A stretch of DNA of 64,000 nucleotides from Candidatus Syntropharchaeum butanivorans (GTDB taxonomy: Archaea > Halobacteriota > Syntropharchaeia > Syntropharchaeales > Syntropharchaeaceae): assembly GCA_001766825.1 (NCBI GenBank), contig LYOR01000001.1, positions 287,746-351,745 on the forward strand, given 5' to 3'. The notes under the pieces are model-generated. The model made no database searches and was not told the origin of the DNA. It worked only from the letters and a program-made list of their open reading frames with translations. A program made the position numbers and the translations under genes. This document shows positions 1 to 64,000 of the stretch, one piece after another. Numbering within the stretch: the first letter of the stretch is position 1; every line of letters begins with the position of its first letter.

Positions 1-1
1 C

Positions 2-331
2 ATCGTCGATACATTCTCATTTTTTCTGGAGCTCAACGTTGATTCTTTCAGGATAATAAAGCTTGTCAACCTGATTTATGAGATCGTGAAAGAGTGTGGA
101 GGGCTTGCCTTTCTCTTTGTTCTCAGCGAGACGCATGACAGGAAGATTGAGAATGAGATCATGAACATCGCGGATGTTATCTTCAAGGTGGATATCGAAC
201 GTGTGGGGCACAGGATGAACAACCGGTTCTCGATCACGAAGGTCCGGGGGATGTCTCCGATACCAGAGTTCATCAAGTTCAGGGTTGGTCCCCAGGGCAT
301 TGAGATCGATACCTCGAGGGATATTGCGTGA
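2..331 (+). CDS. KaiC/RecA-superfamily ATPase, C-terminal fragment (5' end lies outside the window)
   Basis: Frame 2 is open from the window edge to TGA at 329-331. The translated tail IVDTFSFFL...ADVIFKVDIERVGHRMNNRFSITKVRGMSPIPEFIKFRVGPQGIEI resembles the C-terminal strands of archaeal KaiC-like/RadB-type ATPases. Its stop overlaps the next start (GTGA). Confidence 0.45.
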   Translation: MVDTFSFFLELNVDSFRIIKLVNLIYEIVKECGGLAFLFVLSETHDRKIENEIMNIADVIFKVDIERVGHRMNNRFSITKVRGMSPIPEFIKFRVGPQGIEIDTSRDIA

Positions 332-1143
332 TCAGAGCAGAGCGTGTTGCGATAGTTGCAAGAGATGACCTCTCCACAATGGCAGAGAAGGTCTTTAAGC
401 GAATCAAAGACAGGGTCGATGTAGTGGCAGACCCTAAGACCGCATACAGGCTGGGAACAAGAGGTGTTGCGATCCAGGACATGGACGTTGATATGGTGAT
501 CTGCATCGGTGGGGATGGAACGATCCTGAGAACACTTGCATCGATCGAGAGACCTGTTCCGGTTCTTGGTATCGGGATGGGTACGATTGGGTTTCTCGCT
601 GCACTCACACCTGAGGAGGCCCTGGATAATCTCTGTAAGGTCATCGATGGGTTTGAGGTCGAAGAGCGCACGAGACTTGATGTGATCGTGGATGGGGAGA
701 GACAGCCCCCTGCGATGAATGAGATCGTTGTTCTGACCATGCGACCTGCAAAGATGATACACTTCTCCATCTTTATAAATGAAGAGGAGTTTGAGGACCT
801 GAGGGCGGACGGGGTTGTATTCTCAACACCGACAGGTTCAACCGCCTACTCAATGAGTGCAGGGGGTCCGATCGTTGACCCCGGGATTGACTGCACGATT
901 ATCGTCCCACTTGCACCCTTCAAGCTCTCAGCTCGCCCCGCGGTTGTTTCAGGATCAGGCAGGATCAGGCTTGAGCTTCTTGATCCGGAGAAGGATGCGA
1001 TGCTTGTGATAGATGGTGAGGCAAAGCGGTCGATAAAGCAGGGTGATAGGGTCGAGATTGTAAGGTCCAGTCGACCTGCGCTCTTTGTGAAGGCACACGA
1101 GAGCTTCTTCTCCAGGGTCAGAAATAAGTTAATGAGAATGTGA
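328..1143 (+). CDS. nadK: NAD kinase
   Basis: 271-aa ORF with the GGDGT motif (ICIGGDGTILR) and the FSTPTGSTAYSMSAGGPIV block typical of PpnK/NadK. Confidence 0.9.
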   Translation: MIRAERVAIVARDDLSTMAEKVFKRIKDRVDVVADPKTAYRLGTRGVAIQDMDVDMVICIGGDGTILRTLASIERPVPVLGIGMGTIGFLAALTPEEALDNLCKVIDGFEVEERTRLDVIVDGERQPPAMNEIVVLTMRPAKMIHFSIFINEEEFEDLRADGVVFSTPTGSTAYSMSAGGPIVDPGIDCTIIVPLAPFKLSARPAVVSGSGRIRLELLDPEKDAMLVIDGEAKRSIKQGDRVEIVRSSRPALFVKAHESFFSRVRNKLMRM

Positions 1144-1839
1144 GTTAGACTCACTCAGACTCATATATGCCCTTATAAGCGGTTTTAAGATGTTCTTTGC
1201 CGCAATAAGATCGTGATATGCGTCTCTAAAGCACCTGTTAGCATTAACCAGATCTCCTTTTTCATAGAACCAGACACCGCGGTTGTATTCATCCCTTGCA
1301 GCCTCAATGTGGTGATTAAATCGTGATAGCTCCAACCGGAGGTCTCTGGCATCAACGCCCCGCCTCTCAAGTGCCCTGATCCTATCATTCATCCTCTCTG
1401 AGAACTCCTCCATTCTCTCAAGATTTCTTGAGAGGTGCCTCTGCATGATGAAGACCTTAGCGTATCTTGTATCCCCTCTAACCCTGACCCAGGTGGACCC
1501 AAGATCTCTTGCAACTGCAAGAATTTCTTCTTTACTCCTGGCCTTCTCAAGCTCGAGCTTAAGCGACTCAAGCTCATCGATATCTGCCTGAAGATCGTCG
1601 GATCCCACAGGAGGGTTCTCTCCACGTGCCTCAAGCATCTCGATCCTGCTCTTTATCACCTCAAGATATGCGATCGTGTGGTTTAAAGCCAGGTTAAGAC
1701 GTGCTCTTGTAGCTTCTATCTGATCTCTGGCACCTTTACCCCAGTGCCCGGGGTGTGCTGAGGTGATCCAGGGTCCCAGTGTAGCAGCAGCAAGCAGGAT
1801 CACCGCGAGTATGGAGACAACCCTTGAGCTTCGTCTCAT
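1129..1839 (-). CDS. secreted or membrane-anchored coiled-coil protein, unknown function
   Basis: 236-aa ORF. It has an N-terminal hydrophobic segment (VVSILAVILLAAATLG) followed by long Glu/Arg/Leu-rich helical sequence. No family recognised. Confidence 0.5.
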   Translation of the reverse strand: MRRSSRVVSILAVILLAAATLGPWITSAHPGHWGKGARDQIEATRARLNLALNHTIAYLEVIKSRIEMLEARGENPPVGSDDLQADIDELESLKLELEKARSKEEILAVARDLGSTWVRVRGDTRYAKVFIMQRHLSRNLERMEEFSERMNDRIRALERRGVDARDLRLELSRFNHHIEAARDEYNRGVWFYEKGDLVNANRCFRDAYHDLIAAKNILKPLIRAYMSLSESNSHSH

Positions 1840-1908
1840 CTCATCAACCTAAATTAATAGAGGACGGGAAGAGATAAATACTTCCCGCCAGCATGTGGAA
1901 TCCAGCCC

Positions 1909-2454
1909 TTATTCATGGAACAAGCCCCAGGCTCGATTCTTTCTCTCATGCATCATCCCAGGTGGCCCCATGGGGTGTACTTCATAGGGCTCGTCATAGG
2001 GCTCAACCTCTGTGTTCTCCCATGTTCTCCACTTCCCGATCTCCCAGTCACCGGATCCTCTTATTATCGCCATACCCTCGCCCCGGGCCGCAAGTCTACC
2101 TATCCCCTTTGCAAATACCGTCATATCCTCGCCCTTAACAATGGCAACACCCCTGCCACGGTATATCGTAACAAAGGGACCGAGCCTTATCACCTTCCCC
2201 CGACCATCTGTATGGGTATCAACGTCCTTCCCGACGACGATCAGCTGACCGGTCCCGTTCAATGCAACGGTGCCTGTACCCTCAAGAAGTGCACGTCCTC
2301 TGCCTTCTGCATATATCCATCCATCTCCTGCCACACGACCATCGCCTGATGTATCCTCGACCGCGAGTGCAGGGTATGCACCCACCACCAGGATCATCAG
2401 TGTGGCAAGTGCGGCAAGAGCTGCGGTACCAGATCTTCTCACATTCTTTTTCAT
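1909..2454 (-). CDS. secreted Gly-rich repeat protein, unknown function
   Basis: 181-aa ORF. The N-terminus looks like a signal peptide (KKNVRRSGTAALAALATLMILVVGAYPALA). It is followed by degenerate G-x-G/R-G-x-A repeats (AEGRGRALLEGTGTVALNGTG, YRGRGVAIVKGED, ARGEGMAIIRGSG). Confidence 0.5.
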   Translation of the reverse strand: MKKNVRRSGTAALAALATLMILVVGAYPALAVEDTSGDGRVAGDGWIYAEGRGRALLEGTGTVALNGTGQLIVVGKDVDTHTDGRGKVIRLGPFVTIYRGRGVAIVKGEDMTVFAKGIGRLAARGEGMAIIRGSGDWEIGKWRTWENTEVEPYDEPYEVHPMGPPGMMHERKNRAWGLFHE

Positions 2455-2602
2455 ACAGCATCCCTCCGTTTTGTTTTCGGGGTTTTATCCCCGAAACGAG
2501 TGTGTATTTTGAATAAAATAAGTATACTTACTCTAAAGATTAAAATAACCCTTTATGACCCTTTAAAATACTTTATAAAGCTTTATGAGCGGTTTTTAAG
2601 CT

Positions 2603-5600
2603 TCATGTTCCCCTGCTCATCCACTCCCTCACATAATCATCCGATCCAAGATCAAGCCGCGGGATGCGCTCGGTTGAGACCTTCTTGAGAACTCCGAAGA
2701 ACTCCTCCTCCACCCGTGCTTTTGCAGCCTCATCCCTGCCCTCAACCCTGCATATTACCATGGGCTGGGTGTTCGACTTCCTGATCAACGCCTGGCCCAC
2801 CCAGCCCTTATCATCGTACCACCTTATGATTCCACCATCCGTCCTATCGATCTCAAACCCCATTGCTTCAAAGATCTCAAGCGCCTTTCTCACAACCTCC
2901 TCCTTCTCATCGAGGTGGTTTGTAGGGAGCCTTATATTAATCTCAGGGGTTGCAGGGTATCTCGGGACCTCCTCGTCAAGATCGATGAACGTCCTGCCAC
3001 GCCGTTTTGCCTTTGCAATAACACTCAGGATCTTCACCGCTGCAAGTGTCCCATCATCAAACATCCAGTTCTCCTCCTGTCCTGACATCTGATGCCCTGA
3101 AAGCTCTGCTGCAAGAACCACTCCCTCCTCCCCCTTCTCCTTTGAGGCCAGGTATATCTCCTTCATCCGCTCCTTTATGAAGGCAAATCCAGTTGGAGAC
3201 ATGATATAGATCCCTCCATGGGAGGTTATAAACTCCTCAGTGACCCTTGAGAACTTTACCTCTCCCATAAACCTGGGAACCTTTCCCTTCTTCCTGTACT
3301 CCTCTATTATATCCTTTGCCTGGATTGCAAGCGTCCTATCTCCCTCAACGACCCTGCCATCTGATCTCACAAATATCACCCGATCCCCATCCTCATCATG
3401 ACCGAACCCAACGACCTCCTTCTCCTTCTCGCTCTCAGCAACCTTAACAGTTAACTCCTCAAGCTGTCTCCGGTACTTCGCCTTTATTGGATCTGGATGG
3501 TGTGCCGGAAACCTACCATCAGGTGTCTCATTAAGCCCCACGACCTCACAGCCCAGGTTCAGATATACGCTCTTTGTTCTCCACGTGGACCCGTTCCCGA
3601 AGTCTATAACTACCTTAAGACCATCAAGCGGGGCAGCAACCGCGGTCTCCGGCATCTCAATCTCATCCGGTATCCTGAGCCTCTTTTTGATCTCCTGCCA
3701 CCGCTTACCATCTGCTTTTCCTGGAAACTCGATTTCTGCCAGTGTATCAAGGAGTTCTTTCAGATCCCACTCCCTCAAGAGGTGTATCCATATCTCCCGC
3801 CCCAGCCTGCAGTTTGATTCAACGAGAAGGTTGTGATACCGGGGGATAAGCCCATCCTTGACCTTAACACGCTCCCCCTTTCCATAGAGAAAGTCAGATC
3901 CGAGGATTATCCGTTTTATCTCAAGCATCTGGTCTGCATTTATGCTCATTATAAACTCATCGTCGCTTCTTATCACCTGCTTGAGCCCGTTGTAGATTGC
4001 CTCATTGTGGGATGCTGTTATATTTATCCCACCATCTGCATGAAGGAAGGGGATTGCAAAGTAAAGTTCAGGGGTTGAGGTTATCCCGATATCATAGACG
4101 TTGACCCCACTTGAGCGGATCCCATCGATCAATGCCTTTCTTATCCGTTCTGTCGAGAGCCTTATCCCCCCTCCAACACATACCCAGTGCTCACTCTCCT
4201 CTCCCCTCTCACGCCTGAGGTACGTACCATACCCCTTTCCAAGGTAGTAGCATATCCTGTCCGGAAGCATCGTCTCAGGGGCCCTGACATCGTATGTCTG
4301 GAAGATCACAGGGTCTATATGCGAGGGGGTGCGAAGGTACGACTTTAAGACCTTCCCGTTTGATCTGAGCATGTATGAGGTGATTGAGGCAGGAATGAGA
4401 GCCGTCTCACCTGTGCTTAACCGCTCTTTCCTCCCATTATACTCGATCTCAGCCTCTCCTTCGATACACGTCAGCGTGTGGAATGATCCCTTCGTCTCCT
4501 GCAGACCGCTTGATGCGAGAGAGAGTGTGAAATAAACCGTATCAAGGAGCACGGTCTCACCATCAATCTCCCTTGGAGTCTGCTTCAGGCTCTCTGCATC
4601 CTGGTCGGTGATAGATACAAGACATGCCTTATCGAGATGGGTCTCTCGCTGCCGTCCCCAGTCCCAGACCCGGTAGGTGAGGTCAGAGGACTCCTGTATC
4701 TCAAAAAGATGGGTCCCCGCACCTATCGCATGTAGCGTTCCTGGGGGAACGAGAAAGACGTCCCCTTTCTTGATCTCAACCCCGTGGAGAACGTCCTCAC
4801 AGATCTCAGAAAGATCAGCGATCTGTCTTCTCAGAGAGAGGTATATCTTTGCACCCGGCTCTGCATCTATCACGTACCATCCTTCTGTCTTTCCGGGTTC
4901 AGGCTCTCCAAGCCGTGCTGCATCATCATCTGATGGATGCACCTGGACAGAGAGGTTCTCCCTTGCATAGATGAACTTGAGGATTACAGGAAACTCCCCC
5001 CTGAAATCTCTGTAGAGTTGATCCCCGATAATCTCCTCCCCCCGGTGGTTCAGGAGATGAATAAGCGATACATCGATCTCACCTACCTTTATCATCGATG
5101 GATTTTTTGGATGGCCCGAGCAGATCCAGGACTCGCTGCCCCATGGCTTTTCAAGGGTTGAGCCGCTCAGCCTTATGACTGAGCGGCTTAACTGCTCGAA
5201 TTTATCCCCGAGATTGAGCCTCCAGTATCTCTCCCAGGTCTCCCTCTCTCGAAGTGTATCATCGATTGGGACATCTCTCATGAGATGCTCAAGCTCACGG
5301 TATGAGTAAGGATTTGGAAGAAGTCTCATGTCCCAATCCTTCTTCCCGTCCCGTAGAATCCCCCTTTTCATCCTGATCTTACCTTTCATCGGGTGAAAGA
5401 GATCAGCAACCACGTTCTCATCCCCAAGATCAAACCCTGAAAGCTCGATGCAGTTGTAAATAAGGGACTTATTACCGCTAACACCCCTTATCATACTCGA
5501 TATTACGACGCATTCATTGAGATCTGAGTCCTCAACCCTGCTATCAACGACGACACACCCCCTGAGCATGCCTTCGACCTCAGAACCAATGATCCCGGAG

Positions 5601-6664
5601 CTATCTGCCCTGAAGAACGCTCGCATCACCTCCCCCTCCTCTGTATCCTGCGTGAGCTTGAGGAGGTGCTCGTGGTAGAGTATGGGCTGTCCGAGGTCCC
5701 ACCAGTACGTACCTGCTCCCATATCCTTATCACCGAAGATCGCACCTTTTGAGTCGAACCTCTTTATAAGCGGCTCAACCCGCGCTCGCTTCTCAGGCTC
5801 AACCCTGTCAGGAGATGTGAGTGGCATCCAGAGATCAGGGTCTGTATCAAGCTTCCTTCGCTCCTCCAGGTCCTTCTTAAACTCAGATAGAACCTCAATG
5901 AAGAACTCGTATGATATTGAGAAGCACCCAAGTCCCTTACCAATTATAATCCGTCCATCCTCCTGTTTTATCACACCATCCTCAACCAAACGCTCAAACT
6001 CATCCCAGCTCTGCTTCTCAAGCATCATACACCCATCTTCTCTCGGAATCACAAGACCATACGCCTGCCATTCACGCTCCCATTCCTCACGAGTATCTGG
6101 AGCAGGCTTTCTTATCGTGAAGAGCTCAACATGATGCTTCCCCTCAAACTCCACATCACCCGAGGGGATGAAGATCTGATCTGCCCAGAATACACATATC
6201 CGCCCTTTTCTGGATGGTGCAAATATCGAGGACTGGTATATCACCGCCTCAAGCAGCCGCATCGGGACCTTTCTTCCAGAAAGATTGAGAAGTCCGGGAA
6301 GTTTAATACCCGCCTTATCATTTCCCTCAGATTGAACAAGCGGTGCCATCCGTTTCCCATACCCTGCGGTGTGATAGATTGCAATCTTCCCCCCTTGCCT
6401 GAGAAGTGATTCGAGATCCTCATACGCTGAGACCTTCTCCCACGCGTTCAACGTGCCAAGAAGCTGTCCAGCCTCCCACTCCTCAACAACACAGTATATC
6501 CTCGCATCTTTACCGATGATCTGATCCTTCACAGCCTCAAGTCTCTCCTTCCAGAATGCTGCCTGTTTATCACTCGATGTGACGATAATGACCAGATCAA
6601 ACCCCTCAGATCCCTGGATGATCTCATCCATCCGCTGGATGTGGGTATAATAGCAGGTGCTCAT
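2603..6664 (-). CDS. three-domain sugar-activation fusion: N-terminal nucleotidyltransferase-like domain + type I phosphomannose isomerase + phosphomanno/phosphoglucomutase
   Basis: Single 1353-aa ORF. Residues ~500-780 carry PMI cupin motifs (EKPWGSESW, LSVQVHPSDD, GKTEGWYVIDAEPGA, PPGTLHAIG). Residues ~785-1353 carry alpha-D-phosphohexomutase motifs (GGINITASHNEAIYNGLK with the catalytic Ser, AAELSGHQM). Residues 1-480 (DLVIIVTSSDKQAAFWKERLE, FWADQIFIPSGD) resemble the fucose-1-P guanylyltransferase-type pyrophosphorylase domain. Confidence 0.8.
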   Translation of the reverse strand: MSTCYYTHIQRMDEIIQGSEGFDLVIIVTSSDKQAAFWKERLEAVKDQIIGKDARIYCVVEEWEAGQLLGTLNAWEKVSAYEDLESLLRQGGKIAIYHTAGYGKRMAPLVQSEGNDKAGIKLPGLLNLSGRKVPMRLLEAVIYQSSIFAPSRKGRICVFWADQIFIPSGDVEFEGKHHVELFTIRKPAPDTREEWEREWQAYGLVIPREDGCMMLEKQSWDEFERLVEDGVIKQEDGRIIIGKGLGCFSISYEFFIEVLSEFKKDLEERRKLDTDPDLWMPLTSPDRVEPEKRARVEPLIKRFDSKGAIFGDKDMGAGTYWWDLGQPILYHEHLLKLTQDTEEGEVMRAFFRADSSGIIGSEVEGMLRGCVVVDSRVEDSDLNECVVISSMIRGVSGNKSLIYNCIELSGFDLGDENVVADLFHPMKGKIRMKRGILRDGKKDWDMRLLPNPYSYRELEHLMRDVPIDDTLRERETWERYWRLNLGDKFEQLSRSVIRLSGSTLEKPWGSESWICSGHPKNPSMIKVGEIDVSLIHLLNHRGEEIIGDQLYRDFRGEFPVILKFIYARENLSVQVHPSDDDAARLGEPEPGKTEGWYVIDAEPGAKIYLSLRRQIADLSEICEDVLHGVEIKKGDVFLVPPGTLHAIGAGTHLFEIQESSDLTYRVWDWGRQRETHLDKACLVSITDQDAESLKQTPREIDGETVLLDTVYFTLSLASSGLQETKGSFHTLTCIEGEAEIEYNGRKERLSTGETALIPASITSYMLRSNGKVLKSYLRTPSHIDPVIFQTYDVRAPETMLPDRICYYLGKGYGTYLRRERGEESEHWVCVGGGIRLSTERIRKALIDGIRSSGVNVYDIGITSTPELYFAIPFLHADGGINITASHNEAIYNGLKQVIRSDDEFIMSINADQMLEIKRIILGSDFLYGKGERVKVKDGLIPRYHNLLVESNCRLGREIWIHLLREWDLKELLDTLAEIEFPGKADGKRWQEIKKRLRIPDEIEMPETAVAAPLDGLKVVIDFGNGSTWRTKSVYLNLGCEVVGLNETPDGRFPAHHPDPIKAKYRRQLEELTVKVAESEKEKEVVGFGHDEDGDRVIFVRSDGRVVEGDRTLAIQAKDIIEEYRKKGKVPRFMGEVKFSRVTEEFITSHGGIYIMSPTGFAFIKERMKEIYLASKEKGEEGVVLAAELSGHQMSGQEENWMFDDGTLAAVKILSVIAKAKRRGRTFIDLDEEVPRYPATPEINIRLPTNHLDEKEEVVRKALEIFEAMGFEIDRTDGGIIRWYDDKGWVGQALIRKSNTQPMVICRVEGRDEAAKARVEEEFFGVLKKVSTERIPRLDLGSDDYVREWMSRGT

Positions 6665-6697
6665 GTCTTTATCTTGAGTTCAGATTAAAAAAATGTA

Positions 6698-6770
6698 CGC
6701 CCAGGTCGGGATTCGAACCCGAGTCGAAGCCTCGACAGGGCTCCATGATGGGCCACTACACTACCCGGGC
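6698..6770 (-). tRNA. tRNA-Asp (GTC)
   Basis: Minus-strand 73 nt: GCCCGGGTAGTGTAGTGGCCCATCATGGAGCCCTGTCGAGGCTTCGACTCGGGTTCGAATCCCGACCTGGGCG. The 7-bp acceptor stem is GCCCGGG/CCTGGGC, the anticodon loop is CTGTCGA, and the T-loop is GGTTCGAATCC. No CCA is encoded. Confidence 0.9.
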
Positions 6771-6800
6771 ATGGCTATAGTATCCACTGCCCGACCCTAT

Positions 6801-7187
6801 TTAAGTCTTTTCTCTTATAAAGAGTATATGGGTATTGCTCCAGGGCAGGGCCTCCTCTACCCCCATATAATCCTCTCTGCACTCATCACATAGATCCCTG
6901 AGTGATATTGAACCAACCTCTGACGTCCCGGGTATCGTTGAAGCATAAATTATCTCAGGGTCGAGCTCAAGCTCTGCTGCCGCCTCTCTGAGAGTCGGGG
7001 TGATCTTTGGCGCGAAGATCTCCACCTCCTCCATCTCAAGCCCTGCAGTAAAGATCGTGATGCCGGTGCATCCGCAGGCAAAAGAGGATGCACTGAGCTG
7101 TACAACCCAGACCGTTCTCCCTGTGAGCCTGCCAAGCTCCTTCTCAATCGAAGCTCTCCACTCAAGAAGTTTCGCCGGGAGTTTCAA
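6801..7187 (-). CDS. hypothetical Cys-containing protein, last gene of the McrA-like operon
   Basis: 128-aa ORF whose start overlaps the stop of the upstream U32-like gene by 26 nt. It contains CGC and CDEC motifs. No family recognised, and the start is uncertain. Confidence 0.45.
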   Translation of the reverse strand: MKLPAKLLEWRASIEKELGRLTGRTVWVVQLSASSFACGCTGITIFTAGLEMEEVEIFAPKITPTLREAAAELELDPEIIYASTIPGTSEVGSISLRDLCDECREDYMGVEEALPWSNTHILFIREKT

Positions 7188-8214
7188 TCTGTTTCATCTC
7201 CTCCCATGCTGTTCCTTTTCCAACGTAAACCCTCATAACGCGCGCTGCCAGATCCCTGCAGAACCCGCACCTGTGACAGATCTTATCACACCGTTTCCAC
7301 CGCTCCAGTGCGCCATCAAGCTCCTCGTTCGGGATGTAGAATAAGCTCCGCATGCTGCGCGAGTAGTCCAGGATGTTCAGGAGATTGCCGTGATAGCTCC
7401 GCTCTTTATAAGCTGCTATCGTCTCAATTATCCAGCTTACAGGCTGATTTCTACCACTTATCTTGAATGTATCGATCCCTATCTCCTCATAGGCTCCAAG
7501 GTCCTCTGGTCTCACCCAGTTTGCCTTCATGATAAGCCAGGGTTTCTTCACCCTCAATGACCTGCATCTTCGCTGGTAATAGCTGAATGAAATTCTCGGG
7601 TGGGGTGGGGGGCCTGATGTGTGGGATACAACGTTGAAGTCAAAAGGCCTGAACGGGCACTTGTAAAGGCACCCCTCGTTCACAAGAATCCTTATCTCAC
7701 AGGAGACAGCATCCACAATCGCTTCAAGCAGGCGAAAGTCCCTGTTTATACTCGTGTCAGGTGTGATTGCATCTGCCCCAAGCTCCTCATAGAATATGGC
7801 CTTCTCTGGAGAGTCCACAAATGAGATACATGATACAACCACATCGAATGAGAAGTTTTTCGATGCCACCTCGATCAGGTAGGGGTCAGCAAGTGTCACC
7901 GCATCAACACCACATGATGCAAGATCCTCAAAGTATCGCATGTAGAGATTTATACCCTCATCGGTGAGGTGTTTTCCACCCACACACGAGGCGTTCATCA
8001 GGACGTTTATCCTCACACCATGCCGGTGGCAAAGCTCGGTCTGACGCTCTATGAGATCGTGATCATGAGGTGCTTCCCCAAGCCCCTGCCTTCCCGTGGA
8101 TACGTAATCGGATGATCCTGCAATATATACCTCATAAAGGTCGCCTGATCTCGCCTCCAATATCTCCTTAGTCCCGTCAAGGTGCCCGGGCAGTGGTGCA
8201 CAGAGCTTCATCAA
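7162..8214 (-). CDS. peptidase U32 family protein (Fe-S-type, UbiU/RlhA/TrhP-like fold family)
   Basis: 350-aa ORF, colinear by eye with U32 proteins. Matching blocks are N-terminal KLCAPLPG...EVYIAG (cf. ELLCPAG...DAVYIG), GVDAVTLADPYLIE, VNEGCLYKCPF and TFKISGRNQP (cf. KIEGRQRSP). It also has a C-terminal CDKICHRCGFC Cys cluster. Confidence 0.75.
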   Translation of the reverse strand: MMKLCAPLPGHLDGTKEILEARSGDLYEVYIAGSSDYVSTGRQGLGEAPHDHDLIERQTELCHRHGVRINVLMNASCVGGKHLTDEGINLYMRYFEDLASCGVDAVTLADPYLIEVASKNFSFDVVVSCISFVDSPEKAIFYEELGADAITPDTSINRDFRLLEAIVDAVSCEIRILVNEGCLYKCPFRPFDFNVVSHTSGPPPHPRISFSYYQRRCRSLRVKKPWLIMKANWVRPEDLGAYEEIGIDTFKISGRNQPVSWIIETIAAYKERSYHGNLLNILDYSRSMRSLFYIPNEELDGALERWKRCDKICHRCGFCRDLAARVMRVYVGKGTAWEEMKQIETPGETS

Positions 8215-8250
8215 AAGGGTCCAGGCAAAAATAAGGGGAAAAATAAAGAT

Positions 8251-8847
8251 TCAGGGGTGGCCATCTGGCCACATCATCGCCCTTACTTCCTTCCCGAGAT
8301 CATCATCACACTCGGTCTTCCAGCGCTTACCGTGTGCGAGCATGATGATATCCTTGAAATCGATCATCGCCGTCATGTTACCTCTCAGCACCGGGCCACC
8401 GTAAATCTCGTTGATCTTTCCGCTATCACAGATCGGATCTGTCGGCCTCTTCTCCCCAAGCAGGATCTTCACCAGGTCGTAGTAGTCGATCCTGAAGATG
8501 CTGTCGACCTCAACACCTGATCCAGGCTCAGGTTCACCCTTTCTTATCCCACCGGGGGATATCATGAACCTGTTGTACTCAAGCCCTCGCTCAGGGTGCC
8601 AGGTCTCGATGAGGATCGATCTGGGCGGGAACCTCGAGGATACGATCGTACACTTCGGGTTTGGCACGATCATGTTGACGTAGAAGTCAAAGAGCAGCTC
8701 GTAAGATGTTGGCTCGTGGTCCTTCACCTGGATCCAGTCAACGTCCTTCCACCACCCATCAGGCAGGGGCGGTGTTGGGAGGAAGTGCCCAGGTTGATTC
8801 TCATAGTCTGTGGGTGCAACCTCTCCATAGTACACCATCGACATCAC
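8251..8847 (-). CDS. hypothetical protein with a possible SCP2-like C-terminal segment; McrA-like operon member
   Basis: 198-aa ORF starting 6 nt after the McrA-like stop. It has no McrG/McrC/McrD motifs. The C-terminal DSIFRIDYYDLVKILLGEKRPTDPICDSGKI...LRGNMTAMIDFKDI loosely follows the SCP2 pattern (D..l..s..dl.kll.Gkl.p..Af..GKl...Gdm..a.k). Confidence 0.6.
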   Translation of the reverse strand: MMSMVYYGEVAPTDYENQPGHFLPTPPLPDGWWKDVDWIQVKDHEPTSYELLFDFYVNMIVPNPKCTIVSSRFPPRSILIETWHPERGLEYNRFMISPGGIRKGEPEPGSGVEVDSIFRIDYYDLVKILLGEKRPTDPICDSGKINEIYGGPVLRGNMTAMIDFKDIIMLAHGKRWKTECDDDLGKEVRAMMWPDGHP

Positions 8848-8853
8848 CTCCTC

Positions 8854-10725
8854 TTATCGCGCGGGTCTGATGAGGTCCCGCTCACCTGCAGGCTCATACT
8901 CCTTCGCAGCGCCCTTCGCGATGCAGAGCCTCACGTTCTTGAAGTCGAATGTAGAGTCAGGATCTGCAAATGCGACCTTAACCAGCGGGCTTGCACACCA
9001 TGAAGAACCCCTGCCGATCATAGCAGCGTATGTCCCGGTCACGTACCCCGGCGTGTGTGTTGCGGTGTATGAGAACATCGGATAGTTGGCCCCTCGAAGC
9101 TCCGGGAGTCCACCCTCCTCGATCCTGAGAGATGGCCCGTATGGAAGCCCTGCATGTGCCTGGACCTCCTGGCCTCCGAACCCGGTCCTGAGCCACCCCT
9201 CCTTCATGAGGAGTGAGACGACATAGTTCTGGACCATCATACCCATGAGCGAGTCGCCTGTCAGCAGGGATGCAAATGAGTTCGAGATTGCAGACGTGAT
9301 GAAGCATCTGATCGCACCACCCCAGTGAAGCTCCTGGAGTGTCGGATACTTCTCGTATGTCTCCATGAGATACAGGGCTGCGATCTCACCGAACCCCTTT
9401 GCGCAGTCCCAGGTGTCCGGTACACGTTCATGCCCCTCAAAGTTGTAGTAGCAGAGCTCGGTGAACCTGTTTAGCCAGTCATCCAGGATGTTACCGAGAT
9501 ACAGGTACGCGAACGCGGGGAACCCGACCCCGCCTGACATGTAGATACCATACCATACCGCATCAATCTGTGCCCCAACTGCGGCAGACTCAAGGACCGC
9601 TTGGGTCAGATCCTTTCCAAGCTGCATATCCCGATCAATGGAGACGACCTTGAGCCATGGCGTGTTCGGCATCTCCTTCTCCGCACAGCACATATCTGAC
9701 CAGTAACCGATCGGGATTCCACCGGGCTCATTCGGCGCATTTGTCCTTGAGAGCCACGTAGCAAGCCCCATGTGAATCGCCTGGGCGTGCCTCGTTGCGA
9801 AGGATATATCAGAGAGGACAGACTCACCTGTGAGTTTGTATGCAGCCACGAATGACATTGTCACCGCGATCGCAGCACTCCTGATCACAGCAGCGCCGTT
9901 TGTCATCCTCACCCTGAGTGTGTGGGTTCTGATCGTATTAAAGAGCCTGTTTCCGATCATCTCATTCAGAGGTTCAGCCCGTGTTGGATGGAACTCCTTA
10001 TCAATATTGAGCACCCATCTCCTGTCAAACTGATCCCGAAGGTCCGGGTTACCGGTTATGATCTTTGCATATGCATCTGTGACAAGCCCGGGATGTGTCT
10101 CTGCCATGTGCTCCTGGACAACCGCACCACCTGCAAGCACATGTTGGATCGTCTCCATGTAGAGGTTCATCGACTCAGGGGAGATCTCCTTACCGAGCCT
10201 GAGCTGGATGACCCGGTGTGGGACATCAAGCCCCATGATCACGGTCTTTCTCATGTCGTCCATCATCTGCTGGATTGCGCAGTTGTTGTAGACCGAGAAG
10301 TCATCATAATCCACGATGTAATCCGTGTTTGAGACAAGAACAGGCTCATAATATCGCTGGCCAAGCGGGATACCCATCTCACGGTTGTACTGTGGGATTC
10401 CACGCTCGATCGCGATCTTCTTACCCCATTCAACCCACATCCGCTTTGACCTGGACTGCTGGACACCACCATGCCGGTAGGATTGTTTATCCACGGTATC
10501 CATCGGCTCGCCCTCAAAGAGCGTGTGGAGCGCTTTGTACATCTCCCGCTGGCGCTCCACAGGCATGAACTGATCTTTCAGTTTCAGCGGATCGTACTGA
10601 TATGCAAGCTCCGTGGAAATGACAGTACCCTCTGTGACCTTGTGGAAGAGCTGATCCCGGTACCCTTCTGCAACCTCCTCAAGTGATGCTGGCTTTGCAC
10701 CAGCCTTCTTCTTCTTTTTTGCCAA
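8854..10725 (-). CDS. divergent methyl/alkyl-coenzyme M reductase alpha-subunit (McrA) homologue
   Basis: 623-aa ORF with a TTG start preceded by GGAGGTGAGGTGA. By-eye alignment to McrA is colinear over ~530 aa. Shared blocks are RGIPQYN, PLGQR, NNxAxQQMxDDxRKTVI, RLGKExxPE, GGAVVQEHMAETHP (axial-ligand Gln), AIHMG, NEPGGIPxGY, YMSGGVGF...NILDD, ELRGANYP, PLVKVAFADPD..FDF and EPAGERDLIRPA. Confidence 0.9.
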   Translation of the reverse strand: MAKKKKKAGAKPASLEEVAEGYRDQLFHKVTEGTVISTELAYQYDPLKLKDQFMPVERQREMYKALHTLFEGEPMDTVDKQSYRHGGVQQSRSKRMWVEWGKKIAIERGIPQYNREMGIPLGQRYYEPVLVSNTDYIVDYDDFSVYNNCAIQQMMDDMRKTVIMGLDVPHRVIQLRLGKEISPESMNLYMETIQHVLAGGAVVQEHMAETHPGLVTDAYAKIITGNPDLRDQFDRRWVLNIDKEFHPTRAEPLNEMIGNRLFNTIRTHTLRVRMTNGAAVIRSAAIAVTMSFVAAYKLTGESVLSDISFATRHAQAIHMGLATWLSRTNAPNEPGGIPIGYWSDMCCAEKEMPNTPWLKVVSIDRDMQLGKDLTQAVLESAAVGAQIDAVWYGIYMSGGVGFPAFAYLYLGNILDDWLNRFTELCYYNFEGHERVPDTWDCAKGFGEIAALYLMETYEKYPTLQELHWGGAIRCFITSAISNSFASLLTGDSLMGMMVQNYVVSLLMKEGWLRTGFGGQEVQAHAGLPYGPSLRIEEGGLPELRGANYPMFSYTATHTPGYVTGTYAAMIGRGSSWCASPLVKVAFADPDSTFDFKNVRLCIAKGAAKEYEPAGERDLIRPAR

Positions 10726-10762
10726 TTCACCTCACCTCCATAATTTTATAAAAATAAAAAAA

Positions 10763-11314
10763 TTACTTAAGCCCCCAGCGCCTGAGCTCATACTCCGCGG
10801 GATTCCCGTGCCCCTTGCCCTCAGGGGTGATCCCGTACTGATCAAGCTCATCCTGGGTGGGTTTGTACCCTTCTTTCTCGATCTTCTCCACGATCGCCAC
10901 ATACCCTGGCGGAGCCCTTGGCTCGCCATGCTCCTCGATCCAGCCAAACATCTTCCCCTCATTGGTGAACTTCTCCGCAGGCAACCTCAGGTTGTTCGTC
11001 CCAGGCTCAACCACCGGTACGTCACACCATCCTTCCCATCTCACCCACTTGTGACCATTCTCGCAGGTGTAGACGTAAAGTGGTGTTGCCTCCCCTCCAT
11101 AGACCATTGCCTTTGCCTTCGTCGTCTTTGGGCCAAGGAACCGCCCGGCATCAGGGACGTACGTGTAAAGCGGCTCCTTGTTCACGATCTTTGCCTTGCA
11201 TGCCGGTATATTATATATATCGTTATCAAAGCCGGAATGTGGACAGAGCTTGTCCACGTTTACCATACCATTCTCAATGATCTTCTTGGTAACGCTGTAA
11301 TCTATCGGCGGCAT
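10763..11314 (-). CDS. hypothetical protein (4 Cys), McrA-like operon member
   Basis: 183-aa ORF, 3 nt after the 375-aa gene and 37 nt before the McrA-like gene. Cys residues occur at CPHSG, PAC, TCENGH and GWC. I find no resemblance to McrG, McrC or McrD. Confidence 0.6.
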   Translation of the reverse strand: MPPIDYSVTKKIIENGMVNVDKLCPHSGFDNDIYNIPACKAKIVNKEPLYTYVPDAGRFLGPKTTKAKAMVYGGEATPLYVYTCENGHKWVRWEGWCDVPVVEPGTNNLRLPAEKFTNEGKMFGWIEEHGEPRAPPGYVAIVEKIEKEGYKPTQDELDQYGITPEGKGHGNPAEYELRRWGLK

Positions 11315-11317
11315 CTT

Positions 11318-12445
11318 TCACACCTCCTCCATCATCCACTCGGGATGCTCCTTCCTTGCTTTATATATGATCTCAGTGGCATCCCTGTGCGAGACCACAG
11401 TCTTTGCCGGGAGTGGATACTCTGTTGGATGCTGGACCCTTGCCTCCTCACCATAGATGTACTTGGACTGCTTGAACGTATCCGGGAAGACGTACCTGTC
11501 CATACCATACCTTATAATCCGCCTTGCGGTCTCCTCTGGAGTGCATGGAACGATCTCCATACCCTCTATCTCAAGGTGTATCTCATGTGGTGAGATCGTG
11601 TACTTGCTGGACCAGTTATCACCCAGAATCAGCGCGTTCCACCTCCAGTTGAAGATATCAGGCGGATTTTCCACGAGAAGCTCAAGCCCCACTGGCCTTG
11701 GTAGCTCATCGCAGGTTGACTTGAAGGGCCAGCCCATCTTCTCACAGTTGAAGAACGGGTACATCCCCATGACCGCGTCCATCGTGGATCTTGAGGGGAA
11801 AGCCTCGTTGTACCCGTGATGGGACTGCCAGCATCCCTGATGGTATGCAGACATCGCATACTCCGGAGTATCCTCGTTTCTGACATCCATCAGGATATCT
11901 CTGATGAGCATCACAGCCTCAAACGCTGGGTAGGAGTATGGGAGATCTCTCACCGGTTTTCCAACCTTCATGTGCTTCCGCTCAATAAGCTCCTGCCCCT
12001 CACCTGGATCCGTCATCGCGATGTACGTCATCACACCATCCTCGTAGTGGTACGAGACGGTATGAGGGTTTGCCCTCCCTGAGAAGTTATCTGATTGCAG
12101 CCAGCATAGATCGAGGGACTTGCCGAATAACGCAATCGTTGCCGCAGGATCAAGCGGAACAGCCGCGGAGTAACAGGGTGGATAACCAAGTGTAACGGTT
12201 GTTTTATCCGGGTCTGTCAGAAGCCCCTGGGTCCAGAGATTGACCGTCTGAGAGGATTCAAGCATCCCGATCCTCCACCACTGTGAGACCTCGGTCTGCC
12301 GATACTTATCAAGCGCCTGTGTAAGCTTGAGTGGGGTCTCACGCTTCGGGTCCCCGGGTCTTCCGACCACATGCGTCTCAAACATCCACCGCTCATACGC
12401 CCATTCCTCTGTGAAATCGTGATGCGGCCTTCCTATCTTCTCCAT
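11318..12445 (-). CDS. hypothetical protein, first gene of the McrA-like operon
   Basis: 375-aa ORF with an ATG start and GGAGG 7 nt upstream. It is Trp/aromatic-rich. The McrB hallmarks as I remember them (e.g. the C-terminal Gly-rich SIYGGGGPG block) are absent. No family recognised. Confidence 0.65.
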   Translation of the reverse strand: MEKIGRPHHDFTEEWAYERWMFETHVVGRPGDPKRETPLKLTQALDKYRQTEVSQWWRIGMLESSQTVNLWTQGLLTDPDKTTVTLGYPPCYSAAVPLDPAATIALFGKSLDLCWLQSDNFSGRANPHTVSYHYEDGVMTYIAMTDPGEGQELIERKHMKVGKPVRDLPYSYPAFEAVMLIRDILMDVRNEDTPEYAMSAYHQGCWQSHHGYNEAFPSRSTMDAVMGMYPFFNCEKMGWPFKSTCDELPRPVGLELLVENPPDIFNWRWNALILGDNWSSKYTISPHEIHLEIEGMEIVPCTPEETARRIIRYGMDRYVFPDTFKQSKYIYGEEARVQHPTEYPLPAKTVVSHRDATEIIYKARKEHPEWMMEEV

Positions 12446-12581
12446 CTAAGCGCCTCCTTTTATATCACAATTAATCTGCATATATATGCTTGCATACCCC
12501 TATCTCAACTCATTCTATATATAGTTAATGCTTTGGAGATTCACCGAGCCATCCTGAGATTCCTGAGATACCTGCGTGTGA
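12446..12581 (-). promoter_or_regulatory. putative promoter/leader of the McrA-like operon
   Basis: This is a 136-bp AT-rich spacer between the PolX stop and the 375-aa gene start. SD GGAGG lies at 12453-12457 (minus sense). Palindromic TATA-like elements are GCATATATATGC (12478-12489) and CTATATATAG (12515-12524). Motif-level evidence only. Confidence 0.3.
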
Positions 12582-14291
12582 TCACGGTTTCAGGGTCCTC
12601 AGAAGCTCATCAAGCGAGCGTGTATTGAGAACGTCATCCTTCTCAAGCCATCCACGCCTTGCCGTTGCAACCCCAAAGTGCATATACTCCATCTGGGACG
12701 TGTCATGTGCATCCGTTGAGATTGCGACCTTAACACCCTTTTTCTTTGCGTATCTTGCATGTGTATCTTTAATATCAAGCCGTCTCGGGTTTGCATTGAG
12801 CTCAAGGATCGTTCCGGTACTCCCTGCTGCATCGATTAAAGCCTCGATATCCACATCATACGGGTCTCTTTTACCGATTATGCGACCTGTTGGGTGTGCG
12901 ATTATATCAACATTGGGGTTCTCGATCGCACTCAAGATCCTCGCTGTCATCTCCTCCTTTTTCTGCGTGAGATTTGTATGAACTGCTGCAATAACGATAT
13001 CAAGCTTTTCAAGGATTTTGTCTGGTAAATCAAGCCTGTTATCAGATCTTATATCAACTTCAATACCTGAAAGTACCCTGAAATCATCAAGATCCCCATT
13101 TATCCGCTCAATCTCATCCATCTGCCTGATTAACCGCTTCTCATCAAGACCTCCGGTGATGCCAACAGCAGGCGTGTGGTCAGATATCGCGATGTACTCA
13201 TACTCCAAGGACCGTGCCTTATCAACGATCTCCCTGATCGAGGATCTGCCATCGCTCCAGTCAGAGTGTACATGAAGATCTCCCCGGATATCAGAAAGCT
13301 CAATGAGATCTGGAAGCTCGCCCCTTGCTGCCGCTTCTATCTCATCCTGCCCCTCCCTGAGCTCAGGTGGTATGAAAGAAAGACCCAGGCTGTGATAAAC
13401 ATCCTCCTCCCTCCTGCCAGCTATCTTCTCATCCTGCCTGAAGACGCCGTACTCATTGAGCTTGAGTCCTTTCCTGAGGGCAAGCTCCCTCAGCTTGATG
13501 TTATGAAGCTGCGACCCTGTAAAGTACTGAAGCGCTGATCCAAAGCTATCCGGATCTACAACCCTCAGATCTGCCTGTATATCACCTATGATCACGCTCG
13601 TCTTTCTCTCTCCACTCGCGATCACCTCACTCACACCCTCCAACGTCTTGAACGCATCCATGACATCCCTGGGTCTATGGGATGCAACCAGTATGTCGAT
13701 ATCCCCTATCGTCTCCTTCATCCGCCGGATGCTACCTGCATATGAGATCTCAACGGCTGATTCAAGATTTTTAAGGGACTCAACGATCCTCTTAGCCTGA
13801 AAATAAGCCACATCAAGGGGTGTTCGCTCCTTCTGTCTCCTGTAGAGTGCGATACCTTTTAATATCTTCTCCTCGGTCTTTGCACCCATCCCAAAGAGGT
13901 GCTGGAGCTCGTGGTTCTTTGCCGCCCTCTCAAGCGATGCAATATCGGTAATTCCACATTCCCTGAAGAGCTTTGCAACCGTCTTTGGGCCAACCCCCGG
14001 GATTGAAAGAAGCTCGAGGAGACCAGCAGGAAGAGAGTTTCTCAGATCCTCGTAATATTTCAGCCTTCCCGTCGTTATGATCTCGTAGATCTTCTTTGCC
14101 AGTGCATCTCCAATCCCTGGAAGCTTTTTAAGCTCGTTTTTCGATTTAAATCTTGACAAATCCGCTGTAAGATTTTCTATTGTTCTTGCCGCCCTTCTGT
14201 ATGCCCTGATCTTGAATTTATCACCATCCAGGACCTCTAAAATATCAGCAATCTCATCGAAGATCCTGGCCACCTCTCTGTTCTCAACCAT
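12582..14291 (-). CDS. polX: DNA polymerase X family protein with C-terminal PHP domain
   Basis: 569-aa ORF with the N-terminal PolX signature (NREVARIFDEIADILEVLDGDKFKIRAYRRAARTIE), HhH motifs (LPGIGDALAKKI, IPGVGPKTVAKL) and PHP histidines (GDLHVHSDWSDG). Confidence 0.9.
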   Translation of the reverse strand: MVENREVARIFDEIADILEVLDGDKFKIRAYRRAARTIENLTADLSRFKSKNELKKLPGIGDALAKKIYEIITTGRLKYYEDLRNSLPAGLLELLSIPGVGPKTVAKLFRECGITDIASLERAAKNHELQHLFGMGAKTEEKILKGIALYRRQKERTPLDVAYFQAKRIVESLKNLESAVEISYAGSIRRMKETIGDIDILVASHRPRDVMDAFKTLEGVSEVIASGERKTSVIIGDIQADLRVVDPDSFGSALQYFTGSQLHNIKLRELALRKGLKLNEYGVFRQDEKIAGRREEDVYHSLGLSFIPPELREGQDEIEAAARGELPDLIELSDIRGDLHVHSDWSDGRSSIREIVDKARSLEYEYIAISDHTPAVGITGGLDEKRLIRQMDEIERINGDLDDFRVLSGIEVDIRSDNRLDLPDKILEKLDIVIAAVHTNLTQKKEEMTARILSAIENPNVDIIAHPTGRIIGKRDPYDVDIEALIDAAGSTGTILELNANPRRLDIKDTHARYAKKKGVKVAISTDAHDTSQMEYMHFGVATARRGWLEKDDVLNTRSLDELLRTLKP

Positions 14292-14341
14292 CAGAGGATA
14301 CTTATCCCATACTCATAAATAATACCGGGTAGTAAGATGGG

Positions 14342-16648
14342 ATGATGATGTCTGATAAACCTGTTGTCTGGTTGCGGGATGTCGACTCATCAGATCTTGG
14401 ACTTGTTGGTGGAAAAGGGGCAAGTCTTGGGGAGATGATGAAGATAGGGTTACCCGTACCCGAAGCTTTTGCCGTTACAGCGACTGCATTCAGAGAGTTT
14501 ATAGACCGGACCGGGATTGCTGATGAGCTCTTCAGGGTGCTTGATGTGAATGTTGATGATGGGGTGGAGCTTAAAAAGGCCGAAGATGCAGCAAAGAAGC
14601 TCATACTATCTGCAGAAATGCCACCCCGGATCAAAGATGCGATTATTGATGCGTATGATGCGATGTGTGAGGAGGAGGGGGGTGAGGAGGTCTTTGTTGC
14701 GGTGAGATCGTCTGCCACCGCGGAGGATCTGCCTGATGCAAGCTTTGCAGGTCAACAGGATACGTTTCTTAACATCAGAGGAAAAGATGCAGTCCTTGAG
14801 GCTGTTAAGAAGTGCTGGGCGTCGCTTTATAATTCACGTGCAATATTCTACCGTGTTAAACATGGTTTCGAGCACCGTAAGGTGAACATCTCGGTCGTGG
14901 TTCAGAAGATGGTTAATTCAAAGAAAGCCGGGGTGATGTTCACCCGGGATCCCTCAACCGGTGCGATGAGGACGATCATCGAGGCCTCATGGGGGCTTGG
15001 GGAGGCAGTTGTCTCAGGCTCAGTCTCCCCGGATAGCTACATCGTCGATCGTGAGTCAAAGGAGATCATCAGCACGCATGTTGGGATGAAGGAGATCATG
15101 CATATCAGGGACCCTGAGACGGGTGAGACTGTTGTTGTCCCTGTTCCTGACGATATGAAGGAGAAGCGGGTTTTAACAGATGATGAGATCATGAAGCTCG
15201 TTGAACTCGGAGAGAAGGTGGAAGAACACTATGGAGTACCACAGGATACAGAGTGGGGGATCGAAGAGGATGGGAGGATCTACATGCTCCAGTCACGTCC
15301 TATCACAACGATAAAGGAGGTGAAAGAAACATCAACCTCTGAAGAGGGCGTGGGAGAAGATATAATACTTGTAGGTCTCGGGGCATCGCCAGGGGTGGCT
15401 TCAGGGCGGGTCAAGATCATAAGGAGTATCGATGAGCTCCCGAAGGTCGAGGAGGGCGATATCATGGTGACCCGGATGACAACCCCGGATATGGTACCCG
15501 CGATGAAGCGAGCGGTTGCAATTGTGACTGATGAAGGGGGGCTTACGTGTCATGCCGCGATCGTCTCAAGGGAGCTGAGCACCCCGGCGGTTGTTGGAAC
15601 CAAACGTGCGACAGAGGTTCTGAAAGATGGTATGATCGTCACGGTCGATGGTGAGAAGGGTAAGATATACAGGGGAAGCCTCATCAGGGAGGAGGCTCAC
15701 GAGGAGGTGCATTTCCAGGCTGTAAGCTGGAAACCGATAACAGCAACCGAGATTAAGGTCAATATATCAATACCTGAGGCAGCGGAGAAGGCAGCAGCAA
15801 CCGGAGCTGATGGCGTCGGGCTTCTGAGGATTGAGCATATGATCCTCGGGCTCAACAAGCACCCATCCCTCTACATCGCAGAAGGTAAAGAGGAAGAGTA
15901 CATCAACGAGCTTGTTAAAGGGATCAAGAGGGTGGCTGATGCCTTCTATCCGAGGCCGGTATGGGTGAGGACACTTGATGCCCCGACAGATGAGTTCAGA
16001 GCGATGAAAGGTGGAGAGCATGAACCGATCGAGCATAACCCGATGCTTGGATGGCGGGGTATACGGAGGGATCTGACAGATACTGAGCACTTCAAGCTTG
16101 AGCTCAGAGCCTTCAAGAAGCTCTTTGAGCTTGGATACAGGAACATCGGCATCATGCTCCCGATGGTTCAGCACCCCTCAGAGCTTAAGAGGGCAAAGCA
16201 GCTCATGGAGGAGGTCGGGATCGACCTTGAGACGACGACGATCGGGATAATGATCGAGACACCGGCGGCCGCGATCATAATCGAGGACTTCATCGATGAG
16301 GGTATCGACTTCGTATCATTCGGGACGAACGATCTCACCCAGTATACACTCGCGATCGATCGTAACAACGAGAACGTGGCAGCCCTGTATAATGAGCGCC
16401 ATCCAGCAGTGATGAAGCTGATTGAGTACGTGATCAGGGTCTGCAGAGAGCGGGGTGTGATGACATCGGTCTGTGGACAGGCGGGATCAAAGCCCGAGAT
16501 CGTCAAGAAGCTTGTTGAGTTTGGAATATCGAGCATCTCTGCAAATATCGATGCGGTAGAGGCCATCCGCAACACCGTTGCAAGAGAGGAGCAGAAGCTA
16601 CTCGTTGAACTCGTCAGATCCAGCAAAAAAGGACTGAATCGAGATTAA
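14342..16648 (+). CDS. ppsA: phosphoenolpyruvate synthase (pyruvate, water dikinase)
   Basis: 768-aa ORF with an N-terminal ATP-grasp (VGGKGASLGEM), the phosphohistidine swivel motif (GGLTCHAAIVSRELSTPAVVG) and a C-terminal PEP-utilising TIM-barrel block (SFGTNDLTQYT). Confidence 0.92.
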   Translation: MMMSDKPVVWLRDVDSSDLGLVGGKGASLGEMMKIGLPVPEAFAVTATAFREFIDRTGIADELFRVLDVNVDDGVELKKAEDAAKKLILSAEMPPRIKDAIIDAYDAMCEEEGGEEVFVAVRSSATAEDLPDASFAGQQDTFLNIRGKDAVLEAVKKCWASLYNSRAIFYRVKHGFEHRKVNISVVVQKMVNSKKAGVMFTRDPSTGAMRTIIEASWGLGEAVVSGSVSPDSYIVDRESKEIISTHVGMKEIMHIRDPETGETVVVPVPDDMKEKRVLTDDEIMKLVELGEKVEEHYGVPQDTEWGIEEDGRIYMLQSRPITTIKEVKETSTSEEGVGEDIILVGLGASPGVASGRVKIIRSIDELPKVEEGDIMVTRMTTPDMVPAMKRAVAIVTDEGGLTCHAAIVSRELSTPAVVGTKRATEVLKDGMIVTVDGEKGKIYRGSLIREEAHEEVHFQAVSWKPITATEIKVNISIPEAAEKAAATGADGVGLLRIEHMILGLNKHPSLYIAEGKEEEYINELVKGIKRVADAFYPRPVWVRTLDAPTDEFRAMKGGEHEPIEHNPMLGWRGIRRDLTDTEHFKLELRAFKKLFELGYRNIGIMLPMVQHPSELKRAKQLMEEVGIDLETTTIGIMIETPAAAIIIEDFIDEGIDFVSFGTNDLTQYTLAIDRNNENVAALYNERHPAVMKLIEYVIRVCRERGVMTSVCGQAGSKPEIVKKLVEFGISSISANIDAVEAIRNTVAREEQKLLVELVRSSKKGLNRD

Positions 16649-16650
16649 AT

Positions 16651-16685
16651 CAATAGATTGGGGAGTAAAATCCCCCACTCTATTG
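16651..16685. terminator. hairpin between the convergent ppsA and albA genes
   Basis: CAATAGATTGGGGAG-TAAAA-TCCCCCACTCTATTG. The 15-nt arms give 12 Watson-Crick pairs plus 1 G-U and 2 mismatches. The hairpin overlaps the albA stop. Its function as a terminator is inferred only. Confidence 0.3.
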
Positions 16686-16955
16686 TGCCTTCAAGAAGAT
16701 CTCGATGGAGGATACGCTTATCATATCCCCTTTACTACCTTGAAGCTCCTCAGTGGCAATCTCAATCTTGTCGACGACGACATTAGGCATGAACTTGTTC
16801 CTCACAACCTCAGCCGTGTCGACAGCCCTTGAGATCGCACGGCCACGTGCCTTTATCACCACCTCATCACTACCATCGTTGAACTGCGTCACCACCGCAA
16901 GCACATAGCTCATCACCGGTTTGTTGCCCACATATATCACATTGTCTTCTGCCAT
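16680..16955 (-). CDS. albA: DNA/RNA-binding protein Alba
   Basis: [25 protein letters not shown]...[24 protein letters not shown] is the classic Alba sequence. I place the start at the internal ATG (16955), giving ~91 aa. The ORF-track start at 17006 adds an implausible 17-aa leader. Confidence 0.9.
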
Positions 16956-17009
16956 TAAGATCGCCCTCCAATACCTTCTCCACGTAGGGATACGATAGCT
17001 TATCATTGC

Positions 17010-17564
17010 TTGTCATATTTAAGTCTATCCCAACCACTCAGGAGCTTCACCCTAAGTGGTACCACCATGAGAGCGCTGAGCGAAACGGTTATAAGGTACC
17101 GGGTAGCTGATATCCCGATGACCACCGATAAACTCGTTATAGAGGGGGTCAGAGGGGGGAGGAGAAAGCCGATCTGCCTCTTCCCTTGCTCAGGTTTCAA
17201 CATTCCGGGAGAGGCAGCAAGAAGGGCTTCTGCTATCATCTCAGAAGAGATTTTTCCGGATATCAGTGAAACGCTGGGGATTGTCGAGCTTACAAGGGCG
17301 TTCATCGATGGAAATACCCCTTCCTTCAAGAAGAAGCTTGGAAAACAGAAGGTTATAACTGTAGATGGCTGCTCATATCAGTGTGCACGGGAGTTTATCA
17401 CGAGGTTTCTGAGAATAGAGCCAGAAAGAGAGATTGTGATAGGTTTAGGTGGGAACAGAGAGGAGGAGGCAAGTAAGCTGACCCGAACGAGAAAAGAAGA
17501 TATAGATAGGGCAGTGCTTCTCATCAAGGAATGTATAGAGGAGATATACCCTAAAAGTGGATGA
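17010..17564 (+). CDS. DGC-domain (putative zinc-binding) protein
   Basis: [20 protein letters not shown]...[16 protein letters not shown] matches the DGC-domain pattern (Cys-Ser-Gly...DGC..C). The true start is probably an internal Met (17067 or 17118). Confidence 0.55.
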
Positions 17565-17618
17565 AGACAGGATAACCCATACCCATTTTTTCTTTTTCAG
17601 ATACCACATCAGTGAGTA

Positions 17619-17703
17619 TGCGGGGGACGAGATTTGAACTCGCGAACTCCTGCGAGACAGGGTCCTAAGCCCTGCGCCTTTGACCTGGCTTGGCAACCCC
17701 CGC
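17619..17703 (-). tRNA. tRNA-Leu (TAG)
   Basis: Minus-strand 85 nt: GCGGGGGTTGCCAAGCCAGGTCAAAGGCGCAGGGCTTAGGACCCTGTCTCGCAGGAGTTCGCGAGTTCAAATCTCGTCCCCCGCA. The acceptor stem is GCGGGGG/CCCCCGC, the anticodon stem-loop is CAGGG-CTTAGGA-CCCTG, and there is a long variable arm. Confidence 0.9.
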
Positions 17704-17731
17704 ACCTACACGAGCATCGAGCCGGATGAGG

Positions 17732-18079
17732 TCATTCACCACCAAGCTTCATTATCGCCTCGACAAGATCTCCGTTGGCACTCTCCAGCGCCTCTCTTGC
17801 CTCTTCCCTACCTGCACCGGTCTTCTCCATCACGATCTGGAGGTCCTCCTCGCTTATATCAGGCCCACAGGAGCGTTCCTCCGGTGTCCCCATGAGCTGG
17901 TAAACCGTTGTCCCATGCGCTTTCATCACCATCACCGTTGGTTCAGGGAAAACAAGCTCCCGATCGCCCATCCTGATGATGACCTCCCTGACATCCTCAA
18001 GCTCATCGAGTGAGACTCCCATCTGCTTCATCATCTGCTTCATCTTCCGGGGATTGACCCCACCCATTCCAGGAAACAT
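17732..18079 (-). CDS. nac: nascent polypeptide-associated complex protein (archaeal NAC)
   Basis: 115 aa. It begins MFPGMGGVNPRKMKQMMKQMG, has a NAC beta-barrel core and ends in a UBA-like tail (EEAREALESANGDLVEAIMKL). Confidence 0.88.
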   Translation of the reverse strand: MFPGMGGVNPRKMKQMMKQMGVSLDELEDVREVIIRMGDRELVFPEPTVMVMKAHGTTVYQLMGTPEERSCGPDISEEDLQIVMEKTGAGREEAREALESANGDLVEAIMKLGGE

Positions 18080-18080
18080 G

Positions 18081-18542
18081 CTACCTTGCTCCTACTCCAG
18101 CTCTAACACTGACCGCCACACCCCTCCTGAACGAGAGCATCTCAGCAGCTGAAAGCAGTGCCTTACCAGTTCCAAGAAGATTATCAGACCGATCAACGAT
18201 GAGTACCTCATCCAGTGCTCGGATCTCAGGATCAACCTCGACCACATGCCTTGCAAATGCGTTCTTACCATCCCTCACGAACCGTGCAGCCTCGTCCCCA
18301 ACTACAACCCGCATCCGGGGGTATGGCAGGTAGCGGTGCAGCATCATCGCACCCTCGATACTTAGAGTGAGTAATCCATCGGTCTTAAGTGTTGCTATCC
18401 TCCTTCCCTGATAGAGGATCTGCCTTATCCTTCCTGTCCTTGAGTAGTGAATCTCAGGTTTCTCTGGAAAAAGGGCTATCCCGGCCCCTCTACCAAATTG
18501 ATAGTTTGCTATAACCCGAACTCTCTTCCAGTCGTCCCTCAT
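18081..18542 (-). CDS. PUA domain-containing RNA-binding protein
   Basis: It has a C-terminal PUA pattern (EVLIVDRSDNLLGTGKALLSAAEM...GVAVSVR) and an N-terminal pre-PUA segment (VIANYQFGRGAG). I place the start at ATG 18542, which overlaps the upstream gene by 53 nt. Confidence 0.6.
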   Translation of the reverse strand: MRDDWKRVRVIANYQFGRGAGIALFPEKPEIHYSRTGRIRQILYQGRRIATLKTDGLLTLSIEGAMMLHRYLPYPRMRVVVGDEAARFVRDGKNAFARHVVEVDPEIRALDEVLIVDRSDNLLGTGKALLSAAEMLSFRRGVAVSVRAGVGAR

Positions 18543-19278
18543 CAAGACCCCGCTTGATCTCCTCAACCGCCGCTTCCAGATTTTTCCTGTTATCAAAGGC
18601 ATATACAAAGTATAAAAGATCGATCACCCGTGTATACCTGAAGCTCTTCGCGCTCTTGATCATATTCGGGATGGCCCGGACGACATTATCAACGATTGAG
18701 ATGTGAGCCATCCTGGATGTACGGGAGAATGGATTTAGATCGATCGCGATCACGGTCTTCCCCATACCAATGAGTGCCTCACATCTATCCCCATCCTCAA
18801 GTGGAACAAGGACCGTATCTGCACTGAATATCCCCTCCTTTGAGACCTTCGCCCGTTCACTCGAGAGACCTGGTATAGTTGCATCAGGGTTTAGCCCGAG
18901 AACATCCTTTGCACCGAAGCTCTCAAGGTACTCCTTGATTCTCGCCACCCGTTCCTCAGTCCTGTGGAAGAGATTCACCTCTATCTTCGCCCCTACAAGC
19001 TCGGCAAGCTCAACAATCCCTCCTGGAACAAGAGCTGCAGTGTTACCATTAACCGATATTACAGGGTTTTTCGAGGTGAGAAGCGCGGCAACAGCTGCCT
19101 CTTCTGCCTCTAACGCACTTGGAAGCGTCTTTTCACCAATAAGATAATCTATCGCCTCTCCCCGTCCGTGTGCTATAAGCCCCTGCCTGCTCGTAATCCC
19201 TGCTTCGACACATCTTGTTATCTCCTCCCGCAGTGCCAGCGACTCGTAGCGGGGATGATCCTTTGGAATCTCTGTCAT
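18490..19278 (-). CDS. 4-phosphopantoate--beta-alanine ligase (archaeal phosphopantothenate synthetase)
   Basis: 262 aa. HPRYESLALREEI...GLIAHGRGEAIDYLIGEKT is the hallmark N-terminus of the archaeal PPS (COG1701) family as I recall it. Confidence 0.72.
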   Translation of the reverse strand: MTEIPKDHPRYESLALREEITRCVEAGITSRQGLIAHGRGEAIDYLIGEKTLPSALEAEEAAVAALLTSKNPVISVNGNTAALVPGGIVELAELVGAKIEVNLFHRTEERVARIKEYLESFGAKDVLGLNPDATIPGLSSERAKVSKEGIFSADTVLVPLEDGDRCEALIGMGKTVIAIDLNPFSRTSRMAHISIVDNVVRAIPNMIKSAKSFRYTRVIDLLYFVYAFDNRKNLEAAVEEIKRGLDEGRLEESSGYSKLSIW

Positions 19279-19377
19279 CCTATAAGTGGCATGCTCACGA
19301 CGTAGATAAAGCTAACTGATGGAGGGTCGGTGGTAAGATTTAATAGTTCTGCGGTCAGAAGAAGGACGGTGAATGAG

Positions 19378-19959
19378 ATGGAGATATGTGGTAGTAAGGC
19401 TGTGGGTGAGTATCTTAACATAAACAGGATCGTACTGGCGTTTTTATTTGCAGGATTGACAGGGATTGCTGCCCAGATCAGGATTCCTTTACCTTTCACA
19501 CCCGTCCCGATAACAGGGCAGGTTCTCTTTGTTCTTCTCTCCGGGGTTATGATTGGAAGATACGGTGGGTTGAGCCAGCTCATCTACGTAGGTGCTGGTG
19601 CGGCCGGAGTACCGTGGTTCAGCAACTTTTCAGGTGGTGCATCGGTGCTTGGGGGCGTTACAGGGGGTTACCTCATCGGTTTTGTCGTTGCAGCATTTCT
19701 AATCGGAAGCGCTATCGAGGCCTATCCATCGATCACAGGAAACGTCAGAGAGCTATTTTTCCTGATGCTTGCAGGTCTCGGTGTGATATATCTCTTTGGG
19801 GTCATCCAGCTTTCACTTGTTCTTGGAGCTGGGATGAGAGAGGCAATCGCACTCGGGGCAGCTCCTTTCATCGCGGGTGATATCCTGAAGGCGACCGTTG
19901 CAACTGGCATAGCTGCAGGATATGGCCACGGGATCAGAATAATCCGAGGGTCAGTATGA
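19378..19959 (+). CDS. bioY: biotin transporter BioY
   Basis: Contains IRIPLPFTPVPITGQVLFVLLSGVMIGRYGG, GGYLIGF and APFIAGDILKA, and is multi-TM. The start is placed at the internal ATG 19378. Confidence 0.8.
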   Translation: MEICGSKAVGEYLNINRIVLAFLFAGLTGIAAQIRIPLPFTPVPITGQVLFVLLSGVMIGRYGGLSQLIYVGAGAAGVPWFSNFSGGASVLGGVTGGYLIGFVVAAFLIGSAIEAYPSITGNVRELFFLMLAGLGVIYLFGVIQLSLVLGAGMREAIALGAAPFIAGDILKATVATGIAAGYGHGIRIIRGSV

Positions 19960-21178
19960 TTGAGAGGATCCCGATCAGATCGATCGTGCTTGATGTAAGA
20001 GGAATTGAGTGGATATCAGGATCTGCACCCAGTTTGAAAGAGGCGCCTGCAACCATATAGGCGATCGCGCTGACCGCGAGCGTGGAGATAATCCCCGCGA
20101 TAAGGCTCATCGCGATAAGCACCAGTGGACCGGGGGAGGTGAAGCCCAGTACCTCCCCGAGTACATGGGTGAGTAGCCCAACGAGAGGGAAAATAATCAA
20201 TGAAAAGGCATAAATCGCGATGAAATTCTTAATTGCAGCCCTTTCCGGGATTTTACGAGGGTAGATGATACCCATGTGAAGCATCGAGGAGAGCCTTGCT
20301 GCGAGGATGCCCCCGAGGGCGTTGTTCACACCCAGGAATGGTGGTATCAGAACGAGAATTGCTGCAAGCTTGATCATCACCTCAAGTCTTGTGTGAATGA
20401 GAAAGCCCCCGAATGAGCCTATGGTTGACGTGAAAAGCAGTAAAGGAACACTCTCTTTGAATATCCTGCTCACAAGTCCCCCTTCTCTGATGCCGCATGC
20501 AAAAATCGGGATTGTGGTGATGAGTACCATCCCTGAGATGAGATCCAGTCCCATAGGATGCATTGAGATCTTCATTGCAGATATCGCGGCGATATACAGT
20601 GCCGGGATTGTGACAACGTCACCAAATGCGGTTATCATGGGAGCTGAGAAGTTATCGATGTCCCACCCCTTGCTGAACCCGATTATTGATATGGCCACAA
20701 CGATAGGAAGGAGAAGAATCGCCGAGATGATCCCACCCAGAAACGATATGAAGATGTACTCACTGATCGTGAGGGCTTCATGGCCGAAGGTATATGCAAC
20801 AAGTTTTGCAACGACACCCAGGATGACAGAGAGAAAAAGGGTCAAAAGAACCGATGCTTTGAGGTTTTTCGCGAGAACTGTATCTTTCATGAGGGATGGT
20901 GTAAATGTACCCATGTGCATCGAGGTCCCAAGCCGCGATGCAAGTGCGCCATAGACATTACCGCGCATACCCATCGCGGGTGGAACGAGGATTACAAGCC
21001 CTGGAAGAAGCTCGAGGATGTTGCCGAGTGATCCAAGCTCAATCCCTGCTATGAGGTCTCCAAGAATGCATATAATCAGACCGAGCGATCCATACCTGAA
21101 GAGGTCTGAGAACTCCTCTGAAAATGCAAAGGCACGGCTCATTAAGGATACAGTTACCTTTTTCTTTCTTCCTGCCAT
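19934..21178 (-). CDS. MgtE-family divalent cation transporter membrane protein (duplicated TM domain)
   Basis: 414-aa polytopic ORF with two copies of the MgtE integral-membrane pattern (PGLVILVPPAMGMRGNVYGALASRLGTSMHMG and LVLIPPFLGVNNALGGILAARLSSMLHMG). Confidence 0.7.
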   Translation of the reverse strand: MAGRKKKVTVSLMSRAFAFSEEFSDLFRYGSLGLIICILGDLIAGIELGSLGNILELLPGLVILVPPAMGMRGNVYGALASRLGTSMHMGTFTPSLMKDTVLAKNLKASVLLTLFLSVILGVVAKLVAYTFGHEALTISEYIFISFLGGIISAILLLPIVVAISIIGFSKGWDIDNFSAPMITAFGDVVTIPALYIAAISAMKISMHPMGLDLISGMVLITTIPIFACGIREGGLVSRIFKESVPLLLFTSTIGSFGGFLIHTRLEVMIKLAAILVLIPPFLGVNNALGGILAARLSSMLHMGIIYPRKIPERAAIKNFIAIYAFSLIIFPLVGLLTHVLGEVLGFTSPGPLVLIAMSLIAGIISTLAVSAIAYMVAGASFKLGADPDIHSIPLTSSTIDLIGILSIILTLGLF

Positions 21179-21602
21179 GCCATATACCTCGCACTATCTT
21201 CTTATCTGGTGGATCGCTCGTACCGTCTCCCATTTGATCACACATAACTTCCATAGGCTACCCCTCTTATCTTGGATGATGAATAAATATCTATTGATAC
21301 CCCTTTCAGAGGGAGGTTTTTGAGGTGGGAGGTGGAGTGTGCACCCAGATGGAGAAGAGGGAGGAGGCTGGAAGAGGTTTACGGGCCCCTTGAGCTTCTG
21401 AAGCGATCGGGATGCACCGGTGGACCACGCGCCCCACCCCACGTATGGCAGGAGTTTCCTGCAGTAGGTCTTATCCCCTCATTAGTAATAAACTTTTTGG
21501 TAATAGTAACATTAAATTAGAAAATAATGGCCAATAAAGAGTAATGTGATCGATCATGATCTGCTGTATGTACTGGGGTTTAAGGGGTTTTCAAAGCGCT
21601 CT

Positions 21603-22109
21603 TCAATATATCGTCAACCCTTTAACAGCAGGGATCGCCTTTAGATCGCGGATCAGCTCTGGTGGCACATCCGGATCTGTCACGATCGTGAGTCTCGGGT
21701 TATCAACGAGGTATGGATCATCTGATACCGCCTGACGTATGGAGAGTCCGTATGATGCGATTGTTCCTGTCACAGCCCCGAGTATGCCAACATCCCTCGC
21801 ATCATGCGGCTCGATCACGATAACAGCCAGGTTAAGAAGGGGTGCGACATCCCGAAGGAGTGGGATCGACCTCATATTCTCGAATATCTCCCTTAAATGT
21901 TCATCCTCCATGATGTTTCTGACGGTGGTATCAACAACCCTCCGATCAACACCCACCGCCCTTGCAGCATCTGTGTGTGAGATCTCAATCGAACCTGCCC
22001 TGATACGCCCATTAGGGCTTATCCCAAACCCATACTCAAGCATCAAAGATATCACACGCTGCTGTGCAGGAAAGCGATCAAACCTGCTCAGTATTTCACT
22101 CCACATCAT
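21603..22109 (-). CDS. ACT-domain putative regulator (COG2150-like)
   Basis: 168 aa. It has an N-terminal HTH-like segment and a C-terminal ACT-like segment (LNLAVIVIEPHDARDVGILGAVTGTIASYGLSIRQ). Confidence 0.5.
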   Translation of the reverse strand: MMWSEILSRFDRFPAQQRVISLMLEYGFGISPNGRIRAGSIEISHTDAARAVGVDRRVVDTTVRNIMEDEHLREIFENMRSIPLLRDVAPLLNLAVIVIEPHDARDVGILGAVTGTIASYGLSIRQAVSDDPYLVDNPRLTIVTDPDVPPELIRDLKAIPAVKGLTIY

Positions 22110-22824
22110 GATCCCCCTTTACATCCCCTATCCTGCCTATGAACGTCCCATCGAGAAGATACACCTCTGCCTCATCTATCCTGAGTACTCTGGATGTCAT
22201 CGGTCCTAAAAGATCTTCTTCGTGCCCGGCATTGAACGTGATACCCCCGCATAACTCGTTAAACGCTGGCATGATCATGCAGCACGGATCTTTCCAGCTT
22301 TGCAGCGAGGGATAGTGATCTTTCAGCACACTGAACTCGCACTTTGCACGGATCCAGACCCGCTCATGGATCGTGTACCCGAATGTGTCTTTAAACTGGA
22401 TGACCGGATGGTTATGCCCCATAATCAGATGCTCTGCCTCGAGAACCTCTTCAGAAGGCCATGCATGTCCGTGGAAGTACCCGACTCCATCTATCACTGC
22501 TCCTCCAGTGCCGTGGAGTATGACATTCGGTGTATCCGGGAGGAGGTCTCTGATCCTGCCATCATGGTTTCCAGGGATGATCTCAACCTGTGTATGCTTT
22601 GAAATCTGCTCGATGAGTGCCAGGATGCCCTTCTCCTCCACCCTTGTTACCTGAGGAATGTTATGCTTGATATCCCCAAGAAGCACAACTCTATCAGGAT
22701 TTCTCTCAAGTATGTAACCAAGAATCCGATTCAGTATCTTCTGTGTCTGATCCGGAAGGTGTAACCCGAATTGTGATAGCTCAACCTCGATACCAAGGTG
22801 TATATCTGCCATTACAAGTGTCAT
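22096..22824 (-). CDS. metallophosphoesterase
   Basis: Calcineurin-like motifs in order: ADIHLG, LLGDIKH, GNHD, HGH and GHNHP. Confidence 0.8.
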   Translation of the reverse strand: MTLVMADIHLGIEVELSQFGLHLPDQTQKILNRILGYILERNPDRVVLLGDIKHNIPQVTRVEEKGILALIEQISKHTQVEIIPGNHDGRIRDLLPDTPNVILHGTGGAVIDGVGYFHGHAWPSEEVLEAEHLIMGHNHPVIQFKDTFGYTIHERVWIRAKCEFSVLKDHYPSLQSWKDPCCMIMPAFNELCGGITFNAGHEEDLLGPMTSRVLRIDEAEVYLLDGTFIGRIGDVKGDHDVE

Positions 22825-22893
22825 CTCCCGGTTCTTAACAACAGCAACCGGCTCTCCTGCTACCGGATTTATCTCAGGCGTCAGGACTCCTCC

Positions 22894-24072
22894 TCAGATG
22901 GAGAATATGTGAACGATCGCGGTACCTCCTGTCCCACCAACATTATGGGTGAGCCCGATCTCTGCACCATCAACCTGTCGCTTACCTGCCTCACCCCGCA
23001 GCTGCCATACGATCTCAATCGCCTGCCTCACACCGGTTGCCCCTAAGGGGTTCCCACACCCCTTAAGACCGCCACTTGTGTTGATCGGTATCTCGCCATC
23101 AAGCCTTGTTGCACCCCGTTCCAGGGCCTTTCCACCCTCCCCCTTCCTGAAGAAGCCAAGATCCTCGATCGCCATTATCTCCGATATCGTATAGCTGTCG
23201 TGCACCTCTGCAAGATCGATATCCCCGGGTGTGATTCCCGCGATCTCAAATGCCTTTCTTGCAGCATGCACCGTTGCATCCATCGTCGTTATGTCCCTGC
23301 GATCATGCAACGCGATTGTATCACTTGCCTGAGTTGAGGCGAGCACCTTAACCGGGGTGTCTGTGTATCTTCTCGCTATATCGAGTGGAGCGAGAACGCA
23401 GGCTGCTGCACCATCTGCAATCGAGGAGCAATCAAGAAGACGGAGTGGTTCTGCAACTTTTCCCGCGTTAAGAACCGCATCCAGGCTGATCTTATTTTGA
23501 AACTGCGCAATCGGGTTGTAAGATGCGTTATCATGGTTTTTAACACTCACCATCGCCATTTCTTCGCGGGTTGTACCATACCGCTTCATATGCGCCCTTG
23601 CCATCATCGCGAAGAGCCCTGCAAGTGTTGCACCGTAAAAGCCCTCCCACTCACGATCGGTACACGATGCAAGCGCATCCTCTGCAAGTCCTGCAGAAAC
23701 ATCTGTCATCTTCTCAACGCCTGCAGCGACCACGATATCATGCCATCCGGAGGCAACCGCCATAATCCCACACCGAAGTGCAAGCGCGCCCGATGCACAT
23801 CCTGCCTCAACCCGTGTGGAAGGGATGTGAAGCTCTGATGCAAGCCCTGCATGATCCACAACCAGCGCTCCAACATGCTCCTGCTCGATGAACCTGCCTG
23901 CACTCATATTCCCGAGGTATATAGCATCGATATCCTCACCCCGGATCCCTGCATCCTCAACAGCCAGAAGACCTGCCTCAACAAAGAGGTCCCTGAATGA
24001 GTGATCCCAGAGTTCCCCGAAACGGGTGCATCCAACCCCAATAATCGCAACATCCCTCATAGAAAACCTCAC
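22894..24072 (-). CDS. thiolase (acetyl-CoA C-acetyltransferase, archaeal type)
   Basis: 392 aa with archaeal thiolase blocks, including an active-site Cys context ([12 protein letters not shown]) and C-terminal [17 protein letters not shown]. Confidence 0.88.
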
Positions 24073-25115
24073 AGGATGATTTTTCCCTTATGCTTGGCAT
24101 AAAGCCCATAATCAAGATATGTGCGCCTTGAAAGAAGCTCCTCAACCTTCGGTGCACGATCACGTATCTCTTTGATCCGGTCTGTAACACGCAGACTGAA
24201 CGAATCAGAACCTGCTCCTGATCCAAAAGATGTTAAGAGGATCCTTGAGCCGGGATCTGCCACATCAAGCGTTGCAGCAAGCCCGATGAGTGATGATGCA
24301 GAATAGGTATTGCCGATCTTTCGCACGATGAGGCCATGCTCGATCTGCTCCATCGTGAATCCGAGCTTCCTTGCAACCCTCACAGGAAACTTCCCGTTTG
24401 GCTGGTGGAATACCGCATAGTCAAAATCAGATGGCTCTGCACCGATTCGATCAAGAAGCCTGAGTGTTGCACCTGTAACATGCTTGAAATAGGCAGGCTC
24501 CCCTGTGAACCTCCCCCCGTGTGATGGATATTCTGCCCCTTCTCGCCTCCAGAAGTCTGGCGTGTCTGTCGTGAACGAACAGGTGTCCTCGATCTCAACG
24601 ACAAACTCAGCAGGATTGCTCCCTATCACAAATGCGGCACCACCGGCTGCAGCGCCATACTCAAGCGCATCCCCCGGTGCACCCTGGGATGTGTCCGCTC
24701 CCACCGCAAGCCCACAATCGATCATTCCTGATGCGGTCATCCCCATCAAAACCTGTATCGCAGCAGTCCCAGCCTTACATGCAAACTCAAAATCTGCGGC
24801 GGTTATCTTATTCTCAGCTCCTATAGCCTCTGATAGAATCGTTGCGGTAGGTTTAACAGCATAAGGATGGCTCTCTGAACCCACATAGATGGCACCGATT
24901 CTGCTCACATCGATAGAAGCCCTCTTTATCGCATACCTTGAAGCCTCGACCGAGATTGTGACCGTATCCTCATCAAGATCCGGGACTGACTTCTCATAGA
25001 TGTTGAGGCCGCTCTTTATCTCATCAGCGACCTTTCCCCACGTCTTTGCAATCTCCTCGATCCTGATCCTGTATCTGGGTATATAGACCCCATAACTTAT
25101 GATTCCAGTCCTCAT
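24069..25115 (-). CDS. hydroxymethylglutaryl-CoA synthase
   Basis: It has [34 protein letters not shown] (catalytic Cys) and FHQPNGKFP. The start is placed at ATG 25115 (349 aa). Its stop overlaps the thiolase start. Confidence 0.88.
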
Positions 25116-25168
25116 CCAGGATAATAATTCTCCGTAAGGTTGATAAACTTTTACCATGAAGTTCAAGT

Positions 25169-26023
25169 ATGAAAAAGCTCCTTGGTCTGGTCGGTTCTGC
25201 AAGAAAGAATGGTAACACAGAAGTCCTGATAAAAGAGGCATTGATGGCTGCAGAGGAGGAAGGTGCAGAGGTGGGGATGATCAGACTCACCGATCTTTCG
25301 ATCAAGCCATGCAAAGGGTGCATGGCATGCGTCTTCAAAGATGAAGGATGCTGGATTGAGGATGATGTCGAATGGCTCTTTGAACAGATGGTTGAGGCAG
25401 ACGGGATCATTCTTGGTGCGCCAACATACTTTCTCGGTGCAGCGGGGATCGTCAAGCTTTTCACCGACCGTATCCTTCAGTTCGCAACCCGTCTTGACAG
25501 GATGCGGGGGAAGGTTGGGGCAACGATTGCCGTAGCAGGACTTCCAGAATGGGAGGCATTTACCATCCCGATCCTCAACACATGCCTTCTTGCCCTGAAT
25601 GTAAGGCTCATAGGGACACTCATGGCATATGCCCCCGGACCTGGTCAGATACTCCTTGATGAAAAGGCGGTTGAAGGGGCAAAGACGATCGGTAAACGGC
25701 TTGTTTCAGGATCAAAGTACGATGGATTCAGGGGGCTCTGCCCCACATGCCATACAGATCTTCTGCGTATCACAGAAGATGGTGCCGTTTGCCCTGTATG
25801 TGATGCAAAAGCCGCAATTATCATTGAGGATGGATCCATCAGGGTTGAGTATGAGGAGGAGACGGTCTTAAATCACAGATGGACAGAGGAGAAATTTGAG
25901 GCACACCTGAACAACTGGATACGTGCGACAGAAGGGATGTTCAAGGCAAGGCTTGATGAGATAAAGGCCCTCAGCCGCAAGTACCGTGAATATGATCGCT
26001 GGATAGATATTCCCCGACAATGA
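25169..26023 (+). CDS. flavodoxin-like NAD(P)H-dependent FMN reductase / iron-sulfur flavoprotein-like protein with C-terminal zinc ribbon
   Basis: The N-terminus is [17 protein letters not shown]...CKGCMAC. A CPTCH...CPVCD ribbon lies near residues 190-210. Confidence 0.7.
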
Positions 26024-26766
26024 AGATAGAGGGGGTTCTCTTTGATATCTACGGCACTCTGATCTACGTTTCAGAGGAATCGATAAGAATGAGAAGCGGG
26101 ATTATCTCACGGTATCTGGAAAGGTATGGCATCCATCTCCAACCGGAGGATGTGGCACTTGAGGCGGCACACAGATGGATTGAGTTCTCGAAGGGTGAGT
26201 TTGCGGATGTTTACGAGTACTTCAGCGCGGTTCTATCAGGCTTAACAGGCCAGAGTGACTTTGATGAGGAGTTCATGGAAGGGCTTATCGAGGTCGGGGC
26301 ACTTGAATCAGAGGCAGAGCTTCTCCCAAACGTCGTTGAGACACTTGAATCACTTAAGAAGCTCGGAATCAAGCTGGGTGTGGTCTCAAACGCACCATGT
26401 TTCTATGCGATGCGGGATCTCAGGGCGCTCGGGTTGCTTGAGTACTTTGATGCGATCGGGGTCTCGTCACGATGGAAGATCACAAAACCGGATCCAGAGA
26501 TATTCTTAAGAGCTGCCGATTCACTCGGTCTCAAACCACAGAATGTGATTGTCGTTGGGAACGACCCGATTGAGGATGTTAAAGGGGCAAAGCTTGCCGG
26601 CATGAGATCTGTACTTCTTATACCACCGATTGAAGGGATGTGGTCCACAAGCAGGGCCGTATTTGGCGAGTGCGATGATGAGATTGAGTGTGAGCCAGAT
26701 TGTGTCATCGAGGACCTCAGTGAGATACTTGAGATCATCCAGAATGTGGGAAGCCAAGATATTTAA
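26020..26766 (+). CDS. HAD-superfamily hydrolase
   Basis: HAD motifs I-IV are present: [15 protein letters not shown](x)PDPEIF and [17 protein letters not shown]. Confidence 0.75.
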
Positions 26767-26801
26767 AAGAGGACGATTATTTAAATGGTGGAGGAAGAAG
26801 T

Positions 26802-27554
26802 ATGCAGATGATGCCACAGATGGGGTATGATAGGGCAATTACCGTTTTCAGCCCGGATGGACGTTTATTTCAGGTAGAATATGCCCGGGAGGCTGTTAAA
26901 AGAGGGACGACAGCAGTAGGTATAAAGGCAAAAGATGGTGTCGTCCTGCTGGTGGATAAGCGTGTTACAAGCCGGTTGCTTGAGGCAGAATCGATCGAAA
27001 AGATATTTCAGATCGATGAACATATAGGCGTTGCAACCTCCGGGCTTGTAGCAGATGCAAGAGCACTCGTTGATCGTGGGAGGGTTGAGGCCCAGATCAA
27101 CAAGGTTGTCTATGATGAGGCGATAGGTGTGGAGGTTCTTGCAAAGAAGATATGTGATTACAAGCAGACTTACACGCAATTTGGTGGTGTGAGGCCATTT
27201 GGAACGGCACTTCTCATTGCAGGTGTGGAGAGAGATATGGTAAGGCTCTTTGAGACCGATCCAAGTGGTGCACTGCTTGAGTATAAAGCAACAGCCATAG
27301 GTGCAGGTAGAAGCGAAGTTATGGAGTACTTTGAAGAGCACTACGATGAGGATATCACCTTAGAGGATGCGATCCTCCTCGGGCTTGATGTCCTCCACTC
27401 GATAACAGAAGGTAGATTTGATGTTGATACAATCGAGGTTGGCGTGATCGAGCTTGCGACAAAGAAGTTCAGAATGCTTGACAGGGAGGAGCTTGGAGGG
27501 TATCTTCAGACTATCAGGGAGCGCCACGCCGAGGAGGAGAAAGAGGAATCATAA
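26802..27554 (+). CDS. psmA: proteasome subunit alpha
   Basis: [35 protein letters not shown] is the canonical alpha-subunit N-terminus. Confidence 0.93.
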
Positions 27555-27556
27555 CA

Positions 27557-28261
27557 ATGGTAAGCCTCGATGATGCGGTTGTTGCAAGGCTCAAGCGTCA
27601 GGGTCTGACGTTTGAGATTCTTGTAGATCCAGAACTTGCATTATCATGCAGACAGGGAGAGGACCCGCCGACTGATAAGTTACTTGCGGTTGAGGAGGTC
27701 TTTGAGGATGCATCACGTGGTGATCGAGCATCTGAGGCAGATCTGAGGAAGGTATTTGGGACGCTGGATCTATCAGCGATCGTAAAACGGATAATAAGAG
27801 AGGGAGAAGTGCAGCTAACATCTGCACAACGAAGACAGATGCAGGAGGAGAAGAAAAGGCAGATTATCAATATTATCGCGCGAAACGGTATAAATCCCCA
27901 GACGATGACACCACACCCCCCTCAGCGGATTGAACGTGCAATGGAGGAGGCGGGAGTCCACATAGACCCATTCAAACGGACAGAGGATCTGGTCAACGAG
28001 GTAATGAAGGCGATAAGACCGATCATTCCGATCAGGTTTGAGGAGGTTTCAGTCGCGGTGAAGATTCCTGCACCTTACACCTCAGGCATCTATGAGCTTA
28101 AGAAGCTTGGAGATCTGATACAGGAGGAGTGGCAGCAAGATGGATCGTGGATCGGGGTGTTTGAGATTCCTGCCGGGATACAGGATGAGTTTTATCGTTT
28201 CATTAACCGATTTACAAAGGGTGAAGCCGAGACGAGGTTACTGAAGAAGAAGGTGACGTGA
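27557..28261 (+). CDS. ribosome maturation protein SBDS/Sdo1
   Basis: 234 aa starting [22 protein letters not shown], in the conserved position between psmA and rrp4 in the archaeal superoperon. Confidence 0.85.
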
Positions 28262-28926
28262 TGGATGCAGGTAAGATGCCAAGGATTGTAGTCCCCGGTG
28301 ATCTTCTATCTGAGGAGCCTGCAAAGGTCGGAGAAGGTGCCTACATTGAGGATGGTAAGGTCTACGCGAGTGTGTATGGGGTCCTCGACAAGAAGGATCG
28401 TATAAGGGTGATCCCACTTGCAGGAAAGTACATCCCCAAGCGGGGGGATACAGTAATAGGTAGCGTCACAGAGATCAGCTTCTCAAACTGGATCCTGGAT
28501 ATTGCCTCCCCATATGAGGCATACCTCCACATCTCAGAGTATCCAAGGCGCATTGAACCTGGCGAGATGAGTAAGTACATCCGTGTGGGGGATCTGATCG
28601 TTGCCACCGTACTTGATGTTGACTGGTCGATGATGGTGGAGCTGACCCTGAGGGAAAATCAGTTCAAGGTCCTGAGGGGTGGGAGGCTTCTTGAGATCTC
28701 TCATACCAGGGTTCCAAGGTTGATCGGACGCGGTGGTTCGATGATAAGCATGATAAAACGAGAAAGTAGATGCTCGATCTTTGTCGGGCAGAATGGAAGG
28801 GTGTGGCTCCAAGGCAAGCCGGAAAACATGAAGCTTGCAGCACAGGCGATAGAGATGGTCGTAAGGGAGGCACACACCCCTGGATTGACAAATAGAGTTG
28901 TAGAGTTCCTGAGAGCAAACAGATAG
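28258..28926 (+). CDS. rrp4: exosome complex RNA-binding protein Rrp4
   Basis: 222 aa with an S1 plus KH arrangement ([20 protein letters not shown]; [14 protein letters not shown]) in superoperon context. Confidence 0.88.
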
Positions 28927-28930
28927 GATT

Positions 28931-29689
28931 TTGATGATTGAAGGGAGTGTGTTAGGAATGGTCGATGGTGTGCATACATTCTTCAAAGATGGGTTGAGAC
29001 TTGATGGAAGGAAGAAGGATGAACTGAGACCCATCAAGATCAAGGCCGGCGTACTCAAGAGGGCAGATGGTTCATGTTACTTGGAGCATGGAGGTAACAA
29101 GATCATGGCGGCGGTGTATGGTCCGAGAGAGGTTCACCCCCGCCACCTCCAGCACCCGACCCGGGCGATTGTCAGATATCGGTACAACATGGCCTCATTC
29201 TCTGTGGACGAACGTAAGCGACCGGGTCCTGATCGCAGGAGCGTTGAGATCTCTAAGATAAGTAGAGAGGCGATGGAATCTGTCGTACTGAAAGAGCAGT
29301 TCCCGAAGACTGTTGTTGATGTCTTTATCGAAGTTCTCCAGTCAGATGCTGGAACAAGGGCCGCGGGAATCAATGCAGCGGCCGTTGCGATGGCCGATGC
29401 AGGCATACCGATGAAAGGTCTTGTGACCGCGTGTGCAGCAGGAAAGATCGGTGGAGAGGTTGTGCTTGATCTATGTAAGGAGGAGGACAACTACGGAGAA
29501 GCAGATATGCCGATTGCCATAGTCCCGAGAACCGGAGAGATCACGATGATACAGATGGATGGACACATGACATTTGATGAGTTCAGGGAGGGGCTGGAGC
29601 TTGCGCTTAAGGGGTGCAGACAGATATATGAGCTCCAGCGTGAGGCGCTGATCGAGCGGTATAAGAGTGGGGTTGAAGGAGAGGAGTGA
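28931..29689 (+). CDS. rrp41: exosome complex exonuclease Rrp41
   Basis: RNase PH fold motifs are present ([36 protein letters not shown]; RRSVEISK). The start may be an internal Met. Confidence 0.9.
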
Positions 29690-29695
29690 TGAGGC

Positions 29696-30496
29696 ATGGA
29701 TGATAACGATATTCTGACAGAGATTCATCGTGATCAGATGTATAACCTCCTCCAGCGGAAGGAGCGGGAGGATGGAAGGGCGTTTGATGAATACAGGAAG
29801 ATCTCAATCGAGACCGGGGTATTTGAGCGTGCAGAAGGATCTGCGATGGTCAAGATCGGTGACTCAATGGTTGCAGTCGGTGTCAAGATGCAGCCTGGTG
29901 AGCCTTTTCCGGATACACCGGATGTTGGGGTTATAATCACAAATGCTGAGCTCATCCCACTTGCATCACCGACGTTTGAGGCAGGACCACCCGGTGAGGA
30001 TGCGGTTGAGCTTGCAAGGGTTGTTGATCGTGGAGTCAGGGAATCTGGTGCCATCGACCTCAAGAAGCTCTGTCTGGTCGAGGGAGAGAAGGTCTGGCTC
30101 ATCTTCATCGATATTCACATACTCGACCACGGAGGGAACCTCATCGATGCATCTGCCCTCGGTGCAATTGCAGCGCTTCTTACAACCACGATTCCAAACA
30201 GGCGATATGGTATCGCAGAGGAGGATGAACCCCTGCCTGTAAAGGATATGCCAGTCTCTGTGACGATGATCGAGTTTGAGGGTAACCTGCTCGTTGATCC
30301 AGACTACCTTGAGGAGTCTGTTGCATCGGCCCAGCTCACCGTGATATCCAATAGCGATGGGTCCCTTTCAGGAATTCAGAAGCTCGGAAGTGGACCGATG
30401 CGAGTTGAGCTGGTCGAAGAAGCTGTAAAGCTCGGGATTGAAAAGGGGAAAGAGATCAGGGAAGAGCACCTTCTCCCGCTGATGAAGACAGCTTAG
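29696..30496 (+). CDS. rrp42: exosome complex component Rrp42
   Basis: 266 aa, RNase-PH-like (REDGRAFDEYRKISIETGVFERAEGSAMVKIGDSMV), immediately after rrp41. Confidence 0.88.
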   Translation: MDDNDILTEIHRDQMYNLLQRKEREDGRAFDEYRKISIETGVFERAEGSAMVKIGDSMVAVGVKMQPGEPFPDTPDVGVIITNAELIPLASPTFEAGPPGEDAVELARVVDRGVRESGAIDLKKLCLVEGEKVWLIFIDIHILDHGGNLIDASALGAIAALLTTTIPNRRYGIAEEDEPLPVKDMPVSVTMIEFEGNLLVDPDYLEESVASAQLTVISNSDGSLSGIQKLGSGPMRVELVEEAVKLGIEKGKEIREEHLLPLMKTA

Positions 30497-31501
30497 ATGG
30501 AGTCACCATTTATCGAGGTTCATAAGCGATCTGGCGAGCGGTTGAGAAGGTATCTTGCAGAGCACGGGCTGTTAAATCGTGGAGCTCTGATAAGATCAGA
30601 AGGGGATAAGCTCCAGATCCCGATAACCCGTGAGCCAGATGGACATGAGGTGGAGGAGATCAGGGAGATCACAGGTCATGAACCAGTTGTAAAGATTGGG
30701 GAGTTCAATGAGTCCCAAAGACAGCGTAAGATAGAGGATATTCTGGGGTTCAATCCTTCCTTTGAGGTAATAGGGGATATCGCTGTGATGTCCCCTCCAG
30801 ACAAAATACCAGTAAAAGAGGCTGCAGAGGCGATTCTGGCCATTCACAAAGGGATAAAGACGGTTGTCATACCCACAGGTCCGGTCTCAGGTGACTGGCG
30901 TGTGAGGCCCTTTGAGTGGGTGGCAGGGGAGCCGATCCACGAGGTCTGTGTCAGAGAGTATGGCATGAGATTCAGGCTGGATATTGAGCGGGTCTACTTC
31001 TCACCACGCCTTGCAACCGAGCGCCACAGGGTGGCAACACAGGTCAGACCCCATGAGCTTGTCGTTGATATGTTTGCCGGGGTTGGCCCTTTTACAGTTT
31101 CTCTTGCAAAACGGGCCAAAAAGGTCATAGCGATCGATAAAAACCCTTATGCAATCAGATATCTCAAGGAAAACCTCTCTTTGAACCGTATCGAGAACGT
31201 TGAGGTCAGAGAGGGGGATGTAAGAGAGGTTACCTCAGATCTCATTCGGCTTGCAGATCGTGTCATCATGAACCTTCCGCTGCATGCGTTTGAGTTTTTA
31301 CCACTGGCTGTTAAGATCGCAAAGCCAGGAGGGATCATCCACTACTATGATATAACAGGAGAGGAAGACCTCTTTGATAGCCTTGTCAGAAGGATCAGGG
31401 ATGCCATAGGCGAGGTCAAAGTTCTCAATCGCCGTGTTGTGAGGTCATACGCGCCACGTCTCTACAATGTGGTGCTTGATATCGCTATAATGGAGGATTA
31501 A
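30497..31501 (+). CDS. trm5: tRNA (guanine37-N1)-methyltransferase Trm5 family (Met-10+ like)
   Basis: Class I SAM motif VVDMFAGVGPFTV, the NLP motif (IMNLPLHA) and the FSPRLATER block. Confidence 0.8.
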   Translation: MESPFIEVHKRSGERLRRYLAEHGLLNRGALIRSEGDKLQIPITREPDGHEVEEIREITGHEPVVKIGEFNESQRQRKIEDILGFNPSFEVIGDIAVMSPPDKIPVKEAAEAILAIHKGIKTVVIPTGPVSGDWRVRPFEWVAGEPIHEVCVREYGMRFRLDIERVYFSPRLATERHRVATQVRPHELVVDMFAGVGPFTVSLAKRAKKVIAIDKNPYAIRYLKENLSLNRIENVEVREGDVREVTSDLIRLADRVIMNLPLHAFEFLPLAVKIAKPGGIIHYYDITGEEDLFDSLVRRIRDAIGEVKVLNRRVVRSYAPRLYNVVLDIAIMED

Positions 31502-32256
31502 AGCCTGGAGAGAACCAGTTCAGCTGCCTTTCTCCCTGAAAGAAGCATTCCACCGAATACAGGCCCCATGCGTGGCGATCCAAGGACAGCATTTGCAGCC
31601 ATGCCGGCAACGATGAGCCCCGGATAGATCTCTTTCGTATTCTCCACAACCGCGGCCTCACCGGCCTCTGCCCACATCGGCCGCTCACCCCTGACGGTAA
31701 GCGCCCCTCCTCCGAGCTTTTGCTCAACTATTCTGGCAACTTCCGCGGCGTGTCCTGTTGCATCGATCACATAATCTGCTATGACAGTCATCGGATCGAC
31801 ATGAAGCTTAGAGAGTTCAACAGCACTCCAGTTTATCACAACACCATGGATTCGATCATCATCTCGAACCACGACATCCTCCACACTCATCAGATTAAAG
31901 ATTCGTGCTCCGGCCCTGATAACCTCTGATGTGATCGTTGTTACGGCCTCGATTGCATCCGCGATGTAGTAACCTGGCTCATACTCACTGCAACGCACAC
32001 CGATCTCATCCAGTATCTCCCTGCCTGCATCCTGAACCACAATCCTGCTGAACATCATTCCACCCCCCCACATCCCACCTCCCACACTGAGCCTTCGCTC
32101 AAAGACTGCAACCTTGACACCCTCGCGTGCAAGATTGTACGCGGCAAGAAGCCCTGCAGGCCCCGCGCCTACCACCACAGTATCAAGCACCATCGAGTCG
32201 ATGAGATCCTTCATGTAACTCTCAGTTATCGCCTTGGATATTGTCACCTCATCCAT
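31498..32256 (-). CDS. thi4: thiamine thiazole synthase Thi4 family
   Basis: Contains DTVVVGAGPAGLLAAYNLA, ERRLSVGGGMWGGGMMF and DATGHAAEV. Confidence 0.88.
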   Translation of the reverse strand: MDEVTISKAITESYMKDLIDSMVLDTVVVGAGPAGLLAAYNLAREGVKVAVFERRLSVGGGMWGGGMMFSRIVVQDAGREILDEIGVRCSEYEPGYYIADAIEAVTTITSEVIRAGARIFNLMSVEDVVVRDDDRIHGVVINWSAVELSKLHVDPMTVIADYVIDATGHAAEVARIVEQKLGGGALTVRGERPMWAEAGEAAVVENTKEIYPGLIVAGMAANAVLGSPRMGPVFGGMLLSGRKAAELVLSRL

Positions 32257-32281
32257 ACTTTTAGCCCCTTCAAAAATTTAG

Positions 32282-32390
32282 TACCGGGGGCGGGATTTGG
32301 ACCCGCGACCTTCAGATATCTCAGGTTTCAGGCATCCATGCTTCCAATCCCTATGAGTCTGACGCCCTAACCAGACTAGGCCACCCCGGC
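32282..32390 (-). tRNA. tRNA-Met (CAT), elongator type, with ~34-nt intron at 37/38
   Basis: Minus-strand 109 nt. The acceptor stem GCCGGGG/CCCCGGT has a G1-U72 pair. The anticodon stem TCAGA...TCTGA is interrupted after CTCATA by GGGATTGGAAGCATGGATGCCTGAAACCTGAGAT (32318-32351). The T-arm is GCGGG-TCCAAAT-CCCGC. Confidence 0.8.
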
Positions 32391-32443
32391 TCAAGTCCAT
32401 CTTGACAGGGCGATAAATAAGGTTTGTGGTCATCTTCCCCTTC

Positions 32444-33337
32444 TCATACACCACCAAGTGGGAGCTGGATCATCGCACCTGCAAGAAATGCAATAAGCCC
32501 TGAAAGCAGTGCGATGAGACTCACCGATCGCAGACGATCCACACCCTCCCGATCCTCGGATGGTAGCCTGAATGTGACGTGAAGCAGGATCAGATCTGCA
32601 AATACGAGCGGAACCAAGTATGCGATGTTCATGAAGTAGGATGGATTGAGATTGATGAGAAATGGGATCGGACTTATTGTGATTCCAATGAGATAAAAGA
32701 GAGCAGAGATCTGCTTTGCACGCTTAACTCCCCACCGGCGAGCGATCGTTGAAACATCCCTTATGGCATCACCCTCGATATCAACGATCCCCTTCATCAC
32801 CTCCCTGCCGAAGCCAATGAGAAACGCGATGGATGCAAGAACAAGTAGGATCAGGTCAGGTTCAGGCTTCACAAGAAGCCCTCCAAATACAAAAGGGAGT
32901 GCCATTGTGAGGCTTATGTAGAGATTTCCACCAGGCCCTGTCTCTTTGAGCTTGATGTCATATAGTACACCGAGTACCGCTGCAATAAATGCCAGAAGGA
33001 GACATGGGATGGGTAGAAAAAGGGCGAAGAGCATCCCAGCTGCGATTAAGGTCCATCCCATGATAAAAGCCTCGTTCAGGCCGATTTCACCCGTCACAAG
33101 GGGTCTATCAAGGCGGTTATTCTTTCTGTCAACCTCAAAGTCATAGTAGTCATTGAGGGCGAATGTTCCAGCCTCAAGCATGATCGCTGTTATACATCCA
33201 GAAAGTACAACCTGTGCATCAGATACCCTGGCTCCTCCAAGCACCGCACCCACAACCACCCCTACAGCATACATGAGCCCATGCTCTGCCCTGGTGAGCC
33301 TCCAGACTGCCTTAAGATATGGTCTCACCCCACCCAT
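32444..33337 (-). CDS. UbiA-family prenyltransferase, probable digeranylgeranylglyceryl phosphate synthase
   Basis: 297-aa polytopic ORF with an Asp-rich motif NDYYDFEVDRKNNRLDRPL and a second motif in GREVMKGIVDIEGD. Size and motifs fit archaeal DGGGPS, but specificity is not provable by eye. Confidence 0.68.
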   Translation of the reverse strand: MGGVRPYLKAVWRLTRAEHGLMYAVGVVVGAVLGGARVSDAQVVLSGCITAIMLEAGTFALNDYYDFEVDRKNNRLDRPLVTGEIGLNEAFIMGWTLIAAGMLFALFLPIPCLLLAFIAAVLGVLYDIKLKETGPGGNLYISLTMALPFVFGGLLVKPEPDLILLVLASIAFLIGFGREVMKGIVDIEGDAIRDVSTIARRWGVKRAKQISALFYLIGITISPIPFLINLNPSYFMNIAYLVPLVFADLILLHVTFRLPSEDREGVDRLRSVSLIALLSGLIAFLAGAMIQLPLGGV

Positions 33338-33450
33338 CAGAGAGAGGTCGGCGGCATGGATAATTAACCTTTGGTAAGCGAAAGAGTAGGATAAATCATT
33401 TACTAACCTGTCAAATTCCTTTCCTTTTACTGCAAGATTTATTAGTCTAT

Positions 33451-34302
33451 ATGAAGATAAGTAAAGTAATGAATAGCACGGGGTTAATCAGGCTGATCCT
33501 TCTTGCAATCGGGATTATAGGAGTGACCTTTCTGGTGATGCCCCAGACGGTCTCGCTATTTGCAGGTCAGCATACGTGGTACAATCTATCAGGTGAGGCA
33601 AACGATCTACCATGTGAGAAGTGTCATGGGGATGTTTACGAGGAGATGATGAGTATGGAGCCGTTGAGTAAGAAACTTGCAGGTCAATCCAGTTCGCCGC
33701 ATAGTTATATGGACGAGAACTGTGAACTGTGCCACCGCACCTGTTTCAACAACACATTCAGTTGGAGCTCCGGCAAGTATGAGAAATCACCAGGATTCAC
33801 TTATGCTAGTGGCAGTGGAACGGGTTCAACACCCGGTGTGGAAGCTCATGCAGCCTCCATAATAGAATGCATGGACTGTCATGGTATCCCTGCGGATGAT
33901 GGATACTGGGAACACTGGAGCTATGCTGAATACAGTAGTCGGTGTTTCCTCTGCCATGGAGGTTCCGGATGGTATCGTGGACACTATATTACAATTCCCA
34001 GCAGGGGTTGGAGTGATTTCATCTCAGCAGGTGGTTTCGGGCTTGGTACAACCGAGACAGACACAGGTGAGAAAGCGGCACACAGGCAGTTCGTCCTTGA
34101 TGCCATCAACAACTCCCTCATGGAAGATGCGAACGAAGCTTGCATCGCATGTCACACAGAAAACCAGGTTCGGATGGAGTTTAATGTATCAACCGGGGTC
34201 ATAATCACGGTGAATAACTCATACACACAGACATCCTCGTACTGGAGCGTGAGTGATATCACACCATCAAATTATACGACGTATGTGGAGGTTAAGAGCT
34301 GA
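33451..34302 (+). CDS. membrane-anchored pentahaem c-type cytochrome
   Basis: 283 aa with an N-terminal TM helix and five CxxCH motifs (CEKCH, CELCH, CMDCH, CFLCH, CIACH). Confidence 0.85.
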   Translation: MKISKVMNSTGLIRLILLAIGIIGVTFLVMPQTVSLFAGQHTWYNLSGEANDLPCEKCHGDVYEEMMSMEPLSKKLAGQSSSPHSYMDENCELCHRTCFNNTFSWSSGKYEKSPGFTYASGSGTGSTPGVEAHAASIIECMDCHGIPADDGYWEHWSYAEYSSRCFLCHGGSGWYRGHYITIPSRGWSDFISAGGFGLGTTETDTGEKAAHRQFVLDAINNSLMEDANEACIACHTENQVRMEFNVSTGVIITVNNSYTQTSSYWSVSDITPSNYTTYVEVKS

Positions 34303-35543
34303 TGAGAAGGGAGATCCTCTTCATTGCATTCATCTTCGCGATCGCAGCCGTTATTCTCTACACATCCACAGATACCGTCTCACTCTTTGCAGGTCAGCAC
34401 ACCTTTATCGCAATCTCTGATTCAGGAAACCAGATCAACTGCACCTGGTGCCATTCAAGAATAAACAGTGAGCTTTCAAACTCCTCTCTCCACGAGGACC
34501 TGAGCTGTGAGGCATGCCACAGATATAACGGCACAGGAATTACGTTTGCATCAGGGGATACCTCGGGATCAACCCCTGGAAATGAATCCCATGCCGCGTA
34601 TGTACCTCGCTGTCTTGATTGTCATGACAGTGACGGGGCATGGATTGAGAACAGGACCGGGAGCCTGAAATATGCACCGCCTGCAAAGGCGTTCAGCGAA
34701 CCTGATCACGGGACAGATTACTCCGCACATAAGCGATTTGTGCTTGAAGCAAATGCATCAGATGCAAGCCCTGGTGAGAATGAGGCGTGTCTTGCGTGTC
34801 ATACAGATTATACAGTCAGTCTGAGCTACAGCTACTTCTGGAACATTGGTTATACACTTTCATCATGGAGCTTCACGAGCTTTTCATACAACGGCACAAG
34901 GAACTACAATATTAAGTGGAGCAAATCCGGGGCAAAGCATGAGTTTGTCAGCCTTAACAGTATAGACTGTACAGGATGCCATAAAAACATCTATGATGCG
35001 CTTGTCATTGGTACAGATGGGGGTTCAAACGAGGATTACCTGACGCACGCACCGGTGGAGATTGACGCCAGTCACTGGGATACGGATAACCCCTGGGGGC
35101 ATTACAGATACCATTACATCCCGGCTTCAAACAGAGCTACATGGGTCAACAGTACATACTGCCTGAAGTGTCACAACGTGACTGAATACGCGTCTGAGCA
35201 TCCATCGGATAATACGACCTACAGCTTGGCTGATGTGAGCATGGACACAAACTCAACCTCAGTCCACTGTGCTGAGGCTTTAACATGTGCAACATGCCAT
35301 GGCAGCGGGAAGACGAAGGCGGTTATAGATAATCCAGAGAGAAGTGGAACAGGACACAGCGGATCAAGCTTTGTCGATAACATCGCCTCAAATTATGCAA
35401 GAACCTTCAACGGTGATATATGTATGGGCTGTCATGAGGCGGCGGTACATCCACAGAGCATGGGATGTAGTAGATGCCACTCAAAGGGAAATGTGGATGT
35501 TACGATCGAATCAGAGCCATCAGGATATTGTACGAATAACTGA
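34302..35543 (+). CDS. membrane-anchored nonahaem c-type cytochrome (paralogue of the preceding gene)
   Basis: 413 aa with an N-terminal TM helix and nine CxxCH motifs (CTWCH, CEACH, CLDCH, CLACH, CTGCH, CLKCH, CATCH, CMGCH, CSRCH). The start overlaps the upstream stop (ATGA). Confidence 0.85.
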   Translation: MRREILFIAFIFAIAAVILYTSTDTVSLFAGQHTFIAISDSGNQINCTWCHSRINSELSNSSLHEDLSCEACHRYNGTGITFASGDTSGSTPGNESHAAYVPRCLDCHDSDGAWIENRTGSLKYAPPAKAFSEPDHGTDYSAHKRFVLEANASDASPGENEACLACHTDYTVSLSYSYFWNIGYTLSSWSFTSFSYNGTRNYNIKWSKSGAKHEFVSLNSIDCTGCHKNIYDALVIGTDGGSNEDYLTHAPVEIDASHWDTDNPWGHYRYHYIPASNRATWVNSTYCLKCHNVTEYASEHPSDNTTYSLADVSMDTNSTSVHCAEALTCATCHGSGKTKAVIDNPERSGTGHSGSSFVDNIASNYARTFNGDICMGCHEAAVHPQSMGCSRCHSKGNVDVTIESEPSGYCTNN

Positions 35544-35608
35544 AGCTCTCTCTGAGATGCCTGGAATGAGGGGTTAAAGATATAACACATACTTTTTATA
35601 GAGGGAGT

Positions 35609-37255
35609 ATGGGATACAGGGTTGCACTTGCACAGATAAACTCAACAGTTGGAGATATACCTGGAAACACCAGAAAAATCATGGAATACATCAAAAAAGC
35701 AAGAGAAAGACGTGCAGATCTTGTAGTATTCCCGGAACTTGCAATTACAGGTTGCCCACCCAGGGATCTACTGCTGAAGCCATCTTTCATCAGGGACAAC
35801 AGGCGGGCGCTTGAGATGATTATAGATGAGACAGAAGAGATTACGGCTGTTGTTGGTTTTGTCGATTATTCTGAGCTGCCCCTTGTTAAAAATATCTATG
35901 ATCCATCGGTTCTTCCAAAAAATCCGCTCTATAATGCTGCTGCACTCATTAGAGATAAAAAGCTCATTGGTACACAGTACAAGATACACCTTCCAAATTA
36001 TGATGTATTCGATGAAAAACGGTACTTTGAGCCCGGGAGCGAGAGTTCAATCTTTGATCTTGACGGAATCAGGATAGGAGTGAACATCTGCGAGGATATC
36101 TGGATAGATAATGGGCCTTTTGAGGTACAGGCAAAGAAGGGAGCAGATCTTATCGTGAATATCACTGCTTCCCCGTTCTATGTCGGAAAAACAAGGATAA
36201 GAAGGGAGCTTATCAGAAGAAGAGCAAAAGAGAACCGGGTTGCAGTGGTATATCTCAACCTGGTGGGGGGTCAGGATGATCTCGTCTTTGATGGCGGTAG
36301 TTATCTCTTTAACAGAGAAGGAGAGCCTATCGCCTGCTGTAAGCAGTTTGAGGAGGAGCTTCTTGTAGCAGATCTTGATGGTGATAAGATAACCCTGCCG
36401 GAGGCAGATCCGATCGAGGAGATATATGGTGCACTCCTTCTTGGGATCGGAGATTATGTGAGAAAGAACGGATTCAGCAAGGTTGTAATCGGTTTGAGCG
36501 GGGGGATAGACTCCGCGGTAACGGCAGCACTGGCACGAGATGCGCTTGGTGCAGATAATGTAGTGGGCGTCTCGATGCCGAGTAAGGTCACCTCTCGATC
36601 AAGTATTGAGGATGCTGAAAAGCTATCTCAGAACCTGGGTATAACATTCAAGATCATCCCGATCCATAGAATCGTTGATGCGTATACCGATGCCCTCTCC
36701 AGTGAGTTTGAGGGGATGGCACCTGATGTGACAGAGGAGAATATCCAGGCAAGAATCCGTGGGAATATCCTGATGGCACTCTCAAACAGGTTTGGGTATC
36801 TCGTTCTATCAACAGGAAACAAGTCTGAGCTTGCCGTTGGTTACTGCACCCTCTATGGAGATATGGCTGGAGGGCTTGCTGTGATCTCTGACGTTCCGAA
36901 GACACTTGTGTATGAACTTGCAAGGTATATCAATACGATCGGAGAAAAAGAGGTCATTCCAGATAATATCCTCAAAAAAGAACCCTCTGCTGAGTTAAGA
37001 GAAGGACAAAAGGATTCTGATGCCCTCCCACCGTACGAGGTGCTTGATGCAATACTGCATGCCTATATCGAGGAGCATAAGAGTAAAGATGAGATAATCG
37101 AGATGGGCTTTGATGAAAAGGTCGTCTCTGATGTGATCTGGAGGGTTGATCACAACGAATACAAGCGCCAGCAGGCACCCCCGGGGATCAAGATCACACC
37201 CAGAGCCTTCGGCTCTGGTAGGAGAATGCCGATAACAAACAGATATGAAGGGTGA
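35609..37255 (+). CDS. nadE: glutamine-dependent NAD+ synthetase
   Basis: It has an N-terminal CN-hydrolase domain (VVFPELAITGC, ICEDIW) and a C-terminal NAD synthetase PP-loop (GLSGGIDSAV). Confidence 0.9.
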   Translation: MGYRVALAQINSTVGDIPGNTRKIMEYIKKARERRADLVVFPELAITGCPPRDLLLKPSFIRDNRRALEMIIDETEEITAVVGFVDYSELPLVKNIYDPSVLPKNPLYNAAALIRDKKLIGTQYKIHLPNYDVFDEKRYFEPGSESSIFDLDGIRIGVNICEDIWIDNGPFEVQAKKGADLIVNITASPFYVGKTRIRRELIRRRAKENRVAVVYLNLVGGQDDLVFDGGSYLFNREGEPIACCKQFEEELLVADLDGDKITLPEADPIEEIYGALLLGIGDYVRKNGFSKVVIGLSGGIDSAVTAALARDALGADNVVGVSMPSKVTSRSSIEDAEKLSQNLGITFKIIPIHRIVDAYTDALSSEFEGMAPDVTEENIQARIRGNILMALSNRFGYLVLSTGNKSELAVGYCTLYGDMAGGLAVISDVPKTLVYELARYINTIGEKEVIPDNILKKEPSAELREGQKDSDALPPYEVLDAILHAYIEEHKSKDEIIEMGFDEKVVSDVIWRVDHNEYKRQQAPPGIKITPRAFGSGRRMPITNRYEG

Positions 37256-37467
37256 TGAGGGTGTCTTCTCGATCTGCAGACCTCTTCCAGTGCTTCTTTT
37301 TATGATACAACCCGCAGGATGGGCTGTATTCGGATATCAAGATGCACGTTCTCAAAAATCTCCATAAATATTGACATATTTGTGTCATCTGTTCATTCGA
37401 TGTTCCCATCAAAAATCCAGAATCTTCATATATCTGATCGGAGTTTTAATACCAAAGTGAGAGAGGT

Positions 37468-38604
37468 GTGAGAATGGAGTATGGAGAGGTGTGTGAGACA
37501 GAATGGGGGGATGAGCTTGGGAAGAATATCTCTACAATAGAGGAGCTAAAAGCACATGTTAAGCTATCGCCAAGGGAGGAAAAACAGCTTCGGAAGGTGA
37601 TAGAGAGACATCCGATGAGTATCAGCAGATATTATCTTTCTTTGATAGATTGGACCGATCCTGACGATCCGATAAGAAGAATGGCGGTTCCTCGAAGTGA
37701 GGAGCTTGTTCTTGCAGGCTCTTATGATACGAGCGGTGAGCTTGAGAATACGAAACTGCCAGGTCTGCAGCATAAGTATGCTCAGACCGCCCTCATCCTG
37801 GCGACAAACAGGTGTGCAATGTACTGCAGGCACTGTTTCAGGAAGAGAATGGTTGGTATCACGGAGGATGAGGTGATACACCGATTTGAGATGGCGGTGA
37901 GCTATATCCGGGAGCATGAGGAGATCAATAATGTCTTGATCACCGGTGGTGACCCTTTCATACTGTCATCTGAGACCATTGGAAGGATGCTTGAGATGCT
38001 CTCAGATATTGAGCATCTCGATTTTATCAGGTTTGGGACGAGGGTTCCTGTAACGTTCCCTGATCGGATCATCCATGATGATGGATTGCTCGATCTGTTG
38101 AGGCTCTACTCGGATGATGAGAGAAGAATCTATGTCGTGACCCAGTTCAACCATCCGAGGGAGATAACACCGCAATCGATATCTGCTGTTGATAGCCTGA
38201 TCCGTTCTGAGGTTATCGTTAATAACCAGGCGGTTCTGCTCAGGGGCGTGAATGACGATCCGGAGACGATGGCAGAGCTTCAGAACCGGCTCGTTGCTAT
38301 CGGTGTTAACCCCTATTACGTCTTCCAGTGCAGACCTGTGAAGCGGGTTAAGCATCACTTCCAGGTCCCGCTATACAGAGGTTATGAGATCATTGAAGCT
38401 GCTAAAAAGAGGTTAAATGGACACAGCAAGCGGTTCAAGTATATCATGTCCCATAAAACAGGGAAGATAGAGATTGTAGGTATAATTGGTGATGAGATCT
38501 ATCTCAAGTATCATCAGGCGAAGAACCCGAGGAATATCGGAAAATTCTTCAAACGAAGATTGAACAAAACGGCAGGATGGCTGGATGAGCTGGATCGTAT
38601 CTGA
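37468..38604 (+). CDS. KamA-family radical SAM aminomutase (lysine 2,3-aminomutase-like)
   Basis: Contains TNRCAMYCRHCFRKR (CxxxCxxC), ITGGDPF and VTQFNHPRE. The start may be ATG at 37474. Confidence 0.8.
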   Translation: MRMEYGEVCETEWGDELGKNISTIEELKAHVKLSPREEKQLRKVIERHPMSISRYYLSLIDWTDPDDPIRRMAVPRSEELVLAGSYDTSGELENTKLPGLQHKYAQTALILATNRCAMYCRHCFRKRMVGITEDEVIHRFEMAVSYIREHEEINNVLITGGDPFILSSETIGRMLEMLSDIEHLDFIRFGTRVPVTFPDRIIHDDGLLDLLRLYSDDERRIYVVTQFNHPREITPQSISAVDSLIRSEVIVNNQAVLLRGVNDDPETMAELQNRLVAIGVNPYYVFQCRPVKRVKHHFQVPLYRGYEIIEAAKKRLNGHSKRFKYIMSHKTGKIEIVGIIGDEIYLKYHQAKNPRNIGKFFKRRLNKTAGWLDELDRI

Positions 38605-38674
38605 TCCAAAAGCTTTATTACCCTTTATAGAGCTCAGATAATATAGCATAATCTTCAGGTCCTTGTGAGGGGAT

Positions 38675-40483
38675 TTGATGGGGGGAGCTTTAACAGTTGC
38701 CAAATGGGAGGTTTTAAAGGCAAAGGGTACGATGAAGAAAGAATCTCTCCTGACCCTTCTTGTTCTTCTCATCCTTCTCGCATTATTTGTAGCCTCTGCA
38801 CCAGCAGAAGATCTCGAGATGGATGATAAGATATACACCATAGCGCTTGCAGGAAAAGAGCACCTGTCGCTTGTAGCATCTGATAACCGCTTTGATCTGG
38901 TTTTGACAGATCAAAACGAGGGTTTCAAGCTTCTGGAGGAGGGAAAGGTGGACCTTCTCATTCTGGGGGATAACGCATATCTCTATGACCGAGATAAGTC
39001 GTATGCTGCCCTGAACGCACTGAAAGAGGCTTCCCGGTCCTACAGGATCAATCTTCTAAGCTCAAAGGTTGAGAGTGGTGAGTTTGAGCCATATGAAGCA
39101 TTTCCGGTCTGGATCAAGATACACTATCTCAGGCGGGAAGAAGGGTTCAGCCTCCCATCTGTTAAACCGGAGAAAGAGGGGGGAGAGGTTGAAAGCGCCC
39201 CTGAAGAAACCCCGGATGTGGGAGGGCACCCATCACTTACCCCGATAGCATCAGAGCCTGTGAGCGATGGGGAAAGCTCAGGTGGGCCGGCAGGTCTCAA
39301 AAGGCGGCTATTTGAGAATGACCGGCTGACAACTCCCTCTGATCTCACACCTCCGCTCCCATTCAGGGCCATCTTAATCTCCTTCGTATTCATCTTCCCG
39401 CTCTACTTCATCACCCAGCTCTACTCCTCGAGCATCATGGAGGAGCGGGTAAACAGAAGGGGGGAGTTTCTGCTTGTGGCACCTGTGAAAAGATGGGAAC
39501 TTGCTGGGGGGAAGCTCCTCCCATACCTGCTTCTATCGATCCTGATTATGACCGGAACGCTCATCTATCTCGGAGAAAAACCGATGGATATCATCCAGAT
39601 ACTCCTCATACTCCTCCCTGTTGTTTTCTTCTTCCTTGCAACGTTCTTTGTTGCGGGAATCGTGACACGAAGCTTCAAAGAGCTCACATTTATATCGCTC
39701 TTCTTCGCAGCAATCACCTCGGGTTATCTCTTCTTCCCCGCGGTCTTCATGAACATCCACGCGATAAGCAGCATCTCCCCGATGACACTTGTAATAAGGA
39801 TCCTTGAAGGGGGTACAATCGGTCTGGATGAATATATCTTCTCAACACTTCCATTCTACCTCACATCCTCCTTCCTCTTTGGAGGAGGGCTTCTAATCTT
39901 CAGAGAGGAGGATCTATTCACCCAGAAGCGTGTGCATGAGAAAATTCTTGATATATTTGATCTCTTCCTGAGAAATGAGCGAACAGGAAATGTCTATCTC
40001 TCAGTACTCATATTATCCATGCTCATGATTCCATTTGCATACATGATGGAGCTCATCTCAATCTCACTTCTTTTCAGCATACCGCTCCCCTACTCAGTCA
40101 TCGGGGTGATCCTTGCCGGAGCATCTGTGGAAGAGCTTATAAAGTCGACAGGTGTCCTTACTGCACTGAAAAGGCGAATTGTAGCGGTGAACCTTAAGAA
40201 TGCGATCGTACTTGGGGTACTTTCAGGACTCGGGTTTTTCATCGGTGAGAAACTGCTTCTTCTTGCCACCATCACGTCGATTACAGGTTCTATATTCGGT
40301 ACATCGTTATTTATGACTGGAAAGCTATTGTTACCGCTCTTTCTTCACATCTTAACCCCAGTAATCACTGCACTTGGAATTTACCGCTATGGATCGAGGG
40401 GCTTTCTCCCATTTCTCAGCGTGGCGATTATCATACATAGCCTGTATAATATCACAATCGTCTGGGGGTATATATCTGGGTAA
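38675..40483 (+). CDS. polytopic membrane protein: ABC-2-type permease-like region fused to a PrsW-like intramembrane protease region
   Basis: 602 aa. The mid region resembles ABC-2/NatB permeases (MEERVNRRGEFLLVAPVKRWELAGGKLLPY). The C-terminal region has an EExxK motif (SVEELIKS) and an HxxxN motif (IIHSLYN), as in the PrsW family. Confidence 0.5.
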   Translation: MMGGALTVAKWEVLKAKGTMKKESLLTLLVLLILLALFVASAPAEDLEMDDKIYTIALAGKEHLSLVASDNRFDLVLTDQNEGFKLLEEGKVDLLILGDNAYLYDRDKSYAALNALKEASRSYRINLLSSKVESGEFEPYEAFPVWIKIHYLRREEGFSLPSVKPEKEGGEVESAPEETPDVGGHPSLTPIASEPVSDGESSGGPAGLKRRLFENDRLTTPSDLTPPLPFRAILISFVFIFPLYFITQLYSSSIMEERVNRRGEFLLVAPVKRWELAGGKLLPYLLLSILIMTGTLIYLGEKPMDIIQILLILLPVVFFFLATFFVAGIVTRSFKELTFISLFFAAITSGYLFFPAVFMNIHAISSISPMTLVIRILEGGTIGLDEYIFSTLPFYLTSSFLFGGGLLIFREEDLFTQKRVHEKILDIFDLFLRNERTGNVYLSVLILSMLMIPFAYMMELISISLLFSIPLPYSVIGVILAGASVEELIKSTGVLTALKRRIVAVNLKNAIVLGVLSGLGFFIGEKLLLLATITSITGSIFGTSLFMTGKLLLPLFLHILTPVITALGIYRYGSRGFLPFLSVAIIIHSLYNITIVWGYISG

Positions 40484-40487
40484 AAGG

Positions 40488-41549
40488 ATGATAATCGCAA
40501 AGAAAGAGCTTAAAGGCCTTCTGAACGAGAAGACACTCATCCTTGCTCTGCTGATTCAGCTTTTTATCGCATCGTTCTCCTCATTCCTCGTCCTCGGCCT
40601 CGTCTCGCTCTACAACCCCGGGGTACTCGAGGATTATAACCTCAAAGGAGCAACAATCGGAGTTGTTGGGGATTCTAAGGGGCTTCTGACAGGATTTATT
40701 AGACTGGATGGGAAGCTCAGAGTGTTCAGCTTTGAGGATATCAAAACAGCAGAAGATGCGTTCTTCAGGGGTAAGATAGACGGGATACTCGTGGTTCCTG
40801 ATACACCTCCTGAGGGAGATGAGCCGATCCAGCTTGAACTTTATCTCCCGAAAAACAGCATAAAGGCGACTGTTATCATGGTTCAGCTCAAAGAACCACT
40901 TGAACGATTCGAGAAATGGATCCGGGAGGTCAGAGGGGTTGAGATACCAGAGATAAACCTCGATCTACCGGAGGGGGTGGACAGTGGTAAGAAGAGATCG
41001 ACCGCCTTCTTCGAGTTTATATATGGACTTCTCATACCGCTACTCATGCTCACACCAGCTTTCATATCAGGTGGCTTAATGATCGACCTTGTGACAGAGG
41101 AGATTGACAGAAAGACGCTCGATATGCTGCTTGTATCACCGATTGGGCGGGCTGAGATACTCGATGGGAAGCTGCTTGTTGCAACCCTGATTGCACCCCT
41201 CCAGGCTTTATGCTGGCTGAGCCTCATGAGATTAAATGGCATTGAGATCCAGAACATTCTCTTAACGCTGTTGATCGTACTTGCGGTAACAGCGGTTTTC
41301 ACCCTGATCTGTGCGATATTATCTGTGAGGTTGGCCCATCGAGGAAACGTCCAGCTTCTGTACTCACTCTTTCTCGTAGTGCTCTTCGCAGCGACATACA
41401 CATTCCCTGTGATGCCGTTTAATCTGGTAACACGGCTTACAGCAGGAAGCAATGGAGCATCCCAGGATGCGATCTTTGTCCTTGTAACGTATGCACTCCT
41501 TGCAGCTCTTCTATATGCACTTCTTCGAAGAAGCCTGAAACCTCAGTGA
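40488..41549 (+). CDS. ABC-2-type transporter permease (NatB-like)
   Basis: MIIAKKELKGLLNEKT... and EEIDRKTLDMLLVSPIGRAEILDGKLL are typical of ABC-2 permeases. The start is set at ATG 40488, 5 nt after the upstream stop. Confidence 0.65.
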   Translation: MIIAKKELKGLLNEKTLILALLIQLFIASFSSFLVLGLVSLYNPGVLEDYNLKGATIGVVGDSKGLLTGFIRLDGKLRVFSFEDIKTAEDAFFRGKIDGILVVPDTPPEGDEPIQLELYLPKNSIKATVIMVQLKEPLERFEKWIREVRGVEIPEINLDLPEGVDSGKKRSTAFFEFIYGLLIPLLMLTPAFISGGLMIDLVTEEIDRKTLDMLLVSPIGRAEILDGKLLVATLIAPLQALCWLSLMRLNGIEIQNILLTLLIVLAVTAVFTLICAILSVRLAHRGNVQLLYSLFLVVLFAATYTFPVMPFNLVTRLTAGSNGASQDAIFVLVTYALLAALLYALLRRSLKPQ

Positions 41550-44254
41550 AGACATCTTCGCACAGGACATCCAGATGCATACTCTGTATCAAGTTCGATA
41601 TGGGCATCAAGCGTTAACACCTGCTCGTGCCTGCTTCTGTACCTGTAAACCGTGATACCTTTACACCCGAGCCTGTGAGCGAGGAGGAAGACCTCTCGCA
41701 CATCCTCAAGGGTTGCATCATGCGGGAGGTTCACGGTCTTTGAGACGCCATTATCGACATACCGCTGGAACGCAGCCTGCATCCTCACATGCCACTCTGG
41801 TGCTATATCCATCGCCGTCTGGAAAATATCCCTGATATCAGATGGGATCTCCATGATATCCCTTATCGTACCGGATTTTGCGATCCTTTTCATCAAATCA
41901 GAACTGTAAAAACCGTGGCTTCGTGAAACCTCCTCAAAGACGTGGTTTACCTCAATGAGCCTCCTTCCATCCATCACATTCCTCACGAATGCAAGCCCGA
42001 AGAGTGGTTCTATCCCACTTGTTGTCCCTGCTATGATGCTGATTGATCCCGTTGGTGCGATCGTTGTGAGTGTTGCATTTCGTATCGCGCTGTACCCTCT
42101 TTCATCCCAGATACTCCCCTCAAAGTTTTTAAATGGTCCCCGTGCCTCTGCGATCTCCTGTGATCGTTTTCGTGCCTCGTTGGCTATGAAGGACATGACC
42201 CTCTCTGCGACCTCAATACCCTCCTCTGAACCATACGGGACGTGAAGCCTCAGGAGAAGCTCTGAAAAACCCATCACTCCGAGGCCGATCTTCCTGTTAG
42301 CCCTTGTAATCTCTTCAATCTGGGGTAGTGGATACCTGTTCACGTCAATTACATTGTCAAGGAAGTGAACGGACGTTCTTACAGTTTCAGCAAGCAGATC
42401 CCAGGCGATTTCACCGTCATCGGTCACCATCCTTGCGAGGTTTATCGAGCCCAGGTTGCATGACTCATAAGGTAATAATGGCTGTTCACCACAGTTATGC
42501 AGATGGAACCCGTTTGCATCAAAGCTGTTTATTCCCGGGACCTGAAGATCATATACGTCCTCAACCCCATCAGGAACCAGTTCCTTCACCGTGGCTACAA
42601 ATCTTTCAGGAGGTATTCTCCCCCTGTAACATCTTATGGCCTGATAAAGCCGATTCATCTTTTCCTTATCCCCGAAGCCAATTTTGTTATAGAAGTGTAG
42701 CACGCTCCTGCCTGAGATCACAAGTTCATTGGGTTTTAGAGGGCGATCCTTCAACCCAAAGCCTGAAATCCTGGAGAATATGCCCATCCTCAACAGCATA
42801 CGTTGCATTGCCTTGAGAAGCTCGAGATTCTCATGGGATAACTTTATAACAACACCTTTCAAGTGATCTTCCTGAACCGATCCACTTACATCGAATATCC
42901 CCCTGATTAACCCTCTATAGAATTCTGACGATGATCTTTCCATCTCTTCGGTTATTATTTTATTTTTAAGATCAAGACCAAGCTCTTTTGAGATTAACTT
43001 CATGGACACACATTCTCTGCTATTTTCAGATGAGTATGGGCCCATGTATTTTCTCCCATCACCCAGGAGCAAACCGGCGATGTAGCCCTCTTTCTCGGTG
43101 AACCTCCCATCCCATCCGCCCAGTGAGGTATGATCATTCACGATGAGCTTATCCCCGGGTCTGAGATCCTGAGCCCTGATCCATTCCCCTTCAACCCTGT
43201 GGCCTCCTCTTCCCACCCTTTTAACCGGATGATCCGGGGTAAGTCGTAGCTCAAAACCTTCCAAGGTCACCAACCTCAGGACCTGCTTTATCCCTGTTCT
43301 GAAAAATCCCCTCCGGGTGGTTTCCCATTTCTTACCATTTACAACAACTGCAAACCTCTTTCCAACCAGTTCTCTGACCTGTCTCGCACCCTCTGCGGTC
43401 ATAATCCATGTATCTGACGTGATGCATGGGTTCGTTGCCTCGATCACACCAACCCCCGGTGTTGGATTTTTCCGGTTGATCTCATCTATAAACAGCATCC
43501 CCGGTTCACCGTTTTTGTGTGCCATGTGAACGATGAGGTCAAAGATCACCTCTGCATCAAGCTCCACCGTCACCTCGCCTGTGCGAGGGTTAACGAGCGG
43601 GTATGATTCTCCGTGGTAAAGCGCATCCATGAACGCGTCTGTAACACCCACAGATATATTGAAGTTTCTCAGCACCCCCTCATGCTCCTTCGCCCTGATA
43701 AACTCGATGATATCAGGGTGTGAGACACTGAGAACCCCGATGTTTGCCCCCCTTCTCCTGCCACCCTGCTTTATCACCTCGGTCGCAACATCAAATATCC
43801 GCATGAATGATACCGGGCCTGATGCAACCCCTTTGGTGGATCCGACAATGTCCCCTCTGGGCCTCAGCCTTGAGAAAGAGAAGCCGGTTCCACCACCACT
43901 CTGCTGGATCAGCGCCATGTGCTTGAGTGTATCGAATATAGATGTAAGCGAGTCGAAGACCGGTAGTACGAAGCATGCACTGAGCTGCCCGATCTCTGTA
44001 CCTGCGTTCATAAGCGTCGGGGAGTTTGGCAGAAAGTAAAGGGACGTCATGAGCCTGTAAAACTCCTCCTCGCTTGAGGCGGGATTATCACCATAGAGAG
44101 CGTCTGCTGCTGCCACCGCCTTTGCAACACGCCTGAACATCTCAACAGGGGTCTCTATGACCTCTCCTTTCTCATTCTTCAGGAGATACCTTCGCCTGAG
44201 AAGTGTGATCGCGTTATCAGAGAGCTTAAGGTCGCTTTCATCCCCTATCATCAC
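41543..44254 (-). CDS. nrdJ: adenosylcobalamin-dependent (class II) ribonucleotide reductase, intein-containing
   Basis: 903-aa ORF with [36 protein letters not shown] and the split active-site motif [21 protein letters not shown]. A 311-aa insert interrupts it. Confidence 0.9.
   Translation of the reverse strand: [903 protein letters not shown]
42494..43426 (-). mobile_element. intein with LAGLIDADG homing-endonuclease domain inside nrdJ
   Basis: Residues 277-587 begin with Cys (CITSDTW) and end in HN, followed by +1 Cys ([10 protein letters not shown]). The LAGLIDADG blocks are [11 protein letters not shown] and [15 protein letters not shown]. Removing the insert restores TNPCGEQ. Confidence 0.85.
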
Positions 44255-44416
44255 TACCTCCCGGAAATCAAAAACACTGTATTCTCACGCTCAATATCAG
44301 ATATCATCCTGCAATATCCTTTAAATCTATATATCTTTACCCTCGTTTGTAGCAGAGCACCCCCTCTCCAGAAATAAACTCAACCCGGGTTCAATGCCCG
44401 CGGCCCAGATAACACC

Positions 44417-45838
44417 TCAATGAAATCTCAGAATGTTCACATCAAGCCGTCCCAGGTCAAGCAATGCGGCGCACCCGGGTGTCGGCTTTATATTGAGCTT
44501 CCTCTGATATTCTGTCTGATCCTGCCACGCTCCAGCGTTTATCACCGTGACGCCCCGGTACCTCCCAACCCCAACGGTATGCGTATGTCCGCAGTGTAAA
44601 ACATCCGGAATCTGCTCGATAACACCTGAATCGATGACAGAGGGCACAATCGGGACCTTTCCACCATATATGGGAGAGAGATGACGCCTCTTGAGCATCT
44701 CGATCATAACATCCTCTGGATGATCATACGTGAGCCCCGGGATTGCCATAATCAGGTCATCAAATGATTGTCCGTGGTATACAAGAATAGACACGCCTTC
44801 AAGCTCAATGAGTGCAGGATTACTCACAAAGACCGTGTTCTCATGTTCTTTAAAGAGATCCTGGATCTTTTCAGGGAGCCTGGGTTGTGGATCGGCCTGT
44901 CTTACCGCATCATGGTTTCCCGGTGCGATTATGATCTTGACCCGTTCTGGTATTCTTGCAAGCGATTCTGCCACCATCCTGTACTGTTCCATCAGATCCG
45001 GAACCTCGAGCTCTTCCTCCTGGTTTGGATACACCCCGATCCCATCGACGATATCACCGGCGATCACGAGGTATCTCACCCTCTCTGATAGCCCAACTTC
45101 CCGCTCACTCCCAAGTTCACCACAGATCCATGCGATGAAACGATCCCATGCTCCATCCAGAAATGTCCGGTTTCCAGCGTGAATATCAGAGATCAGGACG
45201 GCGAAACTCCCGTTTTTGGAGTAATCTGGTCTGAAGTTACTCGGTACATCCGGAAAGATAATCCTGTCAGCGACAAGAAGCGATCCATCCTTTGTCAGCT
45301 GGCCCTGGACCCCTATCACCTCATCCAGAAGAATATTCTCGTTTATCTTGTCCTTCATAAGGAGAACCGGGAGTCTTCCCGTCATATCCTCAAGTTCAAG
45401 GAGTGTATGCCCATTTTGAGTCCTGTTGATCTCAGATACTATCCCGATAACACCTATATTTCCTGTGTCATGCCTCTTTATCCGCTTGATCCCTTCGATG
45501 CTCCTTGCGTTCAACCTTCCCTGCAAGATCCGTGATAACTTCTCAAACCTGTCACAGAACCTTCTTACAAACCCCTCTTCACCTTCTGCGATAATTCGAA
45601 GATCTGAAGCATCCATAAGTACACGAAAAGATCCTTCTTTCTCCCTTTTTCTCTCTTTTTTACCTGCAAAGAGGGGGGATAGGTCTGAGGGGCATATAAC
45701 AACCTTGGACTCATCTATTGAGCTTATGATCTCTTCAATCAGATCTTCTCCAACTGCCTGCTCTGAGAGGATTCGTGCAGCATCGGGATGCAACTGGTAT
45801 CCGAGCCTTGCAAACCGCTCAACGATCGTTTCAAGCAT
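44417..45838 (-). CDS. DNA polymerase II (PolD) small subunit DP1
   Basis: 473 aa with an OB-fold region followed by calcineurin-like phosphoesterase motifs (LISDIHAG, IAGDIVDG, APGNHD, HCGHTH). Confidence 0.9.
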   Translation of the reverse strand: MLETIVERFARLGYQLHPDAARILSEQAVGEDLIEEIISSIDESKVVICPSDLSPLFAGKKERKREKEGSFRVLMDASDLRIIAEGEEGFVRRFCDRFEKLSRILQGRLNARSIEGIKRIKRHDTGNIGVIGIVSEINRTQNGHTLLELEDMTGRLPVLLMKDKINENILLDEVIGVQGQLTKDGSLLVADRIIFPDVPSNFRPDYSKNGSFAVLISDIHAGNRTFLDGAWDRFIAWICGELGSEREVGLSERVRYLVIAGDIVDGIGVYPNQEEELEVPDLMEQYRMVAESLARIPERVKIIIAPGNHDAVRQADPQPRLPEKIQDLFKEHENTVFVSNPALIELEGVSILVYHGQSFDDLIMAIPGLTYDHPEDVMIEMLKRRHLSPIYGGKVPIVPSVIDSGVIEQIPDVLHCGHTHTVGVGRYRGVTVINAGAWQDQTEYQRKLNIKPTPGCAALLDLGRLDVNILRFH

Positions 45839-45839
45839 T

Positions 45840-46457
45840 TTAAACCTCCCGCTTCAGCCTGACCCTCCCGGACGCTCCATTCACATAAAATCCCAGACTC
45901 CTGAGGTAGGATGATGCCTTTCCATCACCGTGTATCAGAAGCTCGATTAGATCTGACTCTTCATCCATATCAACAGCCGCAAGGAAGGAGTAGTAAATAC
46001 GCAGGCTCAGCCCCCTCTCTCTTGCGATAGAGATGTGGTCCTGGAGGCTGTTGCCGTAGTAATCAACCCTGAACCTTGAAGGAGACCTTAAAAGCAGTAT
46101 ATTCGTCCCCCCTCCCATTCCCGGTGCGATCACGACCTCCTCCTCAAACCCCAACATCTCGTCTATCACAGATCCGGTTAAAAGCGGGAGGTCAGACATC
46201 ACGATCATCACCGGGTCAACCTCATCCATCAGTATAGAGTTTATCGCACTGTTAAGATCCCTCTCATCTACGAGATACTCGACCCCGTATGGTGCAGTGA
46301 TCTCGGTGATGCCATCCGGGGATGTTGCCAGGATGACAATCTCATCGAGGCTTGATGACTTCAAGGACCTTATCACATCCTCAAGCATCGAGAATGCAAA
46401 AATCTCTCGCTCTTTATCGTTTAAAATATTAGAGAGGCGGGATTTTGCACCACTCAC
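45840..46457 (-). CDS. cofC: 2-phospho-L-lactate guanylyltransferase (F420 biosynthesis)
   Basis: Contains GAKSRLS..L...ERE, VMSDLPLL, APGMGGGTNILLL and DMDEESDL. Conserved N-terminal residues (IRAYIPFKV) lie upstream of the first canonical start, so the true start is unresolved (see findings). Confidence 0.72.
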   Translation of the reverse strand: MSGAKSRLSNILNDKEREIFAFSMLEDVIRSLKSSSLDEIVILATSPDGITEITAPYGVEYLVDERDLNSAINSILMDEVDPVMIVMSDLPLLTGSVIDEMLGFEEEVVIAPGMGGGTNILLLRSPSRFRVDYYGNSLQDHISIARERGLSLRIYYSFLAAVDMDEESDLIELLIHGDGKASSYLRSLGFYVNGASGRVRLKREV

Positions 46458-46508
46458 CTTAAAAGGGATGTAAGCTCTGATGCAACCGCCTCCAACAGGG
46501 GGGTCTTC

Positions 46509-46820
46509 TCAGCTTCTGAGGACGATCTCGATATGCACATCCTTTGGGACCTGAATCCTCATGAGCTGGCGTAACGCACGCTCATCTGCCTCCAGATCAA
46601 TCAATCGCTTGTGGATACGCATCTCCCAGTGATCCCATGTCTCTGTACCCTCGCCATCAGGGCTCTTCCTGCATGGAACGACGAGTTTTCTCGTTGGTAA
46701 GGGGATTGGGCCTCTACACCCAACTCCCGTCATATCAGCTATCTTCTTGATCTGAGCGCATATCTCATCAAGCTGGCGAGGGCTCCTTCCTGCAAGCCGT
46801 ATCCGTGCTACCTGGCTCAC
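46509..46820 (-). CDS. rps10: 30S ribosomal protein S10 (uS10)
   Basis: [14 protein letters not shown]...[10 protein letters not shown]...[12 protein letters not shown] is uS10. I place the start at GTG 46820 (103 aa), with GGAGAG just upstream. The ORF-track TTG at 46844 would overlap tuf. Confidence 0.9.
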
Positions 46821-46833
46821 GATCTCTCCTCTA

Positions 46834-48099
46834 TCACTTCTCAACGATATCTATGACCATCCCAGCTGCGATCGTCTGTCCCATATCCCGGATGGCAAAC
46901 CTCCCAAGCTGTGGGATCTCCTTTGCCCTCTCGATCACAAATGGACGGGTTGGTTTGATCTTGACGATCGCAGCATCGCCGGTCTTGAGGAAGGACGGGT
47001 TCTCCTCCTTAACACCCCCGGTCTTGGGATCGATCTTCTTCTGAAGCTCCACAAACCGGCATGCCACCTGTGCCGTGTGGCAGTGGAAGACCGGTGTGTA
47101 CCCGACCGTGATCGCACTCGGGTGCTGAAGCACAACGATCTGAGCTGTGAACTCTGCTGCCACGGTCGGTGGGTTATCAGTATGACCACAGACATCTCCT
47201 CTCCTGAGATCGCCCTTACCGATACCACGCACGTTCCACCCTATGTTATCCCCGGGGAACGCCTGTGGGATCTCCTCATGGTGCATCTCTATCGACTTGA
47301 CCTCGCCTGACTTCATCGTGGGGCTGAAGATGACCTTATCACCCTTCTTCATTGTACCGGTCTCAACCCTACCAACGGGAACCGTTCCAACCCCGGAGAT
47401 TGAGTATACGTCCTGCACCGGGATTCGAAGCGGAAGATCAACCGGCTTTTCAGGCTCCTTCAGCGCATCAAGTGCCTGGACGAGGGTCGGCCCCTTGAAC
47501 CACGACATATTCTCACTCGGCTTTACCACGTTGTCCCCTTTGAGCGCGGATACCGGAAGGAATGTAACCATCTCATCCTTATACCCGACGATCTTCAGGA
47601 GATCCTGAACGTCCTTCTTCACCTCGTTGTATCTTTCCTCACTGTAATCGACCGTATCCATCTTGTTCAGGGCAACGATGACCTGGTTGATCCCTAAGGT
47701 CCTGGCTAAGAATACGTGCTCTTTCGTCTGAGCCATAACACCATCCTTTGCATCCACAACCAGAACAGCTGCGTCTGCCTGGGATGCCCCGGTGATCATG
47801 TTCTTGACAAAATCCCGATGTCCGGGACAATCCACGATGGTGAAGTAGTACTTATCAGTGTCAAACCTCTGATGGGCGATATCAATCGTGATACCGCGCT
47901 CTCGCTCCTCCTTCAGTGAGTCCATTACCCATGCAAACTCGAACGTTGCCTTTCCCTTTGCCTCTGCCTCCTTTCTGTACTGCTCAATCACATGCGGGTC
48001 TATCGTTCCGGTCTCAAAGAGCAATCTCCCAACAAGTGTTGACTTTCCATGATCAATATGGCCAATTATAGCCAGATTCATGTGTGGTTTCTCTGCCAT
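46834..48099 (-). CDS. tuf: translation elongation factor EF-1 alpha
   Basis: [26 protein letters not shown] and NKMD GTPase motifs are present. The start is at ATG 48099. Confidence 0.95.
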
Positions 48100-48170
48100 A
48101 TCCGATTCCTCCAAATATTGCGATCAAATCATAACCGTCTACCCTGTATTGACACCACGTCTTTATTAAT

Positions 48171-48872
48171 CTAACCCTCTCCCGAATCCTCCATCTTCAA
48201 TCGTTTAAGTGCGCTCATAAGCCACCCAGTTGCATCCTCCATTGCCTGGACAGCTTGCTTGAGGTCATCCTGCACATCGCGAAGGCCAAGATCTCCTGCC
48301 TCCTCCATAGCCTTCCTGTAACTCTCGAGATGCCCCTCACTGTGCTCAATCCAGTGCTCAAGCTTATGCCTCAACCGTTCCGCGGTCATATAACGCCTCC
48401 TTAAAAGCTCCTCTGTTTTTCTGATGTTCTCCCAGTGCCCCCCCTCCCAGAAGACCTGCCCACAACCGGTGCACTGCCAGAACTCCCGGTCATCAGGGGG
48501 TGAAACAGGTATGTAATCATACCCTTCCTCCCTTAGCGCTTCGAGTTCATCCTTATTCAACCTTTTGATCTGATCGTTGCAGAGCGTGCAGCGGATCATC
48601 TTGGGGGAAGGATCAACTCCGAGATGGATCATCACCTCGGTCAGCTGCCCGACTATATCGAGGGATCTGATCTGTACCGCCCTCACCCCCCTCCGCCTGC
48701 ACCGCTCAACGAGTGCCTTATCCCGGCTCAGGAGGATCCTGCCCTCGTGCTTTGCCCTTAAAAAGAGTGTACCATCCTCCTCTCCCTCCTCAGCATAGAT
48801 CGTATCGTACCCAAAGAGCCTGAGCCACGATCGCATTCGACCGAGCATCCGATCAAGGATGAACCTCATCAT
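48171..48872 (-). CDS. Mut7-C RNase domain (DUF82) protein with helical C-terminal extension
   Basis: It has MRFILDRMLGRMRSWLRLFGYDT (the PIN-like Mut7-C N-terminus) and a zinc ribbon (CTLCN...CTGCG). The start is at ATG 48872. Confidence 0.65.
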   Translation of the reverse strand: MMRFILDRMLGRMRSWLRLFGYDTIYAEEGEEDGTLFLRAKHEGRILLSRDKALVERCRRRGVRAVQIRSLDIVGQLTEVMIHLGVDPSPKMIRCTLCNDQIKRLNKDELEALREEGYDYIPVSPPDDREFWQCTGCGQVFWEGGHWENIRKTEELLRRRYMTAERLRHKLEHWIEHSEGHLESYRKAMEEAGDLGLRDVQDDLKQAVQAMEDATGWLMSALKRLKMEDSGEG

Positions 48873-48948
48873 CTTAAATCCTTGCACAGAGCATATATTA
48901 CTGATGGTGATGCGGGTATCACCCGGCTCACTCGACTGGCTGGTTGGC

Positions 48949-50232
48949 ATGAGGTTCTACCTCACAGGCGAACAGGGGGTTGGGGGGGTCATAAAGCAGA
49001 GACCGGAAGACTTCGTCGTTGAAGAGATATCAGAGCAAGATCTGAACTCTGAGGGTAGATACCTCATCGTCGAGCTTGAGAAGCGAGACTGGGAGATGCA
49101 CAACCTCGTGCGAGAGATCGCTGGCATACTCAGAATCAGCCGTAAGCGGATTGACTGGGCTGGAACGAAGGATAAACGGGCTGTCACCAGGCAAAGAATC
49201 AGCATCTGGGACGTTGACGAGGATATGATCGATCGCATCAGGATACCCGGCGTCAGGCTCAGGGTTCTCGGAAGATCACGAAGGAAGATAGCACTCGGGG
49301 ATCTCCATGGCAATCGGTTTGAGATTGTCATAAGAGGGGCCAGGAATGACGGAAACCTTGAAGGAGATCTCCAGAGGATTCAGGATACAATTAGAGTACA
49401 TGGTGGTGTGATCAACTACTTTGGATACCAGCGTTTTGGGATCCAGCGACCGATAAACCACACCGTGGGTGAACTCATCGTAAGGGGAAAGCTTGAGGAT
49501 GCGGTACGGGTAATACTGACTGCCAGATTTGGTACAGAGGATGAGGCCGTTGAGAGAGCACGGGAGTTCATCCACGAGACGTGGGATCTGAAAGAGGCGA
49601 TCAACCTCATGCCACAGGGGCTTCTCATCGAACGTTCGATGATACACGCACTTATAAACAGGCCAGGGGACTACCATGGCGCCTTCATGTCACTGCCGAG
49701 AAGGCTCTACAGGATATTTGTTCACGCCTACCAGTCCTACATCTTCAACCTCATCGTCTCAGCCAGACTCGAGGAGGGGCTTGGGCTGAACGAGGCCTAT
49801 GAGGGGGATGTTGTCTGCTTCAGAGGGGAGAATGGGTTTCCCGATGTCACGAGGTGGCAGGTGGTGCGAAGCACAGAAGTTGATGCGATTAACCGTCTGA
49901 TAAAGATGGGAAGGGCCTTTGTTACAGCCCCGATCGTCGGGTTTGAGACCGAGATTGCAGATGGTATTCAGGGAGAGATAGAACACAGAATCCTTGAATC
50001 CCTCAAGATAACACCCCAGGACTTCAGAGTACCTCATGCCGAGGAGTTTGCATCAAAAGGGCTGAGAAGGGAGATTAAACTTCCTGTGGATCCATCATTT
50101 GAGGTGCTGGGGGATGGAGATGTGAAGATCTCATTCACGCTCCCGAAAGGCGGATATGCAACGACCGTACTGCGAGAGTTTATGAAGAATGAGATCACGC
50201 CGGGAAAGGGATTTGAACCCTTGAGGGGATAA
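48949..50232 (+). CDS. truD: tRNA pseudouridine synthase TruD/Pus7 family
   Basis: Contains GVIKQRPEDFVVEEI, the catalytic block AGTKDKRAVTRQ and the NYFGYQRFG motif. The start is at ATG 48949. The last 35 nt overlap a convergent tRNA-Ser. Confidence 0.8.
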   Translation: MRFYLTGEQGVGGVIKQRPEDFVVEEISEQDLNSEGRYLIVELEKRDWEMHNLVREIAGILRISRKRIDWAGTKDKRAVTRQRISIWDVDEDMIDRIRIPGVRLRVLGRSRRKIALGDLHGNRFEIVIRGARNDGNLEGDLQRIQDTIRVHGGVINYFGYQRFGIQRPINHTVGELIVRGKLEDAVRVILTARFGTEDEAVERAREFIHETWDLKEAINLMPQGLLIERSMIHALINRPGDYHGAFMSLPRRLYRIFVHAYQSYIFNLIVSARLEEGLGLNEAYEGDVVCFRGENGFPDVTRWQVVRSTEVDAINRLIKMGRAFVTAPIVGFETEIADGIQGEIEHRILESLKITPQDFRVPHAEEFASKGLRREIKLPVDPSFEVLGDGDVKISFTLPKGGYATTVLREFMKNEITPGKGFEPLRG

Positions 50233-50315
50233 TCCCCACAGGCTACCTGGAGACGGAAACAACCTTTAATATAGCTCTACTCCAGGCCTGCGCCTTACCA
50301 CTCGACCATCCCGGC
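50198..50315 (-). tRNA. tRNA-Ser (GGA) with ~35-nt intron at 37/38
   Basis: Minus-strand 118 nt. The acceptor stem is GCCGGGA/TCCCGGC. The anticodon stem CAGGC...GCCTG is interrupted after CTGGAG by a 35-nt insert (50245-50279). The 3' part of the insert (TCTCCAGG) can pair with the anticodon region. The long variable arm is TGGGGATTATCCCCTC and the T-arm is AAGGG-TTCAAAT-CCCTT. Confidence 0.8.
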
Positions 50316-50463
50316 ATGAAGTGATAAAATCTTCTGTATGCAGGTATTTAAATTTGATCGATAGATTGACCGTCTTTGTAAAAAAGAAAAGTTTTTAATA
50401 TAGGAGTAGAAATGGATGTGCGAGTTGATATCGAGTATTCTAAGGATCATTGGAGGAGTTTCA

Positions 50464-52548
50464 TTGCTAAGACCTGCCAGAATGAAACGGATACGGGCTG
50501 TCGTCCTCGATGAGTATACGAATGAGGTTGTGAAAGGGCTTGAGCGGGCAGGTGTGATCCATCTCACAAATGTTGTGGAGGATATCGATAGATGGGAAGG
50601 GTTACTCACACCCTGTACCCACGATGAGGCGATGGCCAGGTCTTCTGAGCTGTTGACAAGGATAAACACGGTGCTTGAACGACTCGGTGGAGATGAGGAG
50701 AAGAAGGGTATACTGAGCCTCTTCAAAGGAGAGGATGTGAAGCGAGTTCGAGTGGAGGATAAACCACTTGGAAGTTATAGTGAAGAGATTGAGGCAAGCT
50801 TTAGCGAGATTGAGAGGGAGGTTCTGGAGATAACGTCACGGCTTGAAACACTCAAAGAAGAGCTGTCAACGGCCCGGTTTACAAGAGAGATCCTTGGAGT
50901 CCTTGAGAGGCTCGGTGTAGATCCCGATTATATCGGTGAGTTCAGATTCTCCTCAACAGTAGCAGGTGTACTCCCGAGCCAGAACCTGCCTGACCTTGAG
51001 AAGTTTCTTGAGGAGAACCTCAAGGAGGAGTATCTTCTCATAAAGGAGGATATGGGTGACGGAGAGAGGACTCTCGTCATAATAGATAGCCTGATTGAGC
51101 GGCGGGATGAAATTTACAAGTTCCTCAGGATAATCGATTTTGAGGTGTTCACCCCCCCACCTGATCTTCCAGGAAAGATAAAAGAGGCAATCGATAAGAT
51201 AACTCCGGTGATTGAGGGGCTTGAGAGTGAACAATCCGCCTTAGAGAGTGAGCTTTTGAGGATCAGGGATGAGAAACGGGGTGAACTCCTTGTCATGCGT
51301 GAAATCGTTCAGATAGAGGATAGTACCCTTCGGGCAAAGCTCAACTTTGGTTCCACCGAGACGGTTCATCTCCTTGAAGGCTGGATCCCGGAGGGCAGGG
51401 TTTCTGAGATCGAGGAGCTGATAAGGAGAAGATCTGAAGACCACTGCCTGGTGGAATTCAATGATCCTTCCGAGGATGACCTGCCTCCCACACTGCTCCA
51501 GAACCCGAGGTTTGCAAAGCCGTACGAGATGATGGTCAAGATGTTCGGTATCCCCCATTACAGGGAGTTCGATCCAACACTTCTGATGGCGATCGTCTTC
51601 CCGTTCTTCTTCGCGTTCATGTTCCCTGATGTTGGCCACGGTCTTGTTGTGCTCTTACTCGGCGTACTTGTGGCCTTCTTCATGAAAGGGATAGGACCCA
51701 GTATGAGGGATCTCGGGTTGATCATGATCCCATGTGGTGCTGCATCGATGGTTACAGGCGCGCTCTTTGGTGAGATCTTTGGATGGGGAGAGGCGGCAGA
51801 GGCGTTTGTTGGAGAACAAGTAAAACCGCTGATGGAACCCCTCTGGTTTGATCCGATACTGAAAGCGCATCATCCGATCATATTCGGAATTGAGAGTGGC
51901 GTTGTTGCGTTCTTCGTGATAACCCTCATCTTCGGTGGTATACATCTCAATCTTGGGGTAATACTGGATGTTATCAAACGAATCCGGATGAAGCAGAGCC
52001 CACTCTTCCCGGTGCTCTGCCTCTGGTTCTACTCCGGTTTCCTCTTCTGGCTGATGTACCTGGTTGTGAAGGGCGGTCTTTACCCTGATCCGAAGCTCTA
52101 TGGGTGGATGTGTCTACCGCTTCTGATCGTATTTGCAGAGGGTGTGAAGGAGAAGCGGCATGAGTCGATCGAGGCAGGAACATCCGGCGCGATGGAGGTC
52201 GTGATATGGATACTCGGTGGGCTGATCGAGGTGCTTGATGTCTTCTCAAGGTTCCTCTCAAACACGATCTCTTACGGGAGGATACTGGCGATGGCGCTTG
52301 CGCACATCTGTCTTATGGTTCTTACGATCCTCATCGCATACATGCTTGCAGGAATAGGTCTTATCGGTCCGATACTCTTCGTACTCGTCATAATCGCCGG
52401 TAATATCGTTGTGATAGGGCTTGAGGTCTTCCTCGTCACGATCCAGGATCTCAGGTTGCATTTCTACGAGTTCTTCACAAAGTTCTACGATGCATCAGGG
52501 ATAGAGTATGAGCCGCTCAGGGTAGAGCGGATATACACAGAGAAATGA
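50464..52548 (+). CDS. atpI: A/V-type ATP synthase subunit I
   Basis: It has an N-terminal cytoplasmic coiled-coil domain plus C-terminal TM domain with LSNTISYGRILAMALAH (essential Arg). I prefer TTG 50464, which gives MLRPARMKRIRAV and has GGAGGAG 5 nt upstream. The alternatives are ATG 50416 and ATG 50482. Confidence 0.85.
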   Translation: MLRPARMKRIRAVVLDEYTNEVVKGLERAGVIHLTNVVEDIDRWEGLLTPCTHDEAMARSSELLTRINTVLERLGGDEEKKGILSLFKGEDVKRVRVEDKPLGSYSEEIEASFSEIEREVLEITSRLETLKEELSTARFTREILGVLERLGVDPDYIGEFRFSSTVAGVLPSQNLPDLEKFLEENLKEEYLLIKEDMGDGERTLVIIDSLIERRDEIYKFLRIIDFEVFTPPPDLPGKIKEAIDKITPVIEGLESEQSALESELLRIRDEKRGELLVMREIVQIEDSTLRAKLNFGSTETVHLLEGWIPEGRVSEIEELIRRRSEDHCLVEFNDPSEDDLPPTLLQNPRFAKPYEMMVKMFGIPHYREFDPTLLMAIVFPFFFAFMFPDVGHGLVVLLLGVLVAFFMKGIGPSMRDLGLIMIPCGAASMVTGALFGEIFGWGEAAEAFVGEQVKPLMEPLWFDPILKAHHPIIFGIESGVVAFFVITLIFGGIHLNLGVILDVIKRIRMKQSPLFPVLCLWFYSGFLFWLMYLVVKGGLYPDPKLYGWMCLPLLIVFAEGVKEKRHESIEAGTSGAMEVVIWILGGLIEVLDVFSRFLSNTISYGRILAMALAHICLMVLTILIAYMLAGIGLIGPILFVLVIIAGNIVVIGLEVFLVTIQDLRLHFYEFFTKFYDASGIEYEPLRVERIYTEK

Positions 52549-52766
52549 ACAGATATACGGCAGAGGGGCTTGGGTATGCACTTGAGATCGTCACTTCTGT
52601 CGTGGTTGCCTCTTTTTTTGGACTGCTTATAACAGGGTGGAGGCCTGGCGAGGCCATTGAGGGTATCCAGATCCTCGGGCTTTTTCTCGGTGCGATTGGG
52701 GGTTTCGCCCTCTCCATTTACGGTGTAATCAGGAAATACCAGCCAAAGGATGGGAAGCAGCATTGA
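52545..52766 (+). CDS. small two-TM membrane protein (AtpZ/ATPase-gene-1-like?)
   Basis: 73 aa with a start overlapping the atpI stop (ATGA). It has two hydrophobic helices. LGYALEIVTSVVVASFFGLLITGW...LGLFLGAIGGFALSIYGV loosely resembles AtpZ-type proteins, not the c/K proteolipid. Confidence 0.4.
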   Translation: MNRYTAEGLGYALEIVTSVVVASFFGLLITGWRPGEAIEGIQILGLFLGAIGGFALSIYGVIRKYQPKDGKQH

Positions 52767-52926
52767 ATGTGAGCTAAGTTCCGATTTTTCAAAGACCTTG
52801 AACGAGCGGTTAGAGGGGCGTCTGTCTCAGTGGATTCAAAGCGATAATAAAAGTCGCAAGGCTCATTAACTATCCCTTTTAAGGAGGTACCAAACTTTTT
52901 AAACCCTTCTACCCCTCTATCTTTCG

Positions 52927-53460
52927 ATGCTTGAATCGGTGCTCATCATACTTCCTAAGGCTCTATGGCTGATTCTCCCGGCATATGTCGCAAACTCATC
53001 TGCTGTTCTCTTTGGTGGGGGAGTACCCATTGATCTCCGGGTTAAAATAAGGGGAAAGCGCATCCTTGGGGATGGTAAGACCTACAGGGGGCTTATCCTG
53101 GGAACATGCTGTGGGGTGCTCGTTGGAATCTTTCAGAACCAAATGGCAGGTCTTCTTGGTGGTGTGATCTTTCCACCTGTTGTACTTCTCTCACTTGCAT
53201 TTGGTGCACTTTTTGGAGATATCACAGAGAGCCTGATAAAGAGGCGACTTGGTATCAAACAGGGCGCACCCTTCTTCCCCTTCGATCAGCTTGACTTTAT
53301 AGCCGGAGCGTTCATTACCCTCTGGCTCACCTCAGAGGAGTGGTTCCTCACTCACTTCAGCCTGGATGTGATCATAACGATACTCATAATCACGCCAATA
53401 CTTCACCTTCTTACAAACAGGATCGGCTACATCATCGGTAAGAAAGACGTCCCGTGGTGA
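52927..53460 (+). CDS. carS: CDP-archaeol synthase
   Basis: Contains LWLILPAYVANSSAVLFGGG.PID, ILGDGKTYRGL, GDITESLIKRRLGI and PFFPFDQLDF, matching the CarS (DUF46) family. Confidence 0.8.
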   Translation: MLESVLIILPKALWLILPAYVANSSAVLFGGGVPIDLRVKIRGKRILGDGKTYRGLILGTCCGVLVGIFQNQMAGLLGGVIFPPVVLLSLAFGALFGDITESLIKRRLGIKQGAPFFPFDQLDFIAGAFITLWLTSEEWFLTHFSLDVIITILIITPILHLLTNRIGYIIGKKDVPW

Positions 53461-53682
53461 ATAAAATCATCTTTGATAAAGGGTATTATAGATACAAAAA
53501 TTACGTGCCTGAAAGAACCATGATAGCGGACATATTCAAATGCTACACAGAGCGCTCAGTCAAAATATTAACTCAAAGGAGGGGTTACGGGGATTATTGA
53601 GTGGTAGGTGAGGAGGGGAGTAATAATCTCTGAAATGAAATTAGATATCTTCTGGATCGCATGTTATTTGAGTTACTTTTTC

Positions 53683-53699
53683 GGTTTTGGGACAAAATT
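53683..53699. repeat. left terminal inverted repeat of the IS-like element
   Basis: It is a 17/17 reverse-complement match to 54474-54490. Confidence 0.8.
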
Positions 53700-54221
53700 A
53701 CCTCACCCTGATTGCAAAGACAGTGTGCCACAGACCAACAGCAAACAGAGCCATCTCTCTTCTATCTTCTCTTTTCTGCCTGATCAACCAGTCAAATCCT
53801 ATTCTCGCCAGATTCTTCTTTGGAATCACATAGACAGCAGTTTCCTTACCAAACACCTTTAAAGTCTTTCTTGTGCTGTAATACCTATCCAGGGAAATAG
53901 AATTCATCTTCGCTCCCATTTCCTTGAGTATCTTCATTGCTTTGTTGAATGCATCCTTCTCTGACCTGCTTGAGTAACCAAATCCAACATACATTCCAGT
54001 ATCAATGTCTATTATCCTGAAAACATATCTGAAGTCCTTGCCTTTGGTCTTCCAGCTTTTTTATGAATTCTGATCATCGCAAGAGCTTCCCTAACATATT
54101 CTGGAAGCTTTCTCAGCCTTTCCTTAACAATTTCTCTCTTTCTTTCCCATTCAGCATATGGGTACTTCTCTTTCTCTTCTCTCCTTATCTCTTGACCAGT
54201 TCGTCTAAAACAACCAACAAC
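53698..54221 (-). pseudogene. transposase-like gene, split over two frames and lacking a start codon
   Basis: The upstream frame reads ...EKYPYAEWERKREIVKERLRKLPEYVREALAMIRIHKKAGRPKA then stops. The -1 frame continues KSWKTKGKDFRYVFRIIDIDTGMYVGFGYSS...SISLDRYYS...VIPKKN. The frames join at an A6 run (54057-54062, minus sense CATAAAAAAGC). There is no ATG/GTG/TTG near the 5' end of the upstream frame, and the total length is only ~175 codons. Confidence 0.5.
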
Positions 54222-54310
54222 TCATTAACGACTTCTTTGTTACTCTATTCCAGGTTCATATTCAGATTTTAACCAAAAAGTATTTAAGTATTTCTATGGA
54301 TATACTAAAA

Positions 54311-54470
54311 TATGAGAAGGATTGAAGTGAAGAAAGGTGATTTTGTGTTGAGGGAAGAAGTTGAAGTTGTTTTCGAGAAGAAAGTTACTCCTTTCGGTAA
54401 TTCAGCGAAGGTTGATGTGCCAAAGAGGTATCTGGGGTGGAGAGCATATGTGATTGTTGTCAGGGATTAG
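54311..54470 (+). pseudogene. DUF2080-like transposon-associated small protein, apparently frameshifted
   Basis: ATG 54311 gives MRRIEVKKGDFVLREEVEVVFEKKVTPFGNSAKVDVPK. The family-like ending RYLGWRAYVIVVRD* (stop at 54468-54470) is in the -1 frame after the CCC run at 54419-54421. As written, the frame instead runs on to TGA at 54500-54502. This ORF is not in the supplied track, so treat it with caution. Confidence 0.35.
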
Positions 54471-54473
54471 TTG

Positions 54474-54490
54474 AATTTTGTCCCAAAACC
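54474..54490. repeat. right terminal inverted repeat of the IS-like element
   Basis: It is a 17/17 reverse-complement match to 53683-53699, and lies 45 nt upstream of the leuA/cimA ATG. Confidence 0.8.
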
Positions 54491-54534
54491 CCTTTAAGGT
54501 GAGACTTATAAGATCTCACGGAAAGAGTATCACG

Positions 54535-56064
54535 ATGAATCTTTTCAGGGATGAGCTGCGAGGAGAGAAGGTAAAGGTCTTTGATACGACGCTCAGGGAT
54601 GGGGAGCAAACTCCAGGGATTGCATTTACGATGGATGAGAAGCTTGAGATCGCAAGACAGCTCGATAAGTTAGGGGTGGATGTGATAGAGGCGGGATTTC
54701 CAGTCTCCTCAAGGGAGGAGTTCAATGCTGTCAGGATGATCGCAGACGAGGGGCTTGATGCAGATATTTGTGGGCTTGCCCGGGTAATAAGGGATGATAT
54801 TGATGCGTGTATTGATTCTGGGGTAGACATAATCCATGTGTTTGTTGCAACCTCTGATATCCAGCGTGAGCACACGATCAAAAAAAGCAGGGATGAGGTT
54901 TGCAATCTTGCGGTTGAATCTGTGGAGTATGTGAAGGATCACGGTATCAGATGCCTCTTTTCTGCGATGGATGCAACCCGCACAGATCTCGATTACCTGA
55001 TGAAGGTGCTCAATCTTGTGGAGGATGCAGGGGTTGATCTCATCAACGTCCCTGATACAGTCGGTGTAATGTCTCCATCCGCAATGTACAGGCTTATAAG
55101 GCATATCAGGGATAGAATATCGGTGCCCCTGGATGTTCACTGTCATAACGATTTTGGGCTTGCTGTTGCAAACACACTGATGGCTGTTGAGGCTGGAGCA
55201 CGCCAGGTGCAGGTTACCATCAATGGAATCGGTGAGCGTGCAGGGAATGCAAGCCTCGCAGAGGTCGTGATGAGTTTACATGCGATATATGGTGTTAAGA
55301 CTGGGATCAGAACTGAGTATCTATACGAGACCTCGAAGCTCATCGAACGATTGAGCGGTCTTCATCTACTCCCAAACACCCCAGTTGTTGGTGAGAACGC
55401 ATTCTCGCATGAGTCAGGTGTGCATGCACACGGTGTCATCGAGGAGAGCTCGAGCTTTGAGCCAGGGATCATGACACCTGAGATGGTTGGACACAGGCGA
55501 CGGATCGTTGTGGGAAAACACACAGGAGCGCACGCTGTTGCTGAAAAGCTCGAGGAGGCCGGCTTTGAAGTCACAGAGGATCAACTTGCGGAGATACTTC
55601 GTAGGGTGAAGGAGCTGGGTTCAAAGGGGAAGATGGTGACAGATGCCGATCTTTATACGATAGCAGAGGTTGTTCTTGGGGAAATAGGTGAAAGAGAGCA
55701 GATTCTAAGGTTGAAAGAGTTATCTGTCATGACAGGAAATAAGATGACTCCAACCGCGGTGGTCAGGGCGATTGTGCATGGTGAGGAACGGGCTGTTGCT
55801 GAGATCGGAGTTGGACCTGTTGATGCCGCCCTCAACGCTGTTAAAAGCCTGATAGGTGAGTTTGAGAAGATAAAACTCAGAGATCTCAGGATTGATGCAA
55901 TAACAGGAGGATCTGACGCGCTTGCCGATGTTATGATCGTCGTCGAGGATGAGGAGGGCAGGATCGTGAGTGCCCGGGGTGTGAGGGATGACATCGTCAT
56001 CGCATCTGTGGAAGCCCTTGTTTCAGGGATAAACAGGCTTTTTCTCTTGAAGCGGAGGGATTGA
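54535..56064 (+). CDS. 2-isopropylmalate synthase / (R)-citramalate synthase family (LeuA/CimA)
   Basis: Contains [24 protein letters not shown] and the C-terminal LeuA-dimer regulatory domain. The start is set at ATG 54535; the ORF-track TTG at 54478 lies inside the IS inverted repeat. LeuA and CimA cannot be told apart by eye. Confidence 0.85.
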
Positions 56065-56805
56065 ATGGATCTTGTTGATGCCCACTGTCACCTCGACTTC
56101 AAGCAGTTTGATAAGGACCGGGATGAGGTGATAGAAAGGGCCAAGAAGGCAGGAGTATGTACCATAATAAACTCGGGAGTAGATTATGAGACAAATCTTA
56201 GCACGCTGATGCTTTCATCCTCTCACGATCTCATCAAGGTGACACTCGGTCTTAACCCGAACATGATACATGAGACGGATGTGGATATGACATTCGAGCT
56301 GATCGAAGAGCGGGCAGAGGATCTGCTTGGGATCGGTGAGGTGGGTCTTGACTACTACAGAATGAAGACATCAAAAAAGGAGCAGAAAGAGGTCTTTCTT
56401 CGTGCTATCGAGCTTGCCAGGCGGCTTGATAAGCCGATCATACTCCACTCAAGGGATGCCGAGGGTGAGTGCTTCGAGCTTGTTAAAGGCCTTGATCGTG
56501 TTATTTTTCACTGTTATGGGGGTAGTGCTTCTCTGATGGAGCAAATCGTTGATAGGGGCTTTTATATCTCACTTGCAACGGTTATATGCTACTCAGATAG
56601 TCATAGAAAGGTTGTTGAACGGGTCCCACTTGAGAACCTCCTTATCGAGACGGATAGTCCATTTCTATCACCCTTCAGGGGTAAGCGAAACGAGCCGGCT
56701 TATGTCATGGAGGCTGCAAAGAAGATCGCCGAGGTCAAGGGGATCTGGGTTGAGGAGGTTGCAGATGCAACTCTCATGAATGTGAAAAGGGTTTATGGCA
56801 TCTGA
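56065..56805 (+). CDS. tatD: TatD-family metal-dependent hydrolase
   Basis: Contains DAHCHLD, GEVGLDYYR, ILHSRDA and ETDSPFL. Confidence 0.85.
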   Translation: MDLVDAHCHLDFKQFDKDRDEVIERAKKAGVCTIINSGVDYETNLSTLMLSSSHDLIKVTLGLNPNMIHETDVDMTFELIEERAEDLLGIGEVGLDYYRMKTSKKEQKEVFLRAIELARRLDKPIILHSRDAEGECFELVKGLDRVIFHCYGGSASLMEQIVDRGFYISLATVICYSDSHRKVVERVPLENLLIETDSPFLSPFRGKRNEPAYVMEAAKKIAEVKGIWVEEVADATLMNVKRVYGI

Positions 56806-57734
56806 GATTGGAGAAGACCCTCGAGGAACCTGATCGATCGTACGATCGTCTCGTTCACAGGTGTCGGTATCCCGTGCTTCCTGCCAAGCCTCACAAAAAC
56901 CCCGTTCAGAAAGTCGATCTCAGTCTTTTTGCCTCTCTCTATATCTCGCAGCATTGAAGACCTGTGGCGCGCAGTTGGGGGGATAAGTGAGTTTTTAAGA
57001 TGATCAAGATATCTCTCTGGATCATCCCAGAAGAGCTTAATTCCCTCTGCTGCTGCCACCTCGAATGCCTCTTTGATTATCTCCCTTATGATTGCGAAGG
57101 CATTGGAATCAAGGAGCCTGCCATAGTTGACCCTGAAAATCGCGCTCAACGGGTTCAGTGCTGCATTATATAGTGATTTAGCCCAGATATGCATATTTAT
57201 ATTATTAACCGCCTCTGCCGGAATCCCTGCATCGTTGAAGATGGCAACGATCTCCTCCAACCTCTCAGTAATACTCCCATCAAGCTCACCGATCTTTGTC
57301 GTATCTGCAGAAACCGTGACTTCAACCTCTCCTGGAGCCCGCATCTCAAACCCTGTTATCACCATCCCGCCCATCGTACGCCCCTCTCCAAGGTGTCTTG
57401 CTATAATCTCTTCATTCCCTATGCCATTCTGCAGGCTTATTACAATCGTATCACGCGAGATAACAGGTTTAAGATCCATCACAGCCCTTTCTGTATCAAA
57501 CGACTTTGTTGTGAGAAGTACAACATCAGGCCTGTGCTCTTGCTCTGGCTTTGAAGCTGTAACAACATCCCGGATGATGCGTTTGCCCCATATTCCAGTG
57601 ATCTTAAGTCCACGTTCTTTTATCGGTCTCATGTACCTTTCTCTTCCAATAAGCACAACCTCATAGCCTCCATCTGCCAGCATGCCACCAAACGCACACC
57701 CCAGGGCTCCTGCACCCATTACAAGAAACCTCAT
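56793..57734 (-). CDS. panE: 2-dehydropantoate 2-reductase (ketopantoate reductase)
   Basis: It has the Rossmann N-terminus MRFLVMGAGALGCAFGGMLA, the LTTKSFDT block and the C-terminal SSMLRDIERGKKTEIDFLNG. Confidence 0.85.
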   Translation of the reverse strand: MRFLVMGAGALGCAFGGMLADGGYEVVLIGRERYMRPIKERGLKITGIWGKRIIRDVVTASKPEQEHRPDVVLLTTKSFDTERAVMDLKPVISRDTIVISLQNGIGNEEIIARHLGEGRTMGGMVITGFEMRAPGEVEVTVSADTTKIGELDGSITERLEEIVAIFNDAGIPAEAVNNINMHIWAKSLYNAALNPLSAIFRVNYGRLLDSNAFAIIREIIKEAFEVAAAEGIKLFWDDPERYLDHLKNSLIPPTARHRSSMLRDIERGKKTEIDFLNGVFVRLGRKHGIPTPVNETIVRSIRFLEGLLQSQMP

Positions 57735-58040
57735 GCTCCACAGCTCCGGTATCGATCCTGATTTAAGACTATAGGACTCACTATTATAAACGGGTTTTGA
57801 GCTTTGTGAGGGGGTTGGTGAAAGCTTGAACCGGAGAATCCAGAAAAGGATCTCTAAAGAGAACTACCTCTTTTTTATCAAGATATACTTTTCAGCCTTT
57901 GCCCTGATTCACCCTTTGGACGGCAGGGTATGTGACAACGGAATGTCACTTGCTAAGATAGGCTTTTTAGTTTGAGAGACAAAACCAGCACTCATTGCAC
58001 CCCCCACTCCTATTTCTACATTGCGTTCTAAGGCATGAGT

Positions 58041-58772
58041 TTATTCATTTCCCTTTATAACCTCCTCTGCCTCTTTCAAATCCTCTTCTGAGTTTATATT
58101 AGTATATGCATCACAAATATCAAAAATCTTCACCACCTGCCCGTCATCGACCGCACACTGTATCAGGTCAGGGAGCTCCTTCTCTCCCCTCTCAGGATGT
58201 ATCGGTGTTCTTTCGATATAGGAGAGAATCTCATTTTTGAATATGCAGTGACCAGTTCCCTGAAAGTTGTTTAATGCTTTTTTGGGCTTTTCTATCAATC
58301 TGAAGACCCTACCCGCATCATCCACGATCACGGTATAGGTTCTGCTGATCTTTGTTAGATCGTGCTGAAAAACAACGCCACATATCCCAAATAAATTTTC
58401 CTGCTTGAACACCTCCAACATCTCTTTATGCCTGCTATTCACCAAAACCTCATCTCCAAGCAGGAGGAAAAAATCATCCTTTCCTATGGCATCCTTAGCG
58501 CATTCAATCGCATGGACCAGTCCTTTTTGTTCCCACTGGATCACATATTGAATTCTTTTTCCATTGTAGCTTATACCATATCTGTTTATTATCTCTTCTG
58601 CCCTATGCCCGACGACAACCACGATCTCTGCTATCTCTTCAATCTCTGCTGCTCTCGCAAGATTATACTCGATCACTGGTTTGCCACCAAGCCCAATCAT
58701 GCATTTGTTCATCGAGTTTGTCAGATTCCCAAGCCTTCTCCCTCTTCCACCTGCAAGAATAAGTGCTTTCAT
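58041..58772 (-). CDS. sugar-phosphate nucleotidyltransferase
   Basis: MKALILAGGRGRRLGNLTNSMNKCMI is the canonical NTP-transferase G-loop. The protein is 243 aa. Confidence 0.8.
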   Translation of the reverse strand: MKALILAGGRGRRLGNLTNSMNKCMIGLGGKPVIEYNLARAAEIEEIAEIVVVVGHRAEEIINRYGISYNGKRIQYVIQWEQKGLVHAIECAKDAIGKDDFFLLLGDEVLVNSRHKEMLEVFKQENLFGICGVVFQHDLTKISRTYTVIVDDAGRVFRLIEKPKKALNNFQGTGHCIFKNEILSYIERTPIHPERGEKELPDLIQCAVDDGQVVKIFDICDAYTNINSEEDLKEAEEVIKGNE

Positions 58773-58777
58773 ATGAA

Positions 58778-59806
58778 TTAACCTCTAAATATCTCCTTAT
58801 TCTCTTCAACCCACTCAACCAGCCGTTCAATCCCCTCGCGGTTGGATACTGTGGGCTCCCAGTTCAACTCGTGTTTGGCTTTTGTTATATCACAGACGAA
58901 ATACGCAAGATCCCCAAGCCTGCTATTCTCATATACGATAGTCTGCTCTTTACCTGTTATCTCCTTTATCAGATCCAGACACTCTATCAGAGAGATTGCA
59001 TGATCAATCCCTCCTCCGATTGTATATAACCCAGGCTTTTTACGCCTGTAGAACGCATCAAAGGCTTTAGCAACATCAGAGGCATAGAGTATATCTCTCA
59101 CCTGTTTACCGGTTCCAAATATTGTTATCGGTAACTCCATGACCGTCCTTATCACAAAGTTTGCAACCCATCCATGATCGACTCCCCCGAACTGCCGCGG
59201 CCCGTACATCCCTGTCAAACGAAATGTAGCGGCTTCGAGGTTGTAGGTATCGATGTAGCATTGAACGTAGAGTTCTCCCGACCTCTTTGATGCATGAAGC
59301 GGTGTGATAGTTCCCTGCATTATAGGATAATTCTCATCGATTGAAGGTGGATCGCATGTGTATCGTGTCTCTTCTTCTCTCAGGTTTTCGTTGATTTTAT
59401 TTCCATAGACGTGAATGGTAGAGCAGTTAACCACTGGGATATCATACCTTCTTGCGGCCTCCAAGACGTTGAATGTACCAAGAACATTTGTCCTGAGATC
59501 AAGCTCTGGTTCCTCTATGGCGATGGTCATCGCGGGTTGTGCCGCTGTGTGGACGATGTAATCACAACCTTTTGCAGCCTCAAGAATCTCTGGAAGATTG
59601 CATACATCACCCTTAACCATTCTGACACCCAGATCTTCCAGAAACTTCCAGTTATGTTCTCTGGCAACACGTGAGTTATACCCTGTTCGCTTAAGTTCAT
59701 ACTCTGTCATATTATCGAAAGCAACCACTTCATCCCCCTTTTTGATGTAGTACTCACAGGTATGAGAGCCTACAAATCCGCAACCTCCTGTAACCAGTAC
59801 CTTCAT
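58778..59806 (-). CDS. NAD-dependent sugar epimerase/dehydratase (extended SDR)
   Basis: Contains MKVLVTGGCGFVGSH and a Y-x3-K context (LHASKRSGELY). The protein is 342 aa. Confidence 0.85.
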   Translation of the reverse strand: MKVLVTGGCGFVGSHTCEYYIKKGDEVVAFDNMTEYELKRTGYNSRVAREHNWKFLEDLGVRMVKGDVCNLPEILEAAKGCDYIVHTAAQPAMTIAIEEPELDLRTNVLGTFNVLEAARRYDIPVVNCSTIHVYGNKINENLREEETRYTCDPPSIDENYPIMQGTITPLHASKRSGELYVQCYIDTYNLEAATFRLTGMYGPRQFGGVDHGWVANFVIRTVMELPITIFGTGKQVRDILYASDVAKAFDAFYRRKKPGLYTIGGGIDHAISLIECLDLIKEITGKEQTIVYENSRLGDLAYFVCDITKAKHELNWEPTVSNREGIERLVEWVEENKEIFRG

Positions 59807-60949
59807 TTACATCACCTCCTCAAATATCTTCACCATCTTTTCACAGAACCTGTTCCAGCTTAAGTTTTCATAAACCCATTCTCCACCTGCCTTTGCCATC
59901 TCCTGATATCGTTCCTGTTCAGTATAGATTTCCAGTACAGCCTGGGTAAAATCATCCGTGACAATACCCAGAGCTTCTCTTTCTATTATACTCGATGCGG
60001 TCATCGAGGTGGATACGACAATGGGCAGACCGGCAGATAAAGCCTCGAATGGTGATAACCATCCACCCTGCGATTTAATAGGGAAGAGCGCCACATCAGA
60101 GGCGTGGTAGAGGTCCCGTATCTCATCTTGTGACAGTTGCCCGGTAAATACCACACACGAATCCAACCCCTTCCTACAAACATAACTCCTCAGTAGCTCT
60201 GCATATTCACCATCTGCAAGGCCTGCCAGTACCAATTTAAGATTGGGGATTTTCTCTTTTAAAGCTTCTACAGTCTTTATGCTTTCCATCTGATTTTTTA
60301 ACGGGGTTAACATGCCTACCTGAATCAGAACAAAATCATTATGTAAATTAAATCGATCTCTGGCACTCTTTCCATCTCCTCTTGAGAAAAATTCGTAATC
60401 TACACCATAATTGATAATATCAGGCTTTATACCGTAGATCCTTTCAAACCTCCTCGCATTAAATTCATCGGCTACAACTACTCTCTCAATATATCGCCTG
60501 ACTACAAAACGCTCCAGCATCAAGAAAAACCGGTTAGCAATCTTCAAAAGGAAAGATACAGATTGATATCTTGATTCAGACCCCAAATACATTTCAGGTG
60601 GCTCGTTGCACATCCAGACCACTGGCTTGGGACAAGAGAGAATCGAAAGTTCAGATGGGAAGTTATGGACATTTATCAGATCGAAATCGTTAATGTTCTC
60701 AAGTATGTACTTACGAAGCGTTAAAGCCTCGTGGATGTGGGATAAAAGCGTCATAAAACCCCTCTTAGGCTGTTTTTTTGGGATGATTGTCTCAGTCCCT
60801 TGTAGATCTTTTTGGATCTCCGGAATTATGGAGGTTGTCAAGAGGGTATTTTTAATACCCTTTTCGCTTAAATAGTTGGCAAGTTTTACTATTACTATTT
60901 CGGCACCTCCATAGACATACATTGCCGGGTGAACAATCAGAACGTGCAT
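59807..60949 (-). CDS. glycosyltransferase family 4 (GT-B)
   Basis: 380 aa with the C-terminal GT1/GT4 pattern (FPIKSQGGWLSPFEALSAGLPIVVS). Confidence 0.8.
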   Translation of the reverse strand: MHVLIVHPAMYVYGGAEIVIVKLANYLSEKGIKNTLLTTSIIPEIQKDLQGTETIIPKKQPKRGFMTLLSHIHEALTLRKYILENINDFDLINVHNFPSELSILSCPKPVVWMCNEPPEMYLGSESRYQSVSFLLKIANRFFLMLERFVVRRYIERVVVADEFNARRFERIYGIKPDIINYGVDYEFFSRGDGKSARDRFNLHNDFVLIQVGMLTPLKNQMESIKTVEALKEKIPNLKLVLAGLADGEYAELLRSYVCRKGLDSCVVFTGQLSQDEIRDLYHASDVALFPIKSQGGWLSPFEALSAGLPIVVSTSMTASSIIEREALGIVTDDFTQAVLEIYTEQERYQEMAKAGGEWVYENLSWNRFCEKMVKIFEEVM

Positions 60950-60955
60950 TTATTT

Positions 60956-62053
60956 TTATCTCCCTACATCATAAAGGCAACAATTTTTACAAGGCTCTGG
61001 TACTTCTCCTCGGCGTATCTTTCTTCTAAGTTCCTTATACTTAGCCCCTCGCCATATCTCCTTAAAACTCGCCTCAAAGACATTCCCAAGGCTGGTTTCT
61101 TTCTGAAATTCCCGTTGATTCGCCTCATTACCAGAACAACAGGGAATAACATGTCCTGTCACAAAGATGAAAGGCATATACCACGCCACACAATGATTTA
61201 TTGGCGGTTTAACTGCAGGAACATCGAGATTCCATGATATTTTTACCCCAAGATCTCGGGCTTTAGCCTCAGCATGTTCGACGATCTCTTGAGGAATCTC
61301 CACAAAAAGATCCTTTGTCTCTTCGAACTCATGGAGCATCCTCGTAAAGAATATCTCCGGTGTATCGGGGACTAACGATCTTATTAATTCAATGTAATCC
61401 GGAACCTCGTGAACATTCGCCCTTGAGATAATATAGTGAAATTCCATCTCGGGAAAGTGTGAGTTCATCTCGTTTTTCAAACGAATGAAATTTTTAAGGT
61501 TATTTACAACCCGATCAAAGTCCGAACCAACCCGTATTTTCTCATAAGTCTCTTTAGTTGCAGCATCAAATGAAAGTATGAGCTTATCTACTCCCAGTTT
61601 TATCAGTTCTTTTGCGTTATTTTCATCTATGAAATAAAAGGTATCATAGAGTTCTACATAAATCCCCTTTGACTTAACGTATCTGAGCATCTTTATGAAA
61701 TCCTTATTAAGGAAGCTCTCTCCAATACCTGTAAGACCAATCCATTTCAACTTTGGGAATTGATCTACAATTTTTTTAAAGTCCTCAAATGACATATCTC
61801 TGCTTGGCTCATCCCAATAGGTATGTTCACACATTATGCACTTCAGGTTGCACTTTGTGGTTATCTCTACCTCGATGTAAGATGGGTATGGTTCAAGCCA
61901 CTGGAGCAATTTGATCAAAAGAGGATTCTTTGTCATATAAAGTGTACTGAAATGGATATAATTATATGTCCATCTAAAACCTTTATTCCTTAGTAAAAAT
62001 ATCAATCTCTTGATTTTAGGTGTGAACCTCATATTCTTACTCCTATATTGCAC
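60956..62053 (-). CDS. radical SAM protein with C-terminal SPASM-like Cys cluster
   Basis: Contains TTKCNLKCIMCEH (CxxxCxxC) and C-terminal cysteines (HCVAW, VIPCCS, PCKNCCLY). Confidence 0.8.
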   Translation of the reverse strand: MQYRSKNMRFTPKIKRLIFLLRNKGFRWTYNYIHFSTLYMTKNPLLIKLLQWLEPYPSYIEVEITTKCNLKCIMCEHTYWDEPSRDMSFEDFKKIVDQFPKLKWIGLTGIGESFLNKDFIKMLRYVKSKGIYVELYDTFYFIDENNAKELIKLGVDKLILSFDAATKETYEKIRVGSDFDRVVNNLKNFIRLKNEMNSHFPEMEFHYIISRANVHEVPDYIELIRSLVPDTPEIFFTRMLHEFEETKDLFVEIPQEIVEHAEAKARDLGVKISWNLDVPAVKPPINHCVAWYMPFIFVTGHVIPCCSGNEANQREFQKETSLGNVFEASFKEIWRGAKYKELRRKIRRGEVPEPCKNCCLYDVGR

Positions 62054-62828
62054 TCCAGACTATGCTATATGGCGCGCGGTTAGCGAATGAATCAATTTCA
62101 TGCTTTACTGCATATCTGGTAGGGAGATCATGTAAGTTACTTGGTGAGGGGGCAGGGATAAAAAATCTTTTGATTTTATCAACACAAGGAATTCTTGAAA
62201 TCAAATTAGATGCCAGAATAGAACATCTCTTTGAAATGATTTCTCTCAAACTGTAAAATCGTTGCCCATATAGTTTGACGTTAGAAAAGTATTCTCTCAA
62301 CAGTTCGTTTATTTCTTTCATATGAAACTCATGGGTGTGGTGTGGGCTTTCTACTCTTCTATCCCAGAAGACCCTTCCCTGCAAGATATCAACAAGCGAA
62401 TGGTTAATGGTTGATCCAACAAATATCCCATCGATCTTCAAAACTCGTCTTATTTCCTCTAAAAACCTGCGGTAGTCTGCTATATGTTCTATGGTTTCAA
62501 TAGAAACTACTACATCAAAATATTCATCTGGAAACGGCAAGTTTGTTCCATCTAAACGCACAAAGTTCAGATTCGCTCTATTGTAATGTGATACTGCATA
62601 CTTTAATGCCATTTTATTAATGTCCCCCCATACTTGCACTGCATTCTCTGCCAGATAGTTCGAGCCATACCCGCTTCCACAAGCAACATCTAAAACTATC
62701 TTATCCTTAACAAACCTCGATGCAAAAGCACACTTGCCCATATGACGCTGGTAGTTTTTCTCTGAGACCTTACCTGGTACACCAAGCTCTCCGGTAAACT
62801 CCAACTCCATCTCGTATTCATCACTCAT
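62043..62828 (-). CDS. class I SAM-dependent methyltransferase
   Basis: It has motif I VLDVACGSGYGS and post-I FDVVVSIETIEH. Confidence 0.8.
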   Translation of the reverse strand: MSDEYEMELEFTGELGVPGKVSEKNYQRHMGKCAFASRFVKDKIVLDVACGSGYGSNYLAENAVQVWGDINKMALKYAVSHYNRANLNFVRLDGTNLPFPDEYFDVVVSIETIEHIADYRRFLEEIRRVLKIDGIFVGSTINHSLVDILQGRVFWDRRVESPHHTHEFHMKEINELLREYFSNVKLYGQRFYSLREIISKRCSILASNLISRIPCVDKIKRFFIPAPSPSNLHDLPTRYAVKHEIDSFANRAPYSIVWSAI

Positions 62829-62832
62829 AGCT

Positions 62833-63948
62833 CTACACCCTCAGCGATTCATAAACCCCCAAAGTCTCCTCAGCGCACTTCTCCCAGCTGAACATCTTTG
62901 CCCTTTCCAATCCCCTTTTTACCATTCTATCTCTCACATCCATATTATTTAAAACTTTGTACATCACATCTGCGATTTTCTTCACATCAAGAGGATCGAC
63001 AAGGATCCCTGCATCTCCTACCACCTCCGGTAGAGAGGATGTATTGGATGTTATAACAGGAGTGCCACATGCCATAGCCTCCAACGGGGGTAGTCCAAAA
63101 CCCTCGTACAGTGAGGGGTAGATAAAGAGGTCTGCTGCGTTGTATATCTTTGGGAGATCCTCACTGGGGATGTACCCTGTAAATATGACCTCTTTTTGCA
63201 GATTCAACTCATTCACTGTTTTGTATACGCTCTTATACTTCCATCCCTTTCCCCCTGCTATAACAAGCCTGTGCTGGATGCCTTTCTTCTTAAGTAGATA
63301 AAAAGCCCTTAACAATGTAGGGATATTTTTTCTCGGCTCCAACGTCCCGACATAAAGGATGAAGGGGTGCTTTATCTCATACTTCTCCTTCACATCTTCC
63401 ATCTCATCCTCGTGTAGAACTTGGAATATCTCATCAACCCCGTTATAGATGACCTTAACCCTCGCTTCGGCAATTTTAAAATAACTGATAATATCGTTCT
63501 TCGTGCTATTTGAAACTGCAATAATAGAATCAACGCGCTTTAGGGATCTTGGAAGGATGTTATTCTGCAAAAAAGTGTGTATCCCCCCGTGGGTCTCTGG
63601 AAAGAGGATCGGTGTTAGATCATGGATCGTTAAGACCTTCTTTGGCGAAGGGTTGAATAAGAAGGGGCTTATCTGAGATGGATCGTGTATGATATCAAGT
63701 TTGTATTTCCTTAACTTGAAGGGAAGTAGAATGTTATTCCCAATCGTCTCCCTTAAAGGTATCCGTGGAAAGGGTATTATTATCTCATCCGCTTCCCTGT
63801 ATATTGGATTGTCGGTTTGATACCTATGAATCAGGACATATTCATTCTCATTATCGATCCTTAGCAAATTTCTGGTTAAATTATATGTATATGAACCGAT
63901 ACCTGTCCTATTTCCATCCATTGAACTTGTGATTATCCCAATCCTCAT
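62833..63948 (-). CDS. glycosyltransferase family 4 (GT-B)
   Basis: Contains [37 protein letters not shown] (E-x7-E region). The protein is 371 aa. Confidence 0.85.
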
Positions 63949-64000
63949 TTTTGTTCTTTCAGAAAGTCAAGCAAGCTCGCTATAGACGTTGATAGTCTCT

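Follow-up and report, generated by a model that had tools for sequence, protein, structure and literature searches.

Six genes are packed on the minus strand at 6801..12445 of the window, the whole stretch of 64,000 nucleotides from Ca. Syntrophoarchaeum butanivorans that was analysed. From the upstream spacer to the downstream boundary, the features are as follows.

12446..12581, minus strand: intergenic spacer of 136 bp, likely the promoter and 5' leader of the cluster
11318..12445, minus strand: L, 375 aa, an unannotated family tied to ACR clusters
10763..11314, minus strand: S, 183 aa, the small partner of L, with an invariant Cys3-His motif
8854..10725, minus strand: AcrA (McrA homologue), 623 aa, PF02745 and PF02249, published as SBU_000314
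8251..8847, minus strand: SCP2-like protein, 198 aa, published as SBU_000313, unannotated
7162..8214, minus strand: Cys-rich peptidase-U32-family protein, 350 aa, PF01136, published as SBU_000312
6801..7187, minus strand: DUF5402 protein, 128 aa, PF17393, with a 26-nt overlap with the U32 gene
6697..6771, minus strand: tRNA-Asp(GTC), found by ARAGORN

The sizes, order and common strand of the six reading frames given in an earlier note were confirmed, and its spacers of 3, 37, 6 and 36 nt and single overlap matched exactly; the 3-nt gap separates S from L. The same six genes were found by independent gene callers in four other assemblies, and calls in other assemblies make the SCP2-like frame, 198 aa from its first start, 195 aa long. 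The upstream spacer is bounded by the stop of a PolX-like gene (12582) and the ATG of the L gene. The Shine-Dalgarno and TATA-like motifs that had been claimed for it are present as GGAGG, 8 nt 5' of that ATG, and several TATATA-type boxes, including TATATATA and ATATAAAA, and they suggest a promoter; a sigma-70 scan of the spacer applies a bacterial model and is uninformative for archaea. The tRNA-Asp gene lies downstream as described, where it ends the co-directional block and stands outside the system. The G+C content of the cluster (0.50-0.556) is like that around it (about 0.50), again as claimed. Against another Syntrophoarchaeum species, dN/dS was 0.05-0.20 for five of the six genes, dS being saturated for the U32 gene; values were 0.05-0.11 across L (0.055), S (0.10), AcrA (0.09) and the SCP2-like gene, and 0.20 for DUF5402. 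L and S are under purifying selection.

The 623-aa product was rightly taken for an intact McrA family member. Pfam finds both MCR_alpha_N (PF02745, 1.6e-87) and MCR_alpha (PF02249, 4.1e-22), the protein aligns over its full length with solved McrA chains in the PDB, its frame is full-length in several assemblies (83-99% conserved), and the GGAVVQEHM block is in place. Identity is 55% to Ca. Alkanophaga AcrA, 46% to Bathyarchaeota BA2 and about 40-43% to methanogen McrA, and the TIGR03256 score of 482.7 bits falls under the cut-off of 767.75. The two-domain alpha architecture and the axial Gln are those of methanogen McrA, and His257 is also retained, but the active-site loop, Tyr333, Gln400 and Cys452 are replaced: FTQY becomes FPAF, GGSQRA becomes GGAIRC and GFYGYDLQDQCG becomes GFGGQEVQAHAG, changes that the enzymes of BA2, Helarchaeota and Alkanophaga also carry. 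Where methanogen McrA has its 5-methylarginine (Arg271), this protein has Asn and other Syntrophoarchaeum have Gln. Judged by these residues, the active-site motifs are of the ACR type. Among the PDB matches, only one solved structure is of the ACR type, the ethyl-CoM reductase of Ca. Ethanoperedens (7B1S, E 4.2e-88). It is an alpha homologue for non-methane alkane activation and is more distant (300 bits) than the methanogen MCRs (about 440 bits). The protein is the already published AcrA SBU_000314, one of four ACRs of the butane-oxidising Ca. S. butanivorans, and is listed in the supplement of PMC11543930; for the alpha subunit, the cluster had thus been described among ACR operons.

The neighbours of AcrA are of another kind. 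No McrB, McrG, McrC or McrD homology was found among them by Pfam, and profile-profile comparison (hhalign) against McrA, McrB, McrG and McrD gave probabilities below 1%, where the McrA-McrB control reached 24.6%; McrC was covered by Pfam only. The AlphaFold model of L likewise found no MCR match in the PDB, and the earlier statement that hallmarks of these subunits are missing is upheld: L, S and the SCP2-like genes do not encode diverged versions of beta, gamma, C or D. Neither mcrB nor mcrG occurs in the cluster, as had been noted, or anywhere else in the 64-kb window, but the genome does encode a pair elsewhere. In the published tables, SBU_000312, SBU_000313 and SBU_000314 are consecutive and AcrG SBU_001009 and AcrB SBU_001010 form a lone pair adjoining no AcrA, while a review places three of the four ACR sets of S. 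butanivorans in operons. By elimination from these gene lists, SBU_001009/001010 would supply beta and gamma to SBU_000314, so that one of the two readings first offered, subunits borrowed from elsewhere, corresponds to the published situation.

The same split was found in Alkanophaga volatiphilum and liquidiphilum, whose orthologous 'third-cluster' AcrA was described as 'spatially separated from acrB and acrG' (Zehnle et al. 2023, PMC10322722); there, a different contig carries a lone mcrGB pair. That orthologue is among the top 4-19 expressed genes and is the highest acrA, and the two genes upstream of it, of 1155 and 459 bp, were drawn unannotated (PMC10322722). They belong to the families L (380 aa) and S (152 aa), directly 5' of the acrA region. 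The order there is S-L-YcaO-A followed by CutA1, and unlike in S. butanivorans no SCP2-like, U32 or DUF5402 gene is adjacent. Methanogen mcrBDCGA and mcrBDGA operons likewise interleave structural genes with small accessory genes for MCR assembly or activation, whereas at the present locus beta and gamma are elsewhere and the accessory genes have no homology to McrC or McrD.

For L, neither Pfam nor NCBIfam gave a match at E<=1 and no PDB sequence matched; only 74 relatives were found among 1.84 billion representatives. The AlphaFold model of L (pLDDT 87.5, pTM 0.85, from a 61-sequence alignment) matched nothing in the PDB by Foldseek at E<=1e-3, with a best TM of at most 0.26. H133, E135, G137, R157, H158, D187, R189, N190 and E191 are nearly invariant, and no cofactor-binding or redox motif is recognisable. 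S, 100% identical to a hypothetical protein of Ca. S. butanivorans, is equally without a Pfam, NCBIfam (E<=1) or PDB match. Every one of its 25 homologues adjoins an L gene, and C24, C39, C84 and H88 are invariant in the family, a CCCH motif that by itself suggests zinc binding.

Two of the remaining proteins had been called unrecognisable, and both can be placed. The 198-aa protein on its own has no Pfam or NCBIfam match at E<=1, but it is homologous to a BA2 McrA neighbour matching PF02036 SCP2 (E 3e-29), five of 12 family members match SCP2 and Alkyl_sulf_C, and the family profile matches the solved SCP2 non-specific lipid-transfer proteins 4UEI (8.3e-6) and 1C44 (2e-5), with E values of 8e-6 to 3e-5 over the C-terminal half of solved SCP2 domains. 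In contrast to these structures, the family has roughly 50 additional residues at the N-terminus, among which W32, E45 and P46 are conserved. The 198-aa protein is thus a member of an SCP2-fold family; sequence searches place no SCP2-like chain of this family, nor L or S, in any PDB entry. Its gene follows acrA directly or lies near it in 11 of the distinct clusters examined. The 128-aa protein is DUF5402 (PF17393, 4.9e-25), and Syntrophoarchaeum loci L009 and L013 have it in the same place. A second lone McrA, at locus L004, has another DUF5402 gene nearby. The Cys-rich U32 neighbour was correctly recognised (PF01136, 6.6e-11, with 42.4 bits where the cut-off is 22.4). The U32 family includes the Fe-S proteins UbiU/UbiV, TrhP and RlhA. 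The 350-aa protein shares the U32 core and several conserved Cys with Methanopyrus Mk0906 (5D88, 1.7e-21), has 13 Cys in all, and differs from known U32 Fe-S proteins by an extra C-terminal CX3CX2CX2C motif (C309 to C319); matches to the UbiU and TrhP models are marginal (E 0.027 and 0.21), far below cut-offs. Adjacency of U32 and AcrA occurs only in Syntrophoarchaeum loci. Among seven ACR-encoding Syntropharchaeia, the U32 family is present in five and SBU_000313 in three, against none of 54 MCR-encoding relatives for either.

Beyond this locus, L adjoins AcrA-type genes in Alkanophaga, other Syntropharchaeia, Bathyarchaeota BA2, tar-biofilm Halobacteriota and Helarchaeota. As a set, the BA2, Helarchaeota and tar-biofilm clusters contain AcrA of the same clade (46-54% identity) together with the L, S and SCP2-like families of S. 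butanivorans, S being undetectable in the Helarchaeota and BA2 clusters. They differ in having mcrB and mcrG in cis, often with 2-4 L-S pairs, and add B12-radical SAM, GlcD/HdrD-like or ABC ATPase genes, the last called A2-like by size only. With scp for the SCP2-like gene and rSAM for radical SAM, the orders are B-G-L-S-L-S-A (L018), B-G-L-S-L-S-A-scp (L021), B-G-L-S-A-scp (L027), B-G-(L-S)x3-rSAM-A-scp-S-L (L006) and, in Helarchaeota, A-L-ABC ATPase-scp-B-G (L029); at least six related loci combine canonical mcrB and mcrG with L, S and SCP2 in one cluster. Because the module sits between mcrBG and mcrA in these archaea, it accompanies beta and gamma and does not replace them. Maturation-type genes occur directly 5' of acrA, namely YcaO in Alkanophaga and B12-radical SAM in L006 and L007. 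Identity matrices across 10 clusters, paralogous clusters within one genome included, correlate with that of AcrA at r=0.93 for L and r=0.87 for S, and L and S are duplicated cluster by cluster in MAG21 and CSMAG_2992. The module is confined to ACR-bearing lineages, 'bacterial' matches looking like mis-binned Helarchaeota contigs. A scan with two peptide patterns did not detect it in ethane oxidisers or Methanoliparia, a scope that does not establish absence from Ethanoperedens, Methanoliparia or Hadarchaeota. The family is not strictly tied to ACR, since at least 12 L paralogues in Helarchaeota lie apart from ACR genes, with no S partner detected, and tar-biofilm MAGs have a stand-alone S-L pair beside MoeA-like and HdrA-like genes. 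L, S and SCP2-like genes form a conserved accessory module that travels with this ACR type across several archaeal lineages.

The headline of the earlier note was a McrA-like protein that works without McrB and McrG, assembled with L, S and the 198-aa protein for a different chemistry. The missing mcrB and mcrG, an L-S-A order superficially like mcrB-G-A, long L forms of McrB-like length (434-443 aa) and co-divergence with alpha would all suit it. It has become very improbable, as the same 375-, 183- and 198-aa families occur beside canonical McrB and McrG, a spare acrGB pair exists in this genome as in Alkanophaga, L and S resemble beta and gamma in neither sequence, profile nor fold, and the alpha residues of SBU_000314 are typical of the entire ACR clade. 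In solved MCR and ECR structures, moreover, residues from beta and gamma help to form the F430 and substrate channels. Synteny largely refutes such an enzyme. Still more improbable is a decaying or silent acrA left by rearrangement among unrelated hypothetical genes: separation from acrBG, the replaced Arg271 and the low TIGR03256 score fit it, but the frame is conserved and full-length, dN/dS is low from L to SCP2, the axial Gln and domain architecture are intact, no acrA of Alkanophaga is expressed more highly than the orthologue, and synteny of the neighbours extends to lineages that have been placed in several archaeal phyla.

A better rival, though an unlikely one, makes L, S and SCP2-like proteins, with U32 in Syntrophoarchaeum, the missing downstream enzymes from alkyl-CoM to aldehyde or acyl-CoA, a conversion that the literature explicitly calls unknown. 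SCP2 would hold the alkyl chain and L would catalyse through its His/Glu/Asp/Arg cluster; U32 would work as an oxygen-independent hydroxylase on the model of its family members UbiU/UbiV/TrhP. The confinement to ACR-bearing lineages, the distribution of SBU_000313 and U32 among Syntropharchaeia and the near invariance of H133/E135/H158/D187/E191 agree with this. So do the single L-S pair in each Syntrophoarchaeum or Alkanophaga genome despite 3-4 ACRs, expected of a shared enzyme, and the Helarchaeota expansion of L, which resembles substrate-diversified catabolic enzymes. Against it, co-divergence and cluster-wise duplication indicate that L and S are partnered specifically with each alpha subunit rather than serving a downstream step common to all; the pattern scan found no module in ethane oxidisers or Methanoliparia, which need the same step; L has no recognisable cofactor or redox motif; and U32 adjacency is limited to one genus.

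The cluster is thus probably the alpha half of a split ACR operon, with L, S and SCP2 as the accessory module of this ACR clade, an explanation that draws on identity, synteny, co-divergence, purifying selection and the lack of homology to MCR subunits. SBU_000314 is a genuine, selected alpha subunit that would bind F430 via the axial Gln and enter the usual (alpha-beta-gamma)2 enzyme, with beta and gamma from the distant SBU_001009/001010, turning a multi-carbon alkane into alkyl-CoM. From an ancestral order B-G-(L-S)n-A-SCP2, the module may have remained with acrA once acrBG was split off. L and S, paired 1:1, would work on the alpha subunit or together with it, whether in its maturation by post-translational modification, in assembly or as additional docking subunits; the SCP2-like protein may handle the hydrophobic alkane or alkyl chain, and the U32 Fe-S protein and DUF5402 would be genus-specific additions. 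Two observations weigh against the accessory reading: L genes away from ACR are easier to explain by an enzyme of broader role than by a factor dedicated to assembly, and several paralogous L-S pairs per single acrA (L006, L018, L021) are unusual for a chaperone.

In conclusion, the interest of the locus lies in a conserved, co-evolving accessory module, overlooked in the first reading and apparently undescribed until now, whose most likely role is to mature or assemble the alpha subunit or to deliver substrate.

Six closely packed genes on the minus strand of Ca. Syntrophoarchaeum butanivorans, at positions 6801-12445 of the window, encode a 623-aa homologue of McrA and five neighbours. Three of the neighbours are denoted by their families as L, S and SCP2-like, and A, B and G stand for acrA, acrB and acrG or mcrA, mcrB and mcrG.

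The six-gene cluster and the adjoining tRNA gene
11318-12445, minus strand: L, 375 aa (ORF call)
10763-11314, minus strand: S, 183 aa (ORF call)
8854-10725, minus strand: McrA homologue (AcrA), 623 aa (both McrA Pfam domains)
8251-8847, minus strand: SCP2-like protein, 198 aa (family-level SCP2 match)
7162-8214, minus strand: U32-family protein, 350 aa (PF01136)
6801-7187, minus strand: DUF5402 protein, 128 aa (PF17393)
6697-6771: tRNA-Asp, just 3' of the six-gene cluster

The genes are spaced by gaps of 3, 37, 6 and 36 nt and one 26-nt overlap, and the 136-bp spacer 5' of the cluster contains TATA-like boxes, with GGAGG located 8 nt ahead of the L ATG. The six ORFs, their sizes, order, spacers and overlap, the flanking tRNA-Asp and the upstream motifs are exactly as an earlier note on this DNA had claimed. 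The identical six-gene set was called in four further assemblies. Comparison with another Syntrophoarchaeum species gave dN/dS values of 0.055 for L, 0.10 for S, 0.09 for AcrA, 0.11 for the 198-aa protein and 0.20 for the 128-aa protein, which are only rough because dS is saturated for the U32 gene and near saturation for the other five. The six genes are real and under selection. A promoter and terminator scan of the window gave counts equal to those of shuffles, the scan being bacterial and not meaningful for an archaeon. Elsewhere in the window, a Pfam scan of the other 20 large ORFs showed housekeeping genes. Directly downstream of the cluster (2603-6664) lies the gene of a 1353-aa protein that fuses mannose-6-phosphate isomerase/cupin domains to phosphoglucomutase/phosphomannomutase domains, and its position is kept in other Syntrophoarchaeum loci. 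Two adjacent multihaem cytochrome c genes (33451-35543; 283 and 413 aa; cytochrome c3, c7 and MtrC/MtrF-like matches) are plausibly part of electron export to a sulfate-reducing partner, and a ribonucleotide reductase large subunit gene (41543-44254) is split by an intein whose homing-endonuclease domain is of the LAGLIDADG type.

Alkyl-coenzyme M reductases (ACRs) let archaea oxidise alkanes, from ethane to the long-chain alkanes of petroleum, without oxygen. The 623-aa protein is an intact McrA homologue, as had been proposed: both alpha domains are present (PF02745, MCR_alpha_N, 1.6e-87, residues 60-320; PF02249, MCR_alpha, 4.1e-22, residues 388-513), it is colinear end to end with 18 solved McrA chains (best 1.6e-131), and the axial Gln ligand of F430 is kept in the GGAVVQEHM block (VLAGGAVVQEHMAE in the window, ALPGGAVVQEHMVE in Methanothermobacter), as is His257. 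Compared with the canonical methyl-CoM reductase alpha subunit, the window AcrA keeps this axial Gln but differs at FTQY (Tyr333), which became FPAF, at GGSQRA (Gln400), which became GGAIRC, at the loop GFYGYDLQDQCG, which became GFGGQEVQAHAG with only Phe and the Gly at the thioglycine position surviving, and at Arg271, which became Asn. Tyr333 and Gln400 are active-site residues of MCR, and the loop GFYGYDLQDQCG carries the thioglycine, didehydro-Asp and S-methyl-Cys sites. The methanogen RARGPNEPGG reads RTNAPNEPGG in the window, so that the 5-methylated Arg is Asn in S. butanivorans; the same site holds Gln in two other Syntrophoarchaeum species, Arg in most remaining members of the AcrA clade and His in two. 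Against the canonical McrA equivalog TIGR03256 the window AcrA scored 482.7 bits, under the cut-off of 767.75.

The window AcrA is 99% identical to one database protein and 83% identical to a protein of another Syntropharchaeales MAG. Its identity is 61% to other Syntropharchaeia, 55% to Ca. Alkanophaga, about 52% to tar-biofilm MAGs and 46% to Bathyarchaeota BA2, and at most 43% to methanogen McrA. All three motif changes are common to the enzymes of BA2, Helarchaeota, Alkanophaga and the tar biofilm, and a G(W/F)xGQE.Q.H.G motif with loss of Tyr333 and Gln400 is common to ACR alphas of the BA2/Helarchaeota/Syntrophoarchaeum clade. Closest relatives and shared motif changes identify the protein as a predicted ACR alpha subunit of the Bathyarchaeota/Helarchaeota/Syntrophoarchaeum clade, of the known multi-carbon type and of no new enzyme class. 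Among the PDB matches there was no solved multi-carbon ACR of this clade, the Ethanoperedens ethyl-CoM reductase being the sole ACR-type structure there, and butyl-CoM formation is known at culture level only, according to a review. A Syntropharchaeia MAG was observed to carry another McrA homologue that stands alone and is far more diverged, with 558 aa, 40% identity to the AcrA of the window and motifs including SMIGSVGITIG and HNSPVG (locus L004, 3641-5317). A 791-aa Prismane/hybrid-cluster-like protein lies directly ahead of it, genes for a URO-D and a DUF5402 protein are also neighbours (L004, 1-3632), and no mcrB or mcrG was found near it.

None of the neighbours in the window cluster resembles McrB, McrG, McrC or McrD, in agreement with the earlier note, by Pfam for all four and, for the L, S and SCP2-like families, by hhalign against B, G and D, the McrC comparison being by Pfam only. 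L, S and the 198-aa SCP2-like protein gave no Pfam or NCBIfam match at E<=1. L was rejected as McrB (PF02783/PF02241), being Pfam-negative, at an hhalign probability of 0.4% and with no MCR match by Foldseek; S was rejected as McrG (PF02240), with a Pfam match in 0 of 25 family members and a probability of 0.1%; and the 198-aa and 183-aa proteins were rejected as McrC (PF04609) or McrD (PF02505), with no Pfam match and 0.1% against McrD. When the profiles of the three families were aligned with those of McrA, McrB, McrG and McrD, the probabilities were 0.1-0.7%; the positive control of McrA versus McrB reached 24.6%.

Neither McrB nor McrG was found in the 64-kb window, where tblastn at E<=10 with the McrB and McrG of a related cluster gave only noise. 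Supplementary tables (PMC11543930) list the AcrA genes of S. butanivorans as SBU_001343, SBU_000314, SBU_000718 and SBU_001328, AcrB as SBU_000719, SBU_001329 and SBU_001010, and AcrG as SBU_001009 and SBU_001342, along with the U32 protein SBU_000312 and the unannotated SBU_000313. Since the consecutive SBU_000312/000313/000314 match the window gene order, the 623-aa protein is SBU_000314; S is 100% identical to a Ca. Syntrophoarchaeum butanivorans hypothetical protein. By the same entries, SBU_001009/001010 is an acrG-acrB pair without an acrA beside it, and according to a review S. butanivorans has only three of its four ACR sets in operons. In Alkanophaga the orthologue is the 'third-cluster' acrA, a lone mcrG-mcrB pair lies on a separate contig, and acrA and YcaO are adjoined by two unannotated genes of 1155 and 459 bp in the source data, L and S being drawn as unannotated genes (Zehnle et al. 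2023, PMC10322722). Publications already cover the alpha subunit and its location apart from beta and gamma.

Gene orders were compared around related AcrA genes; the Helarchaeota orders and the further arrangements listed last come from scanning one genome per species, followed by our own HMM annotation of all ORFs.

Gene orders of ACR clusters across archaea
Alkanophaga: S-L-YcaO-A
Another Syntropharchaeia MAG: S-L-A
Bathyarchaeota BA2: 490-aa L homologue, oppositely oriented SCP2, then A; mcrB 8 kb off
Environmental contig: mcrB-mcrG-(L-S)x3-B12 radical SAM-mcrA-SCP2-S-L
Helarchaeota: A-L-ABC ATPase-SCP2-B-G; also B-G-A-SCP2
Further arrangements: B-G-L-S-L-S-A; B-G-L-S-L-S-A-SCP2; B-G-L-S-A-SCP2; B-G-L-S-A; L-S-L-L-S-A-SCP2; S-L-A-SCP2

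Canonical B and G sit in the same clusters as L, S and SCP2, so the module accompanies beta and gamma and is no replacement for them. The lone position of the McrA homologue had led the earlier note to propose, as one reading, an MCR-derived enzyme of unknown chemistry with novel partner subunits. Conservation of the neighbourhood was borne out in that L, S and SCP2 recur around AcrA genes, but they do so alongside canonical B and G and not instead of them; given this coexistence, an enzyme without beta and gamma is very unlikely, and the attractive but wrong idea that the window McrA homologue works without them is corrected. The earlier note's interpretation as a whole is supported in part. 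The window cluster is most simply read as an ancestral B-G-(L-S)-A-SCP2 arrangement from which B-G would have been relocated. In a Helarchaeota ACR cluster, an ABC-type ATPase of 537 aa, bearing two nucleotide-binding motifs, was observed between L and the SCP2-like gene (locus L029, 6319-7932); its size and position suggest a possible homologue of MCR activation component A2.

A profile of L searched against 1.84 billion representative proteins retrieved 74 relatives, and none of ten more distant ones matched Pfam. The AlphaFold model of L from a 61-sequence alignment is confident, at pLDDT 87.5 and pTM 0.85, a model from 10 sequences being unusable at pLDDT 38.9. Foldseek of this L model against the PDB found nothing at E<=1e-3 (best TM <=0.26), with no MCR chain among the matches listed, and the L and S profiles found no match among PDB sequences. 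Foldseek matches of L to ASKHA-type proteins such as PilM, FtsA and Hsp70, at TM 0.1-0.26 and E>=0.087, are noise and were not taken for homology. Near-invariant residues in the 61 L sequences are H133, E135, G137, R157, H158, D187, R189, N190 and E191, and those invariant in S are C24, C39, C84 and H88. L and S are always neighbours in these clusters, in either order, with gaps of 0-10 nt or overlaps. Across ten clusters compared pairwise, the identities of AcrA correlated with those of the neighbouring L (r=0.93) and S (r=0.87); the matrix entries are not independent, so that p-values mean little. L and S of paralogous clusters in one MAG are as diverged as AcrA, and orthologous clusters of two organisms agree in all three genes (91, 85 and 75%), which shows, as judged by these identities, that A, L and S have been duplicated together and have diverged together.

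A strong expansion of the L family was seen in Helarchaeota (LW55_61, Hel_GB_A/B, Meg19_1012_Bin_504) and in related uncultured archaea (loci L029-L071). One Helarchaeota genome carries at least 12 L paralogues, each some 385-395 aa long; most of them lie a long way from ACR genes, and they have no detectable S partner. Around some 40 scattered Helarchaeota paralogues there was no clear pathway signal and only weak recurrence, of HdrD-like CCG genes at 5 loci and GlcD-like FAD genes at 3. Such GlcD-like and/or HdrD-like genes were also seen adjoining L or AcrA in BA2, Helarchaeota and related contigs (L007, 3681-6331; L029, 312-3000; L060, 363-3139; L047, 6585-8117). Bacterially binned members, from Ca. 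Deferrimicrobium (L045, L048, L071) and Desulfobacterales CR_Bin_073 (L060), were rejected as a distribution outside ACR lineages; one such L shares 84% identity with a paralogue of Helarchaeota Hel_GB_A, the G+C is about 0.38, Helarchaeota-like, in the Deferrimicrobium contigs and 0.45 in the Desulfobacterales contig, and these contigs are probably mis-binned Helarchaeota. Three tar-biofilm Halobacteriota MAGs contain a conserved stand-alone S-L pair, with an L of 384 aa, away from ACR genes (L022, 9656-11146; L026, 5164-6675; L028, 9653-11146). An approximately 655-aa protein is always beside it, joined in one case by a second neighbour; from their N-termini these read as MoeA-like and HdrA-like, respectively, and they seem to be housekeeping genes.

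The earlier note had called neighbours other than the U32 protein unrecognisable, which stands for S and L but not for the 128-aa protein, which matches DUF5402 (PF17393, 88.4 bits against a gathering threshold of 25), nor for the 198-aa protein, which belongs to an SCP2-fold family. SCP2 (PF02036) membership was found at family level, the window protein alone having no Pfam match: its homologue in BA2 (E 3e-29) is SCP2-positive, 5 of 12 family members match Pfam SCP2 and Alkyl_sulf_C (best PF02036 2.4e-8), and the family profile matches solved SCP2 structures at 8.3e-6. The fold suggests that this protein may handle a hydrophobic alkane or alkyl chain. The 350-aa protein belongs to the U32 family (PF01136, 42.4 bits against a gathering threshold of 22.4; PDB 5D88, 1.7e-21), scored 13.6 and 10.4 bits against the UbiU and TrhP equivalogs, under their cut-offs of 440 and 534, and is one of three U32 paralogues in S. 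butanivorans (SBU_000312, SBU_000857, SBU_001041). The U32 family occurs in 5 of 7 ACR-encoding Syntropharchaeia and SBU_000313 in 3 of 7, each against 0 of 54 MCR-encoding relatives, and both are named, uncommented, among over 500 candidate families (PMC11543930).

In the mechanism proposed here, L would assemble with S, and their complex would act on the alpha subunit or together with it. A role of L-S in maturation, assembly or docking is favoured because L and S diverge in parallel with the alpha subunit, were duplicated with each ACR cluster, and share the position of known maturation enzymes, beside YcaO in Alkanophaga and a B12-radical SAM gene at two other loci (L006, L007), and because alkane-oxidiser genomes are reported to be without McrD. 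Against such a role stand the at least 12 scattered Helarchaeota L paralogues without detectable S and the stand-alone S-L pair of the tar-biofilm MAGs, which fit a diversifying enzyme family. It is possible, though rather unlikely, that L-S and the SCP2-like protein are an essential, so far unrecognised part of multi-carbon alkane activation, either as extra ACR subunits or docking factors that bring in hydrophobic substrate or as the enzymes converting alkyl-CoM towards acyl-CoA. In the literature this conversion is a missing step and one of two bottlenecks of the field, next to the structure of a multi-carbon ACR of this clade; the Syntrophoarchaeum U32 Fe-S protein could act in the conversion as an oxygen-independent hydroxylase.

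Openly searchable literature yielded no description of the L/S/SCP2 module and no paper with both 'coenzyme M reductase' and 'SCP2', which is absence of evidence only, as most subscription journals lie outside that search. ACR is a known enzyme system, and its accessory module is conserved and undescribed, including a family without recognisable fold. The comparisons show a genuine ACR alpha with a conserved, selected accessory set co-inherited with the AcrA clade. The gene set is found only in ACR-bearing lineages, interleaved with acrBG and acrA, co-diverging with alpha and under strong purifying selection. In conclusion, these three families are a short list for work on alkane activation, where the most recent comparative study has over 500 candidate families, and the accessory module is a concrete lead to how ACR is assembled or to the downstream step that is still missing.

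Follow-up and report, generated by a model that had tools for sequence, protein, structure and literature searches.

A U32 protein and DUF5402 gene cassette of MCR/ACR archaea as a candidate hydroxylase of the reductase alpha subunit

MCR accounts for almost all biological production and consumption of methane, heterologous expression of its alkane-activating relatives is being sought, and several of its unusual modifications can be assigned to known enzymes. The reported oxygen additions to MCR are 6- and 7-hydroxy-Trp and S-oxy-Met only, and for hydroxy-Trp no enzyme is known (PMC7581889). In the window, i.e. the whole stretch of 64,000 nucleotides of Syntrophoarchaeum DNA that was analyzed, a Cys-rich U32 protein and a small protein, DUF5402, are encoded downstream of a divergent McrA homologue, which raises the question of whether these two proteins serve the reductase. 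An earlier, sequence-only reading of the locus had suggested an anaerobic, MCR-linked hydroxylation and had regarded the linkage between U32 and MCR as undescribed. Indeed, our literature search found no paper linking the two and nothing tying U32 to MCR modification or to Syntrophoarchaeum, nor did the term DUF5402 appear in any paper found; an ANME-3 preprint lists U32 as enriched in ANME without interpretation.

The genes of the window

Table 1. Features of the locus, listed by position in the window
Feature	Position	Strand	Basis
tRNA-Asp (GTC)	6697..6771	-	ARAGORN; directly downstream, marks the cassette 3' end
DUF5402 small protein gene, 128 aa	6801..7187	-	PF17393; 26-nt overlap with the U32 3' end
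U32 protein gene	7162..8214	-	PF01136, 5D88 homology; TIM-barrel U32 domain
T-rich spacer, 36 nt, SCP2-like gene to U32 gene	8215..8250	-	read from sequence
SCP2-fold protein, 198 aa	8251..8847	-	AlphaFold2 + Foldseek
Divergent McrA homologue (AcrA), 623 aa	8854..10725	-	PF02745, PF02249, TIGR03256

The gene identities are clear, and the Cys-rich U32 protein proposed earlier is borne out. The protein scores 42.4 bits against PF01136 (Peptidase_U32; Pfam cut-off 22.4), although this match spans residues 92-150 only (model positions 5-64 of 233), and its residues 56-201 align with chain residues 67-212 of PDB entry 5D88 (phmmer, E 1.7e-21). PF01136 is the only Pfam domain of the protein, which ends in a short Cys cluster, and none of the NCBIfam models matched it. 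The open reading frame encodes 350 aa if the TTG at 8214 is the start; the ATG at 8211 is the likelier one, because a 99%-identical database protein has 349 aa. The alignment with UbiU/YhbU, which had been described as running block by block, is only loosely true because the identities to E. coli UbiU, UbiV, TrhP and RlhA are 17-21%; what stands is membership of the family, not a close alignment. In a tree the archaeal U32 clade is monophyletic with respect to these four proteins (support 99/98, with long outgroup branches), so that a grouping with any of them is not supported, and orthology to UbiU/UbiV, TrhP or RlhA is ruled out by the identity values, the tree and the domain content. The same genome contains two more U32 paralogues without DUF5402, whose neighbours encode a geranylgeranyl reductase and an HdrD-like protein.

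All six Cys of the two motifs that had been pointed out, CLYKC (C182, C186) and CDKICHRCGFC (C309, C313, C316, C319), are present, and together with C77 and C217 they make up the eight Cys that are invariant over 11 archaeal relatives. The layout in the archaeal clade is CX3C...X30...C, plus C77, plus a C-terminal CX3CX2CX2C, which corresponds to C309-C319 of the window protein. The canonical four-Cys motif of U32 proteins (CX6CX15CX3C-type; C169, C176, C193 and C232 in UbiU) was not found: of the four Fe-S Cys whose conservation had been in question, two columns (C186 and C217) are shared and the other two are not. The protein is still likely to bind Fe-S, with a ligand set unlike that of canonical U32 proteins.

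The 128-aa protein with CGC and CDEC motifs that had been seen to overlap the U32 3' end is confirmed as DUF5402, with 88.4 bits against PF17393 (Pfam cut-off 25). Its TTG start is preceded at about 10 nt by GGAGGAG, and judging from the 26-nt overlap it is translationally coupled to U32. C38 and C40 (CGC) as well as C100 and C103 (CDEC; CxxC in the family) are invariant in 30 DUF5402 sequences and probably form a metal site. The near-invariant R48, R83 and R116-P117-D118, however, are gone in the window protein, which has A, S and W-S-N instead and so presents itself as a divergent family member; given this loss of near-invariant Arg and Asp residues, it may be in decay or have acquired another target. 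The orthologue within the genus (L053) has the same replacements, except for R at 116 (PWSN retained). The AlphaFold2 model of DUF5402 (pLDDT 88.8) has an alpha+beta fold, for which Foldseek found nothing in the PDB at E<=0.001 and an ESM Atlas search gave no usable match; the best VIA-align candidates (Z 6.3; FtsK motor subdomain, S6 permutant, MIF-like) were rejected as lying in the noise range. The family is very small: at 50% identity, a set of 1.84 billion proteins contains 50 representatives. The proteins p122/p127, encoded 3' of DUF5402 in Methanoperedens, were considered as a second DUF5402 and rejected (hhalign probability 1.6%).

The McrA homologue upstream is likewise confirmed. It scores 482 bits against TIGR03256, below the cut-off of 767, and is therefore a divergent alpha subunit of an alkyl-CoM reductase, with B and G partners encoded at C4:70053-72209. 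The SCP2-like gene starts 6 nt past the acrA stop codon with a strong GGAGGTGA Shine-Dalgarno sequence. All top Foldseek matches of the 198-aa model (AlphaFold2 pLDDT 75.7) are SCP2 or UbiJ-SCP2 proteins (probability 1.0, E 6e-5), and PF02036 (SCP2) was not detected by Pfam even at E<=10. In two other genomes (G272 and G329) the SCP2 protein follows AcrA at loci having no U32 gene, and it is absent from 66 ANME-1 genomes. A role of this protein as a UbiT-like part of the U32 system was therefore rejected, since its fold is that of SCP2 but its distribution tracks AcrA and not U32.

Directly past the stop codon of the SCP2-like gene lie the oligo-T runs TTTATTTTT and TTATTTTT, and the 36-nt spacer contains no Shine-Dalgarno sequence before the U32 ATG at 8211. 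Its T-rich character is kept in two relatives while the sequence itself differs. The spacer is likely to represent an archaeal terminator and promoter, i.e. a transcription-unit boundary; since it is T-rich and has no ribosome-binding site, the cassette is probably transcribed apart from the acrA-SCP2 pair. A scan for sigma-70 promoters and hairpin terminators uses bacterial models and is uninformative for an archaeon. The coupling to the McrA homologue claimed earlier holds as adjacency but probably not as shared transcription. The sequence-only reading had also stated that an independent paralogue or an operon boundary between 8214 and 8251 would speak against its proposal. Both are largely found, yet we consider this standard too strict, as regards the boundary because Methanoliparum likewise has such oligo-T runs in the interval from mcrA to U32.

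Conservation and genomic linkage of the cassette

U32 and DUF5402 form a conserved, tight cassette in ANME-1, ANME-2a/b/c/d, ANME-3, Methanolobus, Methanococcoides, Methanoliparum, Methanocaldococcus and Methanopyrus. At about 70 of 80 genome loci, and at all of 30 DUF5402 loci, DUF5402 lies directly 3' of U32, with stops and starts that overlap or abut. In M. jannaschii the cassette is MJ1657/MJ1658. The arrangement is the same in M. kandleri, where the gene order is ferredoxin-U32-DUF5402-Mk0906, and in ANME-1, where a U32a/U32b tandem occurs; a second U32-DUF5402 copy is found elsewhere in the same Syntrophoarchaeum genome. The other genes flanking the cassettes vary and include NrdD, tRNA synthetases, LonB, DJ-1 and a NifH-like gene; identification of the latter, in the L147-L149 MAGs, as CfbC was rejected (362, below the cut-off of 402).

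The cassette is restricted to MCR/ACR lineages. DUF5402 occurs in 65 of 301 sampled genomes, 61 of which have McrA while the other four are incomplete ANME-1 MAGs, and no further McrA-negative genome of the sample contains it. One weak DUF5402 match (P0194 cluster) carries the label of a Dehalococcoidia MAG. Word-limited protein searches with the DUF5402 of M. kandleri and of M. jannaschii (MJ1658) gave 4 and 14 matches, respectively, none of them named as Methanotorris, Methanothermococcus or M. marburgensis; two 55%-identity matches from these searches are MAGs. Within Syntrophoarchaeum itself, the U32 clade, DUF5402 and the SCP2 protein are all missing from a congener (G032, 95% complete) that has four ACRs.

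Linkage of the cassette to mcr/acr or to modification genes recurs in three lineages. In Syntrophoarchaeum, the order acrA-SCP2-U32-DUF5402 is found in the window, at L012/L013 and at G139/L053 (one genome). Methanoliparum has mcrBDCGA-U32-DUF5402-MgmA (MgmA by TIGR04014, 621 bits), and a second Methanoliparum species mcrG-mcrA-U32-DUF5402. In Methanoperedens, Mmp10 (TIGR03278, 627 bits) is divergent to U32-DUF5402-p122, followed by mcrBDGA; of the 13 genomes containing this type of cassette, 8 have DUF5402 on the same strand as the match to the mcrA C-terminal domain and 4.3-5.4 kb away from it. Three lineages with a cassette within about 5 kb of mcrA/acrA are far above what random placement in genomes of about 2 Mb would give. 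However, an mcr gene within 10 kb is lacking at the majority of cassette loci: linkage is absent in all complete genomes of Methanosarcinaceae, in ANME-1, where cassette and mcr are 215 kb apart in one genome (G094), and in M. kandleri. The neighbourhood with McrA-like genes is therefore conserved in three lineages but is usually distant elsewhere, and a specificity to the McrA-like locus fails, as M. kandleri, ANME-1, Methanosarcinaceae and the second Syntrophoarchaeum copy all place the cassette at McrA-independent loci. For the idea of an MCR-linked anaerobic hydroxylation this means that the cassettes beside mcr, MgmA and Mmp10 and the restriction of DUF5402 support it, whereas the distance of most cassettes from mcr does not.

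Hydroxy-tryptophan and the possible substrates of the cassette

Hydroxy-Trp in MCR has been described for ANME-1 (7-hydroxy) as well as for ANME-2c and ANME-2d (6-hydroxy) (PMC12413448), and also for Methanotorris; the MCR of M. formicicus carries 6-hydroxy-Trp. The cassette and hydroxy-Trp occur together in ANME-1, ANME-2c and ANME-2d, the hydroxy-Trp lineages that the comparison covered. M. acetivorans, the MCR of which is without hydroxy-Trp, has no DUF5402 either, and the same absence of DUF5402 applies to ten genomes of one large-genome Methanosarcinaceae genus, probably Methanosarcina. Less easily reconciled with this pattern are M. kandleri, a cassette carrier whose MCR is listed as lacking hydroxy-Trp on the basis of targeted mass spectrometry and a 2.7 A structure, and ANME-2d, with two cassette types against one reported hydroxy-Trp; for M. 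formicicus, the word-limited search from MJ1658 listed no Methanotorris protein. A look-up of divergent McrA in a sample of Methanoperedenaceae gave no clear ECR-only genome.

In alignments that include PDB 5N28 and 3SQG, Trp390 of the window AcrA falls on Trp333 of the ANME-1 MCR, the 7-hydroxy-Trp site. The 6-hydroxy-Trp site (W429 in M. formicicus) is Asn500 in the window AcrA and Asn in all four Syntrophoarchaeum ACRs. The methyl-Arg site of the window AcrA is also Asn, and Mmp10 is missing from the genome, as in ANME-1.

Characterised U32 proteins are implicated in the O2-independent hydroxylation of carbons in aromatic or heteroaromatic rings (PMC10990095, PMC11574389). For the cassette we infer hydroxylase chemistry, a protein substrate, a specific Trp and a role for DUF5402 as follows. 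The U32 TIM barrel, whose eight invariant Cys would be enough for two [4Fe-4S] clusters, would carry out an O2-independent hydroxylation of the prephenate type, as in UbiU/UbiV/TrhP/RlhA. Its client would be the alpha subunit of methyl/alkyl-CoM reductase, and DUF5402 would be an obligatory partner, either as an adaptor for the protein substrate or as an electron relay. The window copy would represent a Syntrophoarchaeum-specific paralogue behind the acrA-SCP2 pair, probably with its own promoter, and its likely target would be Trp390, the ANME-1-type 7-hydroxy-Trp site of AcrA. That the cassette is an O2-independent U32 hydroxylase of the MCR/ACR alpha subunit, and thus the missing hydroxy-Trp enzyme, has in our estimate slightly less than an even chance. 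The extended suggestion, in which U32-DUF5402 hydroxylates Trp of MCR/ACR for both 6- and 7-hydroxy-Trp and the main butane-activating reductase of Syntrophoarchaeum is served by a paralogue of its own, is possible but clearly more tentative.

The cassette might instead encode a housekeeping or niche hydroxylase acting on RNA, a lipid or a coenzyme, its adjacency to acrA being an accident of gene order at the level of the genus. The known substrates of U32 proteins are RNA and quinone, two additional U32 paralogues of the genome stand without DUF5402, and the widely varying flanks, the many loci lacking an mcr gene within 10 kb and the probable operon boundary at 8215-8250 are in line with such a role. 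Nevertheless, we regard it as rather unlikely, as three independent lineages place the cassette within about 5 kb of mcrA/acrA, two of them beside MgmA or Mmp10, and an RNA or lipid role would not obviously track MCR lineages, as DUF5402 does in the genomes sampled with the exception of the four incomplete ANME-1 MAGs. A role in tailoring coenzyme F430, with F430 or a precursor being hydroxylated or oxidised into one of the variants of ANME and some methanogens, would suit the restriction to MCR lineages and the adjacency to mcr equally well, and modified F430 is used by ANME-1 and Ethanoperedens. This is quite improbable, however, given that the MCRs of ANME-2 have ordinary F430 (PMC12413448) and yet the cassette is present there, that the neighbours MgmA and Mmp10 modify protein and are not genes of F430 biosynthesis (cfb), and that no cfb genes were seen adjoining any cassette.

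The order SCP2-U32-partner mirrors ubiT-ubiU-ubiV of E. coli and the 198-aa protein has the SCP2 fold, including similarity to UbiJ-SCP2, which suggests that the SCP2 protein might present a hydrophobic ligand, for instance butyl-CoM or another alkyl thioether, to U32-DUF5402 for an oxygen-free hydroxylation on the way from alkyl-CoM to acyl-CoA. We know of no enzyme for the oxidation of alkyl-CoM, which counts in favour of this reading, and the locus is that of the most expressed butane-activating reductase (PMC9118554). On the other hand, other alkanotrophs have the SCP2 protein 3' of AcrA but no U32 there, there are methanogens and methanotrophs with U32-DUF5402 that possess neither alkyl-CoM nor an SCP2 partner, the congener G032 lacks all three genes although alkane oxidation by ACR is attributed to it in the literature, and the spacer suggests that SCP2 and cassette are transcribed separately; such a pathway is improbable. 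A genuine collagenase-type protease, finally, is suggested by database names only ('collagenase-like PrtC family protease') and is hardly credible, considering that redox chemistry is indicated by the eight invariant Cys and the obligatory partner that binds metal, that the proteins are cytoplasmic and come from archaea not known as collagen degraders, and that those characterised relatives in which Cys are conserved act as Fe-S hydroxylation factors.

If hydroxylation of the alpha subunit by the cassette holds true, the oxygen-free, prephenate-type chemistry of U32 proteins would extend to proteins, beyond RNA and quinones, and action on a protein would be demonstrated for a U32 'oxidase' for the first time. 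DUF5402 would gain a function, in the extended suggestion as a substrate adaptor of a new type, 5D88, as the one U32 structure solved, would gain a biological context, and fully matured ANME/ACR enzymes in foreign hosts would need one more gene pair. As a candidate of two genes, the cassette makes the hydroxy-Trp question testable with existing genetics; MgmA has reportedly been added to M. acetivorans earlier. Should the hydroxylase reading be wrong, the cassette would still be an uncharacterised Fe-S system confined to MCR lineages.

Comparison with known systems

The UbiU-UbiV system of E. coli resembles the cassette in combining a PF01136 TIM barrel with Fe-S Cys and a second subunit. C169 of UbiU aligns with C186 of the window protein and C193 with C217, the column of which is invariant in all 11 aligned sequences, and both the UbiU-UbiV-UbiT locus and the window have an adjoining SCP2 gene. 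UbiU and UbiV share, however, only 17-20% identity with the window protein and fall outside the archaeal clade, which has the additional C-terminal CX3CX2CX2C. Moreover, their partner is a second U32 protein whereas that of the cassette is DUF5402 (with the ANME-1 U32a/U32b tandem and the Cys-less Mk0906 as exceptions), and unlike UbiT the SCP2 neighbour in the window belongs to the AcrA module and not to the cassette.

RlhA and TrhP (23S rRNA ho5C2501 and tRNA ho5U34, respectively) share with the window protein the U32 domain and, as far as the proposed chemistry is concerned, essential Cys and a prephenate-linked, O2-independent hydroxylation of an aromatic ring carbon in a macromolecule. 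The C-terminal DUF3656 occurs in no subfamily other than RlhA (PMC5727448); by Pfam it is absent from the window U32, which is about 20% identical to RlhA and TrhP. The substrate of RlhA and TrhP is a pyrimidine while that proposed for the cassette is a protein Trp.

Mk0906 of Methanopyrus kandleri (5D88), to our knowledge the only U32 protein with a solved structure, has a TIM-barrel domain homologous to the window U32 and is encoded by the fourth gene in the M. kandleri version of the cluster. It is a truncated paralogue and not the orthologue, with GAITFRDP in place of EGCLYKCP and no C-terminal Cys cluster.

Among the accessory genes of MCR archaea, Mmp10, MgmA, YcaO-TfuA and McmA are patchy in their distribution, like the cassette, and MCR modification genes often, but not always, adjoin mcr (PMC11796369). 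These known enzymes carry out methylation or thioamidation, whereas the cassette would insert oxygen and belongs to another enzyme family.

Organisation of the acrA locus

Genes of the acrA row, in the order of transcription
Feature	Position in window	Strand	Basis or remark
Protein without Pfam match	12445-11318	-	Gene calling and Pfam search
Protein without Pfam match	11314-10763	-	Gene calling and Pfam search
Divergent McrA homologue (AcrA)	10725-8854	-	PF02745 and PF02249; TIGR03256 482 bits vs cut-off 767
198-aa protein	8847-8251	-	SCP2 fold
U32 protein	8214-7162	-	Pfam U32 match
DUF5402 protein	7187-6801	-	Pfam DUF5402
tRNA-Asp	6771-6697	-	Beyond DUF5402 gene
PMI/PGM fusion gene		-	Last in row, after tRNA-Asp

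The genome of the window (1.46 Mb, 79% complete) contains four homologues each of McrA, McrB and McrG, and the most similar database proteins carry the label Ca. Syntrophoarchaeum or Syntropharchaeia. The window alpha subunit has its B and G partners on a separate contig (C4:70053-72209), which matches the published split 'group d' reductase of Ca. S. butanivorans, the most highly expressed one (PMC9118554, PMC9081873). The N-terminus of AcrA is extended by about 55 aa (within residues 1-60); this extension is Lys-rich at its start, absent from other McrA proteins and conserved in the genus relative (locus L053; McrA/AcrA alignment A6).

All features that the sequence-only reading had described at 6801-8214 were recovered in sequence and Pfam checks, however its proposal that the U32-DUF5402 pair is coupled to the McrA-like gene within an operon was weakened. 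A gap of 6 nt separates acrA from the gene of the 198-aa protein, which is preceded by a strong GGAGGTGA, and the U32 and DUF5402 genes overlap, with GGAGGAG ahead of the DUF5402 start. Between the two pairs lies a 36-nt spacer with oligo-T runs that start directly after the stop codon, and on inspection of the sequence the U32 ATG is not preceded by a ribosome-binding site; a T-rich spacer of different sequence is kept in two relatives (72-74% protein identity). Archaeal transcription is known to end at oligo-T tracts, and A/T-rich boxes some 25-30 nt ahead of a leaderless start act as promoters. A transcription boundary within this spacer is therefore likely, and the local sequence evidence points against a single operon from acrA through DUF5402.

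The SCP2 fold of the 198-aa protein, obtained by structure modelling and comparison, was missed by Pfam. In other alkane-oxidising Syntropharchaeia there are several homologues per genome, placed directly behind AcrA genes and lacking a U32 neighbour, and a search of 66 ANME-1 genomes gave none. The protein therefore belongs to the ACR module, for which it is a candidate carrier of alkane or alkyl-CoM. The complete synteny acrA-SCP2-U32-DUF5402-PMI/PGM is confined to close relatives, and a 95% complete congener with four McrA homologues has no U32-clade gene, DUF5402 or SCP2 protein.

Distribution of the U32-DUF5402 cassette and its position near mcr genes

The pair is not specific to the McrA-like locus. 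Among 80 loci fetched from species-representative genomes, about 70 show U32 followed by DUF5402, the stop and start codons overlapping or abutting, including Methanolobus, Methanococcoides, ANME-2a/b/c, ANME-2d, ANME-3 and Syntrophoarchaeum; most of the other loci are truncated at contig ends, and in the two Alkanophaga species the genes are unlinked. The order is U32a-U32b-DUF5402 in ANME-1 and ferredoxin-U32-DUF5402-truncated U32 in M. kandleri. The last of these genes encodes the Cys-less, truncated Mk0906 (locus L009:7372-8076), the only solved U32 structure, so that the cassette is the biological context of PDB 5D88.

A second cassette exists in the genome of the window itself (C3:149703-151507), with a tandem DUF5402-DUF5402 fusion of 253 aa (C3:149703-150464 = L047:5704-6465, minus strand) followed by DJ-1/PfpI and LonB genes. 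Such double-domain proteins (230-255 aa) were the top matches in the representative library and are the ones unlinked from U32 in Alkanophaga. In total, four U32 paralogues and three DUF5402 domains are encoded in the genome. The two U32 genes without DUF5402 (C4:99268-101509, L048; C3:57010-58918, L049) encode a 341-aa protein, immediately 3' of a geranylgeranyl-reductase-like gene, and a shorter 289-aa protein without the C-terminal Cys cluster, whose gene overlaps that of an HdrD-like CCG/4Fe-4S protein. The four paralogues and the orthologues of other lineages are roughly equidistant (45-53% identity). In the maximum-likelihood tree the archaeal U32 clade is set apart from the E. coli proteins (support 99/98), with the Methanosarcinales copies as clade a and those of ANME-1, Methanoliparum and one Methanoperedens type as clade b (100/99); the window U32 and two close relatives form a branch of their own, the placement of which is not fixed by the tree.

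The DUF5402 family is tiny (50 representatives at 50% identity among 1.84 billion proteins). In a sample of 301 genomes of the phylum, DUF5402 was found in 65 and McrA in 180; McrA is present in 61 of the 65, the other four being incomplete ANME-1 MAGs. Within MCR lineages the cassette is patchy, as about half of the Methanosarcinaceae possess it and several whole methanogen families do not. The sole non-archaeal name belongs to a weak DUF5402 relative from a MAG labelled Dehalococcoidia bacterium (P0194 cluster/P0243; profile E 1.6e-8), which may stem from transfer or mis-binning, or be a distant family.

Taken by itself, the acrA locus could be read as a simple coincidence of neighbours, however this reading is overturned by the wider distribution. 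In one species of Ca. Methanoliparum, U32 and DUF5402 come straight after a canonical mcrBDCGA operon and are themselves followed by the MCR glutamine C-methyltransferase MgmA (TIGR04014 621 bits vs cut-off 360), and a second species has mcrG-mcrA-U32-DUF5402. In Ca. Methanoperedens a clade-b cassette lies between the divergently oriented MCR arginine methyltransferase Mmp10 (TIGR03278 627 bits vs cut-off 350) and mcrBDGA; in eight of the 13 family genomes with a clade-b type cassette, DUF5402 and the mcrA C-terminal-domain match share a strand and are 4.3-5.4 kb apart. As a cassette would fall within 5 kb of mcrA in a genome of about 2 Mb with a chance in the order of 0.5-1% (a rough estimate rather than a formal test), three independent adjacencies (Syntrophoarchaeum, Methanoliparum, Methanoperedens) in about a dozen combinations of lineage and cassette are, on this estimate, not expected by chance. 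Furthermore, T8 and T6 runs immediately follow the mcrA stop in Methanoliparum, and a terminator behind very highly expressed reductase genes is therefore no argument against a functional link.

Some further observations were made at these loci. In the mcr-linked cassette of Methanoperedens, the gene after DUF5402 encodes a conserved 122-127-aa protein that matches no family (L072:11412-11780, L064:11411-11794) and does not resemble DUF5402. One Methanoperedenaceae genome contains, besides canonical McrA, a far more divergent McrA-like ORF of 744 aa (G363:C106:1418-1768; PF02249 95.6 bits, the family's canonical McrAs scoring about 200-220). A MeaB-type GTPase gene is found near the cassette both in Methanoliparum, after MgmA (L145:6869-7891), and at a second-cassette locus of Syntrophoarchaeum (L054:8255-9217), which may be due to chance or be tied to B12 enzyme loading.

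Hydroxytryptophan in MCR

Reviews know of no enzyme for hydroxy-Trp (PMC7581889). 7-OH-Trp has been reported at alpha-333 in ANME-1 and 6-OH-Trp at alpha-429 in Methanotorris formicicus, as well as 6-OH-Trp in ANME-2c and two ANME-2d MCRs (PMC12413448). Hydroxy-Trp was reported absent from M. marburgensis I and II, M. wolfeii, M. barkeri, M. acetivorans, M. kandleri, M. thermolithotrophicus, M. shengliensis and the Ethanoperedens ECR. The cassette occurs in 37 of 38 ANME-1 genomes, in ANME-2c and in 52 of 53 ANME-2d genomes, and was found neither in the M. acetivorans control nor in ten large-genome Methanosarcinaceae. M. kandleri, which has the cassette and reportedly lacks hydroxy-Trp (structure at 2.7 A), is a possible counter-example.

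The M. formicicus site, W429 (N-GWYLSQ), aligns to Asn500 of the window AcrA, and its Trp is kept in none of the genome's four reductases. ANME-1 W333 (YDQLW-FGTYMSGGVGF) corresponds to the conserved W390, as aligned via ANME-1 McrA to 3SQG. In ANME-1 the 7-hydroxyl is thought to occupy the space left by a missing methyl-Arg. Because W390 is retained, methyl-Arg is likewise missing (Asn at its position) and no Mmp10 was found in the 79% complete genome, W390 would be the plausible hydroxylation site if the cassette acts on the window AcrA.

The broader idea of an MCR-tied anaerobic hydroxylation by U32 proteins is supported by comparative genomics, although the case for local operon coupling is weak. 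A literature search found no comparative genomics linking the cassette to MCR. Such a hydroxylation is a well-defined and cheaply testable hypothesis.

Comparison with characterised U32 proteins

In DUF5402 the CGC and CxxC motifs provide the sole four Cys invariant in an alignment of 30 family members. The near-invariant R48, R83 and R116-P117-D118 are replaced by A, S and W-S-N in the window protein; its genus orthologue has nearly the same replacements, with R116 alone retained, an indication that the protein has either been retargeted to the divergent reductase or come under relaxed constraint. Since the confident structure model of DUF5402 yielded no informative structural relative, we can only infer a role as adaptor or electron relay.

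UbiU/UbiV, TrhP and RlhA are Fe-S proteins that cells need to hydroxylate aromatic or heteroaromatic ring carbons without O2, with prephenate as the oxygen donor in ubiquinone hydroxylation (PMC10990095, PMC11574389, PMC5727448). The window protein shares 17-21% identity with E. coli UbiU, UbiV, TrhP and RlhA, and its Pfam match spans just the first quarter of the model. Its assignment to U32 stands. Eight Cys are invariant over 11 archaeal relatives (C77, C182, C186, C217, C309, C313, C316 and C319), and C186 and C217 alone share columns with the E. coli ligands. The pattern thus differs from the canonical U32 Cys motif, the archaeal protein having an eight-Cys set of its own.

What the first reader, a model, noticed from the sequence alone, without database searches (positions are those of the whole stretch)
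9148..9789. Active-site and modification-site residues of the McrA homologue are selectively rewired
I aligned by eye to Methanothermobacter marburgensis McrA, recalled from memory. The numbering was checked for internal consistency against the known positions H257, R271, F330, Y333, Q400, F443, G445, D450 and C452.

Retained residues:
- axial Gln147 -> Q204 (VVQEHM)
- His257 -> H313
- Arg271 -> R327
- Phe330 -> F402
- Phe443 -> F516
- thioglycine site Gly445 -> G518

Changed residues:
- Tyr333 -> F405 (GVGFTQY becomes GVGFPAF)
- Gln400 -> I472 (FGGSQR becomes WGGAIR)
- Tyr444 -> G517
- Tyr446 -> Q519
- Asp450 -> A523
- Cys452 -> A525 (FYGYDLQDQCG becomes FGGQEVQAHAG)

There is also a ~16-aa insertion between the NEPGG and YMSGGVGF blocks (residues ~350-392). 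The cofactor-ligating core is kept. The Tyr hydroxyl that flanks the CoM/substrate site and several canonical post-translational modification sites are lost. That pattern is what a changed substrate or mechanism would produce, rather than decay.
Basis: partly seen in the sequence, partly recalled or inferred. Interest (0 to 1): 0.72.

Follow-up and report, generated by a model that had tools for sequence, protein, structure and literature searches.

The report
Known butane-activating alkyl-CoM reductase alpha subunit
The gene is the already published alpha subunit of the butane-activating, methane-enzyme-like reductase of the archaeon Candidatus Syntrophoarchaeum butanivorans, and its altered active-site residues are the shared signature of that whole enzyme group rather than a new rewiring.

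Summary
Window 8854-10725 (-) encodes a 623-aa McrA homologue. It keeps Q147, H257, R271, F330, F443 and G445 (M. marburgensis numbering). It has Y333F, Q400I, Y444G, Y446Q, D450A, C452A and a 16-17-aa insertion.

The protein is 623/623 identical to OFV67021.1, the alpha subunit of the most highly expressed alkyl-CoM reductase (ACR) of Ca. Syntrophoarchaeum butanivorans. A 2022 review aligned and modelled that protein.

The substitution set is clade-wide. In 29 ACR-clade homologues (Syntropharchaeia, Alkanophaga, Bathyarchaeota BA2, Hel-/Lokiarchaeota), Y333, Q400 and Y444 are never kept. Y446Q and D447E occur in 29/29, and N481T in 28/29. All 90 canonical McrAs keep the canonical residues.

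Only F at 333, A at 450 and retained F443 are specific to this lineage. dN/dS of 0.09-0.13 excludes decay.

Verdict: an accurate observation of an already known enzyme; low interest.

A side lead remains. acrA sits in a tight six-gene operon with unannotated partners that recur next to ACRs: a 375-aa protein with no known family, a small Cys-rich protein and an SCP2-fold protein, followed by a U32-family protein and a DUF5402 protein.

The parts
8854..10725 (-). acrA/mcrA: alpha subunit of alkyl-coenzyme M reductase, 623 aa, TTG start; identical to OFV67021.1 of Ca. Syntrophoarchaeum butanivorans
   Evidence: ORF. Pfam MCR_alpha_N + MCR_alpha. PDB MCR alpha hits at 1e-131 to 1e-88. 623/623 identity to P0121 = OFV67021.1. 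TIGR03256 score 482.7, below the equivalog cut-off of 767.75.
9148..9789 (-).
   Evidence: Translation gives HAQAIHMG...GFGGQEVQAHAG.
10114..10116 (-).
   Evidence: Q in 28/29 ACR-clade and 90/90 canonical sequences.
9745..9789 (-). H313 (= His257, N1-methyl-His site) to R327 (= Arg271, 5-methyl-Arg site), both kept
   Evidence: R in 29/29 and H in 22/29 ACR-clade sequences.
9607..9657 (-). Roughly 17-aa insertion (about W357-L373, WLKVVSIDRDMQLGKDL) between NEPGG and YMSGG; net +16 aa
   Evidence: An insertion of similar length is present in every ACR-clade homologue aligned, so it is clade-wide.
9511..9522 (-). F402-P-A-F405: Phe330 kept, Gln332->Ala, Tyr333->Phe. Phe at 333 is seen only in this lineage; other ACRs have Ala/Gly/Thr.
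   Evidence: Position 333 in the ACR clade: A19 G5 T3 F1. Canonical: Y90.
9310..9315 (-). A471-I472: Ser399->Ala, Gln400->Ile (2-methyl-Gln site lost)
   Evidence: Position 400 in the ACR clade: H15 I7 L5 V2. The replacement is noted in PMC9118554.
9151..9180 (-). F516-G-G-Q-E-V-Q-A-H-A525: Phe443 kept, Tyr444->Gly, thioglycine-site Gly445 kept, Tyr446->Gln, Asp447->Glu, Asp450->Ala, Cys452->Ala
9064..9066 (-).
   Evidence: T in 28/29 ACR-clade sequences; N in 89/90 canonical sequences.
11318..12445 (-). Gene 'X': 375-aa conserved protein with no known family, first gene of the operon.
   Evidence: No Pfam, NCBIfam or PDB sequence match. 42% identical to the unannotated gene beside the Alkanophaga acrA. 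Found between acrG and acrA in L008. Only 74 representatives among 1.84 billion proteins.
10763..11314 (-). Gene 'Y': 183-aa Cys-rich small protein (conserved CP...C.AK...CE.GH..VRP..WADVP); possible zinc-binding protein
8251..8847 (-). Gene 'Z': 198-aa SCP2-fold protein immediately downstream of acrA
   Evidence: AlphaFold2 model with pLDDT 70.3. Foldseek top hits are all SCP2, UbiJ-SCP2 or alkylsulfatase C-terminal domains. hhalign probability 99.8% to the Pfam-SCP2 protein beside the Bathyarchaeota BA2 McrA. 34% identical to the gene downstream of acrA in L008.
7162..8214 (-). U32-family ('peptidase U32') protein, 350 aa, Cys-rich C-terminus
   Evidence: Pfam PF01136 at 42.4 bits against a cut-off of 22.4. 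Related to M. kandleri Mk0906, PDB 5D88, 1.7e-21. Same position in L001 and L005.
6801..7187 (-). DUF5402 protein, 128 aa; overlaps the end of the U32 gene by 26 bp
   Evidence: Pfam PF17393, 4.9e-25.

Best explanation
Window 8854-10725 (-) is acrA (annotated mcrA) of Candidatus Syntrophoarchaeum butanivorans. It encodes the alpha subunit of an alkyl-coenzyme M reductase (ACR).

By homology with methyl-CoM reductase, the protein should sit in an alpha2-beta2-gamma2 complex with cofactor F430. It should run the MCR reaction in reverse on a larger alkane: butane plus the CoM-S-S-CoB heterodisulfide gives butyl-S-CoM plus HS-CoB.

The alpha subunit keeps what the chemistry needs:
- the axial Gln ligand of nickel
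- the N1-methyl-His, 5-methyl-Arg and thioglycine positions
- the Phe330 and Phe443 aromatic wall

It replaces polar residues that pack tightly round the methyl group, CoM and the F430 edge in methane enzymes. These are Tyr333, Gln400, Tyr444, Tyr446, Asp447, Asn481 and Ser399; the replacements are smaller and/or non-polar, or (Asp447->Glu) conservative. The variable modification sites Gln400, Asp450 and Cys452 are also replaced. Together with a 1-aa loop deletion, an insertion of about 17 aa and an N-terminal extension, this is the common architecture of the multi-carbon ACR clade. It is not a private feature of this gene.

Shown here: identity, conservation, selection and clade-wide distribution.
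Inferred from homology and the literature: the butane reaction, a larger and more hydrophobic pocket, and which modifications are actually installed.

The beta and gamma subunits are encoded elsewhere in the genome.
For: - Domains and structural homologues.
- 100% identity to OFV67021.1 of Ca. S. butanivorans.
- The review PMC9118554 names OFV67021.1/OFV66073.1/OFV66072.1 as the most expressed MCR of that organism. It describes the Gln400 replacement, extra coenzyme-site substitutions in Syntrophoarchaeum homologues, and the 239-246 loop deletion that opens a cleft.
- Butyl-CoM formation in the culture, and 'three of four ACR gene sets in operons' in S. butanivorans: PMC9081873.
- The closest Alkanophaga relative (P0005, 55% identity) has the gene context of the highly expressed acrA that is also separated from acrBG.
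- Residue table across 29 ACR-clade and 90 canonical proteins.
- Purifying selection, dN/dS 0.09-0.13.
- The score falls below the canonical McrA equivalog cut-off (482.7 < 767.75).
- A YcaO thioamidation-type gene lies next to the Alkanophaga orthologue, which fits the invariant Gly445.
- Tyr333 hydrogen-bonds methyl-CoM in MCR: PMC13359103.
Against: - No biochemical assay or structure exists for this ACR, so substrate assignment rests on culture-level metabolites and expression reported by others.
- The organism has four ACR sets, and which one acts on butane is not proven.
- No acrB or acrG is present anywhere in the 64-kb window, so complex formation with OFV66073.1/OFV66072.1 could not be checked here.
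- I could not measure pocket volume. The claim of a larger, more hydrophobic pocket is an inference from residue types.
- In this lineage position 333 is Phe, not a small residue. The pocket may therefore be less enlarged than in other ACRs.
Confidence: 0.9

Rival explanations
1. Lineage-specific tuning. On top of the clade-wide ACR signature, the three residues specific to S. butanivorans and its closest relatives set the pocket for short C3-C4 alkanes. These residues are Phe at 333 (instead of Ala/Gly/Thr), Ala at 450, and Phe kept at 443 (instead of Trp). This would distinguish the enzyme from the mid- and long-chain ACRs. It is the part of the reader's 'selective rewiring' idea that could survive.
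For: - F at 333 and A at 450 occur only in WIN, P0001 and P0002.
- F443 is kept in 4/29 ACR-clade sequences against W in 25/29.
- Alkanophaga (C5-C15 alkanes, PMC10322722) has Ala333 and Trp443.
- These positions belong to the aromatic ring round the substrate in MCR (my knowledge of Ermler et al. 1997).
Against: - This is a correlation across only two cultivated lineages.
- The same organism has three more ACRs that I could not compare.
- There is no structural or mutational test.
- The differences could be neutral within a tolerant pocket.
Confidence: 0.3
2. A canonical methane-forming or methane-oxidising MCR alpha subunit whose differences are ordinary lineage variation.
For: Full-length similarity to methanogen McrA at 40-43% identity, with E-values down to 1e-131 against PDB MCR chains.
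Against: - It fails the NCBIfam McrA equivalog cut-off.
- It lacks seven residues that are kept in 86-90 of 90 canonical McrAs.
- Its nearest relatives are all ACR-clade proteins.
- The organism is a butane oxidiser.
Confidence: 0.02
3. A decaying or non-catalytic paralogue left behind after separation from acrBG.
For: acrB and acrG are absent from the window. Several modification sites are lost.
Against: - The 623-aa ORF is intact.
- dN/dS is 0.09-0.13.
- The F430 ligand, Arg271 and Gly445 are invariant.
- It is reported as the most expressed MCR homologue.
- The orthologous separated acrA in Alkanophaga is among the top expressed genes.
Confidence: 0.02

Closest known systems
OFV67021.1, McrA/AcrA of Candidatus Syntrophoarchaeum butanivorans ('group d' in Lemaire & Wagner 2022)
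   Same: Identical over all 623 residues. It has the same orphan position away from its beta/gamma genes, as the literature describes.
   Different: Nothing at the protein level. A second public assembly (L001) differs by one residue in the part compared (A13V).
Highly expressed 'third-cluster' AcrA of Ca. Alkanophaga (P0005; Zehnle et al. 2023)
   Same: - 55% identity and the same clade signature: Q400->L, Y444G, Y446Q, D447E, N481T, the same insertion and N-terminal extension.
- It is also separated from acrBG and preceded by homologues of the unannotated genes X and Y.
   Different: - It has Ala333, Trp443, Asp450 and Ile452.
- Its substrates are C5-C15 alkanes.
- A YcaO gene lies between X and acrA.
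- No SCP2-like or U32 gene lies downstream.
Ethyl-CoM reductase of Ca. Ethanoperedens thermophilum (PDB 7B1S), the only solved multi-carbon ACR
   Same: It has the same fold and an F430-dependent alpha2-beta2-gamma2 enzyme that activates a non-methane alkane.
   Different: - It is the most distant PDB match (299.6 bits, against 443 bits for methanogen MCR).
- It keeps 2-methyl-Gln, S-methyl-Cys, methyl-Arg and thioglycine.
- It uses Met as the axial ligand and dimethyl-F430.
- It has its own insertions that form a 33-Angstrom gas tunnel.
- The window protein keeps the Gln axial ligand and lacks Gln400 and Cys452.
Methyl-CoM reductase I alpha subunit of Methanothermobacter marburgensis (PDB 3POT/5A0Y)
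   Same: It has the same two domains and about 41% identity. Gln147, His257, Arg271, Phe330, Phe443 and Gly445 are conserved.
   Different: - Substitutions: Y333F, Q332A, S399A, Q400I, Y444G, Y446Q, D447E, D450A, C452A, N481T.
- Length changes: +16-17 aa insertion, -1 aa in loop 239-246, about +55 aa at the N-terminus.

Membership tests
MCR/ACR alpha-subunit superfamily | Both Pfam domains, MCR_alpha_N (PF02745) and MCR_alpha (PF02249), above the gathering score | tested here: met
   293.7 bits and 79.5 bits against cut-offs of 27 and 25.
MCR/ACR alpha-subunit superfamily | Axial Ni ligand (Gln147), Arg271 and Gly445 (thioglycine site) present | tested here: met
   Q204, R327, G518.
Canonical methyl-CoM reductase alpha (NCBIfam TIGR03256 equivalog) | Score at or above the curated equivalog cut-off | tested here: not met
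   482.7 bits against a cut-off of 767.75.
Canonical methyl-CoM reductase alpha | Conserved active-site residues Tyr333, Gln400, Tyr444, Tyr446, Asp447, Asn481 | tested here: not met
   F, I, G, Q, E and T respectively. These positions are canonical in 86-90 of 90 canonical McrAs.
Multi-carbon alkyl-CoM reductase (ACR) clade, alpha subunit | Nearest relatives are ACR-clade AcrAs rather than methanogen or ANME McrAs | tested here: met
   46-83% identity to Syntropharchaeia, Alkanophaga, Hel-/Lokiarchaeota and Bathyarchaeota BA2 proteins, against 40-43% to canonical McrAs. No formal tree was built.
Multi-carbon alkyl-CoM reductase (ACR) clade, alpha subunit | Clade signature: WGGA[IHLV]R and G[WF][GSA]GQE motifs, Thr at 481, 1-aa deletion in loop 239-246, roughly 15-17-aa insertion after NEPGG | tested here: met
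   All are present. The loop deletion is described for these homologues in PMC9118554.
Multi-carbon alkyl-CoM reductase (ACR) clade, alpha subunit | Cognate beta and gamma subunit genes | tested here: not met
   None found in the 64-kb window: the ORFs flanking acrA and the largest ORFs at about 21.6-64 kb were scanned with Pfam, and the 12.6-21.2 kb stretch was checked only through the near-identical contig L001. The literature assigns OFV66073.1/OFV66072.1, encoded elsewhere. This is a property of the locus and does not count against family membership.
Multi-carbon alkyl-CoM reductase (ACR) clade, alpha subunit | Formation of alkyl-CoM from a C2+ alkane | not testable with these tools
   Butyl-CoM is reported for the enrichment culture (PMC9081873). 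There is no assay of this enzyme.
SCP2 sterol/lipid-carrier fold (for the downstream gene Z, 8251-8847) | SCP2 fold and/or a Pfam PF02036 match | tested here: inconclusive
   The fold is met. The AlphaFold2 model (pLDDT 70.3) matches SCP2 structures, E 3.5e-05, TM-score relative to target 0.55-0.73. The family profile aligns at 99.8% probability to a Pfam-positive SCP2 protein beside the BA2 McrA. The window protein itself gets no Pfam hit. Ligand binding was not tested.
Peptidase U32 family (for 7162-8214) | PF01136 above the gathering score; conserved 4-Cys Fe-S motif of the hydroxylase members | tested here: inconclusive
   PF01136 scores 42.4 bits against a cut-off of 22.4, but covers only residues 92-150. 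It is homologous to Mk0906. By eye it has CxxxC and C-terminal Cx3Cx2Cx2C motifs; these were not aligned to the published CX6CX15CX3/4C motif.

The most novel reading that the evidence does not exclude
The catalytic subunit is known, but its operon is not.

acrA is embedded in a tightly packed six-gene unit, 12445 to 6801 on the minus strand: X, Y, acrA, Z, U32, DUF5402. X (375 aa, no known family), Y (small Cys-rich protein) and Z (SCP2-fold protein) recur beside acrA in distant ACR lineages. Each occurs in several lineages, though not all three in every one. In one lineage they occur together with bona fide acrB and acrG, so they are extra components and not replacements.

The most novel reading is that these are ACR-specific accessory proteins. 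One possible role is carrying the hydrophobic alkane or alkyl-CoM to or from the enzyme, which would suit Z. [quoted passage not shown] Hydroxylation at C1 of butyl-CoM would release butanal.
Probability: 0.25. Interest if true: 0.75.

Novelty: already known. Interest (0 to 1): 0.15.

Why it matters
For the finding as given, the value is confirmatory. However, the protein is a published sequence from a cultivated butane oxidiser. Its residue pattern is the documented hallmark of alkyl-CoM reductases, so nothing new is learned about enzyme mechanism.

Two things could still matter:
- The lineage-specific Phe333/Phe443/Ala450 combination is a cheap, testable candidate for short- versus long-chain alkane selectivity.
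- The conserved unannotated neighbours (X, Y, SCP2-like Z, U32-like) are candidates for two open questions in archaeal alkane oxidation. One is how hydrophobic substrates reach the enzyme. The other is how alkyl-CoM becomes acyl-CoA, which the literature explicitly states is unknown (PMC10322722).

Tried and rejected
1. Are the flanking ORFs very divergent McrB/McrG? Rejected.
   - No Pfam, NCBIfam or PDB sequence signal.
   - The profile-profile comparison of the X family with AcrB gives 0.15% probability.
   - L008 carries genuine acrB and acrG as well as X, Y and Z.

2. AlphaFold2 model of X from a 10-sequence alignment. It failed (mean pLDDT 38.9), so no fold search was run and the fold of X stays unknown.

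3. Search of the window for acrB, acrG, ycaO, tfuA, mmp10, mcmA or the Gln methyltransferase. None was found (the 12.6-21.2 kb stretch was covered only through the precomputed annotation of the near-identical contig L001).
   - The radical-SAM gene at 37468-38604 is a KamA-family aminomutase, not Mmp10.
   - The radical-SAM/SPASM gene at 60956-62053 scores far below every curated cut-off. Its best match, a tungsten-cofactor-oxidoreductase radical-SAM maturase, reaches 164 bits against a cut-off of 380.

4. Pseudogene or decay reading. Rejected by dN/dS.

5. Literature search for SCP2 together with ACR/Syntrophoarchaeum, and for the neighbouring accession numbers OFV67018-67024. No paper was found in the searchable library. 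This library lacks most subscription-journal papers, including the original Laso-Perez et al. 2016 article.

6. The pocket also needs alpha, alpha', beta, gamma and F430.
Full report
**What is there.**
The finding lies inside a 623-aa ORF on the minus strand (8854-10725, TTG start). The ORF carries both Pfam domains of the methyl-CoM reductase alpha subunit. It matches every solved MCR alpha chain in the PDB, with E-values from 1e-131 to 1e-88. The ethyl-CoM reductase 7B1S is the weakest match.

**Check of the observation.**
I needed M. marburgensis McrA for numbering. My recalled sequence proved 100% identical to PDB 3POT_A over 550 residues, so the numbering reference is verified.

These are HMMER pairwise alignments, MAFFT L-INS-i on 44 sequences and MAFFT --auto on 122 sequences.
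- Kept: Q147->Q204, H257->H313, R271->R327, F330->F402, F443->F516, G445->G518.
- Changed: Y333->F405, Q400->I472, Y444->G517, Y446->Q519, D450->A523, C452->A525.

The NEPGG-to-YMSGG distance is 58 aa against 42 aa, so the 16-aa insertion is real.

**What it is.**
A search of 5.8 billion proteins returned relatives at these identities:
- a 99%-identical protein
- an 83%-identical 'Candidatus Syntropharchaeales' protein
- a 61%-identical Syntropharchaeia protein
- the AcrA of Ca. Alkanophaga liquidiphilum at 55%
- Bathyarchaeota BA2 McrA at 46%
- canonical methanogen McrAs at only 40-43%

[quoted passage not shown] BLASTP shows the window protein is 623/623 identical to it. The window therefore comes from this butane-oxidising archaeon or a strain with an identical gene.

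The literature already covers this protein.
[quoted passage not shown] - They show an alignment of ACR coenzyme-, cofactor- and modification-site residues in M. marburgensis numbering.
[quoted passage not shown] Syntrophoarchaeum and Ca. Methanoliparia'.
- They note that a deletion in loop 239-246 opens a cleft in the models.
- PMC9081873 records butyl-CoM formation in the culture. [quoted passage not shown]
- Zehnle et al. [quoted passage not shown] **Is the substitution set special to this gene?**
No. I tabulated the key positions in 29 ACR-clade homologues and in 90 canonical McrAs from the same search. Named members of the ACR-clade set include Syntropharchaeia, Alkanophaga, Helarchaeota, Lokiarchaeota, Halobacteriota MAGs and Bathyarchaeota BA2.

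| Position (M. marburgensis) | ACR clade (n = 29) |
|---|---|
| Tyr333 | kept in 0 (A19, G5, T3, F1) |
| Gln400 | kept in 0 (H15, I7, L5, V2) |
| Tyr444 | kept in 0 |
| Tyr446 | Gln in 29 |
| Asp447 | Glu in 29 |
| Asn481 | Thr in 28 |
| Cys452 | kept in 3 |
| Asp450 | kept in 15 |
| Gly445, Arg271 | kept in 29 |
| Gln147 | kept in 28 |

In the canonical set every one of these positions is canonical in 83-90 of 90 sequences. The insertion, the loop deletion and the N-terminal extension are also shared by the whole clade.

Three features are specific to this lineage (window, P0001, P0002): Phe rather than a small residue at 333, Ala at 450, and Phe rather than Trp at 443.

**Not decay.**
The ORF is intact. 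dN/dS is 0.13 against the 99% copy and 0.086 against the 83% orthologue. The protein fails the NCBIfam equivalog cut-off for canonical McrA (482.7 against 767.75 bits). That is the expected behaviour of an ACR and not of a pseudogene.

**How it most likely works.**
By homology, the alpha subunit assembles with beta and gamma subunits encoded elsewhere and binds F430 through Gln204. It catalyses the reverse MCR reaction on butane: butane + CoM-S-S-CoB -> butyl-CoM + HS-CoB.
- The retained residues are the nickel ligand, the three modification sites found in all methanogen MCRs (PMC9081873) and two of the aromatic wall residues.
- The replaced residues are polar side chains that contact methyl-CoM. 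Tyr333 hydrogen-bonds it (PMC13359103). Others contact the F430 edge (Gln400) or line the loop round the thioglycine. Most of the replacements are smaller or apolar; Asp447->Glu is conservative.
- I infer a roomier, more hydrophobic pocket, but I could not measure it.
- Identity, conservation, selection and clade distribution are shown here. Catalysis, pocket size and the modifications actually present are inferred.

**Surroundings.**
No acrB, acrG, ycaO, tfuA, mmp10 or mcmA was found in the window (the 12.6-21.2 kb stretch only via the precomputed annotation of the near-identical contig L001). The rest is archaeal housekeeping. It includes proteasome and exosome subunits, EF-1alpha, an intein-containing ribonucleotide reductase, CofC, multihaem cytochromes and a low-GC glycosyltransferase island.

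acrA itself sits in a tightly packed run of six same-strand genes, with gaps of -26 to +37 bp (coordinates):
- X (375 aa, 11318-12445)
- Y (183 aa, 10763-11314)
- acrA
- Z (198 aa, 8251-8847)
- a U32-family protein (7162-8214)
- a DUF5402 protein (6801-7187)

**The unannotated neighbours (side lead).**
X, Y and Z have no Pfam or NCBIfam match, yet they recur beside acrA in other lineages.
- X and Y precede the Alkanophaga orthologue (42% and 33% identity). They are listed there as unannotated in the published source data.
- X and Y precede a 61%-identical Syntropharchaeia acrA.
- In a distant lineage (L008/L009) the order is acrB-acrG-X-Y-acrA-Z. X, Y and Z therefore come in addition to the beta and gamma subunits and do not replace them.
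- By gene position and size, L011 has the same layout (a 110-aa and a 405-aa gene upstream of acrA, a 171-aa gene downstream) and Bathyarchaeota BA2 (L010) has a 490-aa gene upstream. L012 has a 179-aa gene directly downstream of acrA. The L011 small protein aligns with the Y motif, but the 152-aa BA2 and 128-aa L012 small proteins do not. The gene downstream of acrA gives only sub-threshold SCP2 (L011) or alkylsulfatase-C-terminal (L012) hits.

What can be said about each protein:
- The X family has only 74 representatives among 1.84 billion proteins. It has no Pfam domain in any member tested and no similarity to AcrB. Its AlphaFold2 model failed (pLDDT 38.9).
- Y has a conserved Cys/Cys/Cys-His pattern.
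- Z gives a usable model (pLDDT 70.3). Its best PDB matches are all SCP2 lipid carriers, UbiJ-SCP2 and the alkyl-binding C-terminal domain of alkylsulfatases.
- The Z family profile matches, at 99.8% probability, a Pfam-positive SCP2 protein next to the BA2 McrA.

SCP2 next to a U32-family gene recalls UbiT + UbiU/UbiV, an oxygen-independent hydroxylase system for a hydrophobic substrate (PMC6747719). [quoted passage not shown] Lemaire & Wagner speculated about 'hydrocarbon-carrier proteins'. These genes are therefore reasonable candidates.

This lead is weak on two counts. It rests on gene neighbourhood and fold alone. The U32 gene accompanies acrA only in S. butanivorans and its closest relatives.

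**Verdict.**
Novelty is 'already known'. Interest is low (0.15). The operon partners are the only part that might repay further work.

Noticed in passing
window 6801-12445 (-); also L001, L002, L005, L006-L009, L010, L011, L012: acrA is the third gene of a tightly packed six-gene unit: X-Y-acrA-Z-U32-DUF5402. X (375 aa, no known family), Y (small Cys-rich protein) and Z recur next to acrA in distant ACR lineages, though not all three in every locus. In L008/L009 they occur together with genuine acrB and acrG. The published Alkanophaga figure data list X and Y as unannotated.
   Followed up: partly
window 8251-8847 (-): The 198-aa gene directly downstream of acrA has an SCP2 (sterol/lipid carrier) fold by AlphaFold2 + Foldseek. 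It is homologous to SCP2-domain proteins flanking the Bathyarchaeota BA2 McrA. It may be a hydrocarbon or alkyl-CoM carrier. No paper linking SCP2 to ACRs was found in the searchable library.
   Followed up: partly
window 7162-8214 (-) and 6801-7187 (-): A U32-family protein (related to M. kandleri Mk0906, Cys-rich C-terminus) and a DUF5402 protein follow the SCP2-like gene. SCP2 + U32 is the gene pairing of the UbiT/UbiU-UbiV oxygen-independent hydroxylase. A DUF5402 gene also lies four genes upstream of a second, canonical-length McrA homologue in L006.
   Followed up: partly
L010 9101-10465 (-), Bathyarchaeota BA2: A B12/radical-SAM protein passes the equivalog cut-off for 'methyl-coenzyme M reductase glutamine C-methyltransferase' (543.6 against 360 bits). 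It lies near a McrA that has His, not Gln, at position 400. The methyltransferase may act on a different residue there.
   Followed up: no
P0011-P0015, P0017, P0021 (P0013 cluster is named Helarchaeota, P0014 cluster Lokiarchaeota): Seven ACR-clade homologues have Ser instead of the otherwise invariant His257 (the N1-methyl-His site). One (P0010) has Arg instead of the axial Gln147.
   Followed up: no
window 41543-44254 (-): The ribonucleotide reductase large subunit is interrupted by an intein with a LAGLIDADG homing-endonuclease domain.
   Followed up: no
window 33451-35543 (+): Two adjacent multihaem c-type cytochrome genes give sub-threshold Cytochrome_C7 / MtrC-MtrF-like hits. This fits electron transfer to a syntrophic sulfate-reducing partner.
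   Followed up: no
window 58000-64000: G+C drops from about 0.50 to 0.40-0.44 over a cluster of glycosyltransferases, a sugar epimerase, a nucleotidyl transferase, a SAM methyltransferase and a radical-SAM/SPASM protein. This may be a horizontally acquired cell-surface glycan island.
   Followed up: no
window 2603-6664 (-): An unusually long (1353-aa) single ORF fuses mannose-6-phosphate isomerase/cupin domains with all four phosphoglucomutase/phosphomannomutase domains. It is annotated the same way in the near-identical contig L001.
   Followed up: no
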